64,000 nucleotides of DNA from Parcubacteria group bacterium Gr01-1014_20 (GTDB lineage Bacteria > Patescibacteriota > Minisyncoccia > UBA6257 > 2-01-FULL-56-20), in the NCBI GenBank assembly GCA_007376265.1, contig VMFW01000005.1:198-64197 (forward strand). Reading direction: 5' to 3'. The notes beneath the pieces are model-generated. The model did no database searches, was not told the DNA's origin, and saw nothing but the letters and a program-made list of their open reading frames with translations. Position 1 is the first letter of the stretch; the number at the start of each line of letters is the position of its first letter. Position numbers and translations under genes: made by a program. Positions 1-64,000 of this stretch are shown piece by piece.

Positions 1-649
1 GTCGTCAAAGCTTTTTATGAGCCATTCTTTAAGGGGTGGGAGAGTGGCCACGTAGGTGTCGAAAAGGGCGTCTAGAGTTTTTTCGTATTCATCGAGCAAG
101 CCCAGTTTTTCTAAGTCAGGCTTGGGGGTGTAGTAGAGATAGTGGTTGCCAACCTTGTTGCCAAAATTAACGTAGCGGGTGGATTTTTCGATGGGCTCCA
201 AGCCAATGCGACGGTCTTCTAAGAATTTCATGGCGACCTGAGAGATGCCCCAGAAGACCACGTGGGTGCCGGTCATCTGGGCGATTGAATCATCACCGTA
301 CTGTGAGAGCCACTTGGCGTAAAAAGATTGGGCACGCTGGTTATTCAAAATGTTTTTGAAACCGTGGCCTCGGAAAAACTTAACGGTCTCTTCGAGTTCG
401 GAGGCGAGGATTTTGTCCTCACCGTCAACGATTGGGTAGATGTATTCATCAAGGAGAACTCGAAGGAGTGAGTTTTTGGCGCGAGAAGCGCGAGAACAGA
501 GGGCACCCACTATTTCAGGAGGAAGGTTAGAGATGGCGGAAATTAAGCCCTTGGGGTTTGAGACAAAGGGTTCTAGATAATGGAGGTCACGTTCGGAGAA
601 ATCTTCGGCTGGGAATTGGGGTGCGTATTTTTCGAGTTCGGGAGTCATA
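1..649 (-). CDS. thyX: FAD-dependent thymidylate synthase ThyX-like (N-terminal part; C-terminus lies beyond window start)
   Basis: Manual minus-strand translation from ATG at 649-647 gives MTPELEKYAPQFP...THVVFWGISQVAMKFLEDRRIGLEPIEKSTRYV. The H-x-V-F ... R-x-R-x(8)-S-x-RY block resembles the ThyX signature region. Absent from the ORF track because it runs off the window edge. Confidence 0.5.
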
Positions 650-668
650 CCAATAAGTCTAAACTCAT

Positions 669-697
669 TTGACAAAATGACGAAAACAAAACAAAAT
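669..697 (+). promoter_or_regulatory. sigma70-like promoter (TTGACA-17 bp-CAAAAT) for the 736 gene; first copy of a duplicated ~55 bp promoter block
   Basis: TTGACA at 669-674, 17-bp spacer, -10-like hexamer at 692-697. Almost identical block at 1176-1204. Confidence 0.5.
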
Positions 698-735
698 ATG
701 GACAGTTTTTTAATCAATCAACCTGGAGGTGGGTC

Positions 736-1050
736 GTGGCAGAGCAAGGAAACTTGGAAGATCTAGTCAGAAAAGCGGTCCAAGAAAAACGTCCGTGCAA
801 AATAAAAGTGCGGAGCAATGCCGAGGCGGAAAGAGGTCGAGGATTGGTTCAAAGTTTTTCAAGCCCCGGCGCAGATTACTCGGGAATAATCTTTGAGATT
901 GCGGACATTGGGGTGGATGTAGCCGCTAGCGTGGCGACTGATCCAGACCTACTTGACGGCGTGCTTGAGGTTGGAGGAAACATCCTCGAGGGCGCGGCCG
1001 AGATTGGCGGAGCTATGCTTGAGTGGATTGGCGATGCGGCTTCAAGTTGA
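736..1050 (+). CDS. hypothetical small Gly/Ala-rich protein (GTG start)
   Basis: ORF of 104 aa. GTG start preceded by GGAGGT RBS 6 nt upstream, has its own promoter, and is followed by a clear terminator. Confidence 0.45.
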   Translation: MAEQGNLEDLVRKAVQEKRPCKIKVRSNAEAERGRGLVQSFSSPGADYSGIIFEIADIGVDVAASVATDPDLLDGVLEVGGNILEGAAEIGGAMLEWIGDAASS

Positions 1051-1090
1051 TTGAATGAATCATTGAGCGTAGTTTAAAATCTAAACGAAG

Positions 1091-1121
1091 GGCCGCTACG
1101 AAAGTAGCGGCTTTTTTATTT
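1091..1121 (+). terminator. rho-independent terminator
   Basis: GCCGCTAC-gaaa-GTAGCGGC hairpin followed by a TTTTTTATTTT run. Confidence 0.7.
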
Positions 1122-1175
1122 TGTAACTTTTTTTGGATAGGGACGTACGACTTAGGGTAGAAACAAAAAAGCTAT

Positions 1176-1204
1176 TTGACAAAATGATGAAAAGAAAATA
1201 GAAT
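1176..1204 (+). promoter_or_regulatory. sigma70-like promoter (TTGACA-17 bp-TAGAAT) for the rlpA-like gene; second copy of the duplicated promoter block
   Basis: TTGACA at 1176-1181, 17-bp spacer, TAGAAT at 1199-1204. The flanking sequence tttgacaaaatgaYgaaaa...atatggRcagttttttRaat is shared with 668-715. Confidence 0.55.
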
Positions 1205-1328
1205 ATGGGCAGTTTTTTGAATTTATAGATGCAGTCGTGGGACGTGTTCGCTGGTGAACGTGTTCTCACTTTAGGATTGATCGGTCCGCGATTTTTGTCT
1301 TACGGCGGGCTCTGGAAGGGAGAAGACA

Positions 1329-1808
1329 ATGAAGGAAATCATGGTATTGCTTTTGGGACTCACAATCACATTTTTTGCGAAAGATGTTAGTCCCAAGGGT
1401 GAAGACGATACCGAGTTTCAAGTTCAAAACACTCACACCGAGAGAAAGGTGACGGAGGTTTTAAACACCGGAATATCTGAAGCCGAGGTAATGGTGGCCT
1501 CTTGGTACGGTAAACCGTTTCATGGCCGACTTACGGCGAACGGTGAGAAGTACGACATGTATGGGATCTCAGCGGCTCATAAGTCTTTGCCATTAGGAGC
1601 TAAACTGAGAGTCACCAACCTAGCCAACGGATACTCCATCGACACGCTCCCGGTCAATGATCGGGGACCCTACATTGACGGCCGAGATCTTGATTTGTCC
1701 TTTCGGGCTGCGTCAGAGCTCGGATTTGTCTACGATGGACTAGCGAAACTTTTGGTTGAGATTATCTATCTTCCGCCTACTCCCAAAAAACGAAGCCCCG
1801 CAACTTAA
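1329..1808 (+). CDS. RlpA-like double-psi beta-barrel (DPBB) lipoprotein / septal ring lytic transglycosylase family
   Basis: N-terminal hydrophobic signal, then ASWYG..FHGRLTANGE.YD...AAHKSLPLG..L.VTNL.NG.S....VNDRGPY...R.LDLS..AA..LG, typical of the RlpA DPBB domain. GGAGAAG RBS. Confidence 0.65.
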   Translation: MKEIMVLLLGLTITFFAKDVSPKGEDDTEFQVQNTHTERKVTEVLNTGISEAEVMVASWYGKPFHGRLTANGEKYDMYGISAAHKSLPLGAKLRVTNLANGYSIDTLPVNDRGPYIDGRDLDLSFRAASELGFVYDGLAKLLVEIIYLPPTPKKRSPAT

Positions 1809-1828
1809 GCGGGGCTTTTTATTTTTTT
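1794..1828. terminator. bidirectional rho-independent terminator shared by convergent genes
   Basis: AGCCCCGC-aactta-GCGGGGCT hairpin with a T-run downstream and an A-run upstream. The stop codons of both convergent ORFs lie in or next to it. Confidence 0.7.
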
Positions 1829-2319
1829 AACCTTTTGGTTTTGGCGGGGCTAGTTCTTCGAGGACCGCAGTTGGGGTCGAGAATCTCGATCAGGTAATAA
1901 CGGCCGTTGTCTTTGAAGAATGAGAGGAGCCAATCTCGATTGCCTGACACCTCACACGTTATGTAAGATGAATCGATGTACCAGCGTAAGTTTCTGGTTT
2001 GGAGTTTGTGCTTTAAGTCAGCGATCTTGTCTGGATGACAGAGGATGCTCATGCCATGGTTAATCTGGACGATCAAGCCGGGCTTGTCGACATAGAAAGC
2101 GAGCATCCCACCATTCATACCCAGCCTTATCATGCCGGTGTCGAGCAGGAACTCGCCAAACTTTTTTTCATCCCAGTTTTCGAGAACGAAAAGCATGGAA
2201 TCGATGACGGCTTTGGCTTCGGTGGAGTCAGGAATGTTTTTCGGATTTTCTTTGGCCACAGCCTTGGCGGAGATTGCAAGCAGAACAAGAATCGTGGCAA
2301 AACACGTTACTTTTTTCAC
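1819..2319 (-). CDS. hypothetical secreted protein (N-terminal signal peptide)
   Basis: ORF of 166 aa. MKKVTCFATILVLLAISAKA signal-like N-terminus. No recognisable domain. Confidence 0.45.
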   Translation of the reverse strand: MKKVTCFATILVLLAISAKAVAKENPKNIPDSTEAKAVIDSMLFVLENWDEKKFGEFLLDTGMIRLGMNGGMLAFYVDKPGLIVQINHGMSILCHPDKIADLKHKLQTRNLRWYIDSSYITCEVSGNRDWLLSFFKDNGRYYLIEILDPNCGPRRTSPAKTKRLKK

Positions 2320-2461
2320 ATCGCCTCCTTTTAAAGGGTCTGGGATAAGTCTAGGGCGTTTTGAGCTTTAGAGTCAAGAACTCGTAGTTTTCAGAGAGTA
2401 TCGAAAGTGATTTACAGAAAGCGAAAGGGCAGTAATACCCGAAGAAGGGCAGGTCACGGTT

Positions 2462-2920
2462 TTGAATACGGATTCTCTGAAGAGTAACGGCGAGGTAGAG
2501 ATTGTCTGCGGATTGAGGGTGCTCGAAGAAGAACCCCCAAGACTACAAAACCTCGATTCGCTGTTCTCCTCTACCAAAGAAGATCGAGAGGCTTTCCGCC
2601 GATTTCTAGACGAGGCCATAGTGCTCGAGAGTTGGGCCTGCTTCGGATCACCAGATGCCTACAGCAAGGAAAATCAGGCTAAGGCGGTAATCACTTATTG
2701 CTATCACGGTGAGCCTTCTTTTGAGATTATAAGGCGACTCAAGGCGGCGACCGCCAAGCGGAATGTTCTTTACATGACCGAAAGAGTTGGCGAAGATGAA
2801 CGGGAGCAGTATGTGATTCGTGAGACTGGTCGGGGTTGCAAGCACTCTCTCTATTACTCGCTTGACATGTCGACCAGAGAACTTGGAGAAGCCCTAGATC
2901 AGTTACGAAAAAAGCAATAA
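2462..2920 (+). CDS. hypothetical protein
   Basis: ORF of 152 aa followed by a terminator. No recognisable family. Confidence 0.35.
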   Translation: MNTDSLKSNGEVEIVCGLRVLEEEPPRLQNLDSLFSSTKEDREAFRRFLDEAIVLESWACFGSPDAYSKENQAKAVITYCYHGEPSFEIIRRLKAATAKRNVLYMTERVGEDEREQYVIRETGRGCKHSLYYSLDMSTRELGEALDQLRKKQ

Positions 2921-2923
2921 CAT

Positions 2924-2958
2924 CGACGACGAAGAAACTCACTCTTCGTCGTTTTTTA
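2924..2958 (+). terminator. rho-independent terminator
   Basis: CGACGACGAAGA-aactcac-TCTTCGTCG hairpin followed by TTTTTTATT. Confidence 0.65.
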
Positions 2959-2962
2959 TTGG

Positions 2963-2997
2963 AAAAAAATCCCCCGCTCGCAATTGCGAACGGGGGA
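2963..2997 (-). terminator. rho-independent terminator for the 3004..3426 gene
   Basis: Near-perfect 28-bp palindrome TCCCCCG...CGGGGGA preceded on the plus strand by AAAAAAA. This reads as a U-run after the hairpin on the minus transcript. Confidence 0.6.
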
Positions 2998-3003
2998 TAG
3001 GAA

Positions 3004-3426
3004 TTATTCGGACAAATCTGGAATAATACCGAGGAGCATGAGAAGACCATGAACGACTGAATCTCGAACAGGCATTACGGCCAAGAAACGAGGACCTTCT
3101 CGAAGCACATAGTCTGCGTGTTCGCTCGAGACCTGGTCGTTATAACCTAGGTGGAATTCCCTTTCGTAGATTCTCCCAGGATGAGGATTCGTGCAAGCCC
3201 GGAGTATAAAACTGTCCATCGGAAACTGATGAACGCCAGTTTTTAATTCGGGTGGTCGGCCACCTGCAGCGAGTGTGAACGAAAGAGCGACAGCTCCTGT
3301 TTCGGACGACATGAAAAGCTCTCGTCTGACGGCATTATGAACCCGGAAGTAATGCCTTGTTGTCCGAGTCCCGATGGTTCGTTCGAGACTGCAGAAAAGC
3401 GGGTGACTGGAACTAACGGTAGCCAT
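3004..3426 (-). CDS. hypothetical protein
   Basis: ORF of 140 aa with its own consensus promoter and terminator. No confident family assignment. Confidence 0.4.
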   Translation of the reverse strand: MATVSSSHPLFCSLERTIGTRTTRHYFRVHNAVRRELFMSSETGAVALSFTLAAGGRPPELKTGVHQFPMDSFILRACTNPHPGRIYEREFHLGYNDQVSSEHADYVLREGPRFLAVMPVRDSVVHGLLMLLGIIPDLSE

Positions 3427-3496
3427 GATACTCCTCCTTGTGGTTCACGGCCGTTAACTTGGAAATGAGGCTTTTTGGCCTCGTTGACTATCGACC

Positions 3497-3525
3497 ATTA
3501 TATGCTAATTATCTATTTTTGTCAA
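3497..3525 (-). promoter_or_regulatory. consensus sigma70 promoter TTGACA-17 bp-TATAAT (minus strand) for the 3004..3426 gene
   Basis: Minus-strand reading TTGACAaaaatagataattagcaTATAAT has perfect -35 and -10 hexamers with 17-bp spacing. Confidence 0.6.
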
Positions 3526-3537
3526 ATAAGTTGCCGG

Positions 3538-3572
3538 CTAAAAATCCCGCATATAAGCGGGATTCTTATTTT
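3538..3572 (-). terminator. groESL terminator
   Basis: AATCCCGC-atataa-GCGGGATT hairpin flanked by A/T runs on both strands, ~60 nt after the groEL stop. Confidence 0.6.
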
Positions 3573-3602
3573 AATGTATCCGCTCGCCGTACTGGCTCAG
3601 GA

Positions 3603-3633
3603 TAACATTTATAAAAGCTAGCTTTTATAAATG

Positions 3634-3636
<3 letters not shown>
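3603..3636. repeat. 34-bp perfect AT-rich palindrome overlapping the groEL stop codon
   Basis: TAACATTTATAAAAGC-TA-GCTTTTATAAATGTTA is its own reverse complement and includes the stop codon at 3634-3636. Confidence 0.8.
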
Positions 3637-5587
<1,951 letters not shown>

Positions 5588-5601
5588 TGATTTTTATTAA
5601 A

Positions 5602-5628
5602 TTAGCACTCCCGACCAAGGAGTGCTAA
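5602..5628. promoter_or_regulatory. CIRCE (HrcA operator) inverted repeat
   Basis: TTAGCACTC-N9-GAGTGCTAA matches the CIRCE consensus perfectly, 14 nt upstream of the groES start. Confidence 0.9.
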
Positions 5629-5630
5629 TC

Positions 5631-5659
5631 AGTTTAGTTGGCTAACCGAACCTTGTCAA
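5631..5659 (-). promoter_or_regulatory. sigma70-like promoter (TTGACA-17 bp-TAAACT) of groESL, abutting CIRCE
   Basis: Minus-strand reading TTGACAaggttcggttagccaacTAAACT lies immediately upstream of CIRCE. Confidence 0.55.
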
Positions 5660-5748
5660 GGCGGGTTTATTTTGACTTGTTTAACTCGTCGTAGACCCCC
5701 ACGACTTAAGGATTTAAGTGTGGGGGCAAGTATTTAAAACTTGAAGGT

Positions 5749-6672
5749 TTAGTTTTTCGTCCGGTTTAGTTCTTCATAAATATTGAGGACTGCCTTCACC
5801 GCATCACCAGCCGAGATGTTGTTCTGCTTGTAGAGGACGTCGGTGGCATCCCCTGCCGCCCAGATACCCGGCACGGAGGTTTTTTGATTTTTGGGATCGG
5901 TCGTAATCTCTCCAAATTTATTTAGCTCGACAAAACCTTTTACAAACTCGGTGTTGGGAGTGATGCCAATTTCGACAAATATGCCTTCGACGGCAAGTTC
6001 CTTGGTTTCGTTATTTTTTCGATCGAGATACTTAACGCCCGTAACATTTTCCTTGCCCAAAATTTCCAAGGTCTGGGCCATGGTGATGATTTCGACTTTC
6101 GGGTTGGTTTTAATTTTTTCCTGGGTGACAGGATCAGCTTTGAGGCTATCAGAGAATTCTAAAACGTAAATTTTTGGAGCATAGGGCAAGAGATCAATGA
6201 CTGCCTCAAGGCCAGCATTGCCGCCGCCTACAACGGCGACGGTCTTTCCGCCAAAAAGAGGCGCGTCACAGATTGAACAGTAAGCCACACCCTTTCCTTC
6301 ATGTTCATTTTCACCCGGGATACCCAAGCGTCGCCGGCGGGAACCCGAGGTGACCAAAATATACTTAGTTTCGAGCGCTTTGCCGTTTTTGGTTGAAACT
6401 TTGAAGCCCGTAGGGGTTTTCCCCACTTCCATGACTAAATCGCCATCGAAGATCTCTATCTCTGCCTGAGCCCTGAGGTGAGATTCAAGGTTTTGGCCAA
6501 GATCAAAGCCCGAGATGGACTTGGTGCCAATCCAGTTTTGAACATCAGCGGAAACCAAAGACTGGCCACCAAAAGTCTCAGTGATTAAAGCGGTTTTAAT
6601 CTTTTTCCTTGCGGCATAGACACCGGCGGCCACACCGCCCGGTCCACCGCCAATAATTAAAAGCTCGTACAT
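5749..6672 (-). CDS. trxB: thioredoxin-disulfide reductase
   Basis: 307 aa. GGGPGG FAD motif, redox-active CSICDAPLF, second GGGNAG NADPH motif. Confidence 0.85.
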   Translation of the reverse strand: MYELLIIGGGPGGVAAGVYAARKKIKTALITETFGGQSLVSADVQNWIGTKSISGFDLGQNLESHLRAQAEIEIFDGDLVMEVGKTPTGFKVSTKNGKALETKYILVTSGSRRRRLGIPGENEHEGKGVAYCSICDAPLFGGKTVAVVGGGNAGLEAVIDLLPYAPKIYVLEFSDSLKADPVTQEKIKTNPKVEIITMAQTLEILGKENVTGVKYLDRKNNETKELAVEGIFVEIGITPNTEFVKGFVELNKFGEITTDPKNQKTSVPGIWAAGDATDVLYKQNNISAGDAVKAVLNIYEELNRTKN

Positions 6673-6690
6673 GGGGTTATGAATAATGAA

Positions 6691-6873
6691 TTAGGAATTA
6701 GGAGGGGTAGTGGATTTTTCTTTGCCGAAGACGGCCCAGAGGTTGATTAAGAAAATGATCGTGCCAACGATAACGTTGCTCCACTTCATGATCGAGATGC
6801 TCGAAAAACCTAAAACCCACGGCGAGATGACAAGCCAAAAACCCAAGAAAAGTTGAACTCTTTTTTGACTCAT
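6691..6873 (-). CDS. small membrane protein (two predicted TM helices; SPW-repeat-like)
   Basis: 60-aa hydrophobic ORF just upstream of trxB. Confidence 0.35.
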   Translation of the reverse strand: MSQKRVQLFLGFWLVISPWVLGFSSISIMKWSNVIVGTIIFLINLWAVFGKEKSTTPPNS

Positions 6874-6905
6874 TCAAGTATTATAGGGCAAAAAAATTCG
6901 GCGTC

Positions 6906-6946
6906 AAAAAAATACTCCCCGACTATGGGTCAGGGGGTATTTTTTC
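6906..6946. terminator. imperfect hairpin flanked by A-run and T-run (bidirectional terminator-like)
   Basis: AAAAAAATACTCCCCGACtatgGGTCAGGGGGTATTTTTT. Confidence 0.45.
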
Positions 6947-6948
6947 TC

Positions 6949-7116
6949 TTAACGTCTGGCTTGTTTTTGATTTTTCCAGCAATCTAGGCAAAGAAGACGG
7001 TTGAGGCGATTGGGGTCTGGTTCAAATGGGAGCTGCGTGATTTTATTACCGCAATTTGAGCATTTCCAATCTCCTTGATACTTTTTTTTCTCTTCGGGGT
7101 TGTTTTGGTAATCCAT
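6949..7116 (-). CDS. small zinc-ribbon protein (CxxC-x19-CxxC), 55 aa, not in the supplied ORF track
   Basis: Manual minus-strand translation gives MDYQNNPEEKKKYQGDWKCSNCGNKITQLPFEPDPNRLNRLLCLDCWKNQKQARR. ATG at 7116, TAA at 6949-6951, followed by a terminator-like hairpin. Confidence 0.4.
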   Translation of the reverse strand: MDYQNNPEEKKKYQGDWKCSNCGNKITQLPFEPDPNRLNRLLCLDCWKNQKQARR

Positions 7117-7142
7117 TGTTATTTTAAAATTTCGCCCTTTTA

Positions 7143-7847
7143 TTATTTAAGCAGTTCGTCGATAACGCCTTTCAGGGATGGCCCAGCGGCGCTTTCAAAC
7201 TCAACAAAACCGTTGCCAACTTGCTCGCCGTTTATGAAAATGGCTGGAGTGCCTCTAACGCCGGCTGATCTCCCCTCGGCGGTATCGGTTTCAACTTGTT
7301 TGGCGTATTTATCCGCATCAAGACAACTAGTGAAGGAGGCGAGATTTAGCTTCAAGTCGGTGGCGATTTTTAGGAAAAGATCGCGGTTGAGGTTGCCGTT
7401 TTTCTCGGCTCCGTCTTTGTGTTCTGCTCGATAGAGCTCGTCGTGGTAAACCCAAAACTTGCTTTGGTCCTTAGCGCACTCGGCCGCTTCGGCGGCGGCA
7501 AAAGATTCTGGACCTATGAAAGCAAAATTCCGGTAAACCATCTTAACTTTTCCAGACTCGATGTACCCCTTTCTTAGTTTATCCTCAACTTCCGTGAAAA
7601 ACTTACCGCACCAAGGGCATTGATAGTCACCGTACTCGATAAGAGTAACGGGGGCCTTGGTGTCGCCCAATATGACGTCACGACTCGACACTTCAACCTT
7701 GCTTTTTACATCGCCAGCTAATGGAACCTGATTGCTGGTGTTTGCGGAATTTTTACTCCCGACCATGTAGATAATGGATCCGGAGATGAGGAGGGCGGCG
7801 ACCAAGATGCTTCCGGGGAGAAAAAAATCTTTTTTGTTGTTGTCCAT
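7143..7847 (-). CDS. DsbA-family thiol:disulfide oxidoreductase (thioredoxin fold, N-terminal membrane anchor)
   Basis: 234 aa. N-terminal TM helix, CPWC active site (YQCPWCGKF). Confidence 0.75.
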   Translation of the reverse strand: MDNNKKDFFLPGSILVAALLISGSIIYMVGSKNSANTSNQVPLAGDVKSKVEVSSRDVILGDTKAPVTLIEYGDYQCPWCGKFFTEVEDKLRKGYIESGKVKMVYRNFAFIGPESFAAAEAAECAKDQSKFWVYHDELYRAEHKDGAEKNGNLNRDLFLKIATDLKLNLASFTSCLDADKYAKQVETDTAEGRSAGVRGTPAIFINGEQVGNGFVEFESAAGPSLKGVIDELLK

Positions 7848-7917
7848 AGATTTGTGAATTTTATATTAGGCAACCCCAGGCTGTCAACAAAGGGGTTCGC
7901 AGGCTATACTTAGAGCT

Positions 7918-8508
7918 ATGATAGCGGCGACCATCGCGTGGCTCTTGGCTTATAGATATTGGGTGATCTTACCAGTGACGGTTTTTGAGGGACCGATCGC
8001 AATGGTGGTGTGTGGGTTTCTTTTGAAGTTGGGCTATTTTAGTTTGGTGCCGGTTTACTTTGTTTTGCTTCTTGGTGATTTGGTCGGTGATTTTTTTTGG
8101 TATGGGGTGGGTTACTATGGCGCGAGGCCGATTGTTCACCGATACGGCCATTTTATAAGCCTGAACGATAAAATGCTTGAAAAAATCGAGGACGTTTTTA
8201 AGAAAAATCAGAACAAAATACTTTTTATTTCGAAGATAACCATGGGCCTAGGATTTGCTCTCGTAACCTTAATTACCGCCGGAGCGATTCGGGTGCCACT
8301 TAAGAAATACGCGGCTATTAACATTGTGGGCGGGTTTATCTGGACAGCGTTTTTGCTTAGCCTGGGGTATTGGTTTGGAAATATTTACTTACAAATCGAC
8401 CAGACATTCCAGGTGATATTCTTGGTTGCAATAGCGAGTATTTTATTACTGGCTATTTTCGGGTTTAGAAAATACATCCGACAAAGGGTAATTGAGGACA
8501 AAATATGA
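7918..8508 (+). CDS. DedA/SNARE-associated family membrane protein
   Basis: 196 aa polytopic protein with a VTVFEGPIAMVVCGFL...GDFFWYGVGY pattern typical of DedA/TVP38. Confidence 0.7.
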   Translation: MIAATIAWLLAYRYWVILPVTVFEGPIAMVVCGFLLKLGYFSLVPVYFVLLLGDLVGDFFWYGVGYYGARPIVHRYGHFISLNDKMLEKIEDVFKKNQNKILFISKITMGLGFALVTLITAGAIRVPLKKYAAINIVGGFIWTAFLLSLGYWFGNIYLQIDQTFQVIFLVAIASILLLAIFGFRKYIRQRVIEDKI

Positions 8509-9224
8509 TCTCGATAATTATTCCAACTTTAAACGAAGAGGGGGTCATCAGTAGAACGATCCGAAAACTTAAGGAGGGACTTGGGGCAGTTCCACACGAA
8601 ATTATTGTCTCGGATGGCGGGAGTAAGGACAAAACAGCTCGAATTGCCGAGGGTCTGGGGGTGAAAGTTTTTGTCGACCCAAAACCGGGGACTATCGCCA
8701 AAGGAAGAAACGAGGGAGCAAAGAGAGCGGCGGGCGCGTACCTGGTTTTTCTCGATGCAGATGTTTTCATTCCAGATCCGGAGGGATTTTTCAAAAGATT
8801 GATTGGGGTTTTTGAATCAAAGTCGGAGGTGGTAGCCGCGACGGTTGGGATAAGAGTCCTTCGGGAGCTGGAAACCCGGATGGACAGACTAGTCTTCTCC
8901 TCGCTTAACCTTTTCCATTTAATTTCTAACAACATTTTTAATTTTGGGAGGGCGGCGGGGGAATTTCAGATGATTCGGTCTCGTGTCTTTAAAGAACTAG
9001 GGGGCTACCGAGAAGATTTAGCGGCAAGCGAAGACTATGATTTATTTTCTCGCTTATCGAAGGTGGGGAGAGTTCTATTCGTTCGAGGCCTTACGGTTTA
9101 TCATACTGGCAGACGGGCACATAAAATCGGTTGGCCAAGATTGCTCCTCGAATGGTCACGCAACGCTTTTATGGTTACCTTTTTCAAGCGGTCGCATAGC
9201 AAAAAATGGGAAGTAGTCCGTTAA
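8505..9224 (+). CDS. glycosyltransferase family 2
   Basis: ISIIIPTLNEE...DGGSKD...LDADV motifs. Overlaps dedA by 4 nt (ATGA). Confidence 0.8.
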   Translation: MISIIIPTLNEEGVISRTIRKLKEGLGAVPHEIIVSDGGSKDKTARIAEGLGVKVFVDPKPGTIAKGRNEGAKRAAGAYLVFLDADVFIPDPEGFFKRLIGVFESKSEVVAATVGIRVLRELETRMDRLVFSSLNLFHLISNNIFNFGRAAGEFQMIRSRVFKELGGYREDLAASEDYDLFSRLSKVGRVLFVRGLTVYHTGRRAHKIGWPRLLLEWSRNAFMVTFFKRSHSKKWEVVR

Positions 9225-9955
9225 ACATGGGGGTTTCGATAGTCATTCCGGCTTTAAACGAAAAAAGGCAGCTGCCGGTTTTGCTCAACTCGATATTTTC
9301 ATGTCGAGACTTAGAGATAGAAGTGATTGTGGTGGATGGCAAATCCGAGGATGGAACACTTATGATGGTCGATGAGATGAGAGGAAGGGCACCGAAGAAT
9401 GTAACAGTTAAAAGTTTGATTAGTGATAAACGGAATGTTTCCTATCAAAGAAACATGGGGGCAGAGGCGGCAAAGAGCGAGGTAATTATTTTTCTGGATG
9501 CGGATACGGCCGTTTACCCGGATGCCCTTAAGCGTCTCGTTCAACTCTTTGTGATTGGGGGGTATTCAGCAGCCTCCTCTAGATTCGAACCCCTAGAAAA
9601 AGACTGGAGAGCGACGGTTTATTACCTGATTTTGTACCTGTTTCATAAGATTATGGAGAGAATAAGCCCATATGCGGTTGGCTCTTGCATAATCACCCGA
9701 AAAGAAACTATAAATAGGTGCGGTGGATTTGACCCGACTATAAGGATAAACGAGGATGCTAACTTCGTTTCAAGGGCTAGAAAATGCGGGGGTTTCAAAA
9801 TATTCAATATTCCGGTTAAAGTTTCAAGTAGAAGGTTTAAGCAGCACGGATACTTCCGGATGGGCATGCAGTACATCTGGATTTTCCTTAAAAGAACTTT
9901 GTTTGGTGAAATCAGGGACGACAAAATTAAGTACGAATTTGGAAAATATGAATGA
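9206..9955 (+). CDS. glycosyltransferase family 2
   Basis: VSIVIPALNEK...VDGKSEDGT...LDADT motifs. Confidence 0.8.
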   Translation: MGSSPLNMGVSIVIPALNEKRQLPVLLNSIFSCRDLEIEVIVVDGKSEDGTLMMVDEMRGRAPKNVTVKSLISDKRNVSYQRNMGAEAAKSEVIIFLDADTAVYPDALKRLVQLFVIGGYSAASSRFEPLEKDWRATVYYLILYLFHKIMERISPYAVGSCIITRKETINRCGGFDPTIRINEDANFVSRARKCGGFKIFNIPVKVSSRRFKQHGYFRMGMQYIWIFLKRTLFGEIRDDKIKYEFGKYE

Positions 9956-10478
9956 AACTAAAGCAACTCTCTTTGCAACAGTAATGACTCTAATTTACAC
10001 CCTGCTGGGCTTGGTGAGTATTTTTTACATGGTAGATGATTGGCTTGTTTCTTTGCCGATTGTGGTTTTCTATTTTTTGATTTTGGTTAGTACTCATCTC
10101 TCGGTCAGTTTTTTCTTAAGTATTATTCCGGAACACAGTTATATCCAAAAAGTAATCAACGGAGCGCTCCTGGTGATTTATTTTATTTTAGCTTTTAACC
10201 TAAACCACCCGCTCAATTTTATGATCGTAACAGCGCTACTTTTTTCAGTTTCAACGATAAAATACTTGCTGATGGTAGAGGAAAATCCTCATAAAAAACT
10301 GCTCTGGCGAAAAGTGAGTGTTCAAACGCTCGGAACAATCGCGTGCATACTAACAATACTCGGGATACTAAGCGGCTACGCCTTGATTTCAACTTCTTTG
10401 TGGCTGTTTTGTTTTATTATCGCCAACATCTACATTATTTCCATAAAACCGCTTTATAGAATCTCGAATGAGGATTAA
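9948..10478 (+). CDS. polytopic membrane protein of unknown function
   Basis: Track ORF 9756..10478 trimmed to internal ATG at 9948 (MNETKATLF...), which overlaps the upstream stop as ATGAATGA. About five hydrophobic helices. Confidence 0.45.
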   Translation: MNETKATLFATVMTLIYTLLGLVSIFYMVDDWLVSLPIVVFYFLILVSTHLSVSFFLSIIPEHSYIQKVINGALLVIYFILAFNLNHPLNFMIVTALLFSVSTIKYLLMVEENPHKKLLWRKVSVQTLGTIACILTILGILSGYALISTSLWLFCFIIANIYIISIKPLYRISNED

Positions 10479-11802
10479 TTCTAAAAACTTGTTTCTGCTT
10501 TTGGTTGACGTAGTCGCATTTTACGCGGCGCTTTTTTTGTCGCTCCTCGTTCGAACTGGACAAAGCTTTTCTTTGGACCAATACGGCCCCCACTTTAAGC
10601 CTTTTTCGCTCCTGCTCTTTGTTTGGCTTTTAATTTTTTACATTGTCGGACTTTACGACTTGAGGAATTTTTCTAAGCGGATCGCCTACCTCAAGATTTT
10701 CTTCATGGGGGTATTGGTCGCGCTGGCCGTGAGTCCAATTTTTTTCTATCTATATCCATCACTTAACATCGCTCCAAAGAGTATCTTGATACTGCTTTCG
10801 ATTTTTTTCGGCCTCATTAGCTATTACCTGCGTGAACTTATCGATAGGTACTATTTGGGATCAAAGGCGATCCTCAAGGTGTCGATTATCGGAAAGGGTG
10901 GAGATGTTACGGAGCTGATTAATTATTTAAGAGAGAATCCACAGATGGGATATAAGGTGGATTTATGGATTAGTGACTATATTAACGAGGATATCCCAGA
11001 CTTGATTCGGAAACGCGAAGTAGATGTGGTGGTGGTTCCCTCGAAACTCAGAAACGATAAGCGGCTGGTTTCAGAAATTTATCGTGAACTTTTGAAGGGG
11101 GTGGATGTGGTGAGTTTTTCGGAGTTTTACGAAACCGTCTTCGGAAAAGTTTCGATGGATGAACTTGAAGAGAATTGGTTTCTTGAAAAAATCAAGCCGA
11201 GGGATGGCTTCTATCTTTTTACAAAAAGGCTGGGAGACATCTTCTTGGCTTTGTTTATATTTTTAGTCACGCTTATTTTCTGGCCAATCACTGCTTTGAT
11301 TATTAAGTTAAGCTCGAAGGGATCGGTTTTCTTTATGAACAAGAGGGTTGGCCTCCGGGAGAAAAACTTCATGGTTTACAAGTTTCGAACCATGAGTGAC
11401 GGGAGTGATAAATTTGAGAAGATTGGTGAAAATTTCGGGGTCCAAAAAAATGATGGGCGCGTTTTTGGCTTCGGGAAGATTCTCCGGAAACTTCGAATCG
11501 ATGAGTGGCCACAAGTGATTAATATTTTAAAAGGCGAACTTTCTTTTGTCGGTCCGCGAGCGGACTTTATCGATTTTTACTACTTTCTAAAGGAGAAGAT
11601 CCCCCACTATCAGATCCGGACAATTCTTTTGCCGGGCTTAACTGGCTGGGCCCAGGTGCATGACAAGTTTGGCAGTTCGGTGGAAGACACCCGCGAGAGG
11701 TTGGCATACGACATCTACTACATCAAGAACCGATCTTTCGTGCTCGATTTTGTGATTGGTCTCAAAACCCTGAAGACGATTTTTACGTTTTCGGGGATGT
11801 AG
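10468..11802 (+). CDS. polyprenyl-phosphate sugar-1-phosphate transferase (bacterial sugar transferase, WbaP/PglC-like; initiating enzyme)
   Basis: 444 aa. N-terminal TM helices and a C-terminal bacterial sugar transferase domain (FKFRTM...DELPQ-like WPQVINILKGELSFVGPR). Confidence 0.8.
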   Translation: MRINSKNLFLLLVDVVAFYAALFLSLLVRTGQSFSLDQYGPHFKPFSLLLFVWLLIFYIVGLYDLRNFSKRIAYLKIFFMGVLVALAVSPIFFYLYPSLNIAPKSILILLSIFFGLISYYLRELIDRYYLGSKAILKVSIIGKGGDVTELINYLRENPQMGYKVDLWISDYINEDIPDLIRKREVDVVVVPSKLRNDKRLVSEIYRELLKGVDVVSFSEFYETVFGKVSMDELEENWFLEKIKPRDGFYLFTKRLGDIFLALFIFLVTLIFWPITALIIKLSSKGSVFFMNKRVGLREKNFMVYKFRTMSDGSDKFEKIGENFGVQKNDGRVFGFGKILRKLRIDEWPQVINILKGELSFVGPRADFIDFYYFLKEKIPHYQIRTILLPGLTGWAQVHDKFGSSVEDTRERLAYDIYYIKNRSFVLDFVIGLKTLKTIFTFSGM

Positions 11803-11829
11803 GAAAGAGTGTGTCCTGGGGGATATATT

Positions 11830-12825
11830 TTAGCTGGCGAATTTGCCTTTGGTGGCTAGAAGCGCATCGGTTGAATTGTATTTATAGGCAAAACCAAATT
11901 TGGTGATTTTAGTGCCATCGACGATGATGGGGTACGAGTAAGAGTTAATAACGCCGGGCGGAGTGGGGATTTTTCCCAAACTTAAATGCCAAGTGAGAAA
12001 GAAAAATATTTGGGCGAACTGGTGGGGAATTTTAAGAGTTTTCTTTCTTAGAATCTTCGCGATCTCTCTGAAAGTAAAAAAGCCTTTCGAGGCGAGATTC
12101 AACGGAATAATCTTTGGTTCTGTTTGGTGCGTAAGCCAGAAGTTGACGGCAGAGACGACATCATCTTCGTGAACGTACTGGCGGGCGGATTTTTCGCTGG
12201 TGATAGGGAGGAAGGGAAGGAGGCCCTTCATGAAACTCAAGAGGCCGGTTTTTTTGACCACGTTCTGAAGAAACGGGCCTGAAACCGAACCAACTCTTAA
12301 ACAAATGACTTCGGTTTTCGGATGATGTTTCTCAAAGATTTCAGATAGTTTCTTTTCGATGATTTTTTTGTCTCGGCCGTAGGCGATAATGGTTTCTTGG
12401 GCTTCGCTCTCTTCGGTAAAAGGATTGTTTAATTCATTTTTGGCATGGGCGCCGTAGACAGCAACGGTGCTAAAGTGAATGAGTTTCTTAACTTCGCTTT
12501 TGAGGGCAAAGTCGAAAACGTTTTCGGCGCCTTGAAAGTTGGAGTGCTCTTGGTACTCGCGATCTTTTTTAAAATAAGGAGTGCGGATAAAATAGGCGGC
12601 ATGAACTACAACGTCGACAGGTAGGAATACCTCGAGTTCTTTTTCGAGGTCGGTATCGGCTAGGTTCTTTTGGATAAAATGAACCTTGGGGTGGTCGGCT
12701 TTCCATAGAAAGCGGGGTTGACTCACGTCCAACGCAATGATTTTTTCAACATTTTTGTCTTCAAGCCACGAGGAAACTAGCTGACTGCCAATGTAGCCAC
12801 TAGCACCGGTTAAAAGGATTTTCAT
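11830..12825 (-). CDS. NAD-dependent epimerase/dehydratase (extended SDR)
   Basis: MKILLTGASGYIGS Rossmann motif. 331 aa. Confidence 0.7.
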   Translation of the reverse strand: MKILLTGASGYIGSQLVSSWLEDKNVEKIIALDVSQPRFLWKADHPKVHFIQKNLADTDLEKELEVFLPVDVVVHAAYFIRTPYFKKDREYQEHSNFQGAENVFDFALKSEVKKLIHFSTVAVYGAHAKNELNNPFTEESEAQETIIAYGRDKKIIEKKLSEIFEKHHPKTEVICLRVGSVSGPFLQNVVKKTGLLSFMKGLLPFLPITSEKSARQYVHEDDVVSAVNFWLTHQTEPKIIPLNLASKGFFTFREIAKILRKKTLKIPHQFAQIFFFLTWHLSLGKIPTPPGVINSYSYPIIVDGTKITKFGFAYKYNSTDALLATKGKFAS

Positions 12826-12851
12826 TTATTTAGTTCTAGTTTTGATGTCGG

Positions 12852-13553
12852 TTACCATTCTTTGATGGCTTTTTCCCAGCGTTCTAAATTACCACAATCA
12901 TACCACCGTCCATTTTCGAATTTGTAGCCGATTAACTTTCCGGCAATAGCGAGTTTGGGAAAAACGTCTTTTTCGATCATTAGGAAATCTTGGGTGAGAT
13001 CGGCGTAATCGAAAACCGAGGGTTCAAGGATGTAAAGCCCCGAATTTATAAACTCCGAAGGTGGGTTTTCTGGCTTTTCTAAAAATTCAGTAATCTTATG
13101 GCTGTTCATGACGGGAACTCCGTATTCTTCTGGATTCTGAACCTTTACGAGAGCAATAGTGGCGACGGGTTTTTCGCTCTCATGAAAACTTTTGAGCGCA
13201 GTGAGATCAAAATCTTTGAGTTCATCACCATTTGAAAGAATAAACTTCTCGTTACCCAACCAATCGCGAAGATTTTTTAACCACCCAAAAGTGCCGCTTG
13301 GTTTTTCCTCGAAGAATATGCTAATCTTGGCATTAGTTAAATCTGGAGTCCAGATTTTTTCCCACCTCGAAAAATCCAGTTCGTGACTACGACTAACCAA
13401 CACACCGATATCGTCCACGCCGTGGCGAGAAAGAAGATCGATGAGGTGATTCAGAATTGGTTTTTTCTTGACGGTAAGCAGGGGTTTGGGAATCTCGTAG
13501 GTAATCGGACGAAGGCGCGTCCCCAGGCCTCCAGCTAGAATGATGGCTTTCAT
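12852..13553 (-). CDS. sugar-phosphate nucleotidyltransferase
   Basis: MKAIILAGGLGTRLRPITYEIPKPLL G-loop. 233 aa. Confidence 0.8.
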   Translation of the reverse strand: MKAIILAGGLGTRLRPITYEIPKPLLTVKKKPILNHLIDLLSRHGVDDIGVLVSRSHELDFSRWEKIWTPDLTNAKISIFFEEKPSGTFGWLKNLRDWLGNEKFILSNGDELKDFDLTALKSFHESEKPVATIALVKVQNPEEYGVPVMNSHKITEFLEKPENPPSEFINSGLYILEPSVFDYADLTQDFLMIEKDVFPKLAIAGKLIGYKFENGRWYDCGNLERWEKAIKEW

Positions 13554-13580
13554 GTTGTGGTGAGCCTCATTATAAAATAA

Positions 13581-15059
13581 ATGATCAGAAAAATAAAGAC
13601 CTTCCTCTTTACTAACCAGACCAACCGGCAGACCATCGCCAAGAACACATTTTGGCTGGGAATAAGCAACATTGGTGGTCGTTTGATCAAAGCGATCATC
13701 ATTGTGTACGCTGCGAGGGTCCTGGGAGCCGCCGAGTGGGGAGTTTTCTCTTACGCTGTGACTTTGACAGCTTTTCTTACAGTTTTCACGGATTTCGGTA
13801 TCAATTCAATATTAGTAAGAGAATCATCCAGGATAGAAAGCGCCGAGGAGAGATCTAGACTTTTATCAACGTCGTTTTTGATTAAGTGTCTAATGCTCGC
13901 ATTCGGAGTGATCTTGATTATTTTTGTGGCACCCTTGATGACAAGCATTGAAGGAGTTAAGGAAATACTACCGATTGTGGCTTTTATTTTGATCTTTGAC
14001 ACGCTCCGGGAGTTCGGTTTTGCCCTAAACAAAGTCTTCGAGCGGATGGAACGGGAGGCCGGGCTTTTTATATTGACGAATGTAGCAATCGTGGTTTTTG
14101 GTTTTGTTTTTCTCGCAATCAGTCCGACCATTAAAGCTTTTGCCTATTCGTACGCCATAGGAACCGGACTAGGGATGTTGGCCACAGCCTGGATGCTCAA
14201 GAAGAGCATTGGTAAGATTTTTTCTGATTTTAACAAAAAATTCGTAAAACCCATTTTTTTGACGGCTTGGCCATTTGCAATATCGGGGGTCTTAGGAATC
14301 TTGATGATTAACACGGACATTTTAATAATTGGAAATTTGCTTTCAGCTGAAGACGTGGGATTATACTCGGCGGCGGACAGGATTATTCAGATCTTGTACG
14401 TTCTGCCAAGCATGGTGGTTGGTGGTATTTTGCCAACTTTTTCAAGACTGGCAGTTACAAACGGTAATAAAATGCGATTGACGATGGAAAACGTGATCGC
14501 ACTATTGCTACTCGTAGCGGTCCCAATATCAGTTGGAGGGTTTCTTTTCGGAGAAGAAATTATTGCTCTTCTTTTCGGTAATAGTTATATGGGGGCCGCT
14601 TCTTCTTTTCAAATTTTGGCGTTGACTTTGATGTTTAATTTTCCAGCGGTTATTTTGAGCAGCGCTATCTTTGCCTACAATCGTCAGAAGGCTTTGATCG
14701 TTAACGCGGCGGTGGCGGGTGGGGCGAATGTGGCACTGGACTTGATTTTGATCCCGACCATGGGAATCTTTGGTTCAGCAATCGCAACTTTCTCGGCTCA
14801 GATTTTCAGCAATATTTACTTGTGGAGCAAGATGAAGGGTATTAACTACTTTAAGGTTTGGCCTTATTTAAAAAAGGTGGTAATTGCGACGGCAGTAATG
14901 ACGGTTTTTATACTGGTAATGAAGTGGCTGCATGTGGGGATAGGTTTTGGAATTCCTACGGCCGTCTTGATTTACTTCGGCACACTATTGTTCTTGAAAG
15001 AAAAATTAATTTACGACCTTAAGTCGGTGTGGCATTCAACCTTCAAACCAGTAGTTTAG
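13581..15059 (+). CDS. wzx: Wzx-type oligosaccharide flippase (polysaccharide biosynthesis protein, MOP superfamily)
   Basis: 492 aa with ~12-14 TM helices. N-terminus QTIAKNTFWLGISNIGGRLIKAIIIVYAARVLG is typical of PST/Wzx. Confidence 0.75.
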   Translation: MIRKIKTFLFTNQTNRQTIAKNTFWLGISNIGGRLIKAIIIVYAARVLGAAEWGVFSYAVTLTAFLTVFTDFGINSILVRESSRIESAEERSRLLSTSFLIKCLMLAFGVILIIFVAPLMTSIEGVKEILPIVAFILIFDTLREFGFALNKVFERMEREAGLFILTNVAIVVFGFVFLAISPTIKAFAYSYAIGTGLGMLATAWMLKKSIGKIFSDFNKKFVKPIFLTAWPFAISGVLGILMINTDILIIGNLLSAEDVGLYSAADRIIQILYVLPSMVVGGILPTFSRLAVTNGNKMRLTMENVIALLLLVAVPISVGGFLFGEEIIALLFGNSYMGAASSFQILALTLMFNFPAVILSSAIFAYNRQKALIVNAAVAGGANVALDLILIPTMGIFGSAIATFSAQIFSNIYLWSKMKGINYFKVWPYLKKVVIATAVMTVFILVMKWLHVGIGFGIPTAVLIYFGTLLFLKEKLIYDLKSVWHSTFKPVV

Positions 15060-15883
15060 GAAGAAAAAACCACTTTTTTGATCCTAGAGAGAACCGGATT
15101 GAGTGTTTTTTTGATGGCGTCTGGAAGTTGTGTGTAGAGATAGTAAGAACAAACGAAGAGGAGGGCTTTGGGGTAGCGGGGGTATAGTTTTCGATAACGA
15201 TCAACAATCCTTATCGCTGAGGAAGCAGCTTCTTTTTGCCTACTAAATGACATGCCCCCTTCCCACATTTGATATTTAGTAAAGTATTCCTGAAAGTTAT
15301 AGAGCTTGCCCTTTAATCCTATTTTTAACCAAAACTCCCAATCAGCAAACTGAAGCATAGACTCATCGTATAGGCCTATTTTTTTGGCTAGCGCGAAACG
15401 GAATACGGAGGTGGCATTTACAATCGGATTGGCCACAAGGGCATTTTTTTTAATGTCCTCATCTTTTTCAGGCTTGAAACTTTTTATTTTTTCTTCTCCG
15501 TTTTTATCAGCAACAACGAATCCCCCGCCACAGCCAACATAATCTTTATTTTCGTCGAGAAATCGAACCTGTTTCGCTAGTTTTTGGGGATCAATCCAAT
15601 AATCATCATCGTCTAAAATGGCGATATACTCACCCGTGGCTTCCTTCAGGCCGAAGTTGGAAATTTTGGCGATGCGACCAAAATGGGGGCCTTTGAGGTA
15701 CTTAATCCGACTGTCTTTCTCTGCTAGGCCTAGGACTACTTTTTCGGTTTCATCAGTGGAGCCGTCGTCGGCAACGATTAACTCCCAATCTTTGAACGTT
15801 TGGGTTAAGACACTTTCTATCGCCCGACTAACAAACTGGACTCGATTGTGAGTGGCAATCAAAACAGTAACTTTGGGTTGCAT
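15056..15883 (-). CDS. glycosyltransferase family 2
   Basis: VTVLIATHNRVQFVSRAIESVLTQTF...ADDGSTD...DDDD motifs. Confidence 0.8.
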   Translation of the reverse strand: MQPKVTVLIATHNRVQFVSRAIESVLTQTFKDWELIVADDGSTDETEKVVLGLAEKDSRIKYLKGPHFGRIAKISNFGLKEATGEYIAILDDDDYWIDPQKLAKQVRFLDENKDYVGCGGGFVVADKNGEEKIKSFKPEKDEDIKKNALVANPIVNATSVFRFALAKKIGLYDESMLQFADWEFWLKIGLKGKLYNFQEYFTKYQMWEGGMSFSRQKEAASSAIRIVDRYRKLYPRYPKALLFVCSYYLYTQLPDAIKKTLNPVLSRIKKVVFSS

Positions 15884-15912
15884 GGACTACAGAATAACAG
15901 AAAAAAAATTGT

Positions 15913-15941
15913 TTGACAAAACAGAAGGAAATTATTAATAT
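15913..15941 (+). promoter_or_regulatory. sigma70-like promoter TTGACA-17 bp-TAATAT
   Basis: TTGACA at 15913-15918, TAATAT at 15936-15941. AAGGAGG RBS then GTG start at 15978. Confidence 0.55.
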
Positions 15942-15977
15942 TCAGCCGCACATTAAAAACTAAATAAGGAGGTTTGA

Positions 15978-16727
15978 GTGATCACGCTTTTAGCGATTAT
16001 GGGGCGCGGTATTCAGAAAACTGAGGGCGCCGGTGGTTTTTTCGGTTGGTCGTTAACCGAAGACCTGGAGGTGATGGAAGAAGATGGAGCTCACGCTGTT
16101 TATCGAAAACCAGTCGATGATGAAAATGTAAATTGTATGATTGGCGGCGGTCAGCTCAATATTTTGGCGGGAGCGGAGTTAATCTTGACTTACAGACCAA
16201 GGGTGGTCGTTTGCGCTTACGGACCTAGGTCCCAGTACTTGCGAGAAGTGGATGGGCGGAGCGAGAGCGAAGTAATGTCTAACGCCCTTCTGCAAATCCT
16301 TCCGATGTCTGGCCACTGCCCGCCGTTTTTGATGTCGCGCTGGGGCAGTGACAACGACCTGCCTGGACCATCAAACACGAAAACAGAGGTTGGCTACATT
16401 CTTGATTTAGCTTTGAACCAAAGCAATCGACGGGTAGGAATTGTAACGGTGGGCGTGCATTTGCCGAGAGTGATTCTCTTTGCGAAAGAACACCTGGAGA
16501 GCGAGCGTTTTAAGGATCAAAACCTTGAAATCAATTTCTTTTCGAGCGAACAGGTGCTAATGGAATCTAGCCCTGCGGTTTTCGCCCCAAGAGTGACGGC
16601 CCTTCACAGCTCAAGAGCTTACCGGAGAAATGCTGAACGAGAAGCTCGCGGGATAGAGGCTATTCTCTCTGGCACTTACGGTCAGGGATACGAGGCCTGG
16701 AGACCATTTAATGGAAAGAAGGGATAG
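15978..16727 (+). CDS. DUF218/YdcF/ElyC-like protein
   Basis: 249 aa. SESEVMSNALLQ...GPSNTKTEVGYILDL...VGIVTVGVHLPRVILFAKE resembles the DUF218 core (SEA..M...S.NT.EN...VTS..HM.R). GTG start with AAGGAGG RBS. Confidence 0.45.
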   Translation: MITLLAIMGRGIQKTEGAGGFFGWSLTEDLEVMEEDGAHAVYRKPVDDENVNCMIGGGQLNILAGAELILTYRPRVVVCAYGPRSQYLREVDGRSESEVMSNALLQILPMSGHCPPFLMSRWGSDNDLPGPSNTKTEVGYILDLALNQSNRRVGIVTVGVHLPRVILFAKEHLESERFKDQNLEINFFSSEQVLMESSPAVFAPRVTALHSSRAYRRNAEREARGIEAILSGTYGQGYEAWRPFNGKKG

Positions 16728-16730
16728 CGG

Positions 16731-17006
16731 ATGCTTGCCACCACATTTGGGTATGTAGCGGCGGTTACGGGAACATTTCTCATGCTACCCCAAGTCATCA
16801 AATCCTGGAGGACGAAAAGAGTGGAAGACTTGGCGATAGGCACGGTGATTCTCTACTTTGTAAACTGCTTGCTTTGGCTCATCTATGGAATTTTGATCAC
16901 CGCAACGCCTGTGATTGTGGCCAATGGCATTGGGCTTTTGGTCAGCATTTTCCAGGTAGCCATCAAGGTGAGGTATGGAAAACAAGGAGGGTTGAGTGCC
17001 AATTAG
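16731..17006 (+). CDS. SemiSWEET / PQ-loop sugar transporter (MtN3 family), 3-TM unit
   Basis: 91 aa. LPQVIKSWRTK PQ-loop motif with three predicted TM helices. Confidence 0.65.
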   Translation: MLATTFGYVAAVTGTFLMLPQVIKSWRTKRVEDLAIGTVILYFVNCLLWLIYGILITATPVIVANGIGLLVSIFQVAIKVRYGKQGGLSAN

Positions 17007-17733
17007 AGGCATCGCGCTTGACGCAGAGGGGGTGATGTTCGACTTTGAACGAGACGGGCACCACCTGGCGCATCGGAAGGTAGCCGCAGATCTAGGAGTG
17101 ACGCTGTCTGATATTGAAGCGCTTGAGGCTATCCCCAATTTAGTGGGAGGGCCCGGTAAACTCATTGCCAAACAGATTCACAATCTTGTAACCGAGAGAT
17201 TGGGGAGTTGCAGTTTGACACCCGAAGAAATCGAGGCTAAGAGCCGAAAATACTTCAAAGAGCTTTTCCTCAAAATGGCTTCGGGAGAGGTGAAGATTGA
17301 ACCTCGCCCGGGACTTCATGGAGCGATCTGTTTTTTCCGGAGCATAAATATTCCGGTTGTTGTTGGATCTTCGACCTGGCCCGAAGAATTCTGGATTTAC
17401 TGGTTTCGGACAGGACTGAAAGGCGCGTTCCCTAGCCTACAAGTAGTCCTGGCTAGCGAGGAAAATGGTATTCGGCATAAACCGGAACCAGATATCTTCC
17501 TCCGTACCGCCGAACTCATGGGTATCGGTCCGAAAGAACAGTTGATTTTCGAGGATTCACAGCGCGGAGTAGTGGCCGGAGTAGCCGCTGGATCAACGGT
17601 CATCGGAATGACAACCTATGATCATCCTCGAGAAATCATCCGTCTCTACGAAGCTGGAGCTAAACGAGTCTTCTCGGACTGGCGAGAAGTAAACTTACGC
17701 TCTTTGATCGACAACCTGAACTCGAGAAAGTAA
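16996..17733 (+). CDS. HAD-superfamily hydrolase (subfamily IA, beta-phosphoglucomutase/phosphatase-like)
   Basis: IALDAEGVMFDFE (DxD-like motif I region) and later ...FEDSQRGVVAGVAAG. GTG start with AGGAGGG RBS. Confidence 0.6.
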   Translation: MPIRGIALDAEGVMFDFERDGHHLAHRKVAADLGVTLSDIEALEAIPNLVGGPGKLIAKQIHNLVTERLGSCSLTPEEIEAKSRKYFKELFLKMASGEVKIEPRPGLHGAICFFRSINIPVVVGSSTWPEEFWIYWFRTGLKGAFPSLQVVLASEENGIRHKPEPDIFLRTAELMGIGPKEQLIFEDSQRGVVAGVAAGSTVIGMTTYDHPREIIRLYEAGAKRVFSDWREVNLRSLIDNLNSRK

Positions 17734-17770
17734 AAAACAACCGCTTCGATAATTATCGAAGCGGTTTTTC
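17732..17770. terminator. bidirectional rho-independent terminator
   Basis: AACCGCTTCGAT-aatt-ATCGAAGCGGTT hairpin flanked by an A-run and a T-run. It lies between the convergent HAD gene and the gmhB-fusion gene. Confidence 0.7.
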
Positions 17771-17777
17771 TATTTCT

Positions 17778-17981
17778 AGCTTTTGAGATATTCTTCAACC
17801 TCTCGGTATTTTTCCATGGTGTCGATACCCCTTGAATACTCACCACACTCGTAGCCGTAGAAGTTTTTGCCTTGGTCAATAACGGCGGGAAGAAGTTGTT
17901 TGCCAAGTTCGTAGGGTTGATTTTTTGGGATGTACGACAAAATTTCTTTTTTCAAAATGAAGACGCCTCGCAGGCGGTGGG
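17778..17981 (-). pseudogene. out-of-frame C-terminal part of a sugar nucleotidyltransferase domain, continuing the gmhB-fusion ORF after a frameshift
   Basis: Translation in an alternative frame gives ...FILKKEILSYIPKNQPYELGKQLLPAVIDQGKNFYGYECGEYSRGIDTMEKYREVEEYLKS*. This is a typical NTP-transferase C-terminus and ends exactly at the terminator. Confidence 0.5.
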
Positions 17982-18857
17982 CTAGTCGTCGGTGAGCTTG
18001 GTGCGTTGCATGCCAATGGGATCTTCCTTAGTCCAAAAGTTTTCAGCCATAGTGGTGTAGTCAATGAGGCTGACCATGTCACCATAGATAAGATAGAAGA
18101 GGTCGCCAATCTTACCCTCGAAGCTCTTCGCCCCTCCTGCAGTTCCCAAAATTTCTGCTTCCAAGTTGTAGTTGATCTTCACACCCCATTTGGAGCCATC
18201 GCCAAAGTAGTTCTGAATAACTTCTGGCAAATGGTGGAGGTTGATGAAGAACTCGCTCACTCCGTGACGCTTAAACTGATCAATGTTCCACTCGAGGAGA
18301 GGCTCTTTAACCGTAAAATTTGGCTTTATATGCTTAAAGTTTTCGTCGAGGGCGTGTCCTGGACCGGTTTTTACTAAAACGGTCTTAAGACCGGCACGCT
18401 TACCAGCAACCACATCGATCATGGCGTCCCCCACCATAAAGCTTTTCTTAGGATCAATGTTGAATTTTTTGAGAGCTTTCAGGATCATTCCGGGGGCTGG
18501 TTTGCGACAATTACATTTGATGCGATACTTTTTGACGTCGGCGTTTGGATGGTGCGGACAGAAATAAGCCGCGTCAATGCGGGCGCCAGATTGCCTTAGT
18601 TTTTCTTTCAGGTTATCGTGAATGACTTCTACTTCTTTGGGCGTAGCGAGGCCTCTTGCGATAACGGGCTGGTTAGAAACCAAAAAAACTAAAAAACCAT
18701 TGTCGTTCATGGTTTTAATCGCCTGGCTCGCGCGAGGGAGAAGTTTTAACTCTGCTGAGCTCCGCATGAGCTCAAAATGTTTTATGACTGTGCCATCACG
18801 ATCCAGAAAGAAAGCTTTTTGCTTTTTTAACTTGTTTGAGTTTGAACGGATTCCCAT
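17982..18857 (-). CDS. gmhB: D,D-heptose 1,7-bisphosphate phosphatase (GmhB, HAD-IIIA) fused to an N-terminally truncated sugar nucleotidyltransferase domain
   Basis: N-terminal ~175 aa FFLDRDGTVI...CNCRKPAPGM...MVGDAMIDVVAGKRAG is GmhB-like. The remainder, EPLLEWNIDQFKRHGVSEFF...EILGTAGG...LIYGDM, matches the middle of NTP transferases but lacks the GxGxRL loop. The reading frame breaks at 17982. Confidence 0.65.
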   Translation of the reverse strand: MGIRSNSNKLKKQKAFFLDRDGTVIKHFELMRSSAELKLLPRASQAIKTMNDNGFLVFLVSNQPVIARGLATPKEVEVIHDNLKEKLRQSGARIDAAYFCPHHPNADVKKYRIKCNCRKPAPGMILKALKKFNIDPKKSFMVGDAMIDVVAGKRAGLKTVLVKTGPGHALDENFKHIKPNFTVKEPLLEWNIDQFKRHGVSEFFINLHHLPEVIQNYFGDGSKWGVKINYNLEAEILGTAGGAKSFEGKIGDLFYLIYGDMVSLIDYTTMAENFWTKEDPIGMQRTKLTDD

Positions 18858-19441
18858 TTGCCAGGTTTAGTTTTGAAGTTAGGATGAGAGACGATGAGGT
18901 GCCAAATTACCGCCTGGAAGGCTTCGGTGTGAGGGGTAACGTTGTCAGGGTTCACGTTCGGAACAATGACACAGGCGTCGGCTACCTGGGCGGTGTAACC
19001 GCCATCACGACCAACGACGCCGATAACTTTCGCGCCGACTGATTTGGCAAGTTTGAGAGATTCGACAATGTTGGCACTAATGTTTTTCTCGGCGTTACCA
19101 CCACCGACAGAAAAAACCATAATGGCATCTTTTTTATTCAAAGCACTCCCCAAGAGCCAGTTGGCAAAAACAGTGTGCCAACCATCGTCATTGGTTCGAG
19201 TGGTGAGCTCTGAAACGTTATCAACGGGGGTGTAAGCTTCAATGCCGCCGAGATTTCTAAAGTCGTTTACGGCGTGGCTCGCGTGGCCGGCGCCACCGCC
19301 GACGCCAATAATAAAGAGACGGCCCTTCTCGTCTCGAACATTTTTTAGAAGGCCGATCATATTGCTCACTGATTCTTGGTCAACCTTGTCAGCAATCTCT
19401 TTAACTTCAGCTAGATAGGTTTTGATGTAATCTTTATACAT
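18827..19441 (-). CDS. gmhA: SIS-domain sedoheptulose-7-phosphate isomerase (GmhA/DiaA family)
   Basis: 204 aa. RLFIIGVGGGAGHASHAVNDF...VFSVGGGN SIS motifs. Confidence 0.7.
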   Translation of the reverse strand: MYKDYIKTYLAEVKEIADKVDQESVSNMIGLLKNVRDEKGRLFIIGVGGGAGHASHAVNDFRNLGGIEAYTPVDNVSELTTRTNDDGWHTVFANWLLGSALNKKDAIMVFSVGGGNAEKNISANIVESLKLAKSVGAKVIGVVGRDGGYTAQVADACVIVPNVNPDNVTPHTEAFQAVIWHLIVSHPNFKTKPGKWESVQTQTS

Positions 19442-19468
19442 GAGGGGATGATTTTTGGGTGGTAGGTT

Positions 19469-20197
19469 TTAGGACTCGTAGAGGGTGTAGCCGACTTTTT
19501 GGCCATCCTCGTAAAACATCTTAACGGTTTCGATCGAGAGCGTGTGGTGGTCATAGCCCACCATAGCTAGTTTTTTCAAGATGTCATGAGTAACGGTAAT
19601 GATATGGGCGCCAATTTCTTCGGCCTGATAGATATTGTAGAGTTCGCGGGTGGAAGCCCAGAGGAGCTCAAACTTCGGATATTTTGAAATCATTTCTTTG
19701 GCTTGGCGCATAATCGGCATGGGGTCGACGCCGGTATCGGCAATGCGGCCGGCAAAGACGGAGATAATAGCTGGGTTTTCCGGATTTAATGAGTTCACAA
19801 CCGTCTCAACTTGAGGAACGGTGAGGATGGCGGTCACGTTAAGCTTCACGCCGTTTCCCGAGAGTTTTTTTATAAGTCCGGCCGAAGACTCGCCCTTAGT
19901 ATTGGCGACCGGGATCTTTACGTAAACATTCGGAGCCCAGGCGGCGATGATTCTCGCCTGACGTTCCATCTCGTTGAATTCATCTGAGAAAACTTCAAAG
20001 GAGATGGGCTTGTCTTTAATGAAGGAGAGGATGTCTTTGGCAAATAAGGCATAGTCGGTAACACCGGCTTTGCGCATGAGCGTGGGATTGGTGGTTAGAC
20101 CCTTAATAAATGACTCCTTGGCTAGGGCGATCATGCCATCGCGCTCGGCGCCATCGGCAAAGATCTTTACCTTTAATTCTTCTACCTTTTTAGGCAT
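19469..20197 (-). CDS. transaldolase / fructose-6-phosphate aldolase family (short TalC/Fsa type)
   Basis: 242 aa. VKIFADGAE...GLTTNPTL motifs. Confidence 0.75.
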   Translation of the reverse strand: MPKKVEELKVKIFADGAERDGMIALAKESFIKGLTTNPTLMRKAGVTDYALFAKDILSFIKDKPISFEVFSDEFNEMERQARIIAAWAPNVYVKIPVANTKGESSAGLIKKLSGNGVKLNVTAILTVPQVETVVNSLNPENPAIISVFAGRIADTGVDPMPIMRQAKEMISKYPKFELLWASTRELYNIYQAEEIGAHIITVTHDILKKLAMVGYDHHTLSIETVKMFYEDGQKVGYTLYES

Positions 20198-20236
20198 CTT
20201 TTGATGCTACGACGAAAGGGGCTCTCTTGTAAAGAG

Positions 20237-21244
20237 TTAGAGTCTGATACTCTTCTTACTTTTTGACGAGACGTAGATGGCCTCAACAATCTGGTTGGCC
20301 CTTAACCCATCTTTGGAAGTGCCTACTATTTTTGCTTTTTTGTTTAATGCTTTCAAGAAATTTCCCCACTCTTCTTCCCAGCTTGTGTCTCTTCCGAACT
20401 CAAAAGTTTTCATACCTGGAACACCAAACTCTGGCTTTCTCTTGCCGAACATAAGCGTTTCTTTGCCGTAACTGCCACCTTTGCCATCAATCGTTAAAAA
20501 ACCTTTGTCACCGAAAATCTCAAAGGAGAACAGGTTTTTCCATTGTGTGGCGCTAACATGAAGGCTAGCCGTGACGGCTTTATTTTTCAAAATCATGAAA
20601 GCGTTGTCTTCGACCTTGGCTTTCCAAAACTTTGTTTCAACAGCCCCAAAAACTTCGTTGAACTCTCCGGCGAAGAAACGACAGAGATCGATGAGGTGAA
20701 CACCCTGGTCAAGCAGCTCGCCACCGCCCGACATGTCTTTACTAAAACGCCACTCATGCTCCATACCCTTTCTGCCGCCCTGGCCATACCTCCCCCTAAT
20801 AAACATGATTTTGCCAATACCCCCTCGATCAAAAATTTCTTTGGCTTTAATGATGGCGGCGTGAAAACGGTGGTTGAAACCTACTTTAACCAAGCGTTTG
20901 TATTTCAAGGCAGCGGCGATAATTTTTTTCGCTTCGGCGACATTCCGGCCGAAAGGCTTTTCGCAAAGAAGATGCTTGCCATTCTGCAAAGCTTCGATGG
21001 CGATCGGGGCTAAAAACTTATTGGGGACGGAAATAATAACCACGTCGACATCCTTCCGTTTGGCTAGCGATCGCCAATCTTTTTCGACTTGAGCTTGGTG
21101 TTTCTGGGCTAGAGCTTCGGCTTTTTTTATATCGATGTCGGTTACGGCGACAAGCCGACTACCTCGGGTAGCACTAATAGCCTCGGCTCGGCGGTAGCCC
21201 ATGAGACCGGAACCGACAATGCCGACCTTAATTATTTTTCCCAT
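20237..21244 (-). CDS. Gfo/Idh/MocA-family NAD(P)-dependent oxidoreductase
   Basis: MGKIIKVGIVGSGLMGYRRAEA...EKP Rossmann N-terminus. 335 aa. Confidence 0.75.
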   Translation of the reverse strand: MGKIIKVGIVGSGLMGYRRAEAISATRGSRLVAVTDIDIKKAEALAQKHQAQVEKDWRSLAKRKDVDVVIISVPNKFLAPIAIEALQNGKHLLCEKPFGRNVAEAKKIIAAALKYKRLVKVGFNHRFHAAIIKAKEIFDRGGIGKIMFIRGRYGQGGRKGMEHEWRFSKDMSGGGELLDQGVHLIDLCRFFAGEFNEVFGAVETKFWKAKVEDNAFMILKNKAVTASLHVSATQWKNLFSFEIFGDKGFLTIDGKGGSYGKETLMFGKRKPEFGVPGMKTFEFGRDTSWEEEWGNFLKALNKKAKIVGTSKDGLRANQIVEAIYVSSKSKKSIRL

Positions 21245-22068
21245 TTGATTCTTCTTAGGGTAAAGGCATCACTTCGACTGATTTTTTCTACCTCCTCTTT
21301 GGTCCAATCATCGTATTTGTCCCAAACAGCACTCAAGAATTTTCCCGTAAGGCCGTCGGAGCCAGATGAGGCCAAAAAGAGGCACAGGTCTGCGGCTTTT
21401 TCCGGGGAGACTCCGCCGTCTTTCTTTTGTTTAAGTAGTTCTTCATATTTTTCTTTTCCCAGTTTGCTCTCGCCAGCCGATAGGGCATCCTCTAAGAATT
21501 TGGTGTTGACCGGGCCGGGAGCAATGCAGTTTATATCAACATTATAGCCTTTAACTTCGGCGGCAAGGGTCTCGGTTAGTCGAACAATTGCCCCCTTCGA
21601 AGAGTTGTAGGCACTAAAATTAGGAAGGGGGCCGTCACCGCCACCGGAAAAGTTGATAATCTTACCGGATTTTCTTTCGATCATTTTCGATAAAACTGCT
21701 TGAATCATTTGAAAAGTTCCAAACACGTTGATTTCGTAAGTTTGCTTCCAATGTTTAATGTCAACTTCAGCCGAAGGGCCGATGGGGCCATAAATGCCGG
21801 CCGAATTAACCAAAATGTCGACGGGCTTAAAAGTTTTTTCGGTTTTTGAAACCAAGGCCAGACAGTCTTCGATTTTGGAAACATCGGCTACCTGGCAGGC
21901 GACTTCAGGAGAAATTGTTTTTAATTCTTTGAAGGCCCTCACGAGTTCATCTTCTCGCCGAGCCGAAATCATGACACGGGCGCCTTCTCTTAAGTAGGCC
22001 TCGGCTATCTTAAAACCGATGCCGCCACTACCGCCCGTAATTATGGCTACCTTACTTTTTAGCTTCAT
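21232..22068 (-). CDS. short-chain dehydrogenase/reductase (SDR)
   Basis: KVAIITGGSGGIG...NSAG...YNSSK catalytic pattern. Confidence 0.75.
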   Translation of the reverse strand: MKLKSKVAIITGGSGGIGFKIAEAYLREGARVMISARREDELVRAFKELKTISPEVACQVADVSKIEDCLALVSKTEKTFKPVDILVNSAGIYGPIGPSAEVDIKHWKQTYEINVFGTFQMIQAVLSKMIERKSGKIINFSGGGDGPLPNFSAYNSSKGAIVRLTETLAAEVKGYNVDINCIAPGPVNTKFLEDALSAGESKLGKEKYEELLKQKKDGGVSPEKAADLCLFLASSGSDGLTGKFLSAVWDKYDDWTKEEVEKISRSDAFTLRRIKWEK

Positions 22069-22071
22069 AAT

Positions 22072-23382
22072 TTAATTTCGACCAGTACCTAAGTAGATAA
22101 AGCCGACTTTTTTGATTTCATCTTCTTTATCCCAAAAGAAATTGTTCGTGTCAAAGAAGAGGGCTCCGGGTTTTGCTAGAGTCGAGAGTTTTGATAAATC
22201 TAGGTTTTTAAAACTTGGCCACGGCGTTATAAAGATTAAGGCGTCAGCCCCCTCGACGGTTTTATATGGGTCCATGGAAAAGTCGAACTGGCCGTAGGTT
22301 GAAACCTCGGATATGTCCGCCTCCGGATCGTGAAGCTTCAGAATGGCGCCTAGTTCTTTTAACTCTTTGGCAACTTCCATAGAGCGAGAACGGCGAAGGG
22401 TTTTGGTGCCAACCTTGTAGGTGAGACCAAAGATACCGACCGTTTTGTCCGTTATTGAATTCAGGCAACTTTTTATTTTAGAGATAGCTAAATCTTTTCT
22501 GGATTCGTTCTTAGAGAAAACGTTTTTGATTATAGGTAGATCTAGGTCTCCTTCGCTCGCTAGACTCATCAGGATCTTTAGATCTCGCCCGAGAGTGGCG
22601 CCAGAAAATCCTAAACCAGCATCTAAGAAGGCTTTGGGTCCAATGCGAGGTTCGGAACGAAGGGCGCGACTAACAGAGAGGACATCCGCTCCGGTTTTCT
22701 CGCAGGCGTCGGCAATGTCATTTATAAAACTTACCGAAGTAGCCAGGAAGCTGTTTATGGCGTGCTTCGACATTTCGGCTGATGCCGGAGACATTTCCAA
22801 GAACTCGGCTTTCAAGCCAGAGAAGATATCTTTGAGTTTTTGAGAGGCGCTCATACTATCGGTGCCGATAATTATCCGAGTGGGATTAAAAAAACATTTC
22901 ACGGCTTCTCCGAGCCGAAGGTTTTCGGGGGTGTAGGCGTAGTCGAAGTTTAAATCGGGACGTTTTGTTTTTATGAATTCACACATTTTCTTAGAGGTTC
23001 CGATGGGGATTTGGCTCGTCATAACAATGAGAGTCGCTTCGCTGATAAAAGGGAGGGATTTTTCCAGGTTTTGCCAAATGGGACTTAGGTCAACCTCATC
23101 CGCGTCGTTGACTGGGGTGTCAAAAGTAAACCACAGAACATTGCAATTTTTTATTTCTTCAAAATTGGTAGAAAAACTCAACCGGCCAGCCGAAAAGTTT
23201 TTTTGGATCAGCTCCTGAAGTTCTGGTTCTGGCAGCGGGGGGAGGGCTTTTTTAAAATTATCGATTAGGGCGTTGTCTTCAGAAATTCCGACTACCATGT
23301 GCCCTAAATCGGCTAGACCGGCAGAGTAAATTTCACCAAGATGCCAAAGCCCAAGAATGGCAATTTTATATGGGGATGCCAT
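22072..23382 (-). CDS. nucleotide-sugar 6-dehydrogenase (UDP-glucose/GDP-mannose dehydrogenase family)
   Basis: 436 aa. N-terminal IAILGLWHLGEIYSAGLADLGH Rossmann with central and C-terminal UDPG_MGDP_dh-like regions. Confidence 0.7.
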   Translation of the reverse strand: MASPYKIAILGLWHLGEIYSAGLADLGHMVVGISEDNALIDNFKKALPPLPEPELQELIQKNFSAGRLSFSTNFEEIKNCNVLWFTFDTPVNDADEVDLSPIWQNLEKSLPFISEATLIVMTSQIPIGTSKKMCEFIKTKRPDLNFDYAYTPENLRLGEAVKCFFNPTRIIIGTDSMSASQKLKDIFSGLKAEFLEMSPASAEMSKHAINSFLATSVSFINDIADACEKTGADVLSVSRALRSEPRIGPKAFLDAGLGFSGATLGRDLKILMSLASEGDLDLPIIKNVFSKNESRKDLAISKIKSCLNSITDKTVGIFGLTYKVGTKTLRRSRSMEVAKELKELGAILKLHDPEADISEVSTYGQFDFSMDPYKTVEGADALIFITPWPSFKNLDLSKLSTLAKPGALFFDTNNFFWDKEDEIKKVGFIYLGTGRN

Positions 23383-23394
23383 TGAGTCGTATAC

Positions 23395-24381
23395 TTAAAA
23401 ATCAACGAGAACCTTAGAGCCCTCAAAGTCGAAGCGATAGCTCATTTCTCTCAAGCCCAACCCTCTCATGGCTTCCCGGAACTTCTTTTTGTTGTCTTCG
23501 ATGTAGAAAGTGAAGAAGCCTCCTCCGCCAGCACCAGAAATTTTGCCACCTAAAGCGCCATTTTGCTTGGCGTTCTCGTAGATTTTATCGAATTTTTCGT
23601 TGGTTATGCCGCCGGCGAGCTTTTTCTTGTGAGCCCAGTGAGCATCGAAGAGTCGGCCAACTTCGGTAATATTGCCGGATTCTACGGCTTCAAGGATTTC
23701 GTACCCTAACTCCTTGATATAGTGCATGCTCTCAGTAACATCTTTGTTGTCTACCCTCAGGGCGCTTGAGGTACTAGTTAAAATCGGGTCGGCGCTTCTC
23801 GTGTCTCCAGTGAAAAAAATCAGAAGATTATTATTCAGATCGTCGGCTACCTCTTGTGAGACGTTAGCTTTTCTAACTTTTACTTTACCGTCTTTTTCAA
23901 TTTCGAGAACCGTCAATCCTCCGAAAGCGGCCATATAGCCGTCTTGTTTACCGATGGGTCTTTTTAAGACTTCGGCTTCCACCCGAAAGTCTTCTTCGGC
24001 TAAATCTCCCAGAGAGACATAGTCCCTTTTTAAAACGTGGAGGGCGTGCAAGAGACCCACGGTGTAACAGCTGGAGGAACCGAGGCCAGTGCCGGCTGAA
24101 ATATCGGCGATAGAGCTAATCTCAATCCCCTTCTCGACACCCATCATTCTTAAAACCTCGCGGGCGATTTCGTGCTGAATTTCGTCCAAGCGCTCGACGG
24201 TTTCGGCTTTGGAATACTTTAAGCGGATGAGGTCGTCGACAACCGGCCGATTCACATCAACAAACATATATTTGTTAATGCCAGCCGAAAATATAAAACC
24301 GCCATATTTCTCGTAGTAGGACGGCAGATCGGTGCCGCCACCGCCCAAGGTAACCCTGAATGGGGTGCGAGTGACAATCAT
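23395..24381 (-). CDS. GHMP-family sugar kinase, HddA-like (D-glycero-D-manno-heptose 7-phosphate kinase family)
   Basis: MIVTRTPFRVTLGGGGTDLP...GTGLGSSS GHMP motifs. Paralog of 44333..45328. Confidence 0.65.
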   Translation of the reverse strand: MIVTRTPFRVTLGGGGTDLPSYYEKYGGFIFSAGINKYMFVDVNRPVVDDLIRLKYSKAETVERLDEIQHEIAREVLRMMGVEKGIEISSIADISAGTGLGSSSCYTVGLLHALHVLKRDYVSLGDLAEEDFRVEAEVLKRPIGKQDGYMAAFGGLTVLEIEKDGKVKVRKANVSQEVADDLNNNLLIFFTGDTRSADPILTSTSSALRVDNKDVTESMHYIKELGYEILEAVESGNITEVGRLFDAHWAHKKKLAGGITNEKFDKIYENAKQNGALGGKISGAGGGGFFTFYIEDNKKKFREAMRGLGLREMSYRFDFEGSKVLVDF

Positions 24382-24413
24382 GCCTCCATGTTATCCCAAA
24401 CAAACTAAATTGT

Positions 24414-25349
24414 CTATTTCAGGCGGCCAAGTTCTTTTTCTTTGCTTAGAAAGTCTACCAGCGCCTGGATTCCCTCTTCGATGCCGGTTTTTGGAGACCA
24501 TCCGATTTTTCTGGCTTCGCTTATGTCAGCTAGAGTAATTTGGGCTTCACCCGAGAGGTTAGGTTTAAAAACCGGATCAACACTAGAGGCTAGTAATTTT
24601 TTTATGACGTTATAAATTTCGAGGATGGAGTTGTTGGTGCCACTCCCAAGATTAAAAACCTTGCCGTCGGTTCTGGGGTCGGTAATACAAAGCAACATAA
24701 AATCGTTGAAGTCTTCGATATACAGGAAGTCTCGCCGCTTGGAACCGTCGCCGTAGATTATGGGTTGTTCGCCTTTGAGGAGTTTAATGATGAAGGCTGG
24801 CATGGATGGAGGAATGGTGCGCCGATAGTCTTGCTTAGAACCGTAGACACTAAAGGGTCGGATGCCGGTTGAAACAACGCCGTGAAACTCGGCGTACTTT
24901 CTTGCAAACAGATTGCCGCAAACCTTACTAACGGCATAAAAACTGTCGGGGGCGACGTTGGCTTCTGGGGTCGGAAAGATATCAATGCCTTCATAAACAG
25001 CGGAAGACTCGGCATTGACAACTTTGCTCACTTTAGCTCGGCGAGCGGCTTCGAATACGTTCGCGGTTCCCACGACGTTGATATCGGCAGTTTCAACTGG
25101 ATCTTCTTGGCAGTCCTCAATGCAGTTTTTGGCCGCTAAGTGAAAAACGGCGTCAACCCCGTGGAATAGAGGGTATATATCTTTGGATCGGATATCGAGT
25201 TTGTGAAAATCGACCCCCTTAGGAATCTGCTCGAAGACACCATAGGACAAGTTATCGATGCCTAAAACTTCGTAGCCGCTACCCAATAACCGATCGGCAA
25301 GGTTCGAACCAATGAACCCGGCGACTCCGGTTACGAGAACCTTTTTCAT
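24414..25349 (-). CDS. NAD-dependent epimerase/dehydratase (UDP-glucose 4-epimerase-like)
   Basis: MKKVLVTGVAGFIGSNL...YAVSK. Confidence 0.7.
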   Translation of the reverse strand: MKKVLVTGVAGFIGSNLADRLLGSGYEVLGIDNLSYGVFEQIPKGVDFHKLDIRSKDIYPLFHGVDAVFHLAAKNCIEDCQEDPVETADINVVGTANVFEAARRAKVSKVVNAESSAVYEGIDIFPTPEANVAPDSFYAVSKVCGNLFARKYAEFHGVVSTGIRPFSVYGSKQDYRRTIPPSMPAFIIKLLKGEQPIIYGDGSKRRDFLYIEDFNDFMLLCITDPRTDGKVFNLGSGTNNSILEIYNVIKKLLASSVDPVFKPNLSGEAQITLADISEARKIGWSPKTGIEEGIQALVDFLSKEKELGRLK

Positions 25350-25395
25350 AAAGTATAGGGTAGCATGGCAAAAACTAGGTGTCTAACACACCGTC

Positions 25396-26265
25396 CTACA
25401 AGCGATCATACTTACTCTTTCGGTAGGATAGAAAAAGGGGCATAAGAACCCAGGAAAAGGGCGGGGTCTTTAGGAAGATCCCCAAGATTTTCATTCGGCG
25501 CCAATGAGCTCTAAGCACTTCGATAGTTTTTGAATACTTCTCGCGATCGGTTTTGGAAAACCAAGATTCAACAATATCCAACATTTTCGGAAATTGCTCG
25601 GCGGTGCGAATCAGGTAGTCACTTCGGTAGGAGTCGTTAGTCGTGTGAAGCCGGAGTAGACCAACAACTTTGTCGAGGTAGTAAAATTGGGCACCGTGAT
25701 AGGCAAGATTAATCCAAACATAGTGTTCATCGCAGGCGTACCAGCCCTCTTCGAAAGCGCCGAACTTATCAAAAAACTCTTTTCTCACCAAAACAGTTAG
25801 AACATTAATGAAATTTTGAGGGAGAACTTGCTCGAAAATGTTGCCAGAAAATCGGGGTTGATCGTTTTTGTAAAGAGTAGCGGTGTCGCTCCCGTAAAAA
25901 TAGTGAATCTTAGCGTAGGAAACACCACATTCGGGATGAGCTTCCATGAAGGCAACTTGGTCTTCGATTTTATTTTTTAGAAAAATATTGTCGGCGTCCA
26001 AGAAAGCGACGTACTTACCGGCGGCCTGCCGGATGCCAGCGTTTCTGGCTGAAGCCATTTTCTGATTGGTCTGGAAGATGTATCGGATGCGACGATCTTT
26101 TTCGGCATAGCTTTTTGCGATGTGGGCGGTTGCGTCAGTCGATCCATCATCAACGATAATTAGTTCCCAATTCGAATAAGTTTGGGCGATGACGCTTTCG
26201 ATCGTCTCCCGCAGAAAACCGGCAGCGTTGTAGGCGGGAATAACGATGGAAACCAGAGGTTTCAT
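25396..26265 (-). CDS. glycosyltransferase family 2
   Basis: Track ORF 25396..26397 trimmed to internal start MKPLVSIVIPAYN (26265). The longer form would overlap the upstream gene by ~130 nt. IVDDGSTD...DADN motifs. Confidence 0.7.
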   Translation of the reverse strand: MKPLVSIVIPAYNAAGFLRETIESVIAQTYSNWELIIVDDGSTDATAHIAKSYAEKDRRIRYIFQTNQKMASARNAGIRQAAGKYVAFLDADNIFLKNKIEDQVAFMEAHPECGVSYAKIHYFYGSDTATLYKNDQPRFSGNIFEQVLPQNFINVLTVLVRKEFFDKFGAFEEGWYACDEHYVWINLAYHGAQFYYLDKVVGLLRLHTTNDSYRSDYLIRTAEQFPKMLDIVESWFSKTDREKYSKTIEVLRAHWRRMKILGIFLKTPPFSWVLMPLFLSYRKSKYDRL

Positions 26266-26266
26266 C

Positions 26267-26974
26267 TTATATTTTCTTGTCTTTGATGTCGGACAGCCAG
26301 GCCTCAAGTATTTTAACTTCGCTACCCACCATGGATTTTTCCAGGATTTTCTTGATGATGTCGGGATAGTCGCTCTCGCCTCTAGACTTTTTCGCATAAC
26401 AGACGATATTGGGGAGAAAATTAAACCCGAATTTACTTAAGTTTTTTAGGGCGCCTTCGGCTTTTGAAAGGCCGATCGATTTGGCGAGCGGGATTTTGCT
26501 CTCTAGGTTGTTAGAGAATTTTTCAAACTTGAAGTCATCAAACCCGATTTTACTCAGCACATAGCGATACTTGGTTTCAGACCAAAAATCTTTGTGGTAG
26601 GCCCAAGAAGCTTCGTGGGAGCCAAAAATGTGCCGACCGAGAACAAATTGATCATCCAGAGACGCCTTCACAAATTTCTTGGCAGACTCTTCAAAATCCG
26701 GAGTTTCGACAACTAGAAGTCCCCCAATTTTTAGCCAGCGATGCCATCTCGCAATCAGGAGCAAGGCTTCTTGTCTCGAAAAATGCTCAAGGAGATGGTG
26801 CGACCTAATTTCATCAACAGTATTGGTTTCGTAATCAAGGTCACGGACGTCGGCATAGAGATCGGCTCTGACCTCCTGGGCGGTGTGTTCGCTCGGGGGT
26901 AGGTCTATATTGATATAGCCGGGCAAGTATTTTTCCTGGCAGCCGAGGTGAAGTTTAATTTTTTTTTCTTCCAT
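26267..26974 (-). CDS. class I SAM-dependent methyltransferase
   Basis: 235 aa. LHLGCQEKYLPGYINID...HLLEH pattern (Methyltransf_11/23-like). Confidence 0.55.
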   Translation of the reverse strand: MEEKKIKLHLGCQEKYLPGYINIDLPPSEHTAQEVRADLYADVRDLDYETNTVDEIRSHHLLEHFSRQEALLLIARWHRWLKIGGLLVVETPDFEESAKKFVKASLDDQFVLGRHIFGSHEASWAYHKDFWSETKYRYVLSKIGFDDFKFEKFSNNLESKIPLAKSIGLSKAEGALKNLSKFGFNFLPNIVCYAKKSRGESDYPDIIKKILEKSMVGSEVKILEAWLSDIKDKKI

Positions 26975-26976
26975 GA

Positions 26977-28023
26977 CTACAGTTGTAACCCGAGATGTTT
27001 AAATAGCGACTGAAACCTTTTTTCATAGGTGTGCTCGGAGAGAGTGCGTTTATAACCGGCCTCAGCTATTTTTTCTCTCTCGCTCGCGTGAGTTAGATAA
27101 TATCTTATTTTTTCCTCGAGGTCACCAAGGGACCGGTAAAAGACCATTTCCTCGTTTTCCTCATAGTAACTACCAATATCTTCCGAATAACCGGAGATGG
27201 TAAAGGCCCGACAACCGGCTAGTTCGAAGGGGCGGGCATGGGTGTGGGGGATTGGGTAGTGAAGGTAGGCTCGGAGATTATCGACAATATGAAAGTCTGG
27301 TTTTATGGTGTCGACTGATTTTCTGAAAAGAATTCTACCCAAAACATTTCGATCCGCAAGGCTTCCGCGCGCATTAATGTTCAAATTGATTTTGCTACGA
27401 CTAAAGACTTGGAGCATTTCTTCTTGAGAAACCTTGCCGCCAGGCCATCCGAAACCGAAAGCTTTAACGCTGATGCCGTGGCAAGCTAGGTGTTCGACGA
27501 CCCGACCGCGGCCAGATTTATATTGACCCACAAAACCAACCTCGATGTCTTTTTCAGTTTGGACGGGTTTATAAAGTTTGACGTTACAGGCCCACTGGGA
27601 AAGAAGGACGTTCTTATATCCCGCTTGCCGATACCAGTCTACGGCCTTCGAGTAAGTGGTAACAACTAAATCAAAATAGGGCGCCCAGTTTTTGGAGTAG
27701 TTCCAAAAGCGCCAGTAGTCGTCAGCGAACCAAGCAACCGTTCTTGTTCGACCCCCAGTTTTAATCTTTTCTAAAACCGCCTTGTCTAGCTCGTCGGTGT
27801 ACATAAAGGCGAAAAGCAAGTCGGGTTTTTCTTTATCTACGAGCTCAAGCAACCTTTTGTTGAACTTGTCTAAACCAATTTCCGGAATAACATCAAAGGG
27901 GTATTCAATGACTTCTACCCCCGGCAAGGTCTTTAGGGTGAGGTAAAAATTCGTGTACTCAAAGCTCGGCCTTCTAGTTGAACCGTAGGCGTCGTAGTGA
28001 ATGCCAGTATAGACAATTTTCAT
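26977..28023 (-). CDS. CgeB-like glycosyltransferase (DUF3880 + GT1-like C-terminal domain)
   Basis: 348 aa. VGFVGQYKSGRGRVVEHL...SKINLNIN pattern resembles the spore-maturation CgeB family. Confidence 0.45.
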   Translation of the reverse strand: MKIVYTGIHYDAYGSTRRPSFEYTNFYLTLKTLPGVEVIEYPFDVIPEIGLDKFNKRLLELVDKEKPDLLFAFMYTDELDKAVLEKIKTGGRTRTVAWFADDYWRFWNYSKNWAPYFDLVVTTYSKAVDWYRQAGYKNVLLSQWACNVKLYKPVQTEKDIEVGFVGQYKSGRGRVVEHLACHGISVKAFGFGWPGGKVSQEEMLQVFSRSKINLNINARGSLADRNVLGRILFRKSVDTIKPDFHIVDNLRAYLHYPIPHTHARPFELAGCRAFTISGYSEDIGSYYEENEEMVFYRSLGDLEEKIRYYLTHASEREKIAEAGYKRTLSEHTYEKRFQSLFKHLGLQL

Positions 28024-28024
28024 A

Positions 28025-29122
28025 TTAGAAATATGATTCGAAAATACTTACGAGTCGTTCAGTATGTTTTTCCTTGCTAAACTTTTCTTGGTAATCCTCG
28101 GAATTCAGGAACTTCACTATATTTTCTGTGTAATTCATGTAGGTGTTTTCGTCCATGTTCTTTAGATGATAATCCAACTCCTTAAGATTCTTGAACTTCC
28201 TAAAATCTATAAAACAACTACTCGGAACATAGCTGGCTATGTCTGGCGCCCCAAAGTAGATGGGTACTGAACCGGCAAACAGTGCATCTATGATTTTTTC
28301 GGTTATGTATCCGCCGTAAGTACAATTTTCGAAAGACAGATTAAACTTGTAGTTTTGTAGGGTCTTGAATTTGTTTGTCACCTCCCCTCGATAGCTTACT
28401 TTTATATTCTTGCCGTATTTACCAAAAGTATACCGAACTGGTTTTTGCCAGTCGTGACCATAAAGATCAAACTTTGGATCGTGGGAAAAATACTCAATAA
28501 GCTTGAGTCTTTCCTTGTAGAGCTCAACATTGGTAAAAGTGGGAAGGGGGTGAATCGGGTTCATAATGTACGAATAGAGCCTCTTTAGTTTGTGGATTCT
28601 CTTATTGGCACTAATCAGGCTCAAGTATTTGGGTCGGGCAAAATTTCCCGGCACTATGTCCTCTCTTGTGTAAGATTGAGGGCAAACAAAGGGGTGAAAT
28701 TTGGTTTTGGGAGAAACGGAGTTTGCCGCACCTCCAGCCATGAAGGTATGGTCAAAGTAGGCAGTTTCTTTTTTTAAATTATAAAAGAAGCGGACTGGGT
28801 AAATAGGGCCTTCGATTACCATTAAGACTGCTGGATGAAGACCGGTGTTAATTAGAAGTTCGGTGTCATCCGAAATACAATCATCACGGACAAGAATGGC
28901 TTTGGGCAGTTCACTTCTAAACCTTAGATAAATGTCGGGGGTTAAGAGCTGAATGCCTTTTTTCAAACACTCCTCGTAAAGATAGGGGGTGATCCCGGTG
29001 TGTTCGCCATTCGAGGGACTTTTCTCAAATAGCAGATTCTTTACCCCGAAAGGGTTAGTGCGATAACCAGCGTTATAAACCACTATTTTTTTGTCTTTTA
29101 TTTGCTCGAGAGAAATCTCCAT
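28025..29122 (-). CDS. GT10-family alpha-1,3/4-fucosyltransferase-like glycosyltransferase
   Basis: 365 aa. KFNLSFENCTYGGYITEKIIDALFAGSVPIYFGAPD matches the conserved FENS..GY[VI]TEK motif of GT10 fucosyltransferases. Confidence 0.6.
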   Translation of the reverse strand: MEISLEQIKDKKIVVYNAGYRTNPFGVKNLLFEKSPSNGEHTGITPYLYEECLKKGIQLLTPDIYLRFRSELPKAILVRDDCISDDTELLINTGLHPAVLMVIEGPIYPVRFFYNLKKETAYFDHTFMAGGAANSVSPKTKFHPFVCPQSYTREDIVPGNFARPKYLSLISANKRIHKLKRLYSYIMNPIHPLPTFTNVELYKERLKLIEYFSHDPKFDLYGHDWQKPVRYTFGKYGKNIKVSYRGEVTNKFKTLQNYKFNLSFENCTYGGYITEKIIDALFAGSVPIYFGAPDIASYVPSSCFIDFRKFKNLKELDYHLKNMDENTYMNYTENIVKFLNSEDYQEKFSKEKHTERLVSIFESYF

Positions 29123-29123
29123 A

Positions 29124-30152
29124 TTAAAAATTCATTTTAGAAACAGGATTTTTGTTACGGTCGACAAAGATGATATCGTGGTGGTTTTGGCTAATTTTCT
29201 CTTTGAAATCTAAAATTTTCTTTAAGTATTTTTCGTTCTCAACGTAGAGTTCTTCAGCTTTTCTTTCGCCAGAACTACCGGGGTGCATCCTTCCAAAAGT
29301 GGCTTTGGTGGGTAAGTAGTAGGAAAGATAACCTCGGGTGTTAAAGTTGAAATTAAAATCGGTTAGATGGTTGATCATCCTACTTCCCAGGGGGTATCTG
29401 GGGGCACACTCCAAATAGACGTTTTTGCTCGTACAGGCGCCCTGATCATTAAAGGTCGTGCCAGTTTGGAGCCAATAACTAAACCATTTTTCTTTCCTAG
29501 GGACTTCTCCTTTCGGAAAACTTCTTTTGGTAAAAAATTTGACCCTAAGCTTGGCTGTGGGAGAGAGCATTTTTTTAAAAAGTATTTTTTTCCTCTCGAG
29601 ACTGCCGAAGGCCAAGTCCTTAATTATCATAAATATCTTCTCGACAATATGCTTTAGTGTGTCGAGCGCGGTTTCATGGCCTACGAGGTGAGAATAAGAA
29701 ACGTGTGACTCTTGAAGCAACTGCCCCCCCTCCGACATGCCCCGACTTGATCCCCAGACCAGGGAAATGCTTTTATCGCTGTCGAAAACCTGGATACACT
29801 TCGAGAGCCACTCTCGATCAAGGAATCCATCTTGACCCCCAACGATACAAACATATTCTCCCCTGGCTCGATCAATACCTTTATCGGTGGCGTGCCAAGG
29901 CCCTTCATCTGGTTCGGAACAAACGAGAATGCGTGGGTTATTTTTACTGTATTCGTTCACGATGGTGAGGGTTTGATCGGTAGATGCTCCGTCCATAATA
30001 AGAAGTTCCCAGTTTTCATAGGTTTGACTCAGAACGGTTTCGATGGTTTCAGCAATGTATTTTTCGACATTAAAAACGGGGCAGATAATAGAGACGAGGG
30101 GAAGCGGGGGGTTGCCGTTTTTAGTGTTGGCTTTATTCCTATTGCCAGGCAT
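29124..30152 (-). CDS. glycosyltransferase family 2
   Basis: LVSIICPVFNVEKYIAETIETVLSQTY...MDGASTD. Confidence 0.75.
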   Translation of the reverse strand: MPGNRNKANTKNGNPPLPLVSIICPVFNVEKYIAETIETVLSQTYENWELLIMDGASTDQTLTIVNEYSKNNPRILVCSEPDEGPWHATDKGIDRARGEYVCIVGGQDGFLDREWLSKCIQVFDSDKSISLVWGSSRGMSEGGQLLQESHVSYSHLVGHETALDTLKHIVEKIFMIIKDLAFGSLERKKILFKKMLSPTAKLRVKFFTKRSFPKGEVPRKEKWFSYWLQTGTTFNDQGACTSKNVYLECAPRYPLGSRMINHLTDFNFNFNTRGYLSYYLPTKATFGRMHPGSSGERKAEELYVENEKYLKKILDFKEKISQNHHDIIFVDRNKNPVSKMNF

Positions 30153-30915
30153 AGAGGGTAAGAGTGGAAGCGTTGTAATCGACGTTGTAACCTAGATTCT
30201 TGAGAAACAACTTGAACTCATCGATTGTCATTCTATTTAGATTGTAGTGCCACTCAATAGTCATGGTTCTAATTTTCTTGAAGATATCCCTAGGGGCGGT
30301 GGTTAAAATTTCTTCCTCGGCTCCCTCGCAATCAATTTTCATGAAATCACAAGACTCGATTCGGTTGGATGAAAAAATATCTTCCAGGGTGACGGTTGAA
30401 ACCTCAACTGAAGAGAGTTCTGCTTCGTTACCGTAGCGTTTAAACGAACCTCCGCCAGAGTCACCGGGTCTAAAAAATAATGTCTGTTTTCCCCCTTTTT
30501 GACCTACGGCCGCCTGGAAGGGTTGGATGCGTTTTTCAAGTTTGTTGAGAGCGATGTTGGTTTTTAGCATTTCGAAGTTTCTAGGAAATGGCTCGAAGCT
30601 GAGAACTTTCACGTTCTTAGAGGCCTCCGCGGCTTTGACAGAAAAAACACCAATGTTGGCTCCGATATCGATGACGATTGAATTTTCTTTGATACGGGTT
30701 AATAGGCGATCATAAACCCCGACTCGCCAAATCTCATCGATCACGCGCATTTCGGTAGTATTCGCGTTGATGCAGTAGTTAATGCCGTTTTTCAGTCGCA
30801 AAATGATCTTGCCAACCCCGGAGAGTCCGAGACGATTTTTTAGGTACGCAAACGGGTTTCTATAGAACGATAAAGTAAAAAAAAATTCTTTGGTTAGGCG
30901 AACGATTTTTTCCAT
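30139..30915 (-). CDS. FkbM-family SAM-dependent methyltransferase
   Basis: 258 aa. IVIDIGANIGVFS...MKIDCEGAE motifs characteristic of FkbM. Confidence 0.65.
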   Translation of the reverse strand: MEKIVRLTKEFFFTLSFYRNPFAYLKNRLGLSGVGKIILRLKNGINYCINANTTEMRVIDEIWRVGVYDRLLTRIKENSIVIDIGANIGVFSVKAAEASKNVKVLSFEPFPRNFEMLKTNIALNKLEKRIQPFQAAVGQKGGKQTLFFRPGDSGGGSFKRYGNEAELSSVEVSTVTLEDIFSSNRIESCDFMKIDCEGAEEEILTTAPRDIFKKIRTMTIEWHYNLNRMTIDEFKLFLKNLGYNVDYNASTLTLYAWQ

Positions 30916-31376
30916 TCTTCACGGTTTTGATTTAGACAACGACAGGTTAGCGAGGAAGATAGCGTAGTTTTTAAGATTAAACTTCTCCCTGACAAGATTT
31001 TGGCCCTCCGACGAAACACATCTTCAAAGCCGTAGTCACTACCGACGACGGTAAGCACCGAGGTATTAACCGAGAGGACGATGGCGGGTAAAGAATTTCT
31101 TTCCTTGTTATAACGATAAATCCATTCAGCTACAAAGTGTTGATTATCAGCCGCTGAACCGCCGTTTCCACAAGTAAGAAGGCGGTGATTATTTTTAATA
31201 GCGTCTACAAGAAGGGTGGCTCCATGTTTGATGTCTCTTTTGATGTCTCTCAATATTTCGCTTACTATCATTTCCAAAACTTCCTTGTGTCGAAGGAAAA
31301 CTTTATCAACAATTCCCCCGAAGGTCCGTTCTTCGTCTATACGTTCTCGATAGAACACAAGCGAAGTATAGACCAT
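30894..31376 (-). pseudogene. truncated/frameshifted paralog of gmhA (SIS sedoheptulose-7-P isomerase)
   Basis: The first ~125 aa (LLTCGNGGSAADNQHFVAEWIYRYNKER...GSDYGFEDVF) align with GmhA at 34010..34591. The frame then reads nonsense. Similarity continues briefly in another frame (GQNLVREKFNLKNYAIFLAN) and stops. The C-terminal ~60 aa are missing. Confidence 0.5.
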
Positions 31377-31405
31377 TCAAAATAAACGGTCAAACTCGTG
31401 GTACA

Positions 31406-32773
31406 ATGGGTACGGTGCAAACTAAATTTTATATCACGCAAGAGCGAATTGCACAGGTCGCGGAGGTCATGTTTCTTGCCGCAATAATGTTTCTCATCGT
31501 ACGCAAGAATGACTATCCGTGGGCCCTCAAGCGTAGTAGCGATATTTTATTCCTACTCTCCGCGATTCTTACTGCCCTCCACCTTACCTTCGCCGTTAGA
31601 TGGTCGTCTTTTTTGCAAACGCATCGAAAGGTGATTGTTGGGTTCTCTCTTATTTTCTCTGGTCTTATACTAGCCTCCATAGTAAGCTACGTCCTTGATG
31701 GTGTACGAATTGATACTGAAGGAATTTTAATGTTTGGTCGATTCTTTGAAGTCGGCGTGGTCGTACTACTTGTAGGGTTTTTTGCCACTCGCAACCCTCA
31801 TTTTTTCAGGAAAGTCGCGATTACGCAGCTTTCTACACTGGTATACTTATGCGCCCTTTTTTCCCAACGCAATCCAAATGTCACAATGGGTCGCTTTGTG
31901 CTCTTCGAAAATCGATCCGATAACGTTTCTTACTATCTCATCGTCAGCCTGAGCCTGATGGTCGTACTTTTTCTCGAGAGGGTAAAACCGTTCAGGAAAT
32001 CTTTTTTTCTTTTTTACCTAGTGGCCATAGGGTTCTCGTCTATTCTACTGTGGACTTTTGTCCGGGCGAGCTGGGTTGGGTTCTCTGCGGCGGCGTTTTT
32101 CACACTTCTTATGTGGATACTTAAAACCAAAGCAGAGAAAGCGAAACGCGTCTTTATTGGTATAGTCCTTATAATTTTGTTGGCTCCTTTGGGATTCCTT
32201 GTTGCGCCACGGATGGTAAGAAACGGGGTAATTGGAAAGTTTTTCCCAGCCATTCAACGTCAGATCCAGGAAGAAGTTGGATTCGAGAAAGCTACGACAC
32301 TGGTTGTTGCTAAAACAGTCCTCGTAGATAAGCCTTCTTTCTCATTCTACGATCCTTTGCGTGTTTTTTTGTGGAAAGAGTATGCCAAAAAAATGATTGA
32401 GAGGCCGATAGGTTTTGGCATACACTTCACCACCTTTACTCGCGCAACATCTCAGTCAACGGTCCAGTGGAAGTTGATAAGTAGTCTTGGGCCACATAAC
32501 ACCATTCTTGAAATCCTAGTCCTCGGCGGATTTTTAGCTCTCTATGGTTTTCTTTATTTGTTTTACCTTGGATTCAAGAACTTACTGCAAGCATTTAAGG
32601 CCGGGAGTGATACTCGATGGTGCCTCTATGTTCTTGCTTCCATCTCTGGGCTAGCTGTTGCCTCATTTTTTGATCACATGATTACATTCCGTATTATGTG
32701 GGTGATGGTTGGCCTCGGAATTTACGCGAAGCATATACCGATAGTTTCTCCCTCGCCGTCAATCACTAGCTGA
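31406..32773 (+). CDS. O-antigen ligase/polymerase-like membrane protein (Wzy_C domain family)
   Basis: 455 aa with ~10-12 TM helices and a central large loop. It is the only plus-strand gene inside the long minus-strand block. Confidence 0.55.
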   Translation: MGTVQTKFYITQERIAQVAEVMFLAAIMFLIVRKNDYPWALKRSSDILFLLSAILTALHLTFAVRWSSFLQTHRKVIVGFSLIFSGLILASIVSYVLDGVRIDTEGILMFGRFFEVGVVVLLVGFFATRNPHFFRKVAITQLSTLVYLCALFSQRNPNVTMGRFVLFENRSDNVSYYLIVSLSLMVVLFLERVKPFRKSFFLFYLVAIGFSSILLWTFVRASWVGFSAAAFFTLLMWILKTKAEKAKRVFIGIVLIILLAPLGFLVAPRMVRNGVIGKFFPAIQRQIQEEVGFEKATTLVVAKTVLVDKPSFSFYDPLRVFLWKEYAKKMIERPIGFGIHFTTFTRATSQSTVQWKLISSLGPHNTILEILVLGGFLALYGFLYLFYLGFKNLLQAFKAGSDTRWCLYVLASISGLAVASFFDHMITFRIMWVMVGLGIYAKHIPIVSPSPSITS

Positions 32774-32798
32774 AAAAAGTTTTTCGCGTCCCAAGACG

Positions 32799-34013
32799 CT
32801 AATTGGGTTTCGAGCTAGTCATGAGTTGCTCCAGAATGGCAAGGTAATGATCGAGGCTCATTTCACGATAGACGAATTGTTGGCCCGATGTCGCAATCTG
32901 GGCATACCGCTCTGGGTTCTCAATCAAGAATTCTATCTTTTCGGCAATCTGGTCTGGCCGCTCGGGCTCCACTAAAAGAGTTTGCATACCATCTTCCAAA
33001 ACGGCGGCAACCGCAGTGCCACGCGCGACAATGGTTGGTATACCAGCAGCCATCGCCTCAAAAGCTGCGAGACTCCAAATTGTAATGTTGCTTGGATGCA
33101 CAAAGACATGGCTCTTCTTCACTAAATCGACATATTCGTTGTCGGAAACACCAGAAAATTTAACGTTAATAGCCTCGGCCACACCCGAATTTTTCAAAAC
33201 TGCTTCGAATTTTTCACGGTACGATCGATTTCTGTAAAAATCTTTAGCCACGATAACACTAGACGCGTCGTATCCTCGATGCCGCAAAAGCGCAATTGCC
33301 CCAACAATATCTTCAAAACGCCGGCTTGGGCTTAATGCCCCAACCCCTAAGACAATGACGGGTTGAGTCGGGTGAATACCAGAACGACAACGTTGCGAAA
33401 ATTTTGACACATCAACGGGATTCCGAACAATCGTGGTCGGACGCCGCAATACACGCGCAAGACGTTCTGAAATTTTGTCATACACCAAGATTTGATCAAT
33501 ATATCTGGCATAACGTTTAGCAACTATTAATTCATACCACGCCGCACAACGCGACAAGATGTCGAAAAACAAGTTGGACTTTTTATAGTGAAAAAAAGGC
33601 GGATTGTTCATTATCCATATTGCCCGAACATGGGGGTATCTCATCTTGTAGCTAGAACCGACCTTATAAGAGTAGTCATTTTCGCAAATCACCGCATCAT
33701 AATCGGGTTCAAGCGCGGAGAGCATCTGTGCGACAACCCGATTGTCTGCCTTATTTTTCTCTAACCGAGAAAGTATTTTCCCAAACAAGATTTGATGTTT
33801 GGCTTGGACCCTGATTCGAGTGTAAGCGTTAGGCGCAATAACATTAATAGTCAATCCACGATTGAGGTTCGGGAAACATCTTTCGGGATTAAATGCGGCA
33901 GTGAAGATGCGCACGGTGTGACCCCTCTCGATCAATCCGCGCGACAACGAAAACACCATACGGGTATCACCGCTCTCGGTAGTTAAGGTAAGGTGCAAAA
34001 AAGCAATCTTCAT
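32799..34013 (-). CDS. glycosyltransferase family 4 (GT-B, retaining)
   Basis: 404 aa. C-terminal EAMAAGIPTIV...E-x7-E region. Paralog of 34674..35888. Confidence 0.7.
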   Translation of the reverse strand: MKIAFLHLTLTTESGDTRMVFSLSRGLIERGHTVRIFTAAFNPERCFPNLNRGLTINVIAPNAYTRIRVQAKHQILFGKILSRLEKNKADNRVVAQMLSALEPDYDAVICENDYSYKVGSSYKMRYPHVRAIWIMNNPPFFHYKKSNLFFDILSRCAAWYELIVAKRYARYIDQILVYDKISERLARVLRRPTTIVRNPVDVSKFSQRCRSGIHPTQPVIVLGVGALSPSRRFEDIVGAIALLRHRGYDASSVIVAKDFYRNRSYREKFEAVLKNSGVAEAINVKFSGVSDNEYVDLVKKSHVFVHPSNITIWSLAAFEAMAAGIPTIVARGTAVAAVLEDGMQTLLVEPERPDQIAEKIEFLIENPERYAQIATSGQQFVYREMSLDHYLAILEQLMTSSKPN

Positions 34014-34591
34014 AGAGCAGTATCAACACACTCACACCAAGTGTGATAAATGAGCTCGTGCATCTCCTGGATACGCGCCGTCTCTATTGAGGGAATAGCA
34101 ATACATAAATCCACGGCGGGGTTCCCCTTGAGGGTAGCACCCTTCTCTCCGGTTAGAACAATAACTTTGAGGGTTTTTTCTTTAGCAACCCGAATAGCTT
34201 TCAGGATATTTGGTGATTGGCCGCTCGTTGTTATAGCAATGAGAACGTCCCCTTTTTCACCCAAGGCATTGATTTGGCGACCAAATATATTTTCAAAACC
34301 ATAATCGTTCCCGATAGCGGTTAGGGCAGAGGTATCGGTAGTCAGGGCTATCGCTTTTAATGGCTTCCGTTCTTTCTTGTAACGACAAATCCATTCAGCC
34401 GCGAGGTGTTGGCTATCAGCAGATGACCCCCCGTTGCCGCAAATAAAAAGACTGTTGTTTGTTTTGGTGACAGAAATTAGGATTTCTGCTCCGCGGGATA
34501 TCTCTTCTCTGAGCGTTTCAAAAGTCTCACTAACCGTCTCGGCGTGACGCGAGAAAGCAGTTTTAATGATGTCTTTGGTAAATAAACTCAT
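34010..34591 (-). CDS. gmhA: sedoheptulose-7-phosphate isomerase GmhA (SIS domain)
   Basis: 193 aa. FICGNGGSSADSQHLAAE...IAITTSGQSPNIL, full-length phosphoheptose isomerase pattern. Confidence 0.8.
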   Translation of the reverse strand: MSLFTKDIIKTAFSRHAETVSETFETLREEISRGAEILISVTKTNNSLFICGNGGSSADSQHLAAEWICRYKKERKPLKAIALTTDTSALTAIGNDYGFENIFGRQINALGEKGDVLIAITTSGQSPNILKAIRVAKEKTLKVIVLTGEKGATLKGNPAVDLCIAIPSIETARIQEMHELIYHTWCECVDTAL

Positions 34592-34673
34592 ACTCGGCTT
34601 ACGCTACCTAATACTAGAGAAAAACTGGCTTGAGGGGAAGACCGTTAATATCGATTACAGGAGACGGCGATAT

Positions 34674-35888
34674 TTAGACGAATAGGGCTAGCGTCTCTCT
34701 GGCGTATCTATCCCATGACATTTCTTTTCGAGTAAGTTCCTGTCCGGCTGAAGCAATGGCGTGGTACTTATCGGGATGATCGACTAAGAACTTAATTTTT
34801 TTGGCAATTTCCTTGGGTGCGCGCGGTTTAACAAAAAGAGCATTTTCTCCATCACGCAAAACTTCAGTAGCAGTTGCCGTCTCACAAACCACAAGTGGTA
34901 GTCCAGCAGCCATGCCTTCAAAATTAACAAGACCCCAGCCGTGATTACCCGGAGGAGGAACGTAAACAGCCTGAACAAAAACATCACTCTCTCGATAGGC
35001 TCGTCGCAACTCCTCATCGGAGACGCCGCTAAATTTAAAATCAACATAGGGTTGGAGGTTTTTGCTCTCAACTAACTTCACCAGGTCATTTCGACATTTA
35101 TCTTCTTGCCAAATGTTATTGGCAATAACGAGCAAGGAGGCGTCGTAGCCCCAGCCCCTTAAGATACTTACGGCTAAAACTACGTCGTCGTATCTTCGAT
35201 AGGGATTAAGGGCGCCAAGAGCAAAGATTCTTACTTGTAGATTTTGGGATTTCTCGGGTGAGATTTTTTTGGCGGGAGAATAGAACTTATCAAAATCGAC
35301 GCCGGCTCTCACAACAGACACATCTTTGAATCCTCTGTCTTCACTCCATCTTTTGTTAAAAAAATCTAAAACCGCCACTCGATCTATGGCTCGAAAATAG
35401 CGGGAGCTTGAAAGCTCTTTGAAAAACTGGAAGGCTAACCCCAAGATATTTACGAGGGGGTTACCTCTTTTCAGGAACATAAATGGTGGAGCGTTTTCAG
35501 TCCAAACGATTTTAGTTTTCGGATTAATCTTCTTGTAGAAATAACCGGTCCGATAAGCAAAGTCGTGAATATTCACAACATCGAAGTCGCGGTCCATAAA
35601 GCCTGCTATCTGCTTTGAAATGTCGACGAAGTCTTTTTCCTGTCGGACCTTCCTGGAAATCCAATCAAAGAAATTCTTGGGCTGGCCTGACCAAATTATT
35701 GGACGATTGGGAGCGATGATCCTGATGTCGAGGTTATGAGTTATCTCTTTGTAGTACGCCGCATTAAAGTCTGGAGCGTATATAATAACCTTGTGGCCAA
35801 GCTTCTCGAGGGAGCGGGCTAGACCAAAAATGAGCCTAGGCCCACCAGCAACAAACGACAGGGTGAAGCAGACAATACCAACTTTCAT
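34674..35888 (-). CDS. glycosyltransferase family 4
   Basis: 404 aa. FEGMAAGLPLVV GT4 C-terminal motif. Confidence 0.7.
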   Translation of the reverse strand: MKVGIVCFTLSFVAGGPRLIFGLARSLEKLGHKVIIYAPDFNAAYYKEITHNLDIRIIAPNRPIIWSGQPKNFFDWISRKVRQEKDFVDISKQIAGFMDRDFDVVNIHDFAYRTGYFYKKINPKTKIVWTENAPPFMFLKRGNPLVNILGLAFQFFKELSSSRYFRAIDRVAVLDFFNKRWSEDRGFKDVSVVRAGVDFDKFYSPAKKISPEKSQNLQVRIFALGALNPYRRYDDVVLAVSILRGWGYDASLLVIANNIWQEDKCRNDLVKLVESKNLQPYVDFKFSGVSDEELRRAYRESDVFVQAVYVPPPGNHGWGLVNFEGMAAGLPLVVCETATATEVLRDGENALFVKPRAPKEIAKKIKFLVDHPDKYHAIASAGQELTRKEMSWDRYARETLALFV

Positions 35889-35896
35889 TTGAAAAT

Positions 35897-37162
35897 CTAA
35901 ATTATGTGGGGGGCGGGAATAGGGATGATGAAATGCCCGCCTTTTTTTATAAACTCTTCCTCTTGATTAAGGATCCCTGCGGCATAATTCCACACTAGCA
36001 GGAGATAATAATCAGGAGGACCATCTTCTTGAATTTTCTCGATCGGGAAAACCGGGATGTGCGTGCCGGGGGTAAATTTACCGTGCTTGAAGTAGGTTTT
36101 ATCGATTATGTAATCAAGATATTGGGTGCTAATGCCGCAAAAGTTCAGAAGAGTGTTGCCCTTTGCTGGAGCGCCGTAACCAACAATTTTTTTGCCTTGC
36201 TTTTTTAGATCGTCAAGAATTTTAATTAACTCTTCCTTTACGTGCTGTGCTCGTGATGAGAGACTCTTGTATGGCTCTCGTGTGTCGAGTTTCAGGCCAA
36301 GTTCGGATTGGATCATCTCTTGCACGGTGGGTTTTACGAAGTGGGGTCCGTCAGCATGCTCGGCAAAAACACGAAGCGAGCCCCCTTGTGTATTTACCTC
36401 TTCGACATCGAATATCTTCATGCCTTCGGACTCAATAAGTTTTTTGAGTGGACGTAAGGCGTAGAAAGAGTGGTGCTCGTGGTAAACATTGTCAAATTGA
36501 TTGTTTGTGAGTAGTTTTACAAAGTATTGCACTTCAAAAATAAAGACTCCATGGGGATCAAGAATTAGTTTTACGCCTCTTACAAAATCGTGGACGTCAT
36601 CCACATGCGCAAGGACGTTGTTGGCAAGAACAAGACTCGCCTTCCCGTTTTCTTCTTCGATTTTCTTTGCGGTGATTTCAGTAAAAAAATCGGTGATCAT
36701 GGGGATCCCAGCGGCAGAAGCAACGGGTGTAACGTTTTTTGCTGGATCGATGCCTAAAACCTTGGCCCCGAATTCTTTGAGGGGGCGGAGAAGCACGCCA
36801 TCATTTGCAGCAATATCAATAGTAAGTTTTTTAGCAAGTTCGGGGAAGCGTTCTATGATAGAGTGGGCGTACCTCCTAAAATGTGCCACTGCCTGGGGAG
36901 ATCCTGAGGTATAAAAGGCGTAGTTGTCTCCGAATAACAGCTCGGGATCAACTATATTTACCAGCATTACGAGTCCACAATCTTCGCAAACCTCAACATC
37001 GAGTGGATACTTGGCTTCAGGTTTATCTAGGTTTTCTTTTTCCACAAAGGCATCCGCGAGGGGAGTGTCTCCTAAACTCAAGAACTGAAAAAGTCGTGAG
37101 CCCCCACATATGCGACACGTTGTTCTCCTTTTTGCCGACCCGGATGTCTTATTGTTACTCAT
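35897..37162 (-). CDS. SAM-dependent C-methyltransferase with N-terminal zinc ribbon (TylCIII/NDP-hexose C-methyltransferase-like)
   Basis: 421 aa. CRICGGSRL...CEDCG zinc ribbon, a methyltransferase core (IDIAANDGVLL) and the C-methyltransferase C-terminal domain. Confidence 0.6.
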   Translation of the reverse strand: MSNNKTSGSAKRRTTCRICGGSRLFQFLSLGDTPLADAFVEKENLDKPEAKYPLDVEVCEDCGLVMLVNIVDPELLFGDNYAFYTSGSPQAVAHFRRYAHSIIERFPELAKKLTIDIAANDGVLLRPLKEFGAKVLGIDPAKNVTPVASAAGIPMITDFFTEITAKKIEEENGKASLVLANNVLAHVDDVHDFVRGVKLILDPHGVFIFEVQYFVKLLTNNQFDNVYHEHHSFYALRPLKKLIESEGMKIFDVEEVNTQGGSLRVFAEHADGPHFVKPTVQEMIQSELGLKLDTREPYKSLSSRAQHVKEELIKILDDLKKQGKKIVGYGAPAKGNTLLNFCGISTQYLDYIIDKTYFKHGKFTPGTHIPVFPIEKIQEDGPPDYYLLLVWNYAAGILNQEEEFIKKGGHFIIPIPAPHII

Positions 37163-37201
37163 TTTGAATACTAAATAGGATAGGTCATTCTAGAACACGA
37201 A

Positions 37202-38149
37202 TCAAGTAGTTTTATCTCTTCGCGTATCATTCTCATGCCACTCGATCGTCTTTTTAAGCCCCTCCCCGAGAGACACCTTGGGTTTGAAACCAAACTTTTC
37301 TTTAGCTCGATGCGTGTCCATAATTCGGTACATTTGACCATTTGGCTTAGATGTGTCCCATCTTATTTCGCCTTCAAAACCAACGAGTTTCGAGATTAAA
37401 TTGACAAGCTCCTTAATTGAAATCCCTACACCGGTGCCAAGGTTGACAGGTTCGGAATCATCATAGTTTTCGGCGGCTGTTAAAATTCCTTCTACCGCAT
37501 CATCAACATAGAGAAAATCGCGCACCGGCTCTCCAGTCCCCCACACCTCTATGGACGAACGGCCCGAGCGCTTTGCTTCTACTACCCTGTGGATTAAAGA
37601 TGGCATCAAATAACCGCTTTCCACCCTTTCTCGCGGACCGTAGGTATTTGTCGGCATAAGATGAATAATATCCATACCGTACTGACGTCGGTATGCCTGC
37701 CCTTGGACGAGAAGCATTTTCTTAGCAAGACCGTAAGAAATATTTATAAATGACTGGGGGCCCATCCAGAGGTCTTCTTCTTTTAGTGGCGTGGGGGCGT
37801 TCTCTGGGTAGGCGGCCGCACTTCCAATCGTGATGATTTTTTTTACTTTCGCTTGTCTTGCGGCCTCGATAAGTTGAACACCCATAATCAGGTTGTCGTA
37901 GAAAAGCTCGCCGGGGATTTTCAGGCGACGCAAAAGATCTCCAGTAACTGCGGCCAAATCAAAGATAATCTCTTGTCCCTGTACCGCGCGAACACAGCCC
38001 TCCCATTTGCGCAAATCGAACTCCTTTGAGGTCGAGACAAAGATATTTTTTTCGGGGACGCCGCGCTTCTTGAGTCCCTCCACCACGTGCGAACCCAAGA
38101 AACCAGATCCTCCAGTAACTAATATTTTTTTATCTTTAAGGGAAAGCAA
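37202..38149 (-). CDS. GDP-L-fucose synthase-like 3,5-epimerase/4-reductase (Fcl/DmhB family)
   Basis: KILVTGGSGFLGSHV...YGLAKK...YGP pattern. Paralog of 48104..49048. Confidence 0.7.
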   Translation of the reverse strand: MLSLKDKKILVTGGSGFLGSHVVEGLKKRGVPEKNIFVSTSKEFDLRKWEGCVRAVQGQEIIFDLAAVTGDLLRRLKIPGELFYDNLIMGVQLIEAARQAKVKKIITIGSAAAYPENAPTPLKEEDLWMGPQSFINISYGLAKKMLLVQGQAYRRQYGMDIIHLMPTNTYGPRERVESGYLMPSLIHRVVEAKRSGRSSIEVWGTGEPVRDFLYVDDAVEGILTAAENYDDSEPVNLGTGVGISIKELVNLISKLVGFEGEIRWDTSKPNGQMYRIMDTHRAKEKFGFKPKVSLGEGLKKTIEWHENDTRRDKTT

Positions 38150-38155
38150 GGTGAA

Positions 38156-38857
38156 TTACGTGTATTTATTGGTTTTAAATTCTTCTGGACGGCCATCGAG
38201 GACTAATTCTGTCTCGTTGCTCCCAATGTAAAATTCGTAAATTTTTTGCGCGACTTCATCTGGATCCATGCCATATGTAAACTCCTCTCTGGTTTTGACT
38301 CTGGTTAAGTAAACCCCTTTGACCCGAATGTTTTTTTTTCTTGCTTCGAGGGCTAGGGAGTTGGTGAAACCTCGAAGACCCCATTTGGTTGTGCCGTAAA
38401 GAATGTTAGTTTCTTTGAACTCGAGGCCGACGATAGAATTCATATTTATGATGGTCCCTCCACCCATCCTCGTAAAACTTTTGTAGATTCTTCTTGAAAG
38501 TTTTATCAAGGAAACCAAGTTGGTTGTGAGAATCTTGTCGATTTTTGTGTCGTCTATATCCTCGAATGGAACTCCGTAAGCGCTTAAGATGTCAGCGGCG
38601 TTATTGACCAGGACGCTTGATCCACCCCCCCTCAACGCCTCTAGCTCTAAGAGATTGATGGTTTTTGACAGCATGAGGTCGCCGAGAACCTGGGAGCAGG
38701 CTACTCCCAGCGCCTTAATCCTCTCTGAAACTTTTTCTAATTTGTCTTTGTTCCTCCCATGAATGACTAGGTCGTAACCGTTCGTCGCAAAAGCAATGGC
38801 CAAAGACTCACCCAAGCCCGTACTGGATCCGGTAATAATTGCTTTTTTTCGAATCAT
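38156..38857 (-). CDS. short-chain dehydrogenase/reductase
   Basis: KAIITGSSTGLGESLA...NNAA...YGTTK. Confidence 0.7.
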   Translation of the reverse strand: MIRKKAIITGSSTGLGESLAIAFATNGYDLVIHGRNKDKLEKVSERIKALGVACSQVLGDLMLSKTINLLELEALRGGGSSVLVNNAADILSAYGVPFEDIDDTKIDKILTTNLVSLIKLSRRIYKSFTRMGGGTIINMNSIVGLEFKETNILYGTTKWGLRGFTNSLALEARKKNIRVKGVYLTRVKTREEFTYGMDPDEVAQKIYEFYIGSNETELVLDGRPEEFKTNKYT

Positions 38858-38859
38858 GA

Positions 38860-39828
38860 TTATTTGGCTTTGGGTTTAACAAAGAACTCGTTATGGTTGT
38901 AAATTCTTTCTATCTCCTTTAATTCGGTTGAGGTTAGTGGGGTTAAACTGCTTGCCTTAAGATTCTCTACTACATCACTCTGACTAATCATACCCGGGAT
39001 TACGGCTGATACAACTTTATATGCGAGGCAAAACTGTAGCGCCAGTTGAGCCAAGTTTCTGTCCTTACCTTTATTTATGTGAGCAAAAAGTTCTGGGGCT
39101 CTTGCCCACGTCGCTATTTGCTCAACCGGCCAGCTGGAGCGATGATCTCGAGGGTCGAATTTAGCACCGGAATACTTGCCCGTCAAAAACCCAAAACAAA
39201 GGGGTGTTCTAGCCACAACTCCAATGTTTTTCTCGAGGGCGATTTCCATAAAACCGTTTTCAACTATCCTTTGATCAATCATGTTGAAATTAACCTGGAC
39301 GGATTCGAATCCAAGTTCATTCACGGCAATTAGGGAGTCGGCCGGCTTTCTTACTGAAACTCCGAATGCCAAGATTTTACCCTCTTTTTTCAAAGACTTC
39401 AGGGTTTCAATGATATTTTTTTCTTCCCTAACCACTTCAATAACCGGACTGTGAAGCTGATACAAGTCAATGTATTCGGTTTTTAGCCTCCTCAGGCTTT
39501 CCTCTAGTGAGTGGCGGATGTTTTGACTTGAGAAGTTTTGGGGTTCGTTATGGTCCGAAAATCCAACTTTTGTCGCGATTACTATATCTTTTCTTACGTC
39601 CTTAAACGTTTCTCCAATAAGTTCTTCACTGTGTCCGTATCCATAAACCCCCGCCGTATCGTAAAGAGTGATACCGTTGTCGTAGGCCAGCCGGAGTGCT
39701 TTTTTAGATTCGGCGTCATCGACTGGGCCATAGGAGGTTGCTCCCTTTGTTACTCCCCCAATCCCCCACGCCCCGAAACCAATCTCTGAAACCCTAAGAC
39801 CAGAACTTCCAAGATTCCTATATTTCAT
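38860..39828 (-). CDS. aldo/keto reductase
   Basis: MKYRNLGSSGLRVSEIGFGAWGIGG AKR N-terminus. 322 aa. Confidence 0.75.
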   Translation of the reverse strand: MKYRNLGSSGLRVSEIGFGAWGIGGVTKGATSYGPVDDAESKKALRLAYDNGITLYDTAGVYGYGHSEELIGETFKDVRKDIVIATKVGFSDHNEPQNFSSQNIRHSLEESLRRLKTEYIDLYQLHSPVIEVVREEKNIIETLKSLKKEGKILAFGVSVRKPADSLIAVNELGFESVQVNFNMIDQRIVENGFMEIALEKNIGVVARTPLCFGFLTGKYSGAKFDPRDHRSSWPVEQIATWARAPELFAHINKGKDRNLAQLALQFCLAYKVVSAVIPGMISQSDVVENLKASSLTPLTSTELKEIERIYNHNEFFVKPKAK

Positions 39829-39831
39829 ATG

Positions 39832-40791
39832 TTAAACTCCCACCGGAGACCAAACAACAACTGAATAACCGTCGACAAATAAGCTTCCGATGTAGGTTCG
39901 TTGCGCTTGGTGAATTTTAATTCGGCCTCCTAGTTCTAGCCTTCTAAGAAAGTGCAGAAAACCATTCAGATAGTTTCTTTTTTTAAAATACTCAATGGAT
40001 AAGTAGTCCAAAAAGTTTGTTTCATCTAATAGTTCCGTGATGGGTTCAATATGGATGCAAATTTTTGGTTTATTCGAAAGTAGGTAGGTGATAAACTTTT
40101 CAAAGTTTTGTCCGGCTTGTTCAAGCGCGGCCACAGTATAAACAGCACTACCCGGCTCAAGACGAAAACTGTTGTCTGGGTTAAAAAAATCAAAGAGGTG
40201 TCCGGTTATGTTTTTTTCTAAGCCGGCCTCCTTTAGTAAGGATATGATTTTTTCTGCGGTGCTAGTCCAATCACATCCGTGGAGGCTGGCGGTTTTGTTT
40301 ATTTGTCTAGTCCTGAGCAGGTTGTGGCTGGTGCCGCAACCAAACTCGTAGATAGAAGGAACGTCTTTTAGGTATTTCTCAAACAACCAGTACTCTATTA
40401 CCGCAAGCATGTTGTATTCGAAATCTACAGAAAGCGGCTTAATAAGATCCTGCTTCCACCTAACAGCACCGTACTTACCGAAGTAGCGTGGGATCAGCGC
40501 GCTAACGACTTTGCTTTTCTCAAGAGTCGACAGGTTTTCGTGCCACCCCATTTCCCACTGACTTAACCTATGCTCCCCCGCGGGAATCACATTGTAATCG
40601 TTGATCGTTTTAACAATCTTTAACAACCAGGAGTCTCTTTCGGCCCGGCTAAAACTGCTATAAAGAAAGGGGTGGTTTTCTATCCACCCCGAGAGTTGGG
40701 GGGATATTTTTTCTCCTAGGACATTCTCGAAGTCGACTGGTAGTAGGGCAATTTTCTCTTTTTGGGTGAGGTTCGCTGAGTTATCGCTCAT
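39832..40791 (-). CDS. class I SAM-dependent methyltransferase (candidate sugar O-methyltransferase)
   Basis: 319 aa. IYEFGCGTSHN motif-I-like glycine loop. Confidence 0.45.
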   Translation of the reverse strand: MSDNSANLTQKEKIALLPVDFENVLGEKISPQLSGWIENHPFLYSSFSRAERDSWLLKIVKTINDYNVIPAGEHRLSQWEMGWHENLSTLEKSKVVSALIPRYFGKYGAVRWKQDLIKPLSVDFEYNMLAVIEYWLFEKYLKDVPSIYEFGCGTSHNLLRTRQINKTASLHGCDWTSTAEKIISLLKEAGLEKNITGHLFDFFNPDNSFRLEPGSAVYTVAALEQAGQNFEKFITYLLSNKPKICIHIEPITELLDETNFLDYLSIEYFKKRNYLNGFLHFLRRLELGGRIKIHQAQRTYIGSLFVDGYSVVVWSPVGV

Positions 40792-40801
40792 GAAAAAGTA
40801 A

Positions 40802-41863
40802 TTAACTGTTAGTTGATTTTTCTCTGGCCAGATTCCACTCGATTGTTCTTTTTAAACCCTCTCGTAAAGCCACCTGGGGCTTGAAGCCGAATTCATTTTC
40901 CATCTTTTTCATGCTCAAGCAAACTCTAGAGGGGGCACCAATAACACTTGGGTCTTTTCCTGGTCCCGATACTACCATAGTTCCCATAAGCTCTCCGATT
41001 AGTAGGGCTAGCTCTTTGATGGTTACCTCCTCTTCTTGTGAGCCTACATTATATATCGCGTCTTTGGAAAATAGCAAAATGTTTAAGAGTTGCCTTAGGA
41101 CATCTGACATATAACAGAAACTCCTTAGATCCCTTCCGTCGTCGACCATGTTGATGACTTTTTCTAGATGGGCTTTTTTCATAAACTGACTAATGACTCG
41201 TTCGTCATCAAAGCTTAAGCCTGGTCCATAAGACAGTGCAGGACGGGCGATTCGAATATTAAGACCGTATTTTTGCATATAGCTTAAGCATAAGACTTCA
41301 GAGAGTCGTTTTGACTCAATGTAGCAAGCACGGTTGTTGGTAATTGAACTTGAGCCTTCATACGTTTCTGGGGTAGGAAAGCTTTCGGGAGTCGGTGAGC
41401 CGTAAATTTCGCTACTGCTTAGGTAAAGAATTCTGGCGTGAGGGCTGGTTTTGACAGCGCTTTCTAAGATGCTCTTTATGCCGATGTAGTTTACATCAAT
41501 GGTTCGAACGGGATTTTCCAAGAATGCGGCTGGGGCCGCATAGCCAGCGGCGTGGACAATAAAGTCGTATTTTTCATTGTAAACGTTGGGTTCTGATAGA
41601 TCTTTATTGGTAATCAGGAAATTGTTTGCATTCAGAAGAGCATATATCCTAGAGTTTTCTGTGATCTCGCTTTTAGTGACTAGGTGAACCTTGGTTTTGT
41701 AGTTAAGTTCTTCATTTAGGTAACTAAAAAAATAGGCGAGATAAGACCCAATAAGACCATTAGCTCCAGTGAGTAGGACGCTTTTGTTTCTTAGACCCAG
41801 AGAGTTAGTGCAGTCGGATATTTTTTTGACGTCCTCTAGTACTATTTTATCGATTAATTTCAT
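40802..41863 (-). CDS. NAD-dependent epimerase/dehydratase
   Basis: VLLTGANGLIGSYLAYF Rossmann motif. 353 aa. Confidence 0.65.
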   Translation of the reverse strand: MKLIDKIVLEDVKKISDCTNSLGLRNKSVLLTGANGLIGSYLAYFFSYLNEELNYKTKVHLVTKSEITENSRIYALLNANNFLITNKDLSEPNVYNEKYDFIVHAAGYAAPAAFLENPVRTIDVNYIGIKSILESAVKTSPHARILYLSSSEIYGSPTPESFPTPETYEGSSSITNNRACYIESKRLSEVLCLSYMQKYGLNIRIARPALSYGPGLSFDDERVISQFMKKAHLEKVINMVDDGRDLRSFCYMSDVLRQLLNILLFSKDAIYNVGSQEEEVTIKELALLIGELMGTMVVSGPGKDPSVIGAPSRVCLSMKKMENEFGFKPQVALREGLKRTIEWNLAREKSTNS

Positions 41864-42752
41864 GAATGGCTTTCACTATACCTTCTTTGGTCAAACCATT
41901 AGCTTGACAGTGCTCCTCGTAAGAGCCGTAGTTGAGCAAAAATTTGTCCTCAATCCCCAATCTAGTATGTCGGAATGGGACCTTACTGCAAATTCTGGAG
42001 ATTTCATCTCCGATACCGCCAATAACGGAGTGTTCCTCTACGGTGACAAGTTTCTTGGTTTTTCCGAGACTTTTTATTAAAGTTCCGACAGAGTCCTCAG
42101 AGATCGGTTTGATGGTAGTTAAGTAGATTAGGTCACATTCGATTCCTTTTTCTTTCAGTTCGCTGACGGCGTTATTGGCATTCTCAAGTTGTGGCCCAGC
42201 AACAACTAAGGTAACGTCTTTGCCATTTATAATAGTTTCGACTTCGCCAAACTTGGGGTTGGTTTTTAAGCCGTGAGACTTGGCGGGGAGACGAAAGTAG
42301 GTAGGATGTCCGTTCGAGTAGGTTTCCCTAAATAGGGTGTCTAACTCGTGGGGAGCGGCGGGATATACGATCTGCATATTAGGTAAGGATCGCAATATGG
42401 CAATATCGTCGTATGAATGATGGGTGCATCCCAGTGATGCGTAGTCAAAGGCACTCCCGACGCTAACTATGTTTACCCCCACATCTTGATAACAAAGGTC
42501 GTCTTTTACCTGCTCGAAACATCTTTCGGTTACAAAGGGGGTGATGCTATGAACAACCGGAAAGAGGCCGCCCAGAGCTAGTCCGGAAGCCATACTCATC
42601 ATTGACTGCTCCGCCACGCCCATATTATAAAAACGGGTTCTGTGACTTTCCTCAAAATCTTTGAGTAGGAAGTGGCTAATATCGCCGATTAGAACAACCA
42701 GTTTGTCGTCTTTTCCTAATTCAAGTAGGGTTTTGGCAAATTGTTTTCTCAT
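41847..42752 (-). CDS. transketolase, C-terminal subunit (split two-gene transketolase)
   Basis: 301 aa. Pyrimidine-binding and C-terminal domains. Overlaps the N-terminal subunit gene by 4 nt. Confidence 0.75.
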   Translation of the reverse strand: MRKQFAKTLLELGKDDKLVVLIGDISHFLLKDFEESHRTRFYNMGVAEQSMMSMASGLALGGLFPVVHSITPFVTERCFEQVKDDLCYQDVGVNIVSVGSAFDYASLGCTHHSYDDIAILRSLPNMQIVYPAAPHELDTLFRETYSNGHPTYFRLPAKSHGLKTNPKFGEVETIINGKDVTLVVAGPQLENANNAVSELKEKGIECDLIYLTTIKPISEDSVGTLIKSLGKTKKLVTVEEHSVIGGIGDEISRICSKVPFRHTRLGIEDKFLLNYGSYEEHCQANGLTKEGIVKAIHEINR

Positions 42753-43510
42753 TTGAGTACTTCTTTTTTAAACATCTCCAGCTCCAGCTCTGTTGGTGCT
42801 TTGTGGTGCCAAGTAAAGAAGTTACTTTCCATCTCTCTAATACCCTTACCTTTCGTGGTGTTTGCTATGACACAAAGTGGTTTTGGGTGGTTGATATTGT
42901 TTTTATTGAAGAGTACTTCGGCTATTTCGCTGAGATCGTGGCCGTTTATTTCTCGGACTTCCCACCCGAAAGAAAGAAATTTGTCTTTCAGGTTTATTGA
43001 TGTCATTGCCCGGGTTTGAGATTTATTATTGTCAATAATAGCTACTAGGTTTAGGAGTTTGAGTTGTTCGGCATACATGGCTGTTTCCCAGATCGTTCCC
43101 TCGTTGGTTTCGCCGTCGCCGATGATGCAAAAGACTCTTCCCGGTTCGTTTTTTATTTTTTTTGAGAGAGCATAGCCGGCGGCGATTGGGAAGCCGTGAC
43201 CCAAAGACCCTGATGAGTTTAGTATGCCAATCTCGGGATTCTTGTGGGGGTGACCTCCCAAAACAGAGTCGTACTTACAAAAGGTGTCTAGCTCACTTTT
43301 AGTAATGTAGCCAAAATGAGCCAAAACGGCGTATAGAGCGGCGCTGGCGTGACCCTTGCTTAAAAAGAACTGATCGTTTTTTGTTTTATTTAGATGTATT
43401 GAGTAAAGGAGCTCCACAACCGAGAGGGCGCTTGGTATGTGTCCTTCTCCGGCCCGAGAAACCATCTCCAAAATGTTGAGCCTAATACCTTTTAGGTCTT
43501 CTTGGGGCAT
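42749..43510 (-). CDS. transketolase, N-terminal (TPP-binding) subunit
   Basis: 253 aa. LSKGHASAALYAVL...GSLGHGFPIAAGYAL...GDGETNEG TPP-binding motifs. Confidence 0.75.
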   Translation of the reverse strand: MPQEDLKGIRLNILEMVSRAGEGHIPSALSVVELLYSIHLNKTKNDQFFLSKGHASAALYAVLAHFGYITKSELDTFCKYDSVLGGHPHKNPEIGILNSSGSLGHGFPIAAGYALSKKIKNEPGRVFCIIGDGETNEGTIWETAMYAEQLKLLNLVAIIDNNKSQTRAMTSINLKDKFLSFGWEVREINGHDLSEIAEVLFNKNNINHPKPLCVIANTTKGKGIREMESNFFTWHHKAPTELELEMFKKEVLK

Positions 43511-43602
43511 TGTTTGAAAAAATTATACTCGAGATCTCTGGGGTTGGGTAGTCAAACGAGCCGGAATGGATGTGTTTTCATTGATGCCCGTTTATCCTGT
43601 TT

Positions 43603-44355
43603 TTAGGCCTGCTTGCTGAAAAATTTTTGGGCTTTTTCATATCGTTCCGGAGTGCCGATGTCAACCAGCTCTGCTTCGGAGATAAAAGCAAGGCACTTCT
43701 GTCCTAGGATTTTGGGGAAGAGGTCGTACTCAATAGAAAATGCTACTTGGGGGGGTAGAAGACTCAGTATTGTCTTGTTCATGAAATACATACCCGCATT
43801 TACGAAGCCGCCATCGCCTCCAACAACTTTCTCATTAAAACTCAGAATTTGCCCTAGTGGGTTCGTTCTTACAACTCCGTAATCTAATGACTTCCGAGGA
43901 GCGGTAACCGCAATCGAGAGCGTCCCTTCTTTTTCAGTATGAAAAAGATAGAACTTCGGCAAATCCACATCACAGAAGGAGTCACCGTTCATGACTAAGA
44001 AATTTTCACTCCCAACCATTTCGCCAGCCTTCTTCAGCGCACCACCAGTACCAAGGGGGGTTTCTTCTTCTGAGAAAACGAAGTTGTTTGCGCGAGGGTG
44101 ATTTTTGAAATGTTTTACAATTTTCTCTTTCATGTAACCAGTGCTCAAAATAATCCTATTAAAGCCGTGAGCGAAGAGACGATCGACCAGGATATCTATG
44201 AAAACCCGACCTCCTACTTCCGCAAGAACTTTGGGACGATCAGACACAACAGTCCTTAATCTTTTCCCTTCGCCCCCACATAAAATAACCGCATCTATGT
44301 TTTTGAAGGGGTTGGGGATGCTTTCTGTTTTTTTACTCGATATCTGATGGACCAT
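43603..44355 (-). CDS. sugar-1-phosphate nucleotidyltransferase, HddC-like (D-glycero-alpha-D-manno-heptose-1-P guanylyltransferase family)
   Basis: AVILCGGEGKRLRTVVSDRPKVLAEV G-loop. 250 aa. Overlaps the GHMP kinase gene by 23 nt. Confidence 0.65.
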   Translation of the reverse strand: MVHQISSKKTESIPNPFKNIDAVILCGGEGKRLRTVVSDRPKVLAEVGGRVFIDILVDRLFAHGFNRIILSTGYMKEKIVKHFKNHPRANNFVFSEEETPLGTGGALKKAGEMVGSENFLVMNGDSFCDVDLPKFYLFHTEKEGTLSIAVTAPRKSLDYGVVRTNPLGQILSFNEKVVGGDGGFVNAGMYFMNKTILSLLPPQVAFSIEYDLFPKILGQKCLAFISEAELVDIGTPERYEKAQKFFSKQA

Positions 44356-45328
44356 AGTAAATTACTTGACTGCCAATATTTTCGAATTTAACGGGGACGC
44401 AGAGCAAATTCTTTAGCTTTTCCTTAACGGCTGATTGAAACTCTGGCCTTACATAGAAGAGCATAAAACCACCCCCCCCTGCTCCGAGCAACTTCCCTCC
44501 CAGAGCTCCGGCTTGGCGGCCGGCTTCGTAAATTTCATCGATGTGTTTATTGGTAACCTGGGAAGTGAGCTGTCTTTTTATTTTCCAATTTTCGTGCAAG
44601 AGGCGGCCAAAATCGTCAAAGTTGTTTTCGCTTTCGATAATCGAGACGGCTTGATTAACCATGTCTTTCATTGTTTGTAATTCTTTGCTTTTTTCTGGTG
44701 TTCGGCGAATTTGTTCTGCTGCAATGTCGGACGCGTTTCTGGTGAGGCCCGTAAAAAACAAGAGCAGGCAGCTTTCAAGGGACTTGAGCTTTTCTAACTT
44801 CATGGTAACTGGAAAAACTGAAATGCGCTGTGGGCCGCCAAATTCGATCTTGTTGAAACCACCAAAGGCGGTTGCAACCTGATCTTGAGATCCAACATTT
44901 TCCTTGAGGATATCCTGCTCGACGTTGATTGCGTCAAAGGCTAGTTGCCTTTTTGTGACAAGACGACCCTGTAGGGCGTGTAGGGCGTGGATAAGACCGA
45001 CAGTGAATGCTGAACTAGAACCAAGCCCGGAACGAGCGGGCAAATCAGCATCGTGGTGAATTTCTACCCCCTTTTTGACATTTAAAAATTTTAGAGTTTC
45101 CCTTGCTGTTGGGTGTTGAATCTCATCTAGGTGTTTCACTGCTTCTATCCTTGACCAGACTAATCGGTGTTTGTGATCGAAAAACGGCGGGAGATACCTG
45201 CAGGTTATATAGCAGTAATTATTTATAGACGCAGAAAGAACGGCGCCGCCATTATCTTCGTACCAAGCTGGGTAATCGGTGCCCCCTCCAAAGAAAGAGA
45301 TCCTAAATGGTGTACGCGTGATGATCAT
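44333..45328 (-). CDS. GHMP-family kinase, HddA-like (heptose 7-phosphate kinase family)
   Basis: MIITRTPFRISFFGGGTDYP...SGLGSSSA. Paralog of 23395..24381. Confidence 0.65.
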   Translation of the reverse strand: MIITRTPFRISFFGGGTDYPAWYEDNGGAVLSASINNYCYITCRYLPPFFDHKHRLVWSRIEAVKHLDEIQHPTARETLKFLNVKKGVEIHHDADLPARSGLGSSSAFTVGLIHALHALQGRLVTKRQLAFDAINVEQDILKENVGSQDQVATAFGGFNKIEFGGPQRISVFPVTMKLEKLKSLESCLLLFFTGLTRNASDIAAEQIRRTPEKSKELQTMKDMVNQAVSIIESENNFDDFGRLLHENWKIKRQLTSQVTNKHIDEIYEAGRQAGALGGKLLGAGGGGFMLFYVRPEFQSAVKEKLKNLLCVPVKFENIGSQVIYYGPSDIE

Positions 45329-46272
45329 TAAACATTAGAAAACTGATGTCGCCGGACGACTTTATATCCTCGAATAAGCTCGGCGATGCCCTCGTCCAGT
45401 GAGATTTGGGTTTTGAAACCCGTTTTTTCAATCTTGGAATTGTTCACGATGTAATTACGTTTGTCGGGGTCTTTGCCGATTTTAGACTCAATAAAAACAA
45501 AACTTGGTATTTGTTTTTTTATCTCTTCGCAAAGTTCTAATTTGCTCAGATTGGCGTCAGAAAGACCGACGTTGTAGGTTTCGTTTTTCATGGTTTCGAA
45601 ATTTTCCATGGTGTGCATAAAGGCGTTGGCCACATCTCGAACGTGTATATAGTTGCGTTTAAAGTGTGGCTCGAACAAAACCACAGCTCCATCGTTAACT
45701 GCCCGATAAACAAAGTCATTCACTAGAAGATCAAGTCGCATTCGGGGACTAATTCCAAAAACGGTAGCCAGCCTGAGAGTGATTGTGTTTCCAGCCTCAA
45801 GCAGCTCTTTTTCGGCCTGCACTTTGAGTTTGCCATACAAAGAGACGGGATCGAGGGCGCTAGTTTCATCGCAGAAGGCAACTCCTTCGGCCATTCGGCC
45901 GTAACCGCTGTTGGTGTTTGGGAAAATTATTTTCTGTTCTTTTTCTCGAAGGCGCGCAATGGCTTGAATTGCTTCTAAGTTGGTTGTGCGAGCTCCGATA
46001 GGATCTTTATCGCAGCTCGGGGCGCCAACAACGCAGGCAAGGGGGATGATAAAATCCTTGTCTTTGAGGTTTTGTTTTATTAGCTCTTCGTCGCGCGCAT
46101 CCCCACGCACGATAGTGAGGGTTTTAAAGTTACAGACATCAAGGAGGGGGGTTTGATTGTAAATAAAACTATCGATGACGGTAACTTCATGACCTCTACG
46201 CAAAAGCTCTGGAACCAGTATGGATCCAATGTAGCCAGCTCCACCTGTGATAAGAATTTTCCTGGGCGACAT
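45328..46272 (-). CDS. NAD-dependent epimerase/dehydratase
   Basis: KILITGGAGYIGSILV. 314 aa. Confidence 0.65.
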   Translation of the reverse strand: MSPRKILITGGAGYIGSILVPELLRRGHEVTVIDSFIYNQTPLLDVCNFKTLTIVRGDARDEELIKQNLKDKDFIIPLACVVGAPSCDKDPIGARTTNLEAIQAIARLREKEQKIIFPNTNSGYGRMAEGVAFCDETSALDPVSLYGKLKVQAEKELLEAGNTITLRLATVFGISPRMRLDLLVNDFVYRAVNDGAVVLFEPHFKRNYIHVRDVANAFMHTMENFETMKNETYNVGLSDANLSKLELCEEIKKQIPSFVFIESKIGKDPDKRNYIVNNSKIEKTGFKTQISLDEGIAELIRGYKVVRRHQFSNV

Positions 46273-46277
46273 GGTAT

Positions 46278-46796
46278 TTACAAATACTTACCCTGCTCAT
46301 CCCGTTGCGAAACGATCGGATTCTTTACTGGCCACCAGATATTCAGCTTGGGATCGTTCCACTTGTAGGTAAACTGCTTCTCTGGGTTGTAGTAGGTTGA
46401 TTGTTTATAGTGAAAAATCGAAAGGTCGCTTAAAACCAAGTGAGCATTACCGTGTTTTGGGGGCACCAGGACCTGAAGGTGGTTTTCTGATGATAGGAGG
46501 AATGATTGCCACTGCCCAAAGGTTGGAGACGTTCCATCGCAGTTTACGACGACAAAGTAAAAACGCCCGTAAAGGCAGGATATTAGTTTCCAAGTTTCGG
46601 TATCACCGTGAATACCCCTAAGGACATGCTTACTCGAGACAGAAATGTCATCTTGAACAAAGTCGACATTAATACCGGTCTCAGCGTACAGGTTTTTACT
46701 GTAGGTTTGGACGTAATGACCCCGAAAGTCTTCGAAGACTTCCGGCTTAATTGTTATGACTCCCTCGAGTTTAGTTTTAGAAATCTCCATTCTCAT
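46278..46796 (-). CDS. RmlC-like cupin sugar-nucleotide 3,5-epimerase
   Basis: 172 aa. KLEGVITIKPEVFEDFRGHY...RGIHGD pattern of dTDP-4-dehydrorhamnose 3,5-epimerase-like enzymes. Confidence 0.65.
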   Translation of the reverse strand: MRMEISKTKLEGVITIKPEVFEDFRGHYVQTYSKNLYAETGINVDFVQDDISVSSKHVLRGIHGDTETWKLISCLYGRFYFVVVNCDGTSPTFGQWQSFLLSSENHLQVLVPPKHGNAHLVLSDLSIFHYKQSTYYNPEKQFTYKWNDPKLNIWWPVKNPIVSQRDEQGKYL

Positions 46797-46959
46797 GTAA
46801 TGAGTCCTTAATACTACGGGTTATTTATAGACCAATTACCTGTCTCTTTCAAGCCTTTTCGGCGGACTTGGTCAAGATGTGGAATTTTTCAATCTAGGAG
46901 AGACAGTCTTCCACCACAAGGAGGTGGCTGTTTAATAACGGCACGTAGCGTTGGGGTTT

Positions 46960-47511
46960 CTACTTTTCGTTGTAGTAATCTCCGTATTCTACGAGTAGAG
47001 TGGACTTTCCGTCCGGACGATTGATGGCTTTTTCATATTCCGGGAAGATTTGCTCTGGAGTGTCTAACCTCACAACTTCTATATTTTTTACGAGCAAACG
47101 CATGGCTTCGGTGAAGTCACCGCTATGTTGAACCCCGGGAAAAAGTGGTCTCTCTGATCCAATGGCAGTTTTAATGATAACTTTTGGCCAAACTTTTCCA
47201 TTAGTAATAACCGGGATTTTATCGAGGTGGTTAACCAACTGATTTAATGCCAGAAGGAGGAAATTGAATCGTGGGTAAATGCTGATCGGTATATAACCCG
47301 CTAATGCTAAACCGATCGACATGCCCATTTGGGTTTCTTCAAAAACCGGGAGTTCAATTCTTTTCTCGAGAGGTACGTTTTCAATGGTCTTAAAGATACT
47401 GTTTCCTGGAAAAGCTACGCTCTGCCCAATAAATAAGGTGCTGGGATTTTCTGCCAAATACAACATGGCTCTTGTAAGTTCTGATTTGTATCTTAGTTGT
47501 TCCATGCTCAA
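46960..47511 (-). CDS. short TPP-enzyme E1 beta-like / transketolase pyrimidine-binding-domain protein
   Basis: 183 aa. Resembles only the N-terminal (Pyr) domain of 2-oxoacid dehydrogenase E1 beta/transketolase (FIGQSVAFPG...ETQMGMSIGLALAGYIP). Confidence 0.5.
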   Translation of the reverse strand: MSMEQLRYKSELTRAMLYLAENPSTLFIGQSVAFPGNSIFKTIENVPLEKRIELPVFEETQMGMSIGLALAGYIPISIYPRFNFLLLALNQLVNHLDKIPVITNGKVWPKVIIKTAIGSERPLFPGVQHSGDFTEAMRLLVKNIEVVRLDTPEQIFPEYEKAINRPDGKSTLLVEYGDYYNEK

Positions 47512-47523
47512 TAAATTAAAGGC

Positions 47524-48111
47524 TTATCCGAAAGTAACCCACTTGCCACTGCCATAATGGGGATATTTATTCTTTTTATGTTCATACTTTGTAACTTTAT
47601 TTGCGGATTTCTCTTCTCCCCATGCTTTTTTAGTTGGAGTATTAGTTGAAATCCCGTTGTCCTCAATTACGAAAGAGATGGGGAGATTGTTTCGCTCTGC
47701 ATAGTTTACCGCTTCATGGAAAATGCCACCCTCGGCGGCCATATCTCCAACAAACACCCAGACGTGCTCAGTTAATTTTTTTTGCTTTATGGCGAAAGCC
47801 ACTCCGAGCGCAATCGGTGTGTTCCCACCGACAATCCCAGAGGAGTAGAAACGATGTTCGGGGTTACAAACGGTAATACTATTGCCTCGGATGATTTCTT
47901 CACGCAACCAGATTGGACTAACACCGTGCAAGAGAGCATGATAATGACTGCGATGGGTAGAAAAAACCCAATCGTTAGGTTTAATATCCCTGAATATTTC
48001 TATAAGTTGGTCCTCGTTACCATCGGAAAGATGGATGGGGGCTTTAATTTTACCGGTCTCAAACAGAGATGCGATATCTTCTTCGAACTTTATTAGCTCT
48101 TCTTTAGTCAT
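47524..48111 (-). CDS. short TPP-binding E1 alpha-like protein
   Basis: Track ORF 47524..48234 trimmed to internal start MTKEEL (48111). The longer form would overlap the upstream fcl-like gene by 130 nt and begins with low-complexity sequence. HRSHYHAL...GGNTPIALGVAFA...GDMAAEGG TPP-binding pattern. Confidence 0.5.
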   Translation of the reverse strand: MTKEELIKFEEDIASLFETGKIKAPIHLSDGNEDQLIEIFRDIKPNDWVFSTHRSHYHALLHGVSPIWLREEIIRGNSITVCNPEHRFYSSGIVGGNTPIALGVAFAIKQKKLTEHVWVFVGDMAAEGGIFHEAVNYAERNNLPISFVIEDNGISTNTPTKKAWGEEKSANKVTKYEHKKNKYPHYGSGKWVTFG

Positions 48112-49048
48112 AGGCAATAGTTTGCTCGAACCAGTCAATTGTATTCTTGAGTCCAGTTTCAAACGAGGTGCAGGATTTAAACCCGAATTCTCTTTCGGCC
48201 CGGGTGGCGTCGAGCATCCTTCGGGGCTGGCCATCGGGCTTAGACTTGTCCCACCTTACTTCCCCTTGGTAATTCATTATTCTACAAATTAACGCGACAA
48301 GATCTCGAATTGACGTTTCGGTGCCCGACCCCAAGTTAACTGGATCGGGTTTATCGTATTTTTCGCTTGCCAAAATAATCCCCTCGGCTGATTCCTCGAC
48401 GTACAAAAATTCTCGCGTAGGAGTCCCCGTCCCCCAAACTTCAATATAGTCCTTGCCTTGTTTTTTAGCAACGGCCACTTTCCTGATAAGGGCGGGGATG
48501 ACGTGAGAGCTCCTCTCTTCGAAATTGTCGCCTGGGCCATACATATTGACTGGGAAAAGCGTTATGGCATTGAAGTCATACTGTTGCCTATAGGCCTGGG
48601 CTTGAACAAGGAGCATTTTCTTAGCTAGTCCATATGGGGCGTTAGTTTCCTCCGGGTACCCATTCCATAGGTTTTCCTCCTTGAAAGGAACGGGGGTAAA
48701 TTTCGGGTAGGCACAGATAGTGGCAACTCCAACGAATTTCTTAACTCCAGCTTGTCTTGCGGCTTCCATTATTTGTGTCCCCATGATTAAGTTGTCGTAG
48801 AAAAGCTCGCCTGGCTTTTCCCGGTTGAGACCGATGCCTCCAGCCCTGGCAGCGAGATGGATCACAACGTCAATCCCGTTAGTAGCTGCTTTGCAATTTT
48901 CCATCATCCGTAAGTCGCAATCGGAAAAGCGAGGTGCTGTTATGTTTTCAAGCGGAACTTTTCTTTTTTCAACAAGGTTTTTTATTAACCTGGCACCAAG
49001 AAAGCCATGGCCGCCGGTGACTAATATTCTTGCTTTTTTCAGGTCCAT
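48104..49048 (-). CDS. GDP-L-fucose synthase-like 3,5-epimerase/4-reductase (second Fcl/DmhB-family copy)
   Basis: ARILVTGGHGFLGARL...YGLAKK. 314 aa. About 50 percent identical by eye to 37202..38149. Confidence 0.7.
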   Translation of the reverse strand: MDLKKARILVTGGHGFLGARLIKNLVEKRKVPLENITAPRFSDCDLRMMENCKAATNGIDVVIHLAARAGGIGLNREKPGELFYDNLIMGTQIMEAARQAGVKKFVGVATICAYPKFTPVPFKEENLWNGYPEETNAPYGLAKKMLLVQAQAYRQQYDFNAITLFPVNMYGPGDNFEERSSHVIPALIRKVAVAKKQGKDYIEVWGTGTPTREFLYVEESAEGIILASEKYDKPDPVNLGSGTETSIRDLVALICRIMNYQGEVRWDKSKPDGQPRRMLDATRAEREFGFKSCTSFETGLKNTIDWFEQTIAYD

Positions 49049-49122
49049 ATTGGAAATTTATACCACAGGGGGAACCCGGAGCAAAGAAAGAAGCTGGAAA
49101 GTAGGCTCGACTTTTCTCATAT

Positions 49123-49584
49123 TCACCTAAAACCGCTTATCTTTAGAAAGGTTCTTAGGTAGGGGTCAGAGTTCGCTTTGATCTTACGAAACCATTTGAA
49201 ATCAGAGCTCTGGTCATCTAAGGTTATTTTTACTTTTCGCTTAACCTCGACTTCAAAAACTATCGCAACGACATGCGAAGCAAAACCTTTGAAGTAGCTC
49301 GCTTTGGGATTATAGAAGTGATCGTGAACACCGAGGAATTTCCAATTTTTTCCCGAAACTCCGACTTCTTCTTTTAGTTTTCGCTTTGCAGTTTCAACTA
49401 GGCGTTCCCCTTTTAAAACTCGGCCGCCTGGAAAATACCAAGCGTTGGCTTCGGGATTATTTTTCCTCTTGACAAGCAAGAATTCCTGGTTGTTTTTCAC
49501 AACTAAGTCAACAGTGACGATCGGTAAAACTTGGTGAATCTTTCGATAAAGAGCCGGAGGGATTAATTTCGTAACAGGCTTCAT
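49123..49584 (-). CDS. NUDIX hydrolase (GDP-mannose mannosyl hydrolase Gmm/NudD-like)
   Basis: GGRVLKGERLVETAKRKLKEEVGV NUDIX box. Sits in the classical position between gmd and fcl. Confidence 0.65.
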   Translation of the reverse strand: MKPVTKLIPPALYRKIHQVLPIVTVDLVVKNNQEFLLVKRKNNPEANAWYFPGGRVLKGERLVETAKRKLKEEVGVSGKNWKFLGVHDHFYNPKASYFKGFASHVVAIVFEVEVKRKVKITLDDQSSDFKWFRKIKANSDPYLRTFLKISGFR

Positions 49585-49599
49585 GGCTCTTCGATAGAC

Positions 49600-50592
49600 T
49601 TAGGAAGTTCGGGCTTCTTTCATATCGGCGTCAACCATAACCTTAACGAGGTCGGCAAATTTTGTTTTGGCTTCCCACCCGAGTTTATCTTTGGCTTTCC
49701 TAGAATCAGCCGCAAGGTTGTCAACTTCCGTCGGCCGATAGTAACGCGAATCGAAATCGACGTAATCTTTCCAGTTCAATCCCGCGTGAGCAAAAGCGGC
49801 CTCTAGAAACTCCTTGACCGAATGAGACTCACCAGTGCCGATCACGAAATCTTCCGGTTTTTCTTGCTGGAGCATAAGCCACATGGCTTCAACGTACTCG
49901 GGGGCGTAACCCCAATCGCGTTTGGCTTCTAAGTTTCCTAGATATAACTTTTTATCTAATCCGGCTTTAATTCTAGCAATGCCACGAGTTATTTTGCGGG
50001 TGACAAACGTCTCTCCTCGACGGGGACTTTCGTGATTAAAAAGGATCCCATTTACCGCAAACAGGTTGTAGGCTTCGCGGTAGTTGACTACTGTGTTGTA
50101 GGCAAAAACTTTGGCAATGGCGTAGGGGCTCCGAGGGTAGAACGGAGTGGTTTCGCTTTGGGGTGGCGGAGTAGCTCCAAACATTTCGGAACTCGATGCC
50201 TGATAGAACCTTACCTTCTTGCTGACGTGCTCTTGATAATCTTTGATCGCTTCGAGCATTCTTAGCGTCCCTAAAGCCGTGATGTTGGCGGTATACTCGG
50301 GGATATCAAAAGAAACCCTGACGTGGGATTGGGCTCCGAGGTTATACACCTCGTCTGGTTGAATTTTGTAAAGAAGCTTCCGGATCGTGTTAGCGTCGGC
50401 GAGATCGCCGTGGTGCAAAATTAGCCGTTTGGAGACTTCGTGGGGATCTTGATAGATGTGGTTGATTCGACCCGTGTTGAAGGTGGAGGCACGTCGAATG
50501 ACGCCATGGACTTCATACCCCTTTGAAAGAAGTAGCTCAGCTAGATAGGAACCGTCCTGGCCAGTTATTCCCGTAATAAGGGCTTTAAGCAT
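49600..50592 (-). CDS. gmd: GDP-mannose 4,6-dehydratase family (Gmd/DmhA)
   Basis: [34 protein letters not shown]...YAIAKVFA. 330 aa. Confidence 0.85.
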
Positions 50593-50658
50593 TGTATTCT
50601 TATAATACTTTAGGGGGGAGTCGTCAATCGGGGAGCTGGGGGTGAGTCGGCTGTTTTT

Positions 50659-51294
50659 TCACCTTGCTTTCGTTTTGGTTTTGTCGGCTTGACTCAAAAA
50701 CTCTTGCAGGAGAGTTTTCGTTCTGTCATCAGCCGGCCATTGACTCAAGATTTTCTCTGCGACTTTTACTGTTTCAGGAACATTCCCTTCTAACCGAAAA
50801 ACATCAAAGGCGCCGTAAAGAGACTGGGGTCGGCTGGGCCCAGATTCAAGCGCTTTCAGAAAATATTTTTTGGCCGAGTTGAAGTAGGCGGGGTCTTGGG
50901 TTTTGAGGTAGGCAAGCTCGTTGATTGAACCCAGAACGTAAAGATTCTGGCTGAAGCTCATCCCGCGATTACGGCGAATAATCGGATCGTAGTATTTCTC
51001 GGCAAAGGTTATTAGTTTTTTGATTATTTGAGGGTCGTTATTTTGTTGAGTGATACTCAAGATAGCGCTGCCAAGCTGGCGGACTAGCTCTTCTTGCCCG
51101 ATGGGGGATGGGGCATCTAAAATCGTCGAAAAGTTTTTTTCAAAATCCGCTATTGAGGCTGTCGCGCCAAGTGACCGCATGGTCAATATAAAACCGCTCG
51201 ATTTTTTGAACGGCAAATAGGAGCCAAGATAGGCTATTAGCGCCATAGCAATAACCAAGAAAACCGAAATAACTCTTTTAAGAATGGGGTTCAT
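50659..51294 (-). CDS. hypothetical membrane-anchored protein (alpha-helical, TPR-like)
   Basis: 211 aa. N-terminal TM anchor. Overlaps the downstream ligase-like gene by 17 nt. Confidence 0.4.
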   Translation of the reverse strand: MNPILKRVISVFLVIAMALIAYLGSYLPFKKSSGFILTMRSLGATASIADFEKNFSTILDAPSPIGQEELVRQLGSAILSITQQNNDPQIIKKLITFAEKYYDPIIRRNRGMSFSQNLYVLGSINELAYLKTQDPAYFNSAKKYFLKALESGPSRPQSLYGAFDVFRLEGNVPETVKVAEKILSQWPADDRTKTLLQEFLSQADKTKTKAR

Positions 51295-52885
51295 GTTTCG
51301 AATTAAACTGGTGAGAGGCGAAAGCTAGAAAGAGAAACAGGTTGATGTAGACTGGTAAAACATCGAACAGGGCAAGCGCCTGGACTAAATAAGCAATTGG
51401 AAGAGTTATGAATAAACCCCTTAAAACAACATTGCTATAGGGCTTTCCATCGGAATGGGTGACTTCTCCGGAGTCAAACCGTTTGTGCCAATGTTTAAAA
51501 AGTTGCCAGTAGAAAACAATAAAGACTACCATGTAGCTTAAAAGACCAAGGATCCCGGTCTCGGTAAGATAGTCAAAAAAAACACTGTGAGCTCGGTCAA
51601 ACCACGTTTCTGAAACCTTCCCTGGCTTGTAGTGCCGTGAGTCAAAGTGGCGATCGAAAACTGTGCTGAAGTTTTCTTGGCCCCACCCTAAAATCGGCCG
51701 CTCCTTGAAGCCTTTCCAGGCTGACCCCCAGGTCCAAAGACGGGTTTGAACTGAATCGGCTTTTAAGCCTTGGTCAAAAAGCTCAAGCACTCTGCCGCCG
51801 GGCAGACTACTCACAAGCGGCGTTTGACGATAATAATATAGGCCAGCTATCGCTAAAACAAAGACGCTCAGCGCAGCCAGAGTCCATCTTTTCCAGTTTC
51901 TTGGGAGAAAAAAGACTAAATAGAAAAGGAGAACTAGGGTGCTGACGAACAATCCCAGGATAGCGCCACGGGTTTGGCTTAAAGTCAGGAAAAAGGTAAA
52001 ACACCAAATAAGAAAACCATAAAAGAGGGAGAGTGGTTCTCGTTTGCGAAATCCATAAACTAGGGAACCACAAAAGATTAGGAGGCCTAAAATCAACAGA
52101 GTTACAGGTACCGCTGAAGAAGTGGCGGAGAGTGTGGTTGTTATAAAAAAATAGGAAGAAATCATTGAAAAAGCTAAGAAAACCCCAGTAGCAGAAACGA
52201 GCGCTTTTGCTTTTGGGTTGCGATTGAACCATAGATAGGTGGCGTAGAAAAGGGAGAACATCAGATAAGGAGCGACGTAGGATGGATTACCTAGGGTTCC
52301 TTGAAATCTCGCAATAGTTAACCTTCCCCAAACGCTGGGTGGGACTTCCGCTCCATATGGACCAATGAGGCGACTAATCCAACACGTCTGGTCTAAATCG
52401 AAAGACGAACAACCTAATTGCGCAAAAACACCGTACAAAATAAGGAGAGCGGCAGCGGCGAGAGAAAGTCGGAGCGCCCACTTCCAGTCTTTCCACTCTC
52501 TGAAGAGAACTGTAAGCAAGACAAAAAAAATGTAATAGTGCAACAGTTGAAAACCACCTTCGCCCCTTTCAAAATTCGACCAGAAAGCGCCGAGGGGATC
52601 AAAAGCAAAGAGCGAGGCGAGTAATCCGATGAAGGCAAAAATTGAAACGGCCAAAAAAATAGGTTGCCTGGAAACTTTTTTCAACCTTTCCCAGATTTGG
52701 TTTGATTTATCAAAAAACCCCCAAAAAAGGATGAGGGAGGCAAGGGCGAATTCGACGGCTAACCTGAAAAAGTAATATTTGCCTCCGATAAAAGGAAAGA
52801 AGGTTGAGGGCAACACAATGACAACGCTAAACAGGGCGGCGTACAGAAAAATTTTAGAAATTTTTACCAAGATGTTTGGATTCAT
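51278..52885 (-). CDS. O-antigen ligase/polymerase-like polytopic membrane protein
   Basis: 535 aa with 12+ TM helices and a large periplasmic loop. Ends the glycan locus. Confidence 0.5.
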   Translation of the reverse strand: MNPNILVKISKIFLYAALFSVVIVLPSTFFPFIGGKYYFFRLAVEFALASLILFWGFFDKSNQIWERLKKVSRQPIFLAVSIFAFIGLLASLFAFDPLGAFWSNFERGEGGFQLLHYYIFFVLLTVLFREWKDWKWALRLSLAAAALLILYGVFAQLGCSSFDLDQTCWISRLIGPYGAEVPPSVWGRLTIARFQGTLGNPSYVAPYLMFSLFYATYLWFNRNPKAKALVSATGVFLAFSMISSYFFITTTLSATSSAVPVTLLILGLLIFCGSLVYGFRKREPLSLFYGFLIWCFTFFLTLSQTRGAILGLFVSTLVLLFYLVFFLPRNWKRWTLAALSVFVLAIAGLYYYRQTPLVSSLPGGRVLELFDQGLKADSVQTRLWTWGSAWKGFKERPILGWGQENFSTVFDRHFDSRHYKPGKVSETWFDRAHSVFFDYLTETGILGLLSYMVVFIVFYWQLFKHWHKRFDSGEVTHSDGKPYSNVVLRGLFITLPIAYLVQALALFDVLPVYINLFLFLAFASHQFNSKHEPHS

Positions 52886-52888
52886 AGA

Positions 52889-54409
52889 CTAACGGGCGTA
52901 TTCAACAGCTCGGACTTCTCTAATGACGTTAACTTTAATCTCGCCAGGATATTTTAACTCGGATTGGATGCGGTTGGCAATCTGGCGGGCTAACTCAAGG
53001 GCCTTGAAGTCGTCCACCTTCTCTGGAACAACAAAGACTCGAAGTTCTCTCCCAGCAGAAATGGCGTAAGCGTTTTTTACGCCTTCAAATTCAGTGGCCA
53101 TTTTTTCCAAGTCAGAAAGTCGTTTGATGTAGTTTTCGAGATTGTCACGCCTGGCACCAGGACGAGCGGCGGATAAAATATCCGCGGCTGTGACAACGTA
53201 GGCTTCGGATGAGGCGTAAGGGTAGTCCTCGTGGTGAGATTGCATGGCTTCGATGACGGCTTCGCTCACGTTGTATTTCTTCAGGATTTTTCGGCCCAAC
53301 TCTACGTGAGTTCCTTCAACCTCGTGATCGATGGCTTTACCGATGTCATGAAGCAACGCTCCTTTCTTAGCCACTTCGGTATTTAAGCCCAACTCGGCAG
53401 CAATCATGGAGGCGATGTGAGCCATTTCAATTGAATGCATTAAAACGTTCTGACCGTAACTAGTTCGGAAATGTAGACGGCCAAGAAGTTGAATGATCTC
53501 TTTTGGGAGGTCGTAGATACCAACTTCCATTGAGGCGGCTTCGCCGATTTCCACGATGCGCTTGTTGAGTTCCTGTTTGGCTTCTTCGACTTTCTCTTCA
53601 ATTTTGGCCGGTTGAATTCGCCCATCCTTGATGAGTTTTTCGAGCGCCAAACGGGCTACCTCTCGGCGGAACGGATCAAATGAGGAAATAACGATGCTGT
53701 CGGGGGTTTCGTCGATTACAAACTCGACCCCAGTCGCTCGCTCGAGGGTTCTAATATTTCTCCCCTCTCGCCCAATAATTTTTCCCTTAATTTCTTCGTC
53801 GTTCAGATGAAAAATAGTGGTGGTGAACTCAGCCACTTGAGATCGGGCGAACCTCTGGAGGGCGATGGTAATAACCTCGCTGGCCTTCTTCTCAATCTGT
53901 TCGTGCCTTTCCTTGTCGATTTTCTGGAGGGTGGCGGCCAGGTCCTGGCTACTCGACTCTTTTACTTCTCGAAGCAGTTCCTCGCGAGCTTGTTCCCGGG
54001 ACAAACCGCTTAGCTTCTCAAGCTGACCCTTGGTTTGTTCTTTGATTTTTTGGACTTCCTCCTCTTTACTTTTTAATTCTTCACTTTTAGCCTTTAAGCT
54101 GCTTTCTTCTTCTCCCATAGAAAGCAGTTTTTTGTCTAGAATTTCCTCCCGCCTTAGGAGGCGGGTCTCGAGGCCGCTCAGTTGGGTCTTTTGATCTCGT
54201 TCCTCTTTTCTGATTTCGGCCAAAAGACTGGCGGCTTTATTCTCCGCTTCAAGGACTAACTTTTTTGACTTTTCTTCGGCGGTTACGAGCTTATCTTTTA
54301 TCTTCTGCTCGATTGAGTTCGATTGTCGCGAAGCCCAGAAGTGTCGAACGAGATAACCACCCACCAAACCTAAGACCACCGCAATGATTGAGGTTGTTGA
54401 TATTTCCAT
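52889..54409 (-). CDS. rny: ribonuclease Y
   Basis: 506 aa. N-terminal TM anchor, coiled coil, KH domain and HD domain (LLHDIGKAIDHE). Confidence 0.85.
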   Translation of the reverse strand: MEISTTSIIAVVLGLVGGYLVRHFWASRQSNSIEQKIKDKLVTAEEKSKKLVLEAENKAASLLAEIRKEERDQKTQLSGLETRLLRREEILDKKLLSMGEEESSLKAKSEELKSKEEEVQKIKEQTKGQLEKLSGLSREQAREELLREVKESSSQDLAATLQKIDKERHEQIEKKASEVITIALQRFARSQVAEFTTTIFHLNDEEIKGKIIGREGRNIRTLERATGVEFVIDETPDSIVISSFDPFRREVARLALEKLIKDGRIQPAKIEEKVEEAKQELNKRIVEIGEAASMEVGIYDLPKEIIQLLGRLHFRTSYGQNVLMHSIEMAHIASMIAAELGLNTEVAKKGALLHDIGKAIDHEVEGTHVELGRKILKKYNVSEAVIEAMQSHHEDYPYASSEAYVVTAADILSAARPGARRDNLENYIKRLSDLEKMATEFEGVKNAYAISAGRELRVFVVPEKVDDFKALELARQIANRIQSELKYPGEIKVNVIREVRAVEYAR

Positions 54410-54803
54410 AGTGATTTTTTCCTAAATTCTTCATAAGATCTTGAATTCTTTAGGTTCAAAAATTATTGACTTTTTGCTGAGCCACTTTAAGTTTGGACGG
54501 AGCGATTTCAGTAGAGAGTTGTTTCGAAAAAATTCCTAACTAAAAAGAATTTTTGGTAATTGCAGAATGGTGAGAATTTGGCTCCACGAGCCTAACTTAA
54601 CAGTCGCTTAGTTTGATGTTTATAGACCTTAATTCTAAGACATACGGCCAGGGTTAGTCAAGATTGAAAGAATCCTTTAAAATGGACGGGGGTGGGGGAA
54701 GGAAGATTGTCTTCCCCAGAGTGGTTTTAGCTAAGACATCAAAAAACGGTGATTCCATAGACGAACGTCGAAGCGACACTGTTTGAATTTAATTCGATCT
54801 AAT

Positions 54804-56336
54804 ATGCGCCAAACTCTTCTACTTATTATTCTCGATGGTTGGGGCTTGGGTCAAAAAAACGAATCAAACCCGGTTCACGTGGTCAATCCGCAAAGTTTTC
54901 GCTGGCTCGAAGAGAATTTTCCGGTAACGAGCCTGCAGGCTTCTGGAATCGGGGTGGGTCTCCCTTGGGGAGAAGTGGGAAATAGCGAAGTTGGTCACCT
55001 AACAATCGGCGCCGGCAAGGTTGTTTATCAATACTTTCCTAGAATTACCCTCTCTATCAAGGATGGATCTTTTTTTGAAAATCAGGCGCTTAAAAAAGCT
55101 TTCCTTCACGCCAAGGAGAATAACTCTTCAGTTAATTTAGTTGGTCTTTTAACTGAAGGAACTGTGCACGCTTCGCTCGATCATCTACTCGCTCTCCTAG
55201 AAATGGGGGCACTTGAGGGGGTCGCGAATGTAAAGCTTCATCTTTTCGGAGACGGTAAAGACGGGACGCCACTTCGTCTCGAGAAAATTTTAGAGAAAAT
55301 TCCTAAGGATAAGCTCGCGACCTTGATGGGCCGATACTACGGAATGGATAGGGAAAAGAACTGGCAGCTGACTGAAAAAGCCTATGCGGCTCTCGTTGGG
55401 GAGGCGGGAGAGAGAACAGATGACCCGGTACCAACAATAAAGGCCACTTACGATGGTGGCTATAACGAGGAATTCCTGCCGCCACTTCGACTACGAGATG
55501 ATAGCGGAATTAAAGAAAACGACTCGATAATATTTTTTAATTTTAGAGAAGATAGCATTCGTCAAATTGCCGAATCATTTATTATTAAAGATTTCAAAGA
55601 CTTTCCGACAAAAAATTTTAAGAACGTGTACGTGGCAACAATGACAAAATACGAGGATCGATTCGGAGCGCCGGTTGCTTTCCCGCCCATAAATATTAGC
55701 TGGCCGCTCGGAAAAGTTTTAAGTGCTGCTGGCAAAAACCAGCTACGACTAGCCGAAAGCTACAAATACGCTCACGTCACATATTTTTTTAACGGTTACG
55801 TTGAGGAGCCTTTCGCGGAAGAGTACCGGGTTTTTATCCCTTCGATCAAGGCGCCAAAGGCGGACGAGTTCCCCGAGATGATGGCAAGGGCGATAACGGA
55901 CAGAATTATTCAGGCGATTGAGAATCAAGCCTTTGATTTTATTTTGGCAAACTACGCTAACCCCGATACCATTGCTCACACTGGTAATTACCAAGCGGCG
56001 GTTGAGGCAGTAAAAGTGATTGATGTAGAAATTGGGCGGATTCTTAAAATGGGCCTTAATAACCAAACAACTATCATTATCACCTCTGACCACGGGAATA
56101 TTGAGGAGCTCACGAACCCAATTACCGGGATCCCAGAGAGTCAACACGATGCAAGTCCGGTGCCTTTTTATCTGATTGGTCCAAAGTTTGCGAAAAGGAA
56201 GTTCCAAAATTGGCAAAACCTGGAAGGTGAGTCAGTTGGGTCTTTGGCGGACGTAGCCCCAACTGTGCTTGAACTCATGGGCATCCCTCAACCAGAAGAC
56301 ATGACGGGGACAAGCCTGATTAGGCAATTGTTGTAG
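54804..56336 (+). CDS. gpmI: 2,3-bisphosphoglycerate-independent phosphoglycerate mutase
   Basis: LLIILDGWG...SEVGHLTIGAG iPGM motifs. The track ORF starts at a TTG at 54783, but the ATG at 54804 is the more likely start. Confidence 0.85.
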   Translation: MRQTLLLIILDGWGLGQKNESNPVHVVNPQSFRWLEENFPVTSLQASGIGVGLPWGEVGNSEVGHLTIGAGKVVYQYFPRITLSIKDGSFFENQALKKAFLHAKENNSSVNLVGLLTEGTVHASLDHLLALLEMGALEGVANVKLHLFGDGKDGTPLRLEKILEKIPKDKLATLMGRYYGMDREKNWQLTEKAYAALVGEAGERTDDPVPTIKATYDGGYNEEFLPPLRLRDDSGIKENDSIIFFNFREDSIRQIAESFIIKDFKDFPTKNFKNVYVATMTKYEDRFGAPVAFPPINISWPLGKVLSAAGKNQLRLAESYKYAHVTYFFNGYVEEPFAEEYRVFIPSIKAPKADEFPEMMARAITDRIIQAIENQAFDFILANYANPDTIAHTGNYQAAVEAVKVIDVEIGRILKMGLNNQTTIIITSDHGNIEELTNPITGIPESQHDASPVPFYLIGPKFAKRKFQNWQNLEGESVGSLADVAPTVLELMGIPQPEDMTGTSLIRQLL

Positions 56337-56345
56337 AATAATAGG

Positions 56346-56702
56346 ATGGGGTGGGTCTTAAAAACAGGGGCGGTGGTTTTGGTGAATATCTTGATCTTTA
56401 TGCTCTCGACAAGAGTGGTGCCTGGTTTTGTGATGGCGGCAGGCTTTGGGGAGATGCTCGTTATCGCGCTTATATTTACGGGCCTAAATTATGTTTTGAA
56501 ACCAGTGCTCAAGCTTCTGCTTGGGCCAATCATTGTTCTCACTCTTGGGCTGGGGTTAATCTTAGTTAATATGATGGTTCTTTTTATTCTTGACAAGCTT
56601 TCAAATAACCTTACTATAGAGAATACTTTAGCCTTAGTTTATTCTTCGGTTCTCATTGGTTTCCTAAACTTTTTGCTCCATTTGGTTTTTAGAAAGAGAT
56701 GA
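56346..56702 (+). CDS. DUF360/phage-holin-4-like small membrane protein (YvlD family)
   Basis: 118 aa with four hydrophobic helices. Confidence 0.45.
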   Translation: MGWVLKTGAVVLVNILIFMLSTRVVPGFVMAAGFGEMLVIALIFTGLNYVLKPVLKLLLGPIIVLTLGLGLILVNMMVLFILDKLSNNLTIENTLALVYSSVLIGFLNFLLHLVFRKR

Positions 56703-56908
56703 TCACTTTTTTTCAAATAATCATATCAGCGGCGGTCATAACGCTTATCCTATTACAGGAGAGATCGGCTGGTTTGTCGGGCATTTTTGGCGGTGACGGA
56801 GGGGGTCTCTATCAGACTCGGCGGGGTTGGGAGAAGATGATCTTTCGGGGAACGGTGGTTCTCGTGATCGTCTTTGTGGGCTTGACAATTTTCCAGCTCG
56901 TTTACTAG
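56699..56908 (+). CDS. secG: preprotein translocase subunit SecG
   Basis: 69 aa. MITFFQIIISAAVITLILLQ...GLSGIFGG pattern. Confidence 0.75.
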   Translation: MITFFQIIISAAVITLILLQERSAGLSGIFGGDGGGLYQTRRGWEKMIFRGTVVLVIVFVGLTIFQLVY

Positions 56909-56921
56909 CGACTTTCAGGCA

Positions 56922-58583
56922 GTGAATAGATTAAGAAAAATATTTTTTGCTTTCACGCGAAAAGAAAAAACGACTTTTCTGGTCGCTTTTTTTATTTTCT
57001 CTATAAGTTCGATTGTGATCGGGGTAACGGTTTTTAAGGCATCGACAAAACCAGTGCCAGCAAGTGGCGGAGAGTATACCGAGGGAATTTTAGGACAACC
57101 GGTTTTCATTAATCCTGTAATAGCAACGAGTGAGGTGGATAAGAGTTTGGTTCGTCTTTTGTTTAGCAACCTCGAAGTGATGACTACAAAAATAGAGGGC
57201 GCCGAAGACGGAAAAACCTGGAGGATCCGCCTTAAAGAAGACATGCTTTGGTCGGATGGAGAGAAAATTACGAGTGACGATGTTATTTTTACCATAGAGA
57301 AGGTACAGGACCCAGGAGCCGGTTCGCCGATCGCCTCAGGGTGGAGGGGCGTAAGAGCTGAGCGTTTGAGCGAACTAGAGTTTCAGGTTTTCATGACTGA
57401 ACCATATGCGTTTTTCAAGACAAACTTAGAGAGTCTTTATGTTTTACCGAGACACATCTTCAAGGACGTGCCTTCACCGAATTGGAAGATTTCCGACTAC
57501 AATCTGAAACCAATCGGGAGCGGTCCTTTTAGGTTTGTTGGTTTTAACAAGCGAGAGGATGGCTTTATTCAAAGCTATCACCTCACAGTCAATGAAAAGT
57601 ACGTGGCGGAGAAAGCTCTAATTCAGGATTTCTTCATTAGGTTTTTTACCGATCCAGAGGAAATGGTCGGAGAATTTAATAAGGGCCAAATTGACGGGGT
57701 GGCCAGTCTGCCCTTTGGAATGCTTCAGCAGATAAAAAGGAGTCACGAGCTTGTGACCTATCGTTTGGCAAGTTACTATGCGGTTTTCATTAACCAGAGT
57801 CGAAATTTGGCTTTACGGGAAGCAGATGTAAGGAGGGCGCTCGATTTGGCTACCCCAAAACAAAGAATGGTGAGTGAAATTTTTGGGGATCGCGCCAAAA
57901 CAGAAGGTGGCCCAATTCCTCCGGGAATAAACTTCTACAGTTCGGTAGTTCAGGGAGAAGAAAATCCGGATTTAGCTATAAAGATTCTTGAGGGGGCGGG
58001 TTGGAAAATCAACTTGGATGAAGCTTCTGTGCCGGGCGCTCGAGTTAGAGAGAAGGTTATTAGCAAGGCGCGAGTCAAGCTCGAAGTGAACATGATTGTT
58101 CCTCAAATTCCATTTTTAATGCAGACCGCCCAGATTATTCAGGAGGGCTGGGAAGGGGTAGGAGTAAAAGTAAACCCGATTATCGTTTCGCCGGAAGAGG
58201 TAGTGGGGAATGTGATTAAAAACCGAGACTATGAGATGATTGTGTTTGGAAATGTTTTGAACTCTAACTCTGACCTTTTCCCATTTTGGCACTCTTCCCA
58301 AAGATTCTCACCAGGCTTGAATTTGGCACTCTATAATAGTAAGAAGGCAGATGGGCTAATGGAGGCGATAAGGTCTAACGAGGGGGGACGGGAGGAAAAT
58401 TTTCAGAAACTCCAGGAGATAATTTCGACTGAATATCCGGCGGTGTTTCTCTACTCTCCAGACTACCTTTATATATCAAATCGGAATTTAAAGGGCGCTG
58501 AAACAAGTTTTATTGCTGACCCAGCCGACCGGCTAAAGAACGTGAGTGGGTGGCACCTCAAAACAGCTCGGGTGCTCAAGTAA
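56922..58583 (+). CDS. ABC transporter substrate-binding protein, family 5 (oligopeptide/nickel type)
   Basis: 553 aa with an N-terminal TM/signal anchor. SBP_bac_5-like length and pattern. Confidence 0.65.
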   Translation: MNRLRKIFFAFTRKEKTTFLVAFFIFSISSIVIGVTVFKASTKPVPASGGEYTEGILGQPVFINPVIATSEVDKSLVRLLFSNLEVMTTKIEGAEDGKTWRIRLKEDMLWSDGEKITSDDVIFTIEKVQDPGAGSPIASGWRGVRAERLSELEFQVFMTEPYAFFKTNLESLYVLPRHIFKDVPSPNWKISDYNLKPIGSGPFRFVGFNKREDGFIQSYHLTVNEKYVAEKALIQDFFIRFFTDPEEMVGEFNKGQIDGVASLPFGMLQQIKRSHELVTYRLASYYAVFINQSRNLALREADVRRALDLATPKQRMVSEIFGDRAKTEGGPIPPGINFYSSVVQGEENPDLAIKILEGAGWKINLDEASVPGARVREKVISKARVKLEVNMIVPQIPFLMQTAQIIQEGWEGVGVKVNPIIVSPEEVVGNVIKNRDYEMIVFGNVLNSNSDLFPFWHSSQRFSPGLNLALYNSKKADGLMEAIRSNEGGREENFQKLQEIISTEYPAVFLYSPDYLYISNRNLKGAETSFIADPADRLKNVSGWHLKTARVLK

Positions 58584-58601
58584 CGATCGGGTAAAAAAGT
58601 T

Positions 58602-58631
58602 TTGACAAAGGTTCAAAATAAGTCATACAAT
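58602..58631 (+). promoter_or_regulatory. sigma70-like promoter TTGACA-18 bp-TACAAT
   Basis: -10 hexamer lies 14 nt before the ATG at 58646, giving a very short leader. Confidence 0.5.
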
Positions 58632-58645
58632 ACCTCCATAAATTA

Positions 58646-58987
58646 ATGTCACTCACAAAAGAAGAGATAAAAAAATACGAACAGAAACTCGAAGAAGAGA
58701 GGGAAAAGTTGCTCAGAGAAATTCAGGATCATGAGAAAGCGGTAGATCTGGGTAATGATATCGACAGCGAAGAGGAGGAGGCCGACGAGGCCGAAGAAAC
58801 CGGAAATCAGCTGGCTATTAGTCGAGCGCTTAGAGATCGGCTAAGTGAAATAGATGAGGCCTTAGAGAGCGCTCGGGGTGGTAGATACGGCCTCTGTAAA
58901 AATTGTGGGAAAGATATTTCCAAGGAAGTTCTGAATATTGTGCCAGAATCACGACTTTGCAAAGCTTGCAAACAAAAAGGGTTGTGA
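58646..58987 (+). CDS. DksA/TraR-family C4 zinc-finger protein
   Basis: Coiled-coil N-terminus with an acidic tip, then CKNCGKDIS...CKAC four-Cys finger. Confidence 0.7.
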   Translation: MSLTKEEIKKYEQKLEEEREKLLREIQDHEKAVDLGNDIDSEEEEADEAEETGNQLAISRALRDRLSEIDEALESARGGRYGLCKNCGKDISKEVLNIVPESRLCKACKQKGL

Positions 58988-59033
58988 GTGGAGAGCGAAA
59001 ATAGGTTAAAGAGGAAAAACTACCTCATATTTC

Positions 59034-60560
59034 ATGCTCAAGAATTTGGCTAAGGTTTATTCGGCCGAATTGGAAGGAATCACGTCCAGGCTAATCGAGG
59101 TGGAGGTCGACTTAAATGTCGGCCTTCACGCTTTTAATATTGTGGGTTTGGCGGACAAGGCGCTAAATGAGGCCAGAGAAAGAGTAAACTCGGCGCTTAA
59201 AAATTCTGGCGTAAAGCCACCGAACCGGGAAAACAGAAAAATTACGATCAATCTGGCCCCGGCCGATGTCAAAAAAACCGGCTCACAATATGATCTCGCT
59301 ATAGCCGTCGGATATCTCCTCGCAACCGGACAAATTAAAAGCTTTGAGTCGGGAAACAAAATTTTCCTGGGAGAATTGGCGCTCGACGGAAAGCTTAGGC
59401 CAATAAGCGGAGCGTTGAACGCTGCAGAGATGGCCGGTGAGGCAGGGTTTGAGTATTTGATCCTCCCGGCCGAAAACGCCAACGAAGCGGCGGTCATCAA
59501 AAACATAAAGGTGATCCCGGTCGAAACTCTGGGACAAGCAATTGAATTTTTGGAAGAAAGAAGAAACATTTCGGCCGCAACTTTTACCGCCGCCAAGAAA
59601 AAAGACGCGGACGTGCCGGACTTTTCTGAAATCAAAGGCCAGGAGAACGCGAAACGCGCGATGACAATTGCCGCAGCGGGAGCCCACAATCTCTTCATGA
59701 TCGGCCCCCCGGGGGTGGGGAAAAGCTTATTGGCGCAGGCGTTGGTTGGAATCCTGCCAGATTTGACACTCGAAGAATCGATTGAGATCACGAAGATCTA
59801 CAGCGCGACGGGCTTAAACCACGAGGGCCTGGTTCATAAACGTCCGTTTCGATCCCCCCACCAAACAGCTTCCCTTGTGGCGGTGGTTGGCGGAGGAACT
59901 AATCCCCGCCCGGGAGAAATTAGTTTGGCTCACCGGGGAATTTTATTCCTAGACGAAGTGCCCGAGTTCCAAAAAAATGTTCTAGAATCGCTGAGGCAGC
60001 CGCTCGAGTCGGGATTAGTTAATGTCGCCCGAATTAGGGGAACGCTCCAATTCCCGGCAAAATTTTCGCTCGTGGCCGCGATGAATCCCTGTCCCTGCGG
60101 ATTTTATGGGGACGACGAAAAAGAATGCCGTTGTTCGGCTTACGAAGTGATTAGGTACCAAAAGAAAATTTCCGGACCACTTTTGGACCGGATTGATTTG
60201 CAGATTAGAGTGCCGAAGGTGAAAATATCAGAGCTTCGAAAAAATCGGATCGGAGGGGGTGAGAGCGAGGGCGTAAAGGCTTCGGTTGAGATGGCGAGAA
60301 GAGCTCAGGCAAAAAGATTCGAGGGCATGAGAATAAGAACAAATTCCGAGATGAGCGCTAAGCAAACCGAAGAGATGGTTAAACTCGAACCAGCGGCAGA
60401 GAATTTTTTAAAAACTTTGGACAAAACTCGGCTGTCGCCTCGCGGCTATTACCGCTTACTCAAAACCTCAAGAACAATTGCGGATTTAGAAGAAAAAGAA
60501 ACAGTTTCGTTGGAAAATTTAGCCGAAGCTTTTAGCTATCGCCTTCGAGAAGAAGTTTAA
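59034..60560 (+). CDS. yifB: YifB/ComM-family Mg-chelatase-like AAA+ ATPase
   Basis: 508 aa. Lon-like N-terminal domain, Walker A GPPGVGKS, Walker B LFLDE, C-terminal ChlI-like domain. Confidence 0.85.
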   Translation: MLKNLAKVYSAELEGITSRLIEVEVDLNVGLHAFNIVGLADKALNEARERVNSALKNSGVKPPNRENRKITINLAPADVKKTGSQYDLAIAVGYLLATGQIKSFESGNKIFLGELALDGKLRPISGALNAAEMAGEAGFEYLILPAENANEAAVIKNIKVIPVETLGQAIEFLEERRNISAATFTAAKKKDADVPDFSEIKGQENAKRAMTIAAAGAHNLFMIGPPGVGKSLLAQALVGILPDLTLEESIEITKIYSATGLNHEGLVHKRPFRSPHQTASLVAVVGGGTNPRPGEISLAHRGILFLDEVPEFQKNVLESLRQPLESGLVNVARIRGTLQFPAKFSLVAAMNPCPCGFYGDDEKECRCSAYEVIRYQKKISGPLLDRIDLQIRVPKVKISELRKNRIGGGESEGVKASVEMARRAQAKRFEGMRIRTNSEMSAKQTEEMVKLEPAAENFLKTLDKTRLSPRGYYRLLKTSRTIADLEEKETVSLENLAEAFSYRLREEV

Positions 60561-60613
60561 TGGTATTAGGAAAATTTAGAACAAACTAGGGGGCTCGCTT
60601 TCGTGGTTCGAAA

Positions 60614-61366
60614 CTATTTTACAAAAGGATTCGCTGCGCCTAGAACCTCAAAGTGGAGGTGGCAGCCAGTGACGCCGTGAACGTTGCCGGTCGATCCCAT
60701 CACGCCAATTTTTTGTCCTTGTTTTACAAAGTCCCCAACCTCGACTGAGGTTTTTTCAAGGTGGGCATAGCGAGTCTTTGCGCCGCTTGGATGTTCAACC
60801 AAGACGAAACTGCCGTAACCTCCATTCCAGCCGGTTTCACCGTCGGGATAGTTTTTGTCTGGTACGACTAAGCCTTCGGCGGAAGCAAGAACGATGGTGC
60901 CGCAGGAATTGGCAATATCGACGGCGTTATTCCCGTGAACTTTACCAAAATTGTAACCTTGGGCGGGCTTAGTAAAGTAGTCCCTAGAGCGAATCAAGTC
61001 GGGGCCGGCTGGGCTTAGGGCTTCCTCTGTCTCATCTTGATCCGGAGTGATGGTGGCACCCAGGATGCCCATATCGGTAAAATAATCTGGTTGGACAATT
61101 AAATCTGGCTTGCCAGAGGCAACTGTGGCTTCTCCATTAAGGAGGGCGAGAGAAAAGGAGGGGTTGGAGTTGTTCAAGTCAGGATTGTTTGAAACCGGGC
61201 CACCCAAAACACCCCCCTGGCCATTAGTTCTGGCGCGGAGGCCACTTAACGCCAAAAGGCCCAGGATTAGCAAAAAAACAGCCACCCCAGGTGACTTTTT
61301 GTCTTTATTTACTTGAGCTAGAATGGTACGAATACATTCAATCTTAGCAGAACCATGGAAATTCAC
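60614..61366 (-). CDS. M23-family peptidoglycan endopeptidase
   Basis: HxxxD...HLHFEV LytM motifs. N-terminal membrane anchor. Apparent GTG start. Confidence 0.75.
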   Translation of the reverse strand: MNFHGSAKIECIRTILAQVNKDKKSPGVAVFLLILGLLALSGLRARTNGQGGVLGGPVSNNPDLNNSNPSFSLALLNGEATVASGKPDLIVQPDYFTDMGILGATITPDQDETEEALSPAGPDLIRSRDYFTKPAQGYNFGKVHGNNAVDIANSCGTIVLASAEGLVVPDKNYPDGETGWNGGYGSFVLVEHPSGAKTRYAHLEKTSVEVGDFVKQGQKIGVMGSTGNVHGVTGCHLHFEVLGAANPFVK

Positions 61367-63196
61367 AAGTCGGGTATCCCCAAACTAAACCCAGATCAAG
61401 AAAGGGCGGTAAAGGCCCCTGATAAGCCGATCCTGATTGTGGCAGGCGCGGGAACGGGCAAAACGAGAACCCTAACCAGTCGGTTGACCTGGCTCATAGA
61501 ACGTGGGGTCCGACCCGGTAAAATTTGCGCTCTCACTTTTACAAACAAGGCGGCGAGAGAGATGGCGGAGAGGGTGGCAAACAACGAAACGCAAAACGTA
61601 AAGTATGGACGAGCTCACGACACGCGGTTTGCCGATGACGCTTTGCCGTTTATTGGGACCTTCCATTCTTTGGGGGTAAAAATTCTTCGAGAAAACGCTC
61701 ATCTTGTCGGTCGGAAGCCCAATTTTGTGATTTTCGACGCCGATGATGCGTTTAGACTGATCAAAAAAGCGATGAAGGACTTCTTGGGAGACCGCAAAGA
61801 TTTCAAACCGGCAGATGTTTACGGAAAAATTTCAGGCGTAAAGAATGGGATGACGGACAGAAAAGATCTATTGGGGATGCCCGGGGGTGACAACAAGATT
61901 TTCTCCGAGATTTACCGACACTACGAGGACAGACTTTTGAAAAACAACGCCTTCGACTTTGACGACTTGATCTTAAAGACGGTCGAGATCTTGAGAGATA
62001 ACCCCAAGGCGCTTGAGCGTTATCATGAGCGTTACTCTCACTTTCTGGTTGATGAATATCAAGACATTAATAATGTCCAGTATGAATTGGTGCGGCTTTT
62101 AGCGGGGAAAAACTCAAACTTAAGCGTAGTGGGAGATCACAACCAAACGATTTACACCTGGCGCGGGTCGAATTTGGGGGTTTTTTTAAACTTTAGTCGA
62201 GACTGGCCCGGAGGAGAGGCGTGCTTCCTTGGAGAAAACTACCGATCGACCGCCAATATACTCGCGGCCGCATCAGCTATCATCAAAAACACCCGAAAAC
62301 CCGAAGGGATTGAATCAGATCGGCTCTGGACTAAAAAAGCGGTTGGGGGGCGAGTAAAAATTGTTGAGTTTCCTCATGAATTTGCCGAGGCCAACTGGAT
62401 TGCAGGAGAAATTAGCTCTGGACTTAAGGGTCTCGGACAAAAAGGATCGTTGGTGGCTGTCCTCTACAGGACAAACGCCCAATCGAGGGCGATTGAACAA
62501 GCGCTAATAGAAAATGGGGTCCCTTATCAAATATTCGGGGGGATAAGGTTTTATGAGCGGAGGGAAATTAAGGATATACTCGCCGCATTAAGGCTCATCT
62601 CAAACCCGGGAGACGAGCTAGCGGAGGAGAGGCTTCTCAAAGCATTCCGGAAAGCCCGTTTTGCCGAGCTAAAAAGAGCCCTAAATAGACTCGAAGCCAC
62701 CTCACCGGCACCGCTCATCACGGCCTTTATCGAAGCAACGGCCTATTTTGACTATATAGATAGGAACCTAACTAACCCGGAGGACCGAAAGGAGAACATC
62801 GCCGAACTCTTATCCTTCGCCCAGGGGTTTAAGACGCTCGAGGATTTCTTGGAAAAAGTGAGCTTGCTCCAAACAACCGACCCAGTCACGAAGCACAAGA
62901 TAGCATCCGTGAACTTGATGACAATTCATCTTGCGAAGGGGCTCGAGTTTGATCGGGTTTTTGTCGCGGGAGCGAATGAGGGGGTTTTGCCTCATCATCG
63001 ATCCATGGACAATGCGGAACAGCTTGAGGAAGAAAGAAGGCTCATGTATGTGGCAATGACGCGAGCCAAGAGTGATCTATGCCTTTCCTTTTACGATTTG
63101 CCGTCGCGATTTCTTTCGGAAATCCCGAGCGATATTGTAGAGTTTAACGGCGGGAGAAGCTTTGATGATGAGGAGCGGTATATCACACTGGACTAA
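61355..63196 (+). CDS. uvrD: UvrD/PcrA-family ATP-dependent DNA helicase (short, 613 aa)
   Basis: LNPDQERAV...AGAGTGKT Walker A. DEYQD Walker B. VGDHNQTIY motif. Confidence 0.85.
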   Translation: MEIHKSGIPKLNPDQERAVKAPDKPILIVAGAGTGKTRTLTSRLTWLIERGVRPGKICALTFTNKAAREMAERVANNETQNVKYGRAHDTRFADDALPFIGTFHSLGVKILRENAHLVGRKPNFVIFDADDAFRLIKKAMKDFLGDRKDFKPADVYGKISGVKNGMTDRKDLLGMPGGDNKIFSEIYRHYEDRLLKNNAFDFDDLILKTVEILRDNPKALERYHERYSHFLVDEYQDINNVQYELVRLLAGKNSNLSVVGDHNQTIYTWRGSNLGVFLNFSRDWPGGEACFLGENYRSTANILAAASAIIKNTRKPEGIESDRLWTKKAVGGRVKIVEFPHEFAEANWIAGEISSGLKGLGQKGSLVAVLYRTNAQSRAIEQALIENGVPYQIFGGIRFYERREIKDILAALRLISNPGDELAEERLLKAFRKARFAELKRALNRLEATSPAPLITAFIEATAYFDYIDRNLTNPEDRKENIAELLSFAQGFKTLEDFLEKVSLLQTTDPVTKHKIASVNLMTIHLAKGLEFDRVFVAGANEGVLPHHRSMDNAEQLEEERRLMYVAMTRAKSDLCLSFYDLPSRFLSEIPSDIVEFNGGRSFDDEERYITLD

Positions 63197-63234
63197 AAAC
63201 TAGGGATCATGAATCACGTAACACGTAACAGAAA

Positions 63235-64000
63235 ATGAGACAAAAACTGGGACAACATTTTTTAAAGAATAAATCGGCGATTAAAAAAATTGCCGGGGCT
63301 TTAGATTTTAAACCCGGAGACACAATAATTGAAATCGGACCCGGGCACGGAGAGTTGACTCAAGAGCTGGCGATTCTAACCCACAAGATGAGATTGGTGA
63401 TGATTGAAAGAGATGAAAACTTAGTTGGCGAACTGAAAACAAAATTTTCGGAGATGGAGAATGTTGAGGTGTTGGCCGGCGACGCGCTCGAAGTTTTACC
63501 GGGGGTTATCTCTAACTTAAAATCCACAAACTATAAACTGGTCGGGAATATCCCCTACTACATCACTGGAAAACTTTTTAGGCTTTTGAGTGACGCGATA
63601 AACAAACCGTCGCTCTCGGTCTTCACAATTCAATTAGAAGTGGCGGAAAGAATGACTGCCGTGCCACCAAAGATGAATCGACTCGCGGCCATAATACAGC
63701 TGTGGGCCGAGCCGTCGATAATAATGGGGCTTTCGCGGAATGATTTCTCTCCGGCGCCGGAGGTGGATTCGGCGGTCGTAAAGTTAAAGGTTAAAGATGA
63801 AAATTTAAGAACCAACGGGGGGGATTACTATAAAATGGTTAGGATTCTGTTCCAACAGCCGAGGAAAACTGTCTTGAATAATTTAGCGGAAATCCTGCCG
63901 GATAAAGAAAAGATCACCCTTATGCTCGCGGGCTTGGGGATAGATGGTAAAAACCGGCCGCAGGACCTGGGAGTTGAAGAAATCCTTGAAATTGCTCGAA
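63235..64000 (+). CDS. rsmA: 16S rRNA (adenine1518/1519-N6)-dimethyltransferase RsmA/KsgA (C-terminus beyond window end)
   Basis: MRQKLGQHFLKNKSAIKKI...IIEIGPGHGELT...NIPYYIT motifs. Confidence 0.85.
   Translation, partial: MRQKLGQHFLKNKSAIKKIAGALDFKPGDTIIEIGPGHGELTQELAILTHKMRLVMIERDENLVGELKTKFSEMENVEVLAGDALEVLPGVISNLKSTNYKLVGNIPYYITGKLFRLLSDAINKPSLSVFTIQLEVAERMTAVPPKMNRLAAIIQLWAEPSIIMGLSRNDFSPAPEVDSAVVKLKVKDENLRTNGGDYYKMVRILFQQPRKTVLNNLAEILPDKEKITLMLAGLGIDGKNRPQDLGVEEILEIAR

Follow-up and report, generated by a model that had tools for sequence, protein, structure and literature searches.

The chemistry of Cj1427, Cj1430 and Cj1428, which act on the GDP-heptoses of Campylobacter, has been described, and 2-oxoglutarate is a required co-substrate of Cj1427 (PMC10680097). 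[quoted passage not shown] These E1-like enzymes have been assigned genetically, and are described as acting 'through an unknown mechanism'. Genes reminiscent of both systems are found together in the locus discussed here.

Organization of the Locus

The window, i.e., the whole stretch of 64,000 nucleotides that was analyzed, originates from a Parcubacteria (CPR) bacterium and carries a surface-glycan locus of the Wzx/Wzy type of approximately 44 kb. In a preliminary description, positions 41847–50592 were considered to hold nine co-directional, mostly overlapping genes that form a single linear pathway toward a modified GDP-6-deoxyheptose. ORF and family calls give 11 genes in this region. 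All of them are indeed on the minus strand, but only five of the 10 junctions overlap (by 1 to 23 nt), the other five being spaced by 5–163 nt. The widest spacers lie between the E1 beta and rmlC genes (163 nt) and between the genes for the nucleotidyltransferase and the transketolase N-subunit (92 nt). The same-direction run extends further, spanning 32799–54409, and promoter-like and terminator-like sites across 32000–51500 are no more frequent than expected by chance, which is consistent with long operons.

Profile searches upheld the family assignments of all genes listed earlier, and the TPP enzymes remain the unusual component of the gene set. Instead of one pathway, however, the locus is best read as a mosaic of three separate nucleotide-sugar modules, here called A, B, and C, with TPP-dependent branching in B and C. 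The probability of this explanation as a whole is estimated at about 0.6. Families and orthologs, the state of active-site residues and the statistics on synteny were computed; we infer all chemical steps of both TPP enzymes, and likewise which nucleotide carrier is used in module C and which sugars finally result.

A GDP-Fucose-Type Module

Module A consists of gmd (49600–50592), a NUDIX hydrolase gene (49123–49584) and fcl1 (48104–49048). Gmd reaches 539.7 bits against TIGR01472 (cut-off 415), and its best PDB match is the Arabidopsis GMD with 495 bits, versus 111 bits for 7us5, the GDP-heptose 4,6-dehydratase of C. jejuni. The Gmm/WcaH-like NUDIX hydrolase (PF00293, 79 bits) has GDP-mannose mannosyl hydrolase as its best NCBIfam family, with 75.7 bits under a cut-off of 146. 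The Fcl-like protein Fcl1 likewise stays under the cut-off of NF047922 (271 bits against 500). Its best PDB matches are GDP-L-fucose synthases (199–209 bits), while heptose C4-reductases align at 98–134 bits and with the N-terminal half only. Fcl1 and E. coli Fcl share 37% identity; Cys109, Tyr136, Lys140, and His179 are conserved in Fcl1, and Ser107 is replaced by Thr.

Judged by these matches, the three genes are a GDP-fucose-type module, which would convert GDP-mannose via GDP-4-keto-6-deoxymannose to a GDP-L-fucose-type product by the ordinary route. Gmd had been proposed to carry out the 4,6-dehydration that yields the 6-deoxyheptose and Fcl to be the heptose 4-reductase. Neither role is supported, as Gmd is a canonical GMD far from the heptose 4,6-dehydratase and Fcl1 is nearer to true GDP-fucose synthases and keeps the epimerase residues; best matches to GDP-mannose-specific Gmd and Fcl were what the preliminary description itself would have taken as evidence against its pathway. 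It is conceivable in principle that a canonical GMD also uses GDP-heptose. Moreover, fcl1 is found directly upstream of a TPP enzyme gene twice, namely mini-E1 alpha in this locus (8-nt overlap) and the transketolase N-subunit in locus L075, so that its product may act in a TPP pathway instead of plain fucose synthesis.

Predicted Heptose Activation, Oxidation, and Epimerization

Module B combines heptose genes with a miniature E1-type pair (mini-E1), whose alpha-subunit profile retrieved the 61 loci used for comparison. The GHMP kinase (44333–45328) has HddA as best NCBIfam family (153.6 bits, cut-off 600) and the heptose kinases 3k85, 4usk, and 4n3o as best PDB matches (approximately 135 bits), and is a candidate heptose-7-phosphate 1-kinase. 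Homologs with 40–67% identity are present in 17 of the 61 loci, where they usually adjoin mini-E1. For the nucleotidyltransferase (43603–44355), the best family is HddC (135.8 bits, cut-off 300) and the best structure HddC of Y. pseudotuberculosis (5xhw/6jq8, 120 bits); a sugar-1-phosphate guanylyltransferase is predicted. In many other genomes, orthologs of this kinase or transferase adjoin gmhA and gmhB. Both are also found in the window on the minus strand. The sedoheptulose-7-phosphate isomerase gene gmhA, the position of which was confirmed (34010–34591), scores 213 bits against NF010546 (cut-off 276) and 185.5 bits against TIGR00441 (cut-off 209), with homologs in 10 of the 61 loci. The chain additionally needs a GmhB phosphatase, which had gone unmentioned. 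A protein encoded at 17982–18857 contains a heptose-1,7-bisphosphate 7-phosphatase domain with a DRDGT motif (residues 12–172; NF006506, 146 bits against 178; TIGR01656, 134.8 bits against 84) fused to a degenerate nucleotidyltransferase remnant, the C-terminal piece of which lies in another frame (17776–17955). The kinase, the transferase, GmhA and GmhB all remain under NCBIfam equivalog cut-offs.

The extended SDR (45328–46272), previously labeled an epimerase, matches PDB 6vo6/6vo8 over its full length with 362 bits, the next match having 74 bits. The 6vo6 chain shares 96% identity with a C. jejuni 313-aa protein cluster and, in line with this origin, is probably Cj1427. Orthologs with 49–82% identity occur in 19 of the 61 loci. 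Since the match to this C4-dehydrogenase is at ortholog level, the heptose would be oxidized at C4 without 6-deoxygenation, so that the 6-OH is retained. The cupin (46278–46796; PF00908, 170 bits) resembles most closely a group of heptose epimerases from C. jejuni (7m14, 8db5, 7ang, 7an4, and 8dco; approximately 129 bits), by a small margin over dTDP RmlC (approximately 115 bits); 7ANG, 7AN4, 7ANI, and 7ANJ are DdahB/MlghB. It is a predicted C3/C5 epimerase for a GDP-4-keto-heptose, and would act after the dehydrogenase in the manner of Cj1430/MlghB. No clear Cj1428-type reductase is present among the genes here. The Campylobacter-like nucleotide-heptose route is thus retained from the preliminary description, as gmhA and the HddA-like and HddC-like genes are present, without its 6-deoxy part.

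A Putative Miniature TPP Enzyme

The alpha subunit of mini-E1 (47524–48111), which corresponds to the PP domain, starts at Met42 of the original ORF, at position 48111, and has 195 aa, in agreement with the gene callers on the source contig. The mechanical ORF of 236 aa from 48234 overlaps fcl and was rejected. Only positions 6–177 of the 300 in PF00676 are covered, and the profile aligns to residues 48–212 of the 365 in human PDH E1alpha. The AF2 model (pLDDT 81.5) has a TM-score to E1alpha of 0.71 when normalized to the query and 0.39 when normalized to the target. Members of the family (188 clusters at E ≤ 1e-30) have approximately 195 aa and 55–92% identity. The beta subunit (46960–47511) has 181 aa according to the same callers, and 181–183 aa overall. 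PF02779 is its sole domain match, a Transketolase_C domain being absent in Pfam, and it aligns to the Pyr domain of E1beta with the cofactor Glu (PVFEE) and a His-Ser motif kept. Taken together, the TPP motif is retained by the pair, as are the cofactor Glu and the His of the beta subunit, but in contrast to full E1 enzymes it has neither the C-terminal half of E1alpha nor the C-terminal domain of E1beta. Mini-E1 is predicted to be a miniature thiamine enzyme of a truncated E1 type.

Mini-E1 beta lies beside mini-E1 alpha in 53 of the 61 loci, and single-chain alpha-beta fusions exist as well. The hosts include Patescibacteria, DPANN archaea, Chlamydiae, Chloroflexi, Actinobacteria, Verrucomicrobia, SAR116, and Synechococcus. 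An HddA-like and/or Cj1427-like ortholog is present in 23 loci, often together with gmhA, gmhB and an HddC-like gene, and in loci without heptose genes mini-E1 adjoins other 4,6-dehydratase-like SDRs. In 16 of the 23 heptose-type loci, a DegT-family enzyme is encoded near mini-E1. All but one of these 16 enzymes have the Schiff-base Lys replaced by His, which is the signature of ColD/E1 C3-dehydratases. In the yersiniose route, C3-deoxygenation precedes TPP-dependent branching at C4, and the loci with a ColD-type enzyme and mini-E1 suggest the same order. By this logic, the most likely role of mini-E1 is to attach a two-carbon branch to GDP-4-keto-heptose. A ColD-type dehydratase is absent from the window, although it accompanies mini-E1 in most other loci.

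The truncated heterotetrameric enzyme would decarboxylate pyruvate and add the hydroxyethyl carbanion at the keto group on C4, giving a 4-C-acetyl heptose. Reduction by an AKR or short-chain reductase would then lead to a branched sugar with nine carbons, a 4-C-(1-hydroxyethyl) heptose. By analogy with Pau7, which is encoded beside Pau11/Pau12 and reduces the branch carbonyl, the AKR at 38860–39828 (minus strand; PF00248, 217 bits) is a candidate for this reduction. In L018 and L022, its orthologs (54–57% identity) stand immediately before mini-E1 alpha; in L019, a DegT gene lies between the two.

A Split Transketolase Associated with a UXS-Like SDR

Module C contains a split transketolase, of which the N-subunit (42749–43510; PF00456, 93.8 bits) provides the PP domain and the C-subunit (41847–42752; PF02779 and PF02780) the Pyr and C-terminal domains, the latter subunit being 100% identical to a transketolase of 'Parcubacteria group bacterium Gr01-1014_20'. 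In an alignment to E. coli TktA at about 25% identity, His26, His66, His100, Asp155, Asn185, and His261 are kept in the N-subunit and Glu411, His473, and Arg358 in the C-subunit. The phosphate- and 2-OH-binding residues are lost, with Ser385 not retained and His461, Asp469, and Arg520 replaced by Gly, Leu, and Ala, whereas generic split transketolases keep all four.

Of the 17 loci that encode a homolog of the C-subunit with at least 41% identity, 12 are glycan clusters and five are short contigs; the synteny with glycan genes spans CPR, DPANN, and Nitrospira. Within the subclade of at least 53% identity, the order is always N-subunit, C-subunit, SDR, in some cases followed by a 319-aa protein. 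Among homologs at 30–37% identity (n = 67), essentially none have sugar genes nearby. In this locus, the SDR gene (40802–41863, minus strand) overlaps that of the C-subunit by 17 nt. The SDR is UXS/ArnA-like, with an SSSEIYG motif and human UDP-glucuronate decarboxylase as best PDB match (133 bits). An SDR of the same size directly follows the C-subunit in L071, L072, L073, and L075, which marks it as the putative obligate partner of the transketolase. The 319-aa protein (39832–40791, minus strand) has no Pfam or NCBIfam match and its single-sequence AF2 model has a pLDDT of 33; its EFGCGT motif suggests that it is possibly a SAM methyltransferase. Homologs (52–57% identity) follow the transketolase and SDR in L072 and L075, and others are found after the C-subunit in L004/5 and after mini-E1 beta in L011, L062, and L067. 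The protein thus travels with both TPP modules.

The SDR would make an NDP-4-keto sugar, e.g., UDP-4-keto-pentose from UDP-GlcA, onto which the transketolase-derived enzyme would move a two-carbon ketol unit. Given the lost phosphate-binding residues and the SDR downstream, the split transketolase probably is a glycan tailoring module that adds a two-carbon branch to a keto-sugar. The supply of sedoheptulose-7-phosphate, with which it had been credited, does not fit these features, nor its occurrence in glycan clusters without heptose genes.

Alternative Explanations

The single route proposed earlier leads from sedoheptulose-7-phosphate, supplied by the transketolase, to GDP-heptose, followed by Gmd-type 4,6-dehydration, 3,5-epimerization and Fcl-type 4-reduction. 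It would account for the tight packing of genes in one direction, for the presence of heptose activation genes, and for the arrangement in L010 and L019, the two closest relatives, in which gmd and the NUDIX gene adjoin the heptose cassette. Nevertheless, it is highly unlikely. Besides Gmd being canonical, a dedicated C4-dehydrogenase already provides the 4-keto-heptose. Gmd (at least 45% identity) accompanies mini-E1 in just 4 of 61 loci and a transketolase in one (L026), at the thresholds used, and L075 has the order fcl1, N-subunit, C-subunit, SDR, 319-aa protein without any heptose gene. Slightly less credible still is a lincomycin-like logic (LmbR/N/P/K/O), in which the product of the transketolase, an octulose or heptulose phosphate, is isomerized, phosphorylated and nucleotidylated to a higher-carbon sugar. 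Lmb is indeed mirrored by a second cassette in the window, which encodes GmhB and an HddA-like kinase together with a SIS isomerase and a bona fide transaldolase, and the transaldolase-GmhB-SIS trio recurs in L068. However, the conserved partner of the transketolase clade is an SDR and not a kinase or isomerase, the sugar-phosphate-binding residues are gone, and the genes for the kinase and transferase co-occur with those for mini-E1 and the Cj1427-like SDR, not with the transketolase. The least credible reading is that of a housekeeping pentose-phosphate enzyme placed in the locus by chance. Split transketolases are common in CPR and archaeal genomes, the catalytic His and Glu residues are intact, and the genome is covered here by one 99.7-kb contig, but the clade-specific glycan synteny, the overlap with the SDR gene and the lost residues argue otherwise. 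The preliminary description had itself named such a copy as evidence against its pathway.

Mini-E1 might also not be a carboligase but a plain 2-oxo-acid decarboxylase or lyase that serves the heptose pathway otherwise. It could consume or provide a 2-oxo acid linked to ping-pong NADH recycling by the Cj1427-type enzyme, cleave the heptose side chain, or generate an acyl donor for decoration. The co-substrate requirement of Cj1427, the primarily decarboxylating nature of E1-type enzymes, the genetic basis on which carboligation was assigned to their sugar-modifying relatives, and one family member with a fused APH-type kinase all favor this possibility. Even so, these variants are jointly considered unlikely: DPANN and other loci without a Cj1427 homolog combine mini-E1 with other keto-sugar-forming SDRs, ColD-type C3-dehydratases co-occur with it as in the yersiniose route, and AKR orthologs lie one or two genes before it in L018, L019, and L022, comparable to Pau7 near Pau11/12.

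Comparison with Known Systems

The mosaic of three modules remains the preferred reading. Module A is the same set as the gmd/fcl/gmm trio of E. coli. For module C, EvdS6 with its TPP enzyme offers a precedent for the branching of a 4-keto-pentose. Module B is of the same type as the Campylobacter GDP-heptose set, here joined to a miniature TPP enzyme, for which the like addition of a carbanion to a keto-sugar is held to be performed by YerE, AviB1/B2, and Pau11/12.

Gene content and layout of the cluster

The interest of the cluster at 41847-50592 (minus strand) lies in two uncharacterised TPP-dependent nucleotide-sugar tailoring modules and not in a new 6-deoxyheptose. The preliminary description had read the genes as one GDP-6-deoxyheptose pathway, supplied with sedoheptulose-7-P by a transketolase. 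The genes and the parallel with heptose routes stand, but the 6-deoxyheptose product and the transketolase carbon supply find no support. The family calls were all correct as well, although the cluster counts 11 ORFs and not nine. These encode, in the direction of transcription and all on the minus strand, Gmd (49600-50592), a NUDIX hydrolase (49123-49584), an Fcl-like protein (fcl1, 48104-49048), an E1alpha-like protein (start at 48111), an E1beta-like protein (46960-47511), an RmlC-like cupin (46278-46796), an extended SDR (45328-46272), an HddA-like GHMP kinase (44333-45328), an HddC-like nucleotidyltransferase (43603-44355) and the N and C subunits of a split transketolase (TK-N, 42749-43510; TK-C, 41847-42752). 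The mechanical ORF of E1alpha runs into fcl1; a start at its Met42, which gives a protein of 195 aa, matches the gene callers of the source contig. For E1beta, the ORF has 183 aa and the gene callers begin two codons later.

Five of the ten junctions in the cluster overlap. The only sizeable gaps lie between E1beta and the cupin gene (163 nt, 46797-46959) and between the nucleotidyltransferase gene and TK-N (92 nt, 43511-43602), and both fall on proposed module boundaries. A TATAAT hexamer is situated directly upstream of the TK-N start codon; a promoter and terminator scan gave sites at chance level, and no Rfam RNA family was found anywhere in the window. The co-directional run reaches beyond the cluster on both sides, to 32799 and to RNase Y (54409), and the cluster is embedded in a glycan locus of approximately 44 kb with an initiating transferase, a Wzx flippase, two Wzy-like proteins and many glycosyltransferases.

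Gmd, NUDIX and fcl1

Gmd reaches 539.7 bits with the gmd equivalog model TIGR01472, above the cut-off of 415. It matches Arabidopsis GMD with 495 bits and other solved GDP-mannose dehydratases with 335-427 bits, and 7us5, the solved C. jejuni GDP-D-glycero-D-manno-heptose 4,6-dehydratase, with 111 bits. It is the only 4,6-dehydratase in the stretch, where no heptose-specific enzyme of the DmhA/DdahA/WcbK type was found. The closest relatives of fcl1 are GDP-L-fucose synthases (199-209 bits, full length); heptose C4-reductases (7anh, 7m13, 7anc) align to its N-terminal half only, with lower scores (98-134 bits). The protein stays under the curated equivalog cut-off (NF047922, 271 bits vs 500). 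In E. coli GDP-fucose synthase, Cys109 and His179 are the established epimerisation pair, next to a Ser/Tyr/Lys triad. Aligned to this enzyme (37% identity), fcl1 has Thr at Ser107 and keeps Cys109, Tyr136, Lys140 and His179. A second Fcl-like gene, fcl2 (37202-38149), has Ala at 109 and Tyr at 179 and hence no epimerase pair; its product could be a pure reductase.

Because Gmd is of the GDP-mannose type, fcl1 resembles GDP-fucose synthases and the trio is E. coli-like, these genes are read, on sequence grounds, as a GDP-6-deoxyhexose (fucose-type) module. Both proteins match enzymes of the GDP-mannose to GDP-fucose route best, an outcome that the preliminary description had itself listed as evidence against a 6-deoxyheptose pathway. 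Gmd may nevertheless accept GDP-heptose too, despite its canonical type. Moreover, fcl1 directly precedes a TPP gene in two contexts, namely the window, where the two are translationally coupled, and L075, a locus from outside the window. Given this position, fcl1 may serve a branched-sugar route.

The GDP-heptose cassette

The extended SDR, previously labeled an epimerase, matches PDB entries 6vo6/6vo8 over its whole length (residues 4-313) with 362 bits, the next PDB match having 74 bits. In a sequence search, the 6vo6 chain showed 96% identity with a C. jejuni protein cluster of 313 aa, and 6vo6 is taken here to be Cj1427. The gene is thus renamed an ortholog-level Cj1427-type C4-dehydrogenase. 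For the cupin, the eight best PDB matches are all heptose epimerases (125-129 bits; 7ANG, 7AN4, 7ANI and 7ANJ are DdahB/MlghB), with dTDP RmlC close behind at 115 bits. In the Campylobacter system, Cj1430 epimerises C3/C5, after which Cj1428 reduces C4 (PMC10680097). No clear C4-reductase of the Cj1428/MlghC type was found in the window.

The kinase is nearest to HddA-type heptose kinases and the transferase to HddC of Y. pseudotuberculosis. The heptose-activation proteins fall in the right families but all score below the curated cut-offs, i.e., GmhA (34010-34591) 213 vs 276, HddA 154 vs 600, GmhB 146 vs 178 and HddC 136 vs 300 bits. Their assignment is supported by the mutual synteny of orthologs of these four genes in more than 10 genomes. 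The GmhB-type phosphatase domain, at 17982-18857, had been missing from the proposed chain. A gmhA-like fragment (30894-31376, minus strand), 46% identical to gmhA over 123 residues and then divergent, is probably a pseudogene remnant.

Altogether, the Cj1427-type SDR, the possibly heptose-type cupin, the HddA- and HddC-like enzymes and GmhB indicate that a GDP-heptose pathway is encoded, as had been proposed. The 4-keto group is, however, predicted to arise by oxidation instead of 4,6-dehydration, which would leave the 6-OH in place.

A truncated E1-type TPP pair

The E1alpha- and E1beta-like proteins form a truncated pair of 195 and 181 aa, here called mini-E1. The alpha subunit is a PP domain only and equals residues 48-212 of the 365 residues of human E1alpha; its AF2 model (pLDDT 81.5) aligns to E1alpha with TM-scores of 0.71 (query) and 0.39 (target). 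The beta subunit consists of the Pyr domain alone, in which the cofactor Glu (PVFEE) and a His-Ser motif (QHS) align to E1beta. It has no Transketolase_C domain (PF02780), the domain matches of the pair being E1_dh and Transket_pyr only. Among 1.84 billion representatives, the alpha family comprises 188 clusters at E≤1e-30, with a length of ~195 aa, 55-92% identity and an invariant TPP motif (GDM...EDN). Single-chain alpha-beta fusions occur in the family. Some alpha family members contain inteins (Hint/LAGLIDADG), and one carries a fused phosphotransferase domain of the APH type (P0365, P0372, P0420).

Two other functions were considered for this pair. In PDH, the C-terminal half of E1alpha holds residues for reductive acylation, while the C-terminal domain of E1beta contacts E2. 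Mini-E1 lacks both regions and no E2, E3 or lipoyl gene is present in the locus, and a role as a true PDH E1 was rejected on these grounds. Phosphonate decoration would involve a phosphonopyruvate or sulfopyruvate decarboxylase, but these belong to another branch of the TPP superfamily, and no PEP mutase gene lies nearby.

Mini-E1 neighborhoods in other genomes

A scan with a mini-E1 alpha profile, using one genome per species, yielded 61 loci, whose ORFs were compared with the window proteins by BLASTP. Their hosts are Patescibacteria, DPANN archaea, Chlamydiae, Chloroflexi, Actinobacteria, Verrucomicrobia, SAR116, Pelagibacterales, Synechococcus and others. Mini-E1 beta accompanies alpha in 53 loci. 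An HddA-like kinase (40-67% identity) and/or a Cj1427-like SDR (49-82% identity) is found in 23 of the 61, and gmhA, gmhB, an HddC-like transferase and a cupin are common in these heptose-type loci. A transketolase occurs in one locus of the 61 and a close gmd in four. Mini-E1 combined with a heptose cassette of the Cj1427 type is a widespread gene signature and, so far, an unstudied one.

Clustering of the remaining ORFs revealed a DegT/DnrJ/EryC1 enzyme in 16 of the 23 heptose-type loci, mostly adjoining mini-E1. In all but one of these proteins (L014, L018, L019, L023-L025, L029, L034, L038-L040, L042, L043, L048, L054), the Schiff-base lysine (ArnB Lys188) is replaced by His within the motif FSFYxxH. 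This replacement is the signature of PLP/PMP C3-dehydratases such as ColD and the E1 dehydrase of ascarylose and yersiniose synthesis. B12-binding radical-SAM enzymes recur in nine of the 15 loci; neither these nor the C3-dehydratase were found in the window. In DPANN loci without heptose genes, mini-E1 overlaps or abuts other 4,6-dehydratase-like SDRs. The window also encodes an aldo-keto reductase (AKR, 38860-39828), of which an ortholog (54-57% identity) directly precedes mini-E1 in L018 and L022 and lies one gene off in L019.

One cluster (L004/L005, JGI contigs, ~10000-20000) carries three TPP systems in a row. Next to mini-E1 alpha/beta and a PanB-like hydroxymethyltransferase, it encodes a split transketolase and a TPP enzyme of the acetolactate-synthase type (YerE-like). 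Upstream, numerous small ORFs suggest that a mobile element or a phage is involved.

The split transketolase

Homologs of TK-C on long contigs (44-72% identity) all lie in glycan clusters, the genomes being those of CPR bacteria, a Nanoarchaeote and a Nitrospira. An SDR of ~350 aa directly follows the three with the highest identity (53-72%), whereas the Nitrospira locus has an SDR further downstream. No heptose or pentose-phosphate genes were found near these long-contig homologs. In a sample of 80 loci from a metagenome scan and four from contig look-ups, sugar-tailoring neighbors accompany 12 of the 17 TK-C homologs with at least 41% identity, the other five being on short contigs, and essentially none of the 67 at 30-37% identity.

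The subclade with at least 53% identity has the order TKN-TKC-SDR, which can be followed by a 319-aa protein. In the window, the SDR (40802-41863) overlaps TK-C by 17 nt and is nearest to human UDP-glucuronate decarboxylase (133 bits). The 319-aa protein (39832-40791) has no family match, an EFGCGT motif hints at a methyltransferase, and its AlphaFold model, made without alignment, is uninformative (pLDDT 33). The subclade with 41-48% identity is found with E1alpha-like homologs (31-34% identity), C-methyltransferase-like, short-chain SDR and AKR genes. Such 'dual-TPP' glycan clusters recur (L074 from Nitrospira sp. M1, L076, L079, L081-L085) and combine E1 alpha/beta-like proteins (full-length, 360/352 aa, in L074), C-methyltransferase-like proteins, short-chain SDRs and an AKR with the glycan-clade split transketolase. 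In L075, fcl1 (74%), TKN, TKC, SDR and the 319-aa gene form one contiguous block; the heptose/mini-E1 cassette of the window therefore looks inserted between fcl1 and TK-N.

Compared to E. coli TktA, the clade keeps His26, His66, His100, Asp155, Asn185, His261, Arg358, Glu411 and His473. In the same low-identity alignment, which is indicative only, there is a gap at Ser385 and His461, Asp469 and Arg520 are replaced by Gly, Leu and Ala, while generic split transketolases keep Ser/Ala, Asp and Arg at the lost positions. Ser385, His461, Asp469 and Arg520 are the residues that bind the sugar phosphate and the 2-hydroxyl.

Several roles can be weighed for this enzyme. A housekeeping transketolase placed here by chance was rejected because of the clade-specific synteny and the lost phosphate-binding residues. 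The supply of sedoheptulose-7-P is made unlikely by the same residues and by the glycan clusters without heptose or pentose-phosphate genes in which the clade occurs. An octose route through the transketolase has a low probability. The glycan-clade synteny, the lost residues and the UXS-like partner SDR argue for glycan tailoring, as does the precedent of EvdS6, a UXS-like enzyme that makes UDP-4-keto-xylose for a TPP-dependent branch in everninomicin. Judged from sequence and context, the split transketolase is a glycan-tailoring enzyme, which probably moves a ketol unit to an NDP-4-keto sugar.

Further sugar-tailoring genes

A second sugar-activation cassette (17982-25349, minus strand) contains an SDR (24414-25349), an HddA-like kinase (23395-24381) that is 40% identical to the first one, and a bona fide transaldolase (19469-20197; TIGR02134, 333 bits vs a cut-off of 282), all on the minus strand. 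Besides these, it encodes an NDP-sugar dehydrogenase, a short-chain SDR, a Gfo/Idh/MocA oxidoreductase, a weak GmhA-like SIS protein and GmhB. The Tal-GmhB-SIS trio is found again in L068, a locus outside the window. In this second cassette, a pentose-phosphate enzyme may have been recruited to supply a glycan pathway. On the minus strand at 17776-18857, the GmhB domain continues into the remnant of a nucleotidyltransferase, which has no N-terminal GxGTRL region and the C-terminal end of which is in another frame (17776-17955). Either a frameshift or gene decay, or else an error of assembly, would explain this.

A TylCIII-type NDP-hexose C-methyltransferase (Methyltransf_13/14; 35897-37162, minus strand) adjoins fcl2, which suggests a C-methyl-branched 6-deoxyhexose supplied by Gmd. 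If so, C-C bonds would be formed by three different sugar-tailoring enzymes of the locus.

Proposed mechanism and implications

In paulomycose, eurekanate and related sugars, two-carbon branching is generally credited to E1-like heterodimers on genetic grounds, and the branch ketone is reduced by Pau7, an AKR. Together with these precedents, the co-occurrence with heptose genes, the ColD-type and SDR neighbors and the AKR point to mini-E1 as a C4 brancher. The pair would decarboxylate pyruvate and attach the two-carbon unit to the keto carbon C4 of the epimerised GDP-4-keto-heptose, and the branch would next be reduced by the AKR or the short-chain SDR at 38156. In the yersiniose route, C3-deoxygenation precedes the TPP-dependent branching at C4. 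As the window has no C3-dehydratase, its product would keep the 3-OH.

The most far-reaching reading is that mini-E1 represents a new minimal class of TPP carboligases for GDP-4-keto-heptoses, and in archaea for other NDP-4-keto sugars, and that the transketolase clade without phosphate site moves a ketol unit to the 4-keto sugar from its UXS-like partner. The probability that both parts hold is put at roughly one in three. If true, nine-carbon branched sugars would be present at the cell surface in many uncultured lineages, CPR bacteria and DPANN archaea among them, and the split transketolase would be without precedent among transketolases in acting on a nucleotide sugar.

For the TPP-dependent branching of nucleotide sugars, one characterised enzyme, YerE, stands beside E1-like pairs that were assigned genetically in a few clusters for antibiotics. 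To our knowledge, such branching has not been described for heptoses or primary surface glycans. A literature search returned nothing relevant on split transketolases in polysaccharide loci, on TPP combined with GDP-heptose or on transketolase combined with branched-chain nucleotide sugars. Two signatures, i.e., gmhA/gmhB/HddA/HddC with a Cj1427-like SDR, an optional ColD-like or RmlC-like enzyme and mini-E1 alpha/beta, and TKN-TKC followed by a UXS-like SDR, recur in very distant phyla, including lineages with essentially no known glycan chemistry. Their proteins are small and soluble-looking and could be a source of new biocatalysts for C-C bond formation and of new monosaccharides. The annotation logic is corrected as well, since Gmd and Fcl beside heptose genes need not mean 6-deoxyheptose.

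Comparison with known systems

The gmd, NUDIX and fcl1 genes belong to the same three families as gmd-fcl-gmm of E. coli colanic acid synthesis, and Gmd scores as an equivalog. In contrast to E. coli, the order is gmd-NUDIX-fcl, Fcl and NUDIX stay below their equivalog cut-offs and fcl1 is coupled to a TPP gene. With heptose modification in Campylobacter, the window shares the activation genes, the Cj1427 homolog (362 bits), a cupin that is possibly of the heptose type, and the predicted formation of the keto group by oxidation with retention of the 6-OH. It differs in having no clear Cj1428-type reductase and in having a TPP pair as conserved neighbor, which is absent from all described Campylobacter heptose routes; moreover, the genes lie in the Wzx/Wzy locus of a CPR bacterium, as opposed to a Campylobacter capsule. 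The lincomycin GDP-octose route (LmbR transaldolase, LmbN isomerase, LmbP kinase, LmbK phosphatase, LmbO guanylyltransferase) shares its architecture not with the cluster under study but with the second cassette, the nucleotidyltransferase part of which looks degenerate.

Split transketolase-type subunits have also been recruited from central metabolism for two-carbon transfer in NRPS pathways (QncN/QncL, SclQ2/Q3). These hand the unit to a lipoyl/acyltransferase domain and an ACP, whereas the transketolase of the window has a UXS-like SDR alongside and no lipoyl, acyltransferase or ACP gene.

The yersiniose A pathway resembles the proposed mechanism in using an NDP-4-keto sugar, a TPP-dependent acetyl branch and a reduction (E1/E3, YerE, YerF). 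A His-type (ColD/E1-like) C3-dehydratase lies near mini-E1 in 15 related loci; the window has none. YerE is an acetolactate-synthase-type flavoprotein (TPP_enzyme_N/M/C) acting on a CDP-3,6-dideoxyhexose, while the window has a split, truncated E1_dh and Transket_pyr pair for which GDP-heptose is expected. By analogy, mini-E1 may work like YerE though it is outside the YerE family. [quoted passage not shown] Pau11 and Pau12 are full length (325 and 345 aa) compared to the 195 and 181 aa of mini-E1, and the antibiotic pairs belong to actinomycete secondary products, whereas mini-E1 is found with the primary surface glycans of uncultured lineages.

Follow-up and report, generated by a model that had tools for sequence, protein, structure and literature searches.

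Miniature two-subunit thiamine diphosphate proteins of the E1 lineage in sugar-nucleotide loci of bacteria, archaea and phages: candidate carboligases for branched GDP-sugars

The window analyzed here, a stretch of 64,000 nucleotides from a Parcubacteria contig (VMFW01000005.1), contains two short adjacent genes, mini-alpha and mini-beta (together, the mini-pair), in an operon of sugar-nucleotide genes (Table 1). An earlier reading made from the letters alone, referred to below as the sequence-only reading, had placed both between an RmlC-like and an Fcl-like gene, and domain matches agree with this placement; both lie on the minus strand. Mini-alpha, for which 195 aa had been given, begins with the ATG at 48111, which overlaps the stop codon of the upstream Fcl gene (ATGACTAA) and agrees with the N-terminal consensus of the family; a longer ORF of 236 aa reaching up to 48234 finds no support among homologs. 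The second ORF had been given as 183 aa, which is the length of 46960–47511 if begun at TTG. However, translation most likely begins at the ATG at 47505, which gives 181 aa, as in an NCBI protein 100% identical to mini-beta (P0121). A scan for promoters and terminators around the mini-pair detected nothing above chance.

Table 1. Genes of the mini-pair locus in the window.
Feature	Coordinates	Strand	Assignment and evidence
GmhA-type sedoheptulose-7-phosphate isomerase	34010–34591	−	NCBIfam phosphoheptose isomerase, 2.8e-63
C-methyltransferase	35897–37162		
Aldo-keto reductase	38860–39828	−	Aldo_ket_red, 5e-64
unk319	39832–40791	−	Conserved unannotated partner; no Pfam match for the window protein
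Split transketolase, normal-sized	41847–43510	−	N subunit 42749–43510, C subunit 41847–42752
HddC-like sugar-1-phosphate guanylyltransferase	43603–44355	−	NCBIfam HddC best, 1.6e-39, under cut-off
HddA-like GHMP sugar-phosphate kinase	44333–45328	−	NCBIfam HddA best, 8.5e-45, well under equivalog cut-off
Cj1427-like SDR	45328–46272	−	Match to PDB 6vo6/6vo8; predicted GDP-heptose C4-dehydrogenase giving a 4-keto sugar
RmlC-like cupin	46278–46796	−	PF00908, 5.8e-50; predicted to epimerize a GDP-4-keto sugar at C3/C5
Mini-beta	46960–47505	−	181 aa; pyrimidine-binding (Pyr) subunit, N-terminal domain of E1-beta only
Mini-alpha	47524–48111	−	195 aa; ThDP diphosphate-binding (PP) subunit, N-terminal half of E1-alpha only
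Fcl-like	48104–49048	−	GDP-fucose branch
NUDIX	49123–49584	−	4.2e-22; between Gmd and Fcl
Gmd	49600–50592	−	GDP_Man_Dehyd, 2.6e-142; GDP-fucose branch

The RmlC-like cupin has its top PDB matches in the C. jejuni GDP-D-glycero-4-keto-D-lyxo-heptose 3,5-epimerases 7m14, 8db5 and 7ang (1.5e-36), the match to the dTDP-type RmlC being slightly weaker (2.4e-32). The neighboring SDR matches 6vo6/6vo8 over its full length (2.2e-107, approx. 55–60% identity by eye; next-best SDR 1e-19), and its sequence reads NTNSGYG where dehydratases have STDEVYG. We take 6vo6 (and 6vo8) to be Cj1427, the GDP-heptose C4-oxidase, going by the name of the deposition and by the pattern of two entries. Homologs of the HddA-like kinase (52–62% identity) adjoin the mini-pair in Rhabdochlamydiaceae and Chloroflexi loci as well. 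The operon also encodes a split transketolase, one subunit of which matches Transketolase_N (1.3e-26) while the other carries Transket_pyr and Transketolase_C; supply of sedoheptulose-7-phosphate is a possible role, and a split transketolase is likewise found beside a mini-pair in locus L001. On the other side of the pair, the Fcl-like protein is nearest to true GDP-fucose synthases (7ll6, 9e-61) and not to Cj1428 (7m13, 3.8e-27).

Mini-alpha matches Pfam E1_dh (9.7e-21) over profile positions 6–177 of 300 only, and in hhalign, the alignment with an E1-alpha of 327 aa breaks off at query residue 158 (template residue 180). Its AlphaFold model (pLDDT 87) has E1-alpha chains as best PDB matches, with a TMq of approx. 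0.7 and a TMt of approx. 0.4. The ThDP-Mg2+ motif is G122-D123-M124-x26-D151-N152, in which the Asp and Asn ligands are retained and Met, an unusual change, replaces the third-position Gly of GDG. Residues H27, E33, R54, H56, G122, M124, E150, D151 and N152 are invariant. The last 37 residues form a C-terminal tail with an invariant P184-H185 that is without E1 counterpart in hhalign; a reading of its YPHxGxGKW segment as the catalytic-His loop of E1-alpha (YRxxGHS) is unsupported, as hhalign aligns nothing past residue 158. Mini-beta matches Transket_pyr (5.3e-06; 26.6 bits, slightly below the 27-bit cut-off) and stops after this domain, Pfam giving no match to Transketolase_C (PF02780). Its predicted structure (pLDDT 91.4) matches E1-beta chains at a TMt of 0.46–0.48 (1um9_B: TMq 0.82, TMt 0.48). 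Invariant in mini-beta are E56, which is aligned to the catalytic Glu of E1-beta, and Q126-H127, which is aligned to the QHS-His of E1-beta. Pfam, hhalign and the predicted structures thus bear out the earlier claim that only the TPP-binding and pyrimidine-binding modules were kept, and the E1_dh and Transket_pyr matches are those that the sequence-only reading had proposed to search for.

Proteins of this design are numerous. The mini-alpha/beta family comprises 161 clusters at 50% identity and occurs on at least 574 viral (IMG/VR) and at least 583 metagenome contigs; carriers are CPR (candidate-phyla) bacteria, DPANN archaea, chlamydiae and many phages. The lengths of both subunits are conserved in sequences that number in the hundreds and come from phages as well as from different domains of life. 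The catalytic residues of both subunits are invariant over bacteria, archaea and phages down to 51–60% identity, and throughout the family little or no variation is seen in the G-D-M-x26-D-N motif or at the activating Glu. Because the lengths are conserved, the cofactor and catalytic motifs intact and the domain folds confidently predicted, we regard mini-alpha and mini-beta as intact genes and not as gene fragments; neither the degradation nor the loss of TPP-binding residues against which the sequence-only reading had cautioned is seen. The two genes adjoin each other in cellular loci, lie 3–6 kb apart in many viral loci, and are naturally fused in P0251, P0381 and the cultured cyanophages P-TIM68 and S-SM2. 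Adjacency and fusions indicate that the two subunits function together, and the assembly is probably alpha2beta2. In databases, both proteins carry the names of pyruvate dehydrogenase E1 alpha and beta, and in the part of the literature searched we found no published account of the miniature family, the cyanophage genes or a heptose-linked ThDP enzyme. The description as “not a standard annotated family member” holds in that both proteins score below curated cut-offs. However, the miniature architecture is no oddity of this window but a large conserved, uncharacterized family.

As in E1 enzymes, alpha carries a motif of the GDG-x(24-27)-NN type and beta the activating Glu; among full-length proteins, mini-alpha is most closely related to PDH E1-alpha proteins specific for pyruvate (TIGR03182, 8.3e-29; human E1p). 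What is missing is the C-terminal region of E1-alpha with the active-site His and the lipoyl-interaction loops, as well as Transketolase_C of E1-beta, the E2-binding platform. Against the curated PDH E1 equivalogs, mini-alpha reaches 100.5 bits (cut-off 393.85) and mini-beta 35.5 bits (cut-off 321). No E2 or E3 genes were found in the window operon or in any mini-pair neighborhood examined. By contrast, an ordinary Vescimonas E1 (L027) adjoins E2, E3 and a lipoate ligase; plasmid matches, including this cultured Vescimonas, were all below 37% identity and were set aside as ordinary E1 genes beside E2 and E3. The pair was also compared with other ThDP classes. Mini-alpha reaches 15.5 bits against Transketolase_N (cut-off 22 bits), and the domain set of split-gene transketolases (Transketolase_N in one subunit, Transket_pyr and Transketolase_C in the other) is not found. 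A weak match to TPP_enzyme_C (7e-06) reflects the common PP fold; TPP_enzyme_N and TPP_enzyme_M domains are absent, and the single chain of YerE-like enzymes with TPP_enzyme_N/M/C is not what is encoded here, the best families being E1_dh and Transket_pyr. Finally, the pair does not belong by sequence to the sulfopyruvate/phosphonopyruvate decarboxylase type: the match to sulfopyruvate decarboxylase beta (NCBIfam sulfopy_beta) has an insignificant 12 bits (cut-off 221.5).

Neighborhoods were evaluated for the best 160 loci of more than 1,100 matching contigs; these loci are phylogenetically related and not independent samples. Within 10 kb of the mini-pair, an RmlC-like gene is present in 93% of 74 viral and 76% of 33 metagenome loci, and a Cj1427-like gene (median approx. 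50% identity) in 82% and 76%, respectively. Of the loci with sufficient flanks to 7 kb (63 viral, 26 metagenome), 58–83% have an RmlC-like epimerase within that distance. Of the 63 viral loci, 58 encode a 4-keto sugar generator (Cj1427-like oxidase or Gmd-like dehydratase) within 7 kb, as do 21 of the 26 metagenome loci (81–92%), which substantiates the link to keto-sugar nucleotides drawn in the sequence-only reading. That reading had suggested looking for co-occurrence with gmd and rmlC-like genes. The RmlC-like part was confirmed, but the commonest partner is Cj1427-like and not Gmd. The two generators are nearly mutually exclusive, both occurring together in one locus per set (Fisher p = 8e-7 for viral and 0.018 for metagenome loci, values which overstate independence given the kinship of the loci). 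Since either generator is present and seldom both, the conserved element is the 4-keto sugar and not one particular route to it. A role tied to the need of Cj1427 for a 2-oxoacid oxidant was considered and rejected, as loci with a Gmd-like enzyme, which needs none, still have the mini-pair.

In the compact cassette of the Rhabdochlamydiaceae type, genes for Cj1427-like, HddA-like, alpha, beta, methyltransferase-like, Cj1430-like and HddC-like proteins are found together, with no further extended SDR within 10 kb. This content parallels that of C. jejuni Cj1423–Cj1430 (PMC3546167; PMC10680097), the mini-E1 standing at the place of the C4-reductase Cj1428. The Campylobacter oxidase and epimerase (Cj1427/MlghA and Cj1430/MlghB) are the closest relatives of solved structure for the window genes flanking the pair. 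The Campylobacter pathway ends with an NADPH-dependent reduction of C4 by Cj1428/MlghC and has no ThDP enzyme (PMC10680097); compared with it, the mini-E1 is added to, or stands in place of, C4 reduction. However, one or two Fcl-like SDRs are present in most viral loci (53/63), and the notion of a ThDP enzyme replacing the C4-reductase therefore applies to the compact bacterial cassette only.

ThDP enzymes are known from keto-sugar pathways. AviB1/B2, Pau11/12 and KbDH, which are of the E1 alpha/beta type, and YerE serve as precedents for the addition of pyruvate-derived C2 units onto keto-sugars (PMC4425429; PMC12247030); for KbDH, C2 addition was shown with ketone analogs and a tertiary alcohol results (PMC12247030). 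The first group, alpha-KADH2 (avilamycin AviB1/AviB2, paulomycin Pau11/Pau12, aldgamycin AlmDI/DII, kibdelomycin KbDH-alpha/beta), resembles the mini-pair in being a two-subunit E1-type enzyme of a keto-sugar pathway without E2 partner, and its proposed chemistry is the addition of the pyruvate C2 unit to the keto-sugar carbonyl to give a tertiary alcohol. Nevertheless, simple membership in the AviB1/B2 family was rejected. Pau11 (325 aa) and Pau12 (345 aa) are full-length E1-type subunits (PMC4425429), whereas in the mini-pair, with 195 and 181 aa, alpha is without its C-terminal half and beta has no C-terminal domain at all; this comparison is one of length, not of sequence. The alpha-KADH2 enzymes belong to secondary-metabolite clusters of actinomycetes and act on dTDP-type deoxysugars or glycosylated intermediates, while mini-pairs lie in surface-glycan loci of CPR, DPANN, chlamydiae and phages and adjoin GDP-heptose-type enzymes. 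In its proposed task, the pair matches the YerE-like enzymes (ErwE, MMAR_2332, MygE, JanthE) of branched sugars in Gram-negative and mycobacterial LPS/LOS, which use ThDP to join an acyl anion derived from a 2-oxo acid to a nucleotide-activated 4-keto sugar at its C4 ketone (PMC9306805; PMC12247030). YerE-type enzymes are single chains of approx. 560–580 aa from the decarboxylase (acetolactate-synthase-like) superfamily, YerE using CDP-3,6-dideoxy-4-keto-glucose, while the mini-pair is of the E1/transketolase lineage. L001 encodes a YerE/ALS-like enzyme in addition to its mini-pair, so that one is not a simple substitute for the other. In design, the pair resembles sulfopyruvate decarboxylase ComDE and imino-acid decarboxylase AzcB/AzcC, which likewise have one PP and one Pyr subunit of approx. 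170–190 aa each; AzcB/C (PDB 9u8r) is among the structural matches of mini-beta (TMt approx. 0.64). However, both are of the decarboxylase lineage, and the best sequence and fold matches of the mini-pair are E1-alpha and E1-beta.

Based on these results, we favor with moderate confidence that the mini-pair is a stand-alone ThDP carboligase which would attach an acyl unit to a GDP-4-keto sugar at C4, with pyruvate as the probable donor. The sequence-only reading had suggested the transfer of a two-carbon unit to a 4-keto sugar; its idea holds up for the most part and is sharpened here. We infer the substrates, the formation of a C–C bond and the position attacked from the domains, motifs, fusions, partners and co-occurrence described above. 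Alpha would provide the Mg2+-diphosphate site (G-D-M-x26-D-N) and beta the aminopyrimidine site with the cofactor-activating glutamate E56. Since the parts coupling E1 to a dehydrogenase complex are lost, no acyl transfer to a lipoyl-E2 is expected and the carbanion must go to another carbonyl. In the putative pathway, GmhA, the HddA-like kinase and the HddC-like transferase would form GDP-heptose, whose C4 would be oxidized by the Cj1427-like SDR; alternatively, Gmd would supply GDP-4-keto-6-deoxymannose. The RmlC-like cupin would then epimerize C3 and/or C5. Next, the mini-E1 would decarboxylate a 2-oxo acid (pyruvate being the likeliest) and the hydroxyethyl-ThDP carbanion would attack the C4 ketone, yielding a GDP-4-C-acetyl branched sugar with a tertiary alcohol. 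Reductases and methyltransferases may tailor this sugar before a glycosyltransferase moves it onto a surface glycan. The likeliest acceptor is GDP-4-keto-heptose, because the Cj1427-like C4-oxidase and not Gmd is the commonest partner, with the GDP-4-keto-6-deoxymannose of the GDP-fucose branch as an alternative. Mini-pair loci thus probably build a carbon-branched surface sugar. The general proposal is put forward tentatively: the mini-pairs may represent an unrecognized class of minimal heterodimeric ThDP enzymes, composed of E1-lineage PP and Pyr domains only, which form a C–C bond at C4 of GDP-4-keto-heptoses or GDP-4-keto-6-deoxyhexoses and so give hitherto undescribed C-branched sugars of eight or nine carbons on the surfaces of CPR, DPANN and chlamydiae and, most commonly, in glycan pathways encoded by phages, including cultured marine cyanophages.

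Three other explanations were weighed. The one that survives best, which we nevertheless consider unlikely, has the mini-pair act before nucleotide activation. As a small DXS- or transketolase-like enzyme, it would join a 2-oxo acid or ketol donor to a sugar phosphate and so form an unusual ketose phosphate (deoxy-heptulose, octulose or similar), to be activated by a SIS isomerase, a kinase and a nucleotidyltransferase; in a variant, it would simply decarboxylate a 2-oxo acid to provide a small aldehyde or an acyl substituent. DXS and transketolase indeed have the PP and Pyr folds as well, the pair adjoins a kinase (HddA-like or PfkB), a GmhA-like isomerase and nucleotidyltransferases in the window, L003, L010, L013, P-TIM68 and S-SM2, and the dedicated split transketolases of the window and L001 show that such loci encode enzymes for precursor supply. 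Across loci, however, these partners are seldom conserved (GHMP kinase 1–18%, PfkB 3–8%, SIS 0–9%), whereas approx. 80–90% of the loci have the generator and the epimerase, both of them enzymes of nucleotide sugars. Furthermore, GmhA could not isomerize a pyruvate-derived 1-deoxy-ketose, because of the established mechanism of aldose-ketose isomerases.

Improbable as well, and more so, is a role of the 4-keto sugar nucleotide as ThDP donor instead of acceptor. Its C4 ketone, an alpha-hydroxy-ketone, would be attacked and a neighboring C–C bond cleaved or rearranged in the manner of transketolases or acetoin-cleaving enzymes, resulting in ketol transfer, a chain change or a ring rearrangement that radical-SAM partners may complete. 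A context of 4-keto generator and epimerase would serve this chemistry equally well, and the frequent radical-SAM/SPASM neighbors and a beta-rSAM fusion hint at unusual chemistry. However, we know of no precedent for a ThDP-dependent cleavage of a pyranosyl nucleotide, and the nearest relatives are decarboxylating E1-alpha proteins of the PDH type and not transketolases, as the Transketolase_N score indicates. While acetoin-cleaving E1 enzymes and transketolases work on alpha-hydroxy-ketones (PMC12247030), all characterized ThDP enzymes of sugar-nucleotide clusters are carboligases with a 2-oxo acid donor (PMC9306805; PMC12247030). The last explanation, a decayed or minimal ordinary pyruvate or acetoin dehydrogenase E1 that is non-functional or has its E2 encoded elsewhere, agrees with the database names and with PDH E1 models as best profile matches, but is effectively refuted by conserved lengths, invariant catalytic residues, confidently predicted complete domains, missing lipoyl/E2-interacting parts, scores far below the equivalog cut-offs, and the position of the pair always within sugar loci and never beside E2/E3 in the neighborhoods examined.

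To our knowledge, three enzyme types make branched sugars with a tertiary alcohol by means of ThDP (YerE-like, full-length E1 alpha/beta and proposed split transketolases), and almost all known examples of such sugars come from enterobacterial or mycobacterial LPS or from actinomycete antibiotics. If the carboligase reading is correct, the mini-pair would add a fourth, much smaller scaffold of approx. 375 residues in total, attractive as a minimal carboligase for making chiral tertiary alcohols by biocatalysis. Thiamine chemistry would then have been recruited to sugar branching once more independently, for the first time on GDP-heptoses and, in some lineages, coupled to radical-SAM enzymes. 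A new class of sugars would also come to light in CPR, DPANN and environmental chlamydiae, about whose surface chemistry next to nothing is known. In phages, the pathway would be widespread, judging from the number of IMG/VR contigs and the two cultured cyanophages, and would bear on the remodeling of host or virion glycans. The hypothesis is directly testable, because protocols with Cj1427 and Cj1430 already make the predicted substrates enzymatically (PMC10680097).

Some further neighbors may concern the finishing of the sugar. Radical-SAM enzymes are frequent neighbors or fusion partners of the mini-pair, which suggests that the chemistry goes beyond simple addition of an acetyl group. Homologs of unk319 (35–36% identity) directly follow beta in L003, L010, L011 and L014 and have weak Methyltransf_25/31 matches; the protein is probably a divergent class I SAM methyltransferase. 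The aldo-keto reductase of the window is a speculative candidate for reducing the branch ketone, by analogy with Pau7, an AKR reducing the C-4′ acetyl branch of paulomycin (PMC4753412); aldo-keto reductases occur near the mini-pair in 1–3% of loci and are not a conserved partner. The C-methyltransferase, which the sequence-only reading had taken as a hint of a branched-chain sugar, is a real gene, but such genes are also partners in 1–3% of loci only, for which reason a functional partnership was rejected; in one huge phage, two C-methyltransferases flank the mini-pair.

The alpha and beta genes are real, beyond a mis-sized annotation, and represent a widespread, uncharacterized minimal thiamine diphosphate (ThDP, TPP) enzyme of the E1 lineage. 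Both ORFs proposed in the sequence-only reading are present on the minus strand of the window. The ATG of alpha (195 aa, PP subunit) and the stop codon of fcl, the gene upstream, overlap (ATGACTAA), and the alpha N-terminus agrees with the family consensus; for these reasons, a longer ORF up to 48234 was rejected in favor of the start at 48111. For beta (Pyr subunit), the start is most likely the ATG at 47505, giving 181 aa; it lies two codons inside a TTG-initiated ORF of 183 aa and 18 nt past the alpha stop. The window comes from a Parcubacteria (candidate phyla radiation, CPR) MAG, and an NCBI entry for “Parcubacteria group bacterium Gr01-1014_” matches beta at 100% identity.

The profile searches suggested in that reading matched alpha to Pfam E1_dh (9.7e-21, profile positions 6–177 of 300 only) and beta to Transket_pyr (5.3e-06; 26.6 bits, slightly below the 27-bit cut-off), with no Pfam match for Transketolase_C in beta, which bears out the claim that only the TPP-binding and pyrimidine-binding modules are retained. 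In NCBIfam, the top models were PDH E1-alpha and E1-beta, and scores fell far below the equivalog cut-offs (alpha 100.5 vs. 393.85 bits, beta 35.5 vs. 321), as expected of a pair described as no standard annotated family member. When tested for membership, the pair fell outside canonical E1, YerE-like enzymes, split transketolases and minimal enzymes of the sulfopyruvate-decarboxylase type.

AlphaFold gave confident models from family alignments (beta: pLDDT 91.4, pTM 0.90; alpha: pLDDT 87.1). For beta, the model fits the Pyr domain at the N-terminus of E1-beta chains (TM 0.82 query-normalized, only 0.46–0.48 target-normalized), and for alpha the PP domain of E1-alpha from human and bacteria (approx. 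0.7 and 0.4); no solved structure of any miniature form was found. A profile-to-sequence alignment with an ordinary 327-aa E1-alpha ends at alpha residue 158, just past the Mg2+-binding motif, and gives no counterpart for the last 37 residues, which carry the family-specific Y-P-H-x-G-x-G-K-W-V-x-F with invariant P184 and H185. Beta is alignable to residues 18–137 of a 325-aa E1-beta. TPP-binding residues, whose loss would have spoken against the pair, are kept: alpha has G122-D123-M124-x26-D151-N152, a variant of GDG...NN with both Asp and Asn ligands, and beta E56 and Q126-H127 align with the ThDP-activating glutamate and the QHS histidine of E1-beta, respectively. Two parts of E1 are absent: the C-terminal half of alpha, whose loops and histidine serve to acylate lipoyl-E2 reductively, and the C-terminal domain of beta, to which E2 docks. 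Since the cofactor machinery is intact and the parts for E2 acylation and docking are missing, sequences and models predict that ThDP chemistry is kept and that the pair cannot serve as E1 in a dehydrogenase complex; it forms a complete predicted ThDP-binding heterodimer without means of E2 coupling.

Nor are the proteins degraded fragments, as they belong to a large, constrained family in which the best 120 homologs per subunit are uniform in size (alpha 174–237 aa, beta 168–201 aa, down to 56–60% identity). A profile built from the beta alignment, searched exhaustively, gave 161 clusters at 50% identity for E ≤ 1e-30 and 549 for E ≤ 1e-10; pattern scans confirmed loci on viral contigs of IMG/VR (at least 574) and on metagenome contigs (at least 583). 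The family is strikingly abundant in phages, and its named carriers (MAGs) are Patescibacteria, Paceibacteria, Saccharibacteria, Rhabdochlamydiaceae, Chloroflexi and Actinomycetota as well as Woesearchaeota, Nanoarchaeota and other archaea. Plasmid matches, including cultured Vescimonas, were rejected as miniature forms, being full-length ordinary E1 adjoining E2, E3 and lipoate ligase. Since natural alpha-beta fusions exist (P0251, 408 aa; P0381, 356 aa; the cultured T4-like cyanophages P-TIM68 and S-SM2), alpha and beta act together and are functionally linked. In the homolog P0246, beta is joined to a Methyltransf_24 domain.

Features of the window (operon around the pair first, in transcription order, all minus strand) and of related loci
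Feature	Location	Strand	Remark
Wzy-like	51278-52885	-	O-antigen-ligase-like
211-aa protein, function not assigned	50659-51294	-
Gmd	49600-50592	-
NUDIX	49123-49584	-
Fcl	48104-49048	-
Alpha	47524-48111	-
Beta	46960-47505	-
RmlC-like	46278-46796	-
SDR (6vo6-matching)	45328-46272	-
HddA-like GHMP kinase	44333-45328	-
HddC-like nucleotidyltransferase	43603-44355	-
Normal split transketolase	41847-43510	-	N subunit 42749-43510 (253 aa); Pyr+C subunit 41847-42752 (301 aa)
SDR	40802-41863	-
Unannotated 319-aa protein	39832-40791	-
AKR	38860-39828	-
Short-chain dehydrogenase	38156-38857	-
Fcl-like SDR	37202-38149	-
TylCIII-type C-methyltransferase	35897-37162	-
GT4	34674-35888	-
GmhA	34010-34591	-
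GT4	32799-34013	-
Wzy/O-antigen-ligase-like	31406-32773	+
FkbM methyltransferase	30139-30915
GT10, fucosyltransferase-like	28025-29122
Second GHMP kinase	23395-24381	-	second sugar activation set
UDP-Glc/GDP-Man dehydrogenase	22072-23382	-	second sugar activation set
GFO/IDH/MocA oxidoreductase; SDR	within 17982-24381	-	second sugar activation set
Transaldolase/FSA	19469-20197	-	second sugar activation set
SIS isomerase	18827-19441	-	second sugar activation set
HAD-phosphatase/NTP-transferase fusion	17982-18857	-	second sugar activation set
P-TIM68 fusion (Prochlorococcus phage, KM359505)	L025 9049-10194		381 aa; annotated “transketolase central region-containing protein”
S-SM2 fusion (Synechococcus phage, SSM2_198)	L026 8983-10191		402 aa; same annotation
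Beta-rSAM-SPASM fusion	P0387		558 aa
rSAM/SPASM gene between beta and alpha, 735-kb phage	L028 8388-10606
rSAM genes adjoining alpha and beta	L007 10001-11828, 17696-19307

The pair is indeed wedged between an RmlC-like epimerase and an Fcl reductase. The SDR following the epimerase gene matches PDB 6vo6/6vo8 over its full length (E 2.2e-107, approx. 55–60% identity by eye), all remaining SDR structures reaching 1e-19 or worse; we take 6VO6 and 6VO8 to be Cj1427, the GDP-heptose C4-oxidase of Campylobacter jejuni. Since it shares NTNSGYG with 6vo6 where 4,6-dehydratases have STDEVYG, this SDR is of the oxidase or epimerase rather than the dehydratase type. The RmlC-like protein best matches GDP-4-keto-heptose epimerases (7m14, 8db5, 8dco, 7ang, 7an4; 1.5e-36), with dTDP RmlC narrowly behind (2.4e-32). 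In C. jejuni, Cj1430 (MlghB) performs C3/C5 epimerization and Cj1428 (MlghC) then C4 reduction (PMC10680097; PMC7949155). Fcl of the window is nearer to genuine GDP-fucose synthases (9e-61) than to Cj1428 (3.8e-27), and fits with Gmd, NUDIX and the GT10 fucosyltransferase. With Cj1427-type genes on one side and Gmd/Fcl on the other, the pair thus lies where two routes to a GDP-4-keto sugar meet.

The split transketolase directly downstream of the HddC-like gene, a second ThDP enzyme of the operon, may be a source of sedoheptulose-7-P for a cell whose central metabolism is reduced or, by analogy with a proposal for miharamycin, may act on a keto-sugar. The 163-nt non-coding gap between beta and the RmlC-like gene (46797–46959), the largest in this part of the operon, contains a hairpin (CCACC-N7-GGTGG, 46911–46927) that lacks a coding-strand T-run; scans for promoters and terminators around the pair gave nothing above chance.

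A compact cassette in Rhabdochlamydiaceae and a related uncultured bacterium comprises Cj1427-like (54–56% identity), HddA-like (52–53%), alpha, beta, a homolog of the 319-aa protein (35–36%), RmlC-like (66–68%) and an NTP-transferase; no further extended SDR was found within 10 kb. It mirrors the C. jejuni cassette of Cj1423 hddC, Cj1424 gmhA, Cj1425 hddA, Cj1426 O-methyltransferase, Cj1427, Cj1428 and Cj1430 (PMC3546167), with the ThDP pair in place of the C4-reductase. The 319-aa protein is a conserved partner of the pair: its homologs, which show weak class I SAM-methyltransferase matches, stand directly after beta in such cassettes and, in L001 (a locus from an Anaplasmataceae-labeled bin), after the split transketolase; this position parallels that of the heptose O-methyltransferase Cj1426. 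In a woesearchaeote, alpha and beta come directly after a Gmd-like dehydratase and before SDRs and a DegT aminotransferase. In P-TIM68 and S-SM2, a Zn-ADH gene stands before the fusion, and genes for a PfkB kinase, SDRs, cytidylyltransferase-like proteins and an annotated phosphoheptose isomerase come after it, a predicted phage-encoded sugar-nucleotide pathway.

Partners within 10 kb were counted in 74 viral and 33 metagenome loci, each 12 kb or longer. In the viral set, beta was present in 91%, RmlC-like in 93%, Cj1427-like in 82% (median 49% identity) and GHMP kinase in only 1%; in the metagenome set, the values were 85, 76, 76 and 18%. The expected co-occurrence with gmd- and rmlC-like genes therefore held for RmlC, the usual 4-keto partner being Cj1427-like. 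When all ORFs lying up to 7 kb from alpha were clustered without bias, the same partners emerged, together with radical-SAM and several unannotated families. In loci flanked by at least 5 kb on each side, a 4-keto generator (Cj1427-like oxidase or Gmd-like dehydratase) was present in 58/63 viral and 21/26 metagenome loci, reinforcing the keto-sugar nucleotide context, and only one locus in each set had both (one-sided Fisher p = 8e-7 and 0.018, overstated as the loci are related). Since the generators alternate, a nucleotide-activated 4-keto sugar plus epimerase, by either ketone route, is the conserved requirement. The pair is genomically tied to enzymes making and epimerizing GDP-4-keto sugars.

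Branching of keto-sugars is known or proposed for three types of ThDP enzyme: YerE-like single-chain lyases of LPS/LOS pathways (PMC9306805; PMC12247030), full-length E1 alpha/beta (“alpha-KADH2”) of actinomycete antibiotics, such as AviB1/B2, Pau11/12 (325 and 345 aa), AlmDI/DII and KbDH (PMC4425429; PMC4753412; PMC12247030), and split transketolases in miharamycin and amipurimycin biosynthesis (PMC12247030). By analogy, the pair most plausibly works like the alpha-KADH2 type; by architecture it is no member, each subunit being about half the size, and it occurs in other organisms, beside GDP-heptose-type enzymes instead of dTDP or CDP deoxysugar genes. Since sugar branching by ThDP enzymes, E1-type ones among them, is already established, the pair is not categorically new; no description of the miniature family was found in the literature searched.

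We give about even chances to the pair being a carboligase that adds the acyl unit of a 2-oxo acid to C4 of a GDP-4-keto sugar, the predicted and testable substrate class being GDP-4-keto-heptose or GDP-4-keto-6-deoxyhexose. ThDP would be activated by beta E56, its ylide would attack the 2-oxo acid, and the enamine/carbanion left by decarboxylation would add to the C4 ketone, yielding a 4-C-acyl tertiary alcohol. Pyruvate would be the most likely donor, because the full-length proteins closest to alpha are pyruvate-specific PDH E1-alpha and because E1-type sugar-branching enzymes appear limited to C2 units (PMC12247030). Downstream reduction, by the AKR or SDRs of the window, the cyanophage Zn-ADH or the Fcl-like SDRs of most viral loci, and methylation would be plausible tailoring steps. 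It is unlikely that the pair acts on sugar phosphates before activation, for which kinase and isomerase genes lie nearby, or simply decarboxylates; the conserved 4-keto generator and epimerase point to an activated sugar. The keto sugar itself serving as ThDP donor, with cleavage or rearrangement, would suit the same neighborhoods and appears slightly less probable still. A remnant or ordinary E1 is scarcely credible given the uniform family and the missing E2-coupling parts, the E1 profile matches notwithstanding.

The miniature subunits are recurrently joined to or beside radical-SAM/SPASM enzymes (see table); in the 735-kb phage, two C-methyltransferase homologs also flank the genes. A BtrN-like radical dehydrogenase as ketone maker would be one possibility by analogy. 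This link falls outside every mechanism proposed here and is one of the main weaknesses.

Many IMG/VR-labeled contigs of 20–330 kb (L029–L108; typically L031 or L037) share a glycan island: two GT7+Laminin_G3 proteins, a radical-SAM-like protein, an unannotated ORF, Cj1427-like, RmlC-like and alpha, then (radical SAM, HAD, unannotated), c3, Fcl-like SDR, c10, Fcl-like SDR, (c7) and beta, often 3–6 kb from alpha. The conserved ORF families c3, c6, c7 and c13 near alpha (approx. 458, 139, 279 and 327 aa, respectively) gave no Pfam match; c3, which follows alpha directly, was present in 63% of loci, often twice. Examples of these families are L093 3773–5149, L071 7688–8107, L092 13338–14177 and L039 2445–3428. 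L001 (9083–16601) has three ThDP systems in a row: alpha/beta, a ketopantoate-hydroxymethyltransferase-like gene, a 568-aa ALS/YerE-like ThDP enzyme and a split transketolase, then SDRs and GT2.

The surface-glycan locus of the window (~11800–52900, approx. 40 kb) is unusually large for a CPR bacterium, with three SIS-domain proteins (18827, 30894, 34010), two GHMP kinases, at least eight extended SDRs, an FkbM methyltransferase, GT2, GT4 and GT10 glycosyltransferases and two Wzy/O-antigen-ligase-like proteins. It includes a second higher-carbon sugar activation set (17982–24381, minus strand), whose combination of transaldolase, isomerase, kinase, phosphatase and transferase resembles the logic of the lincosamide octose pathway.
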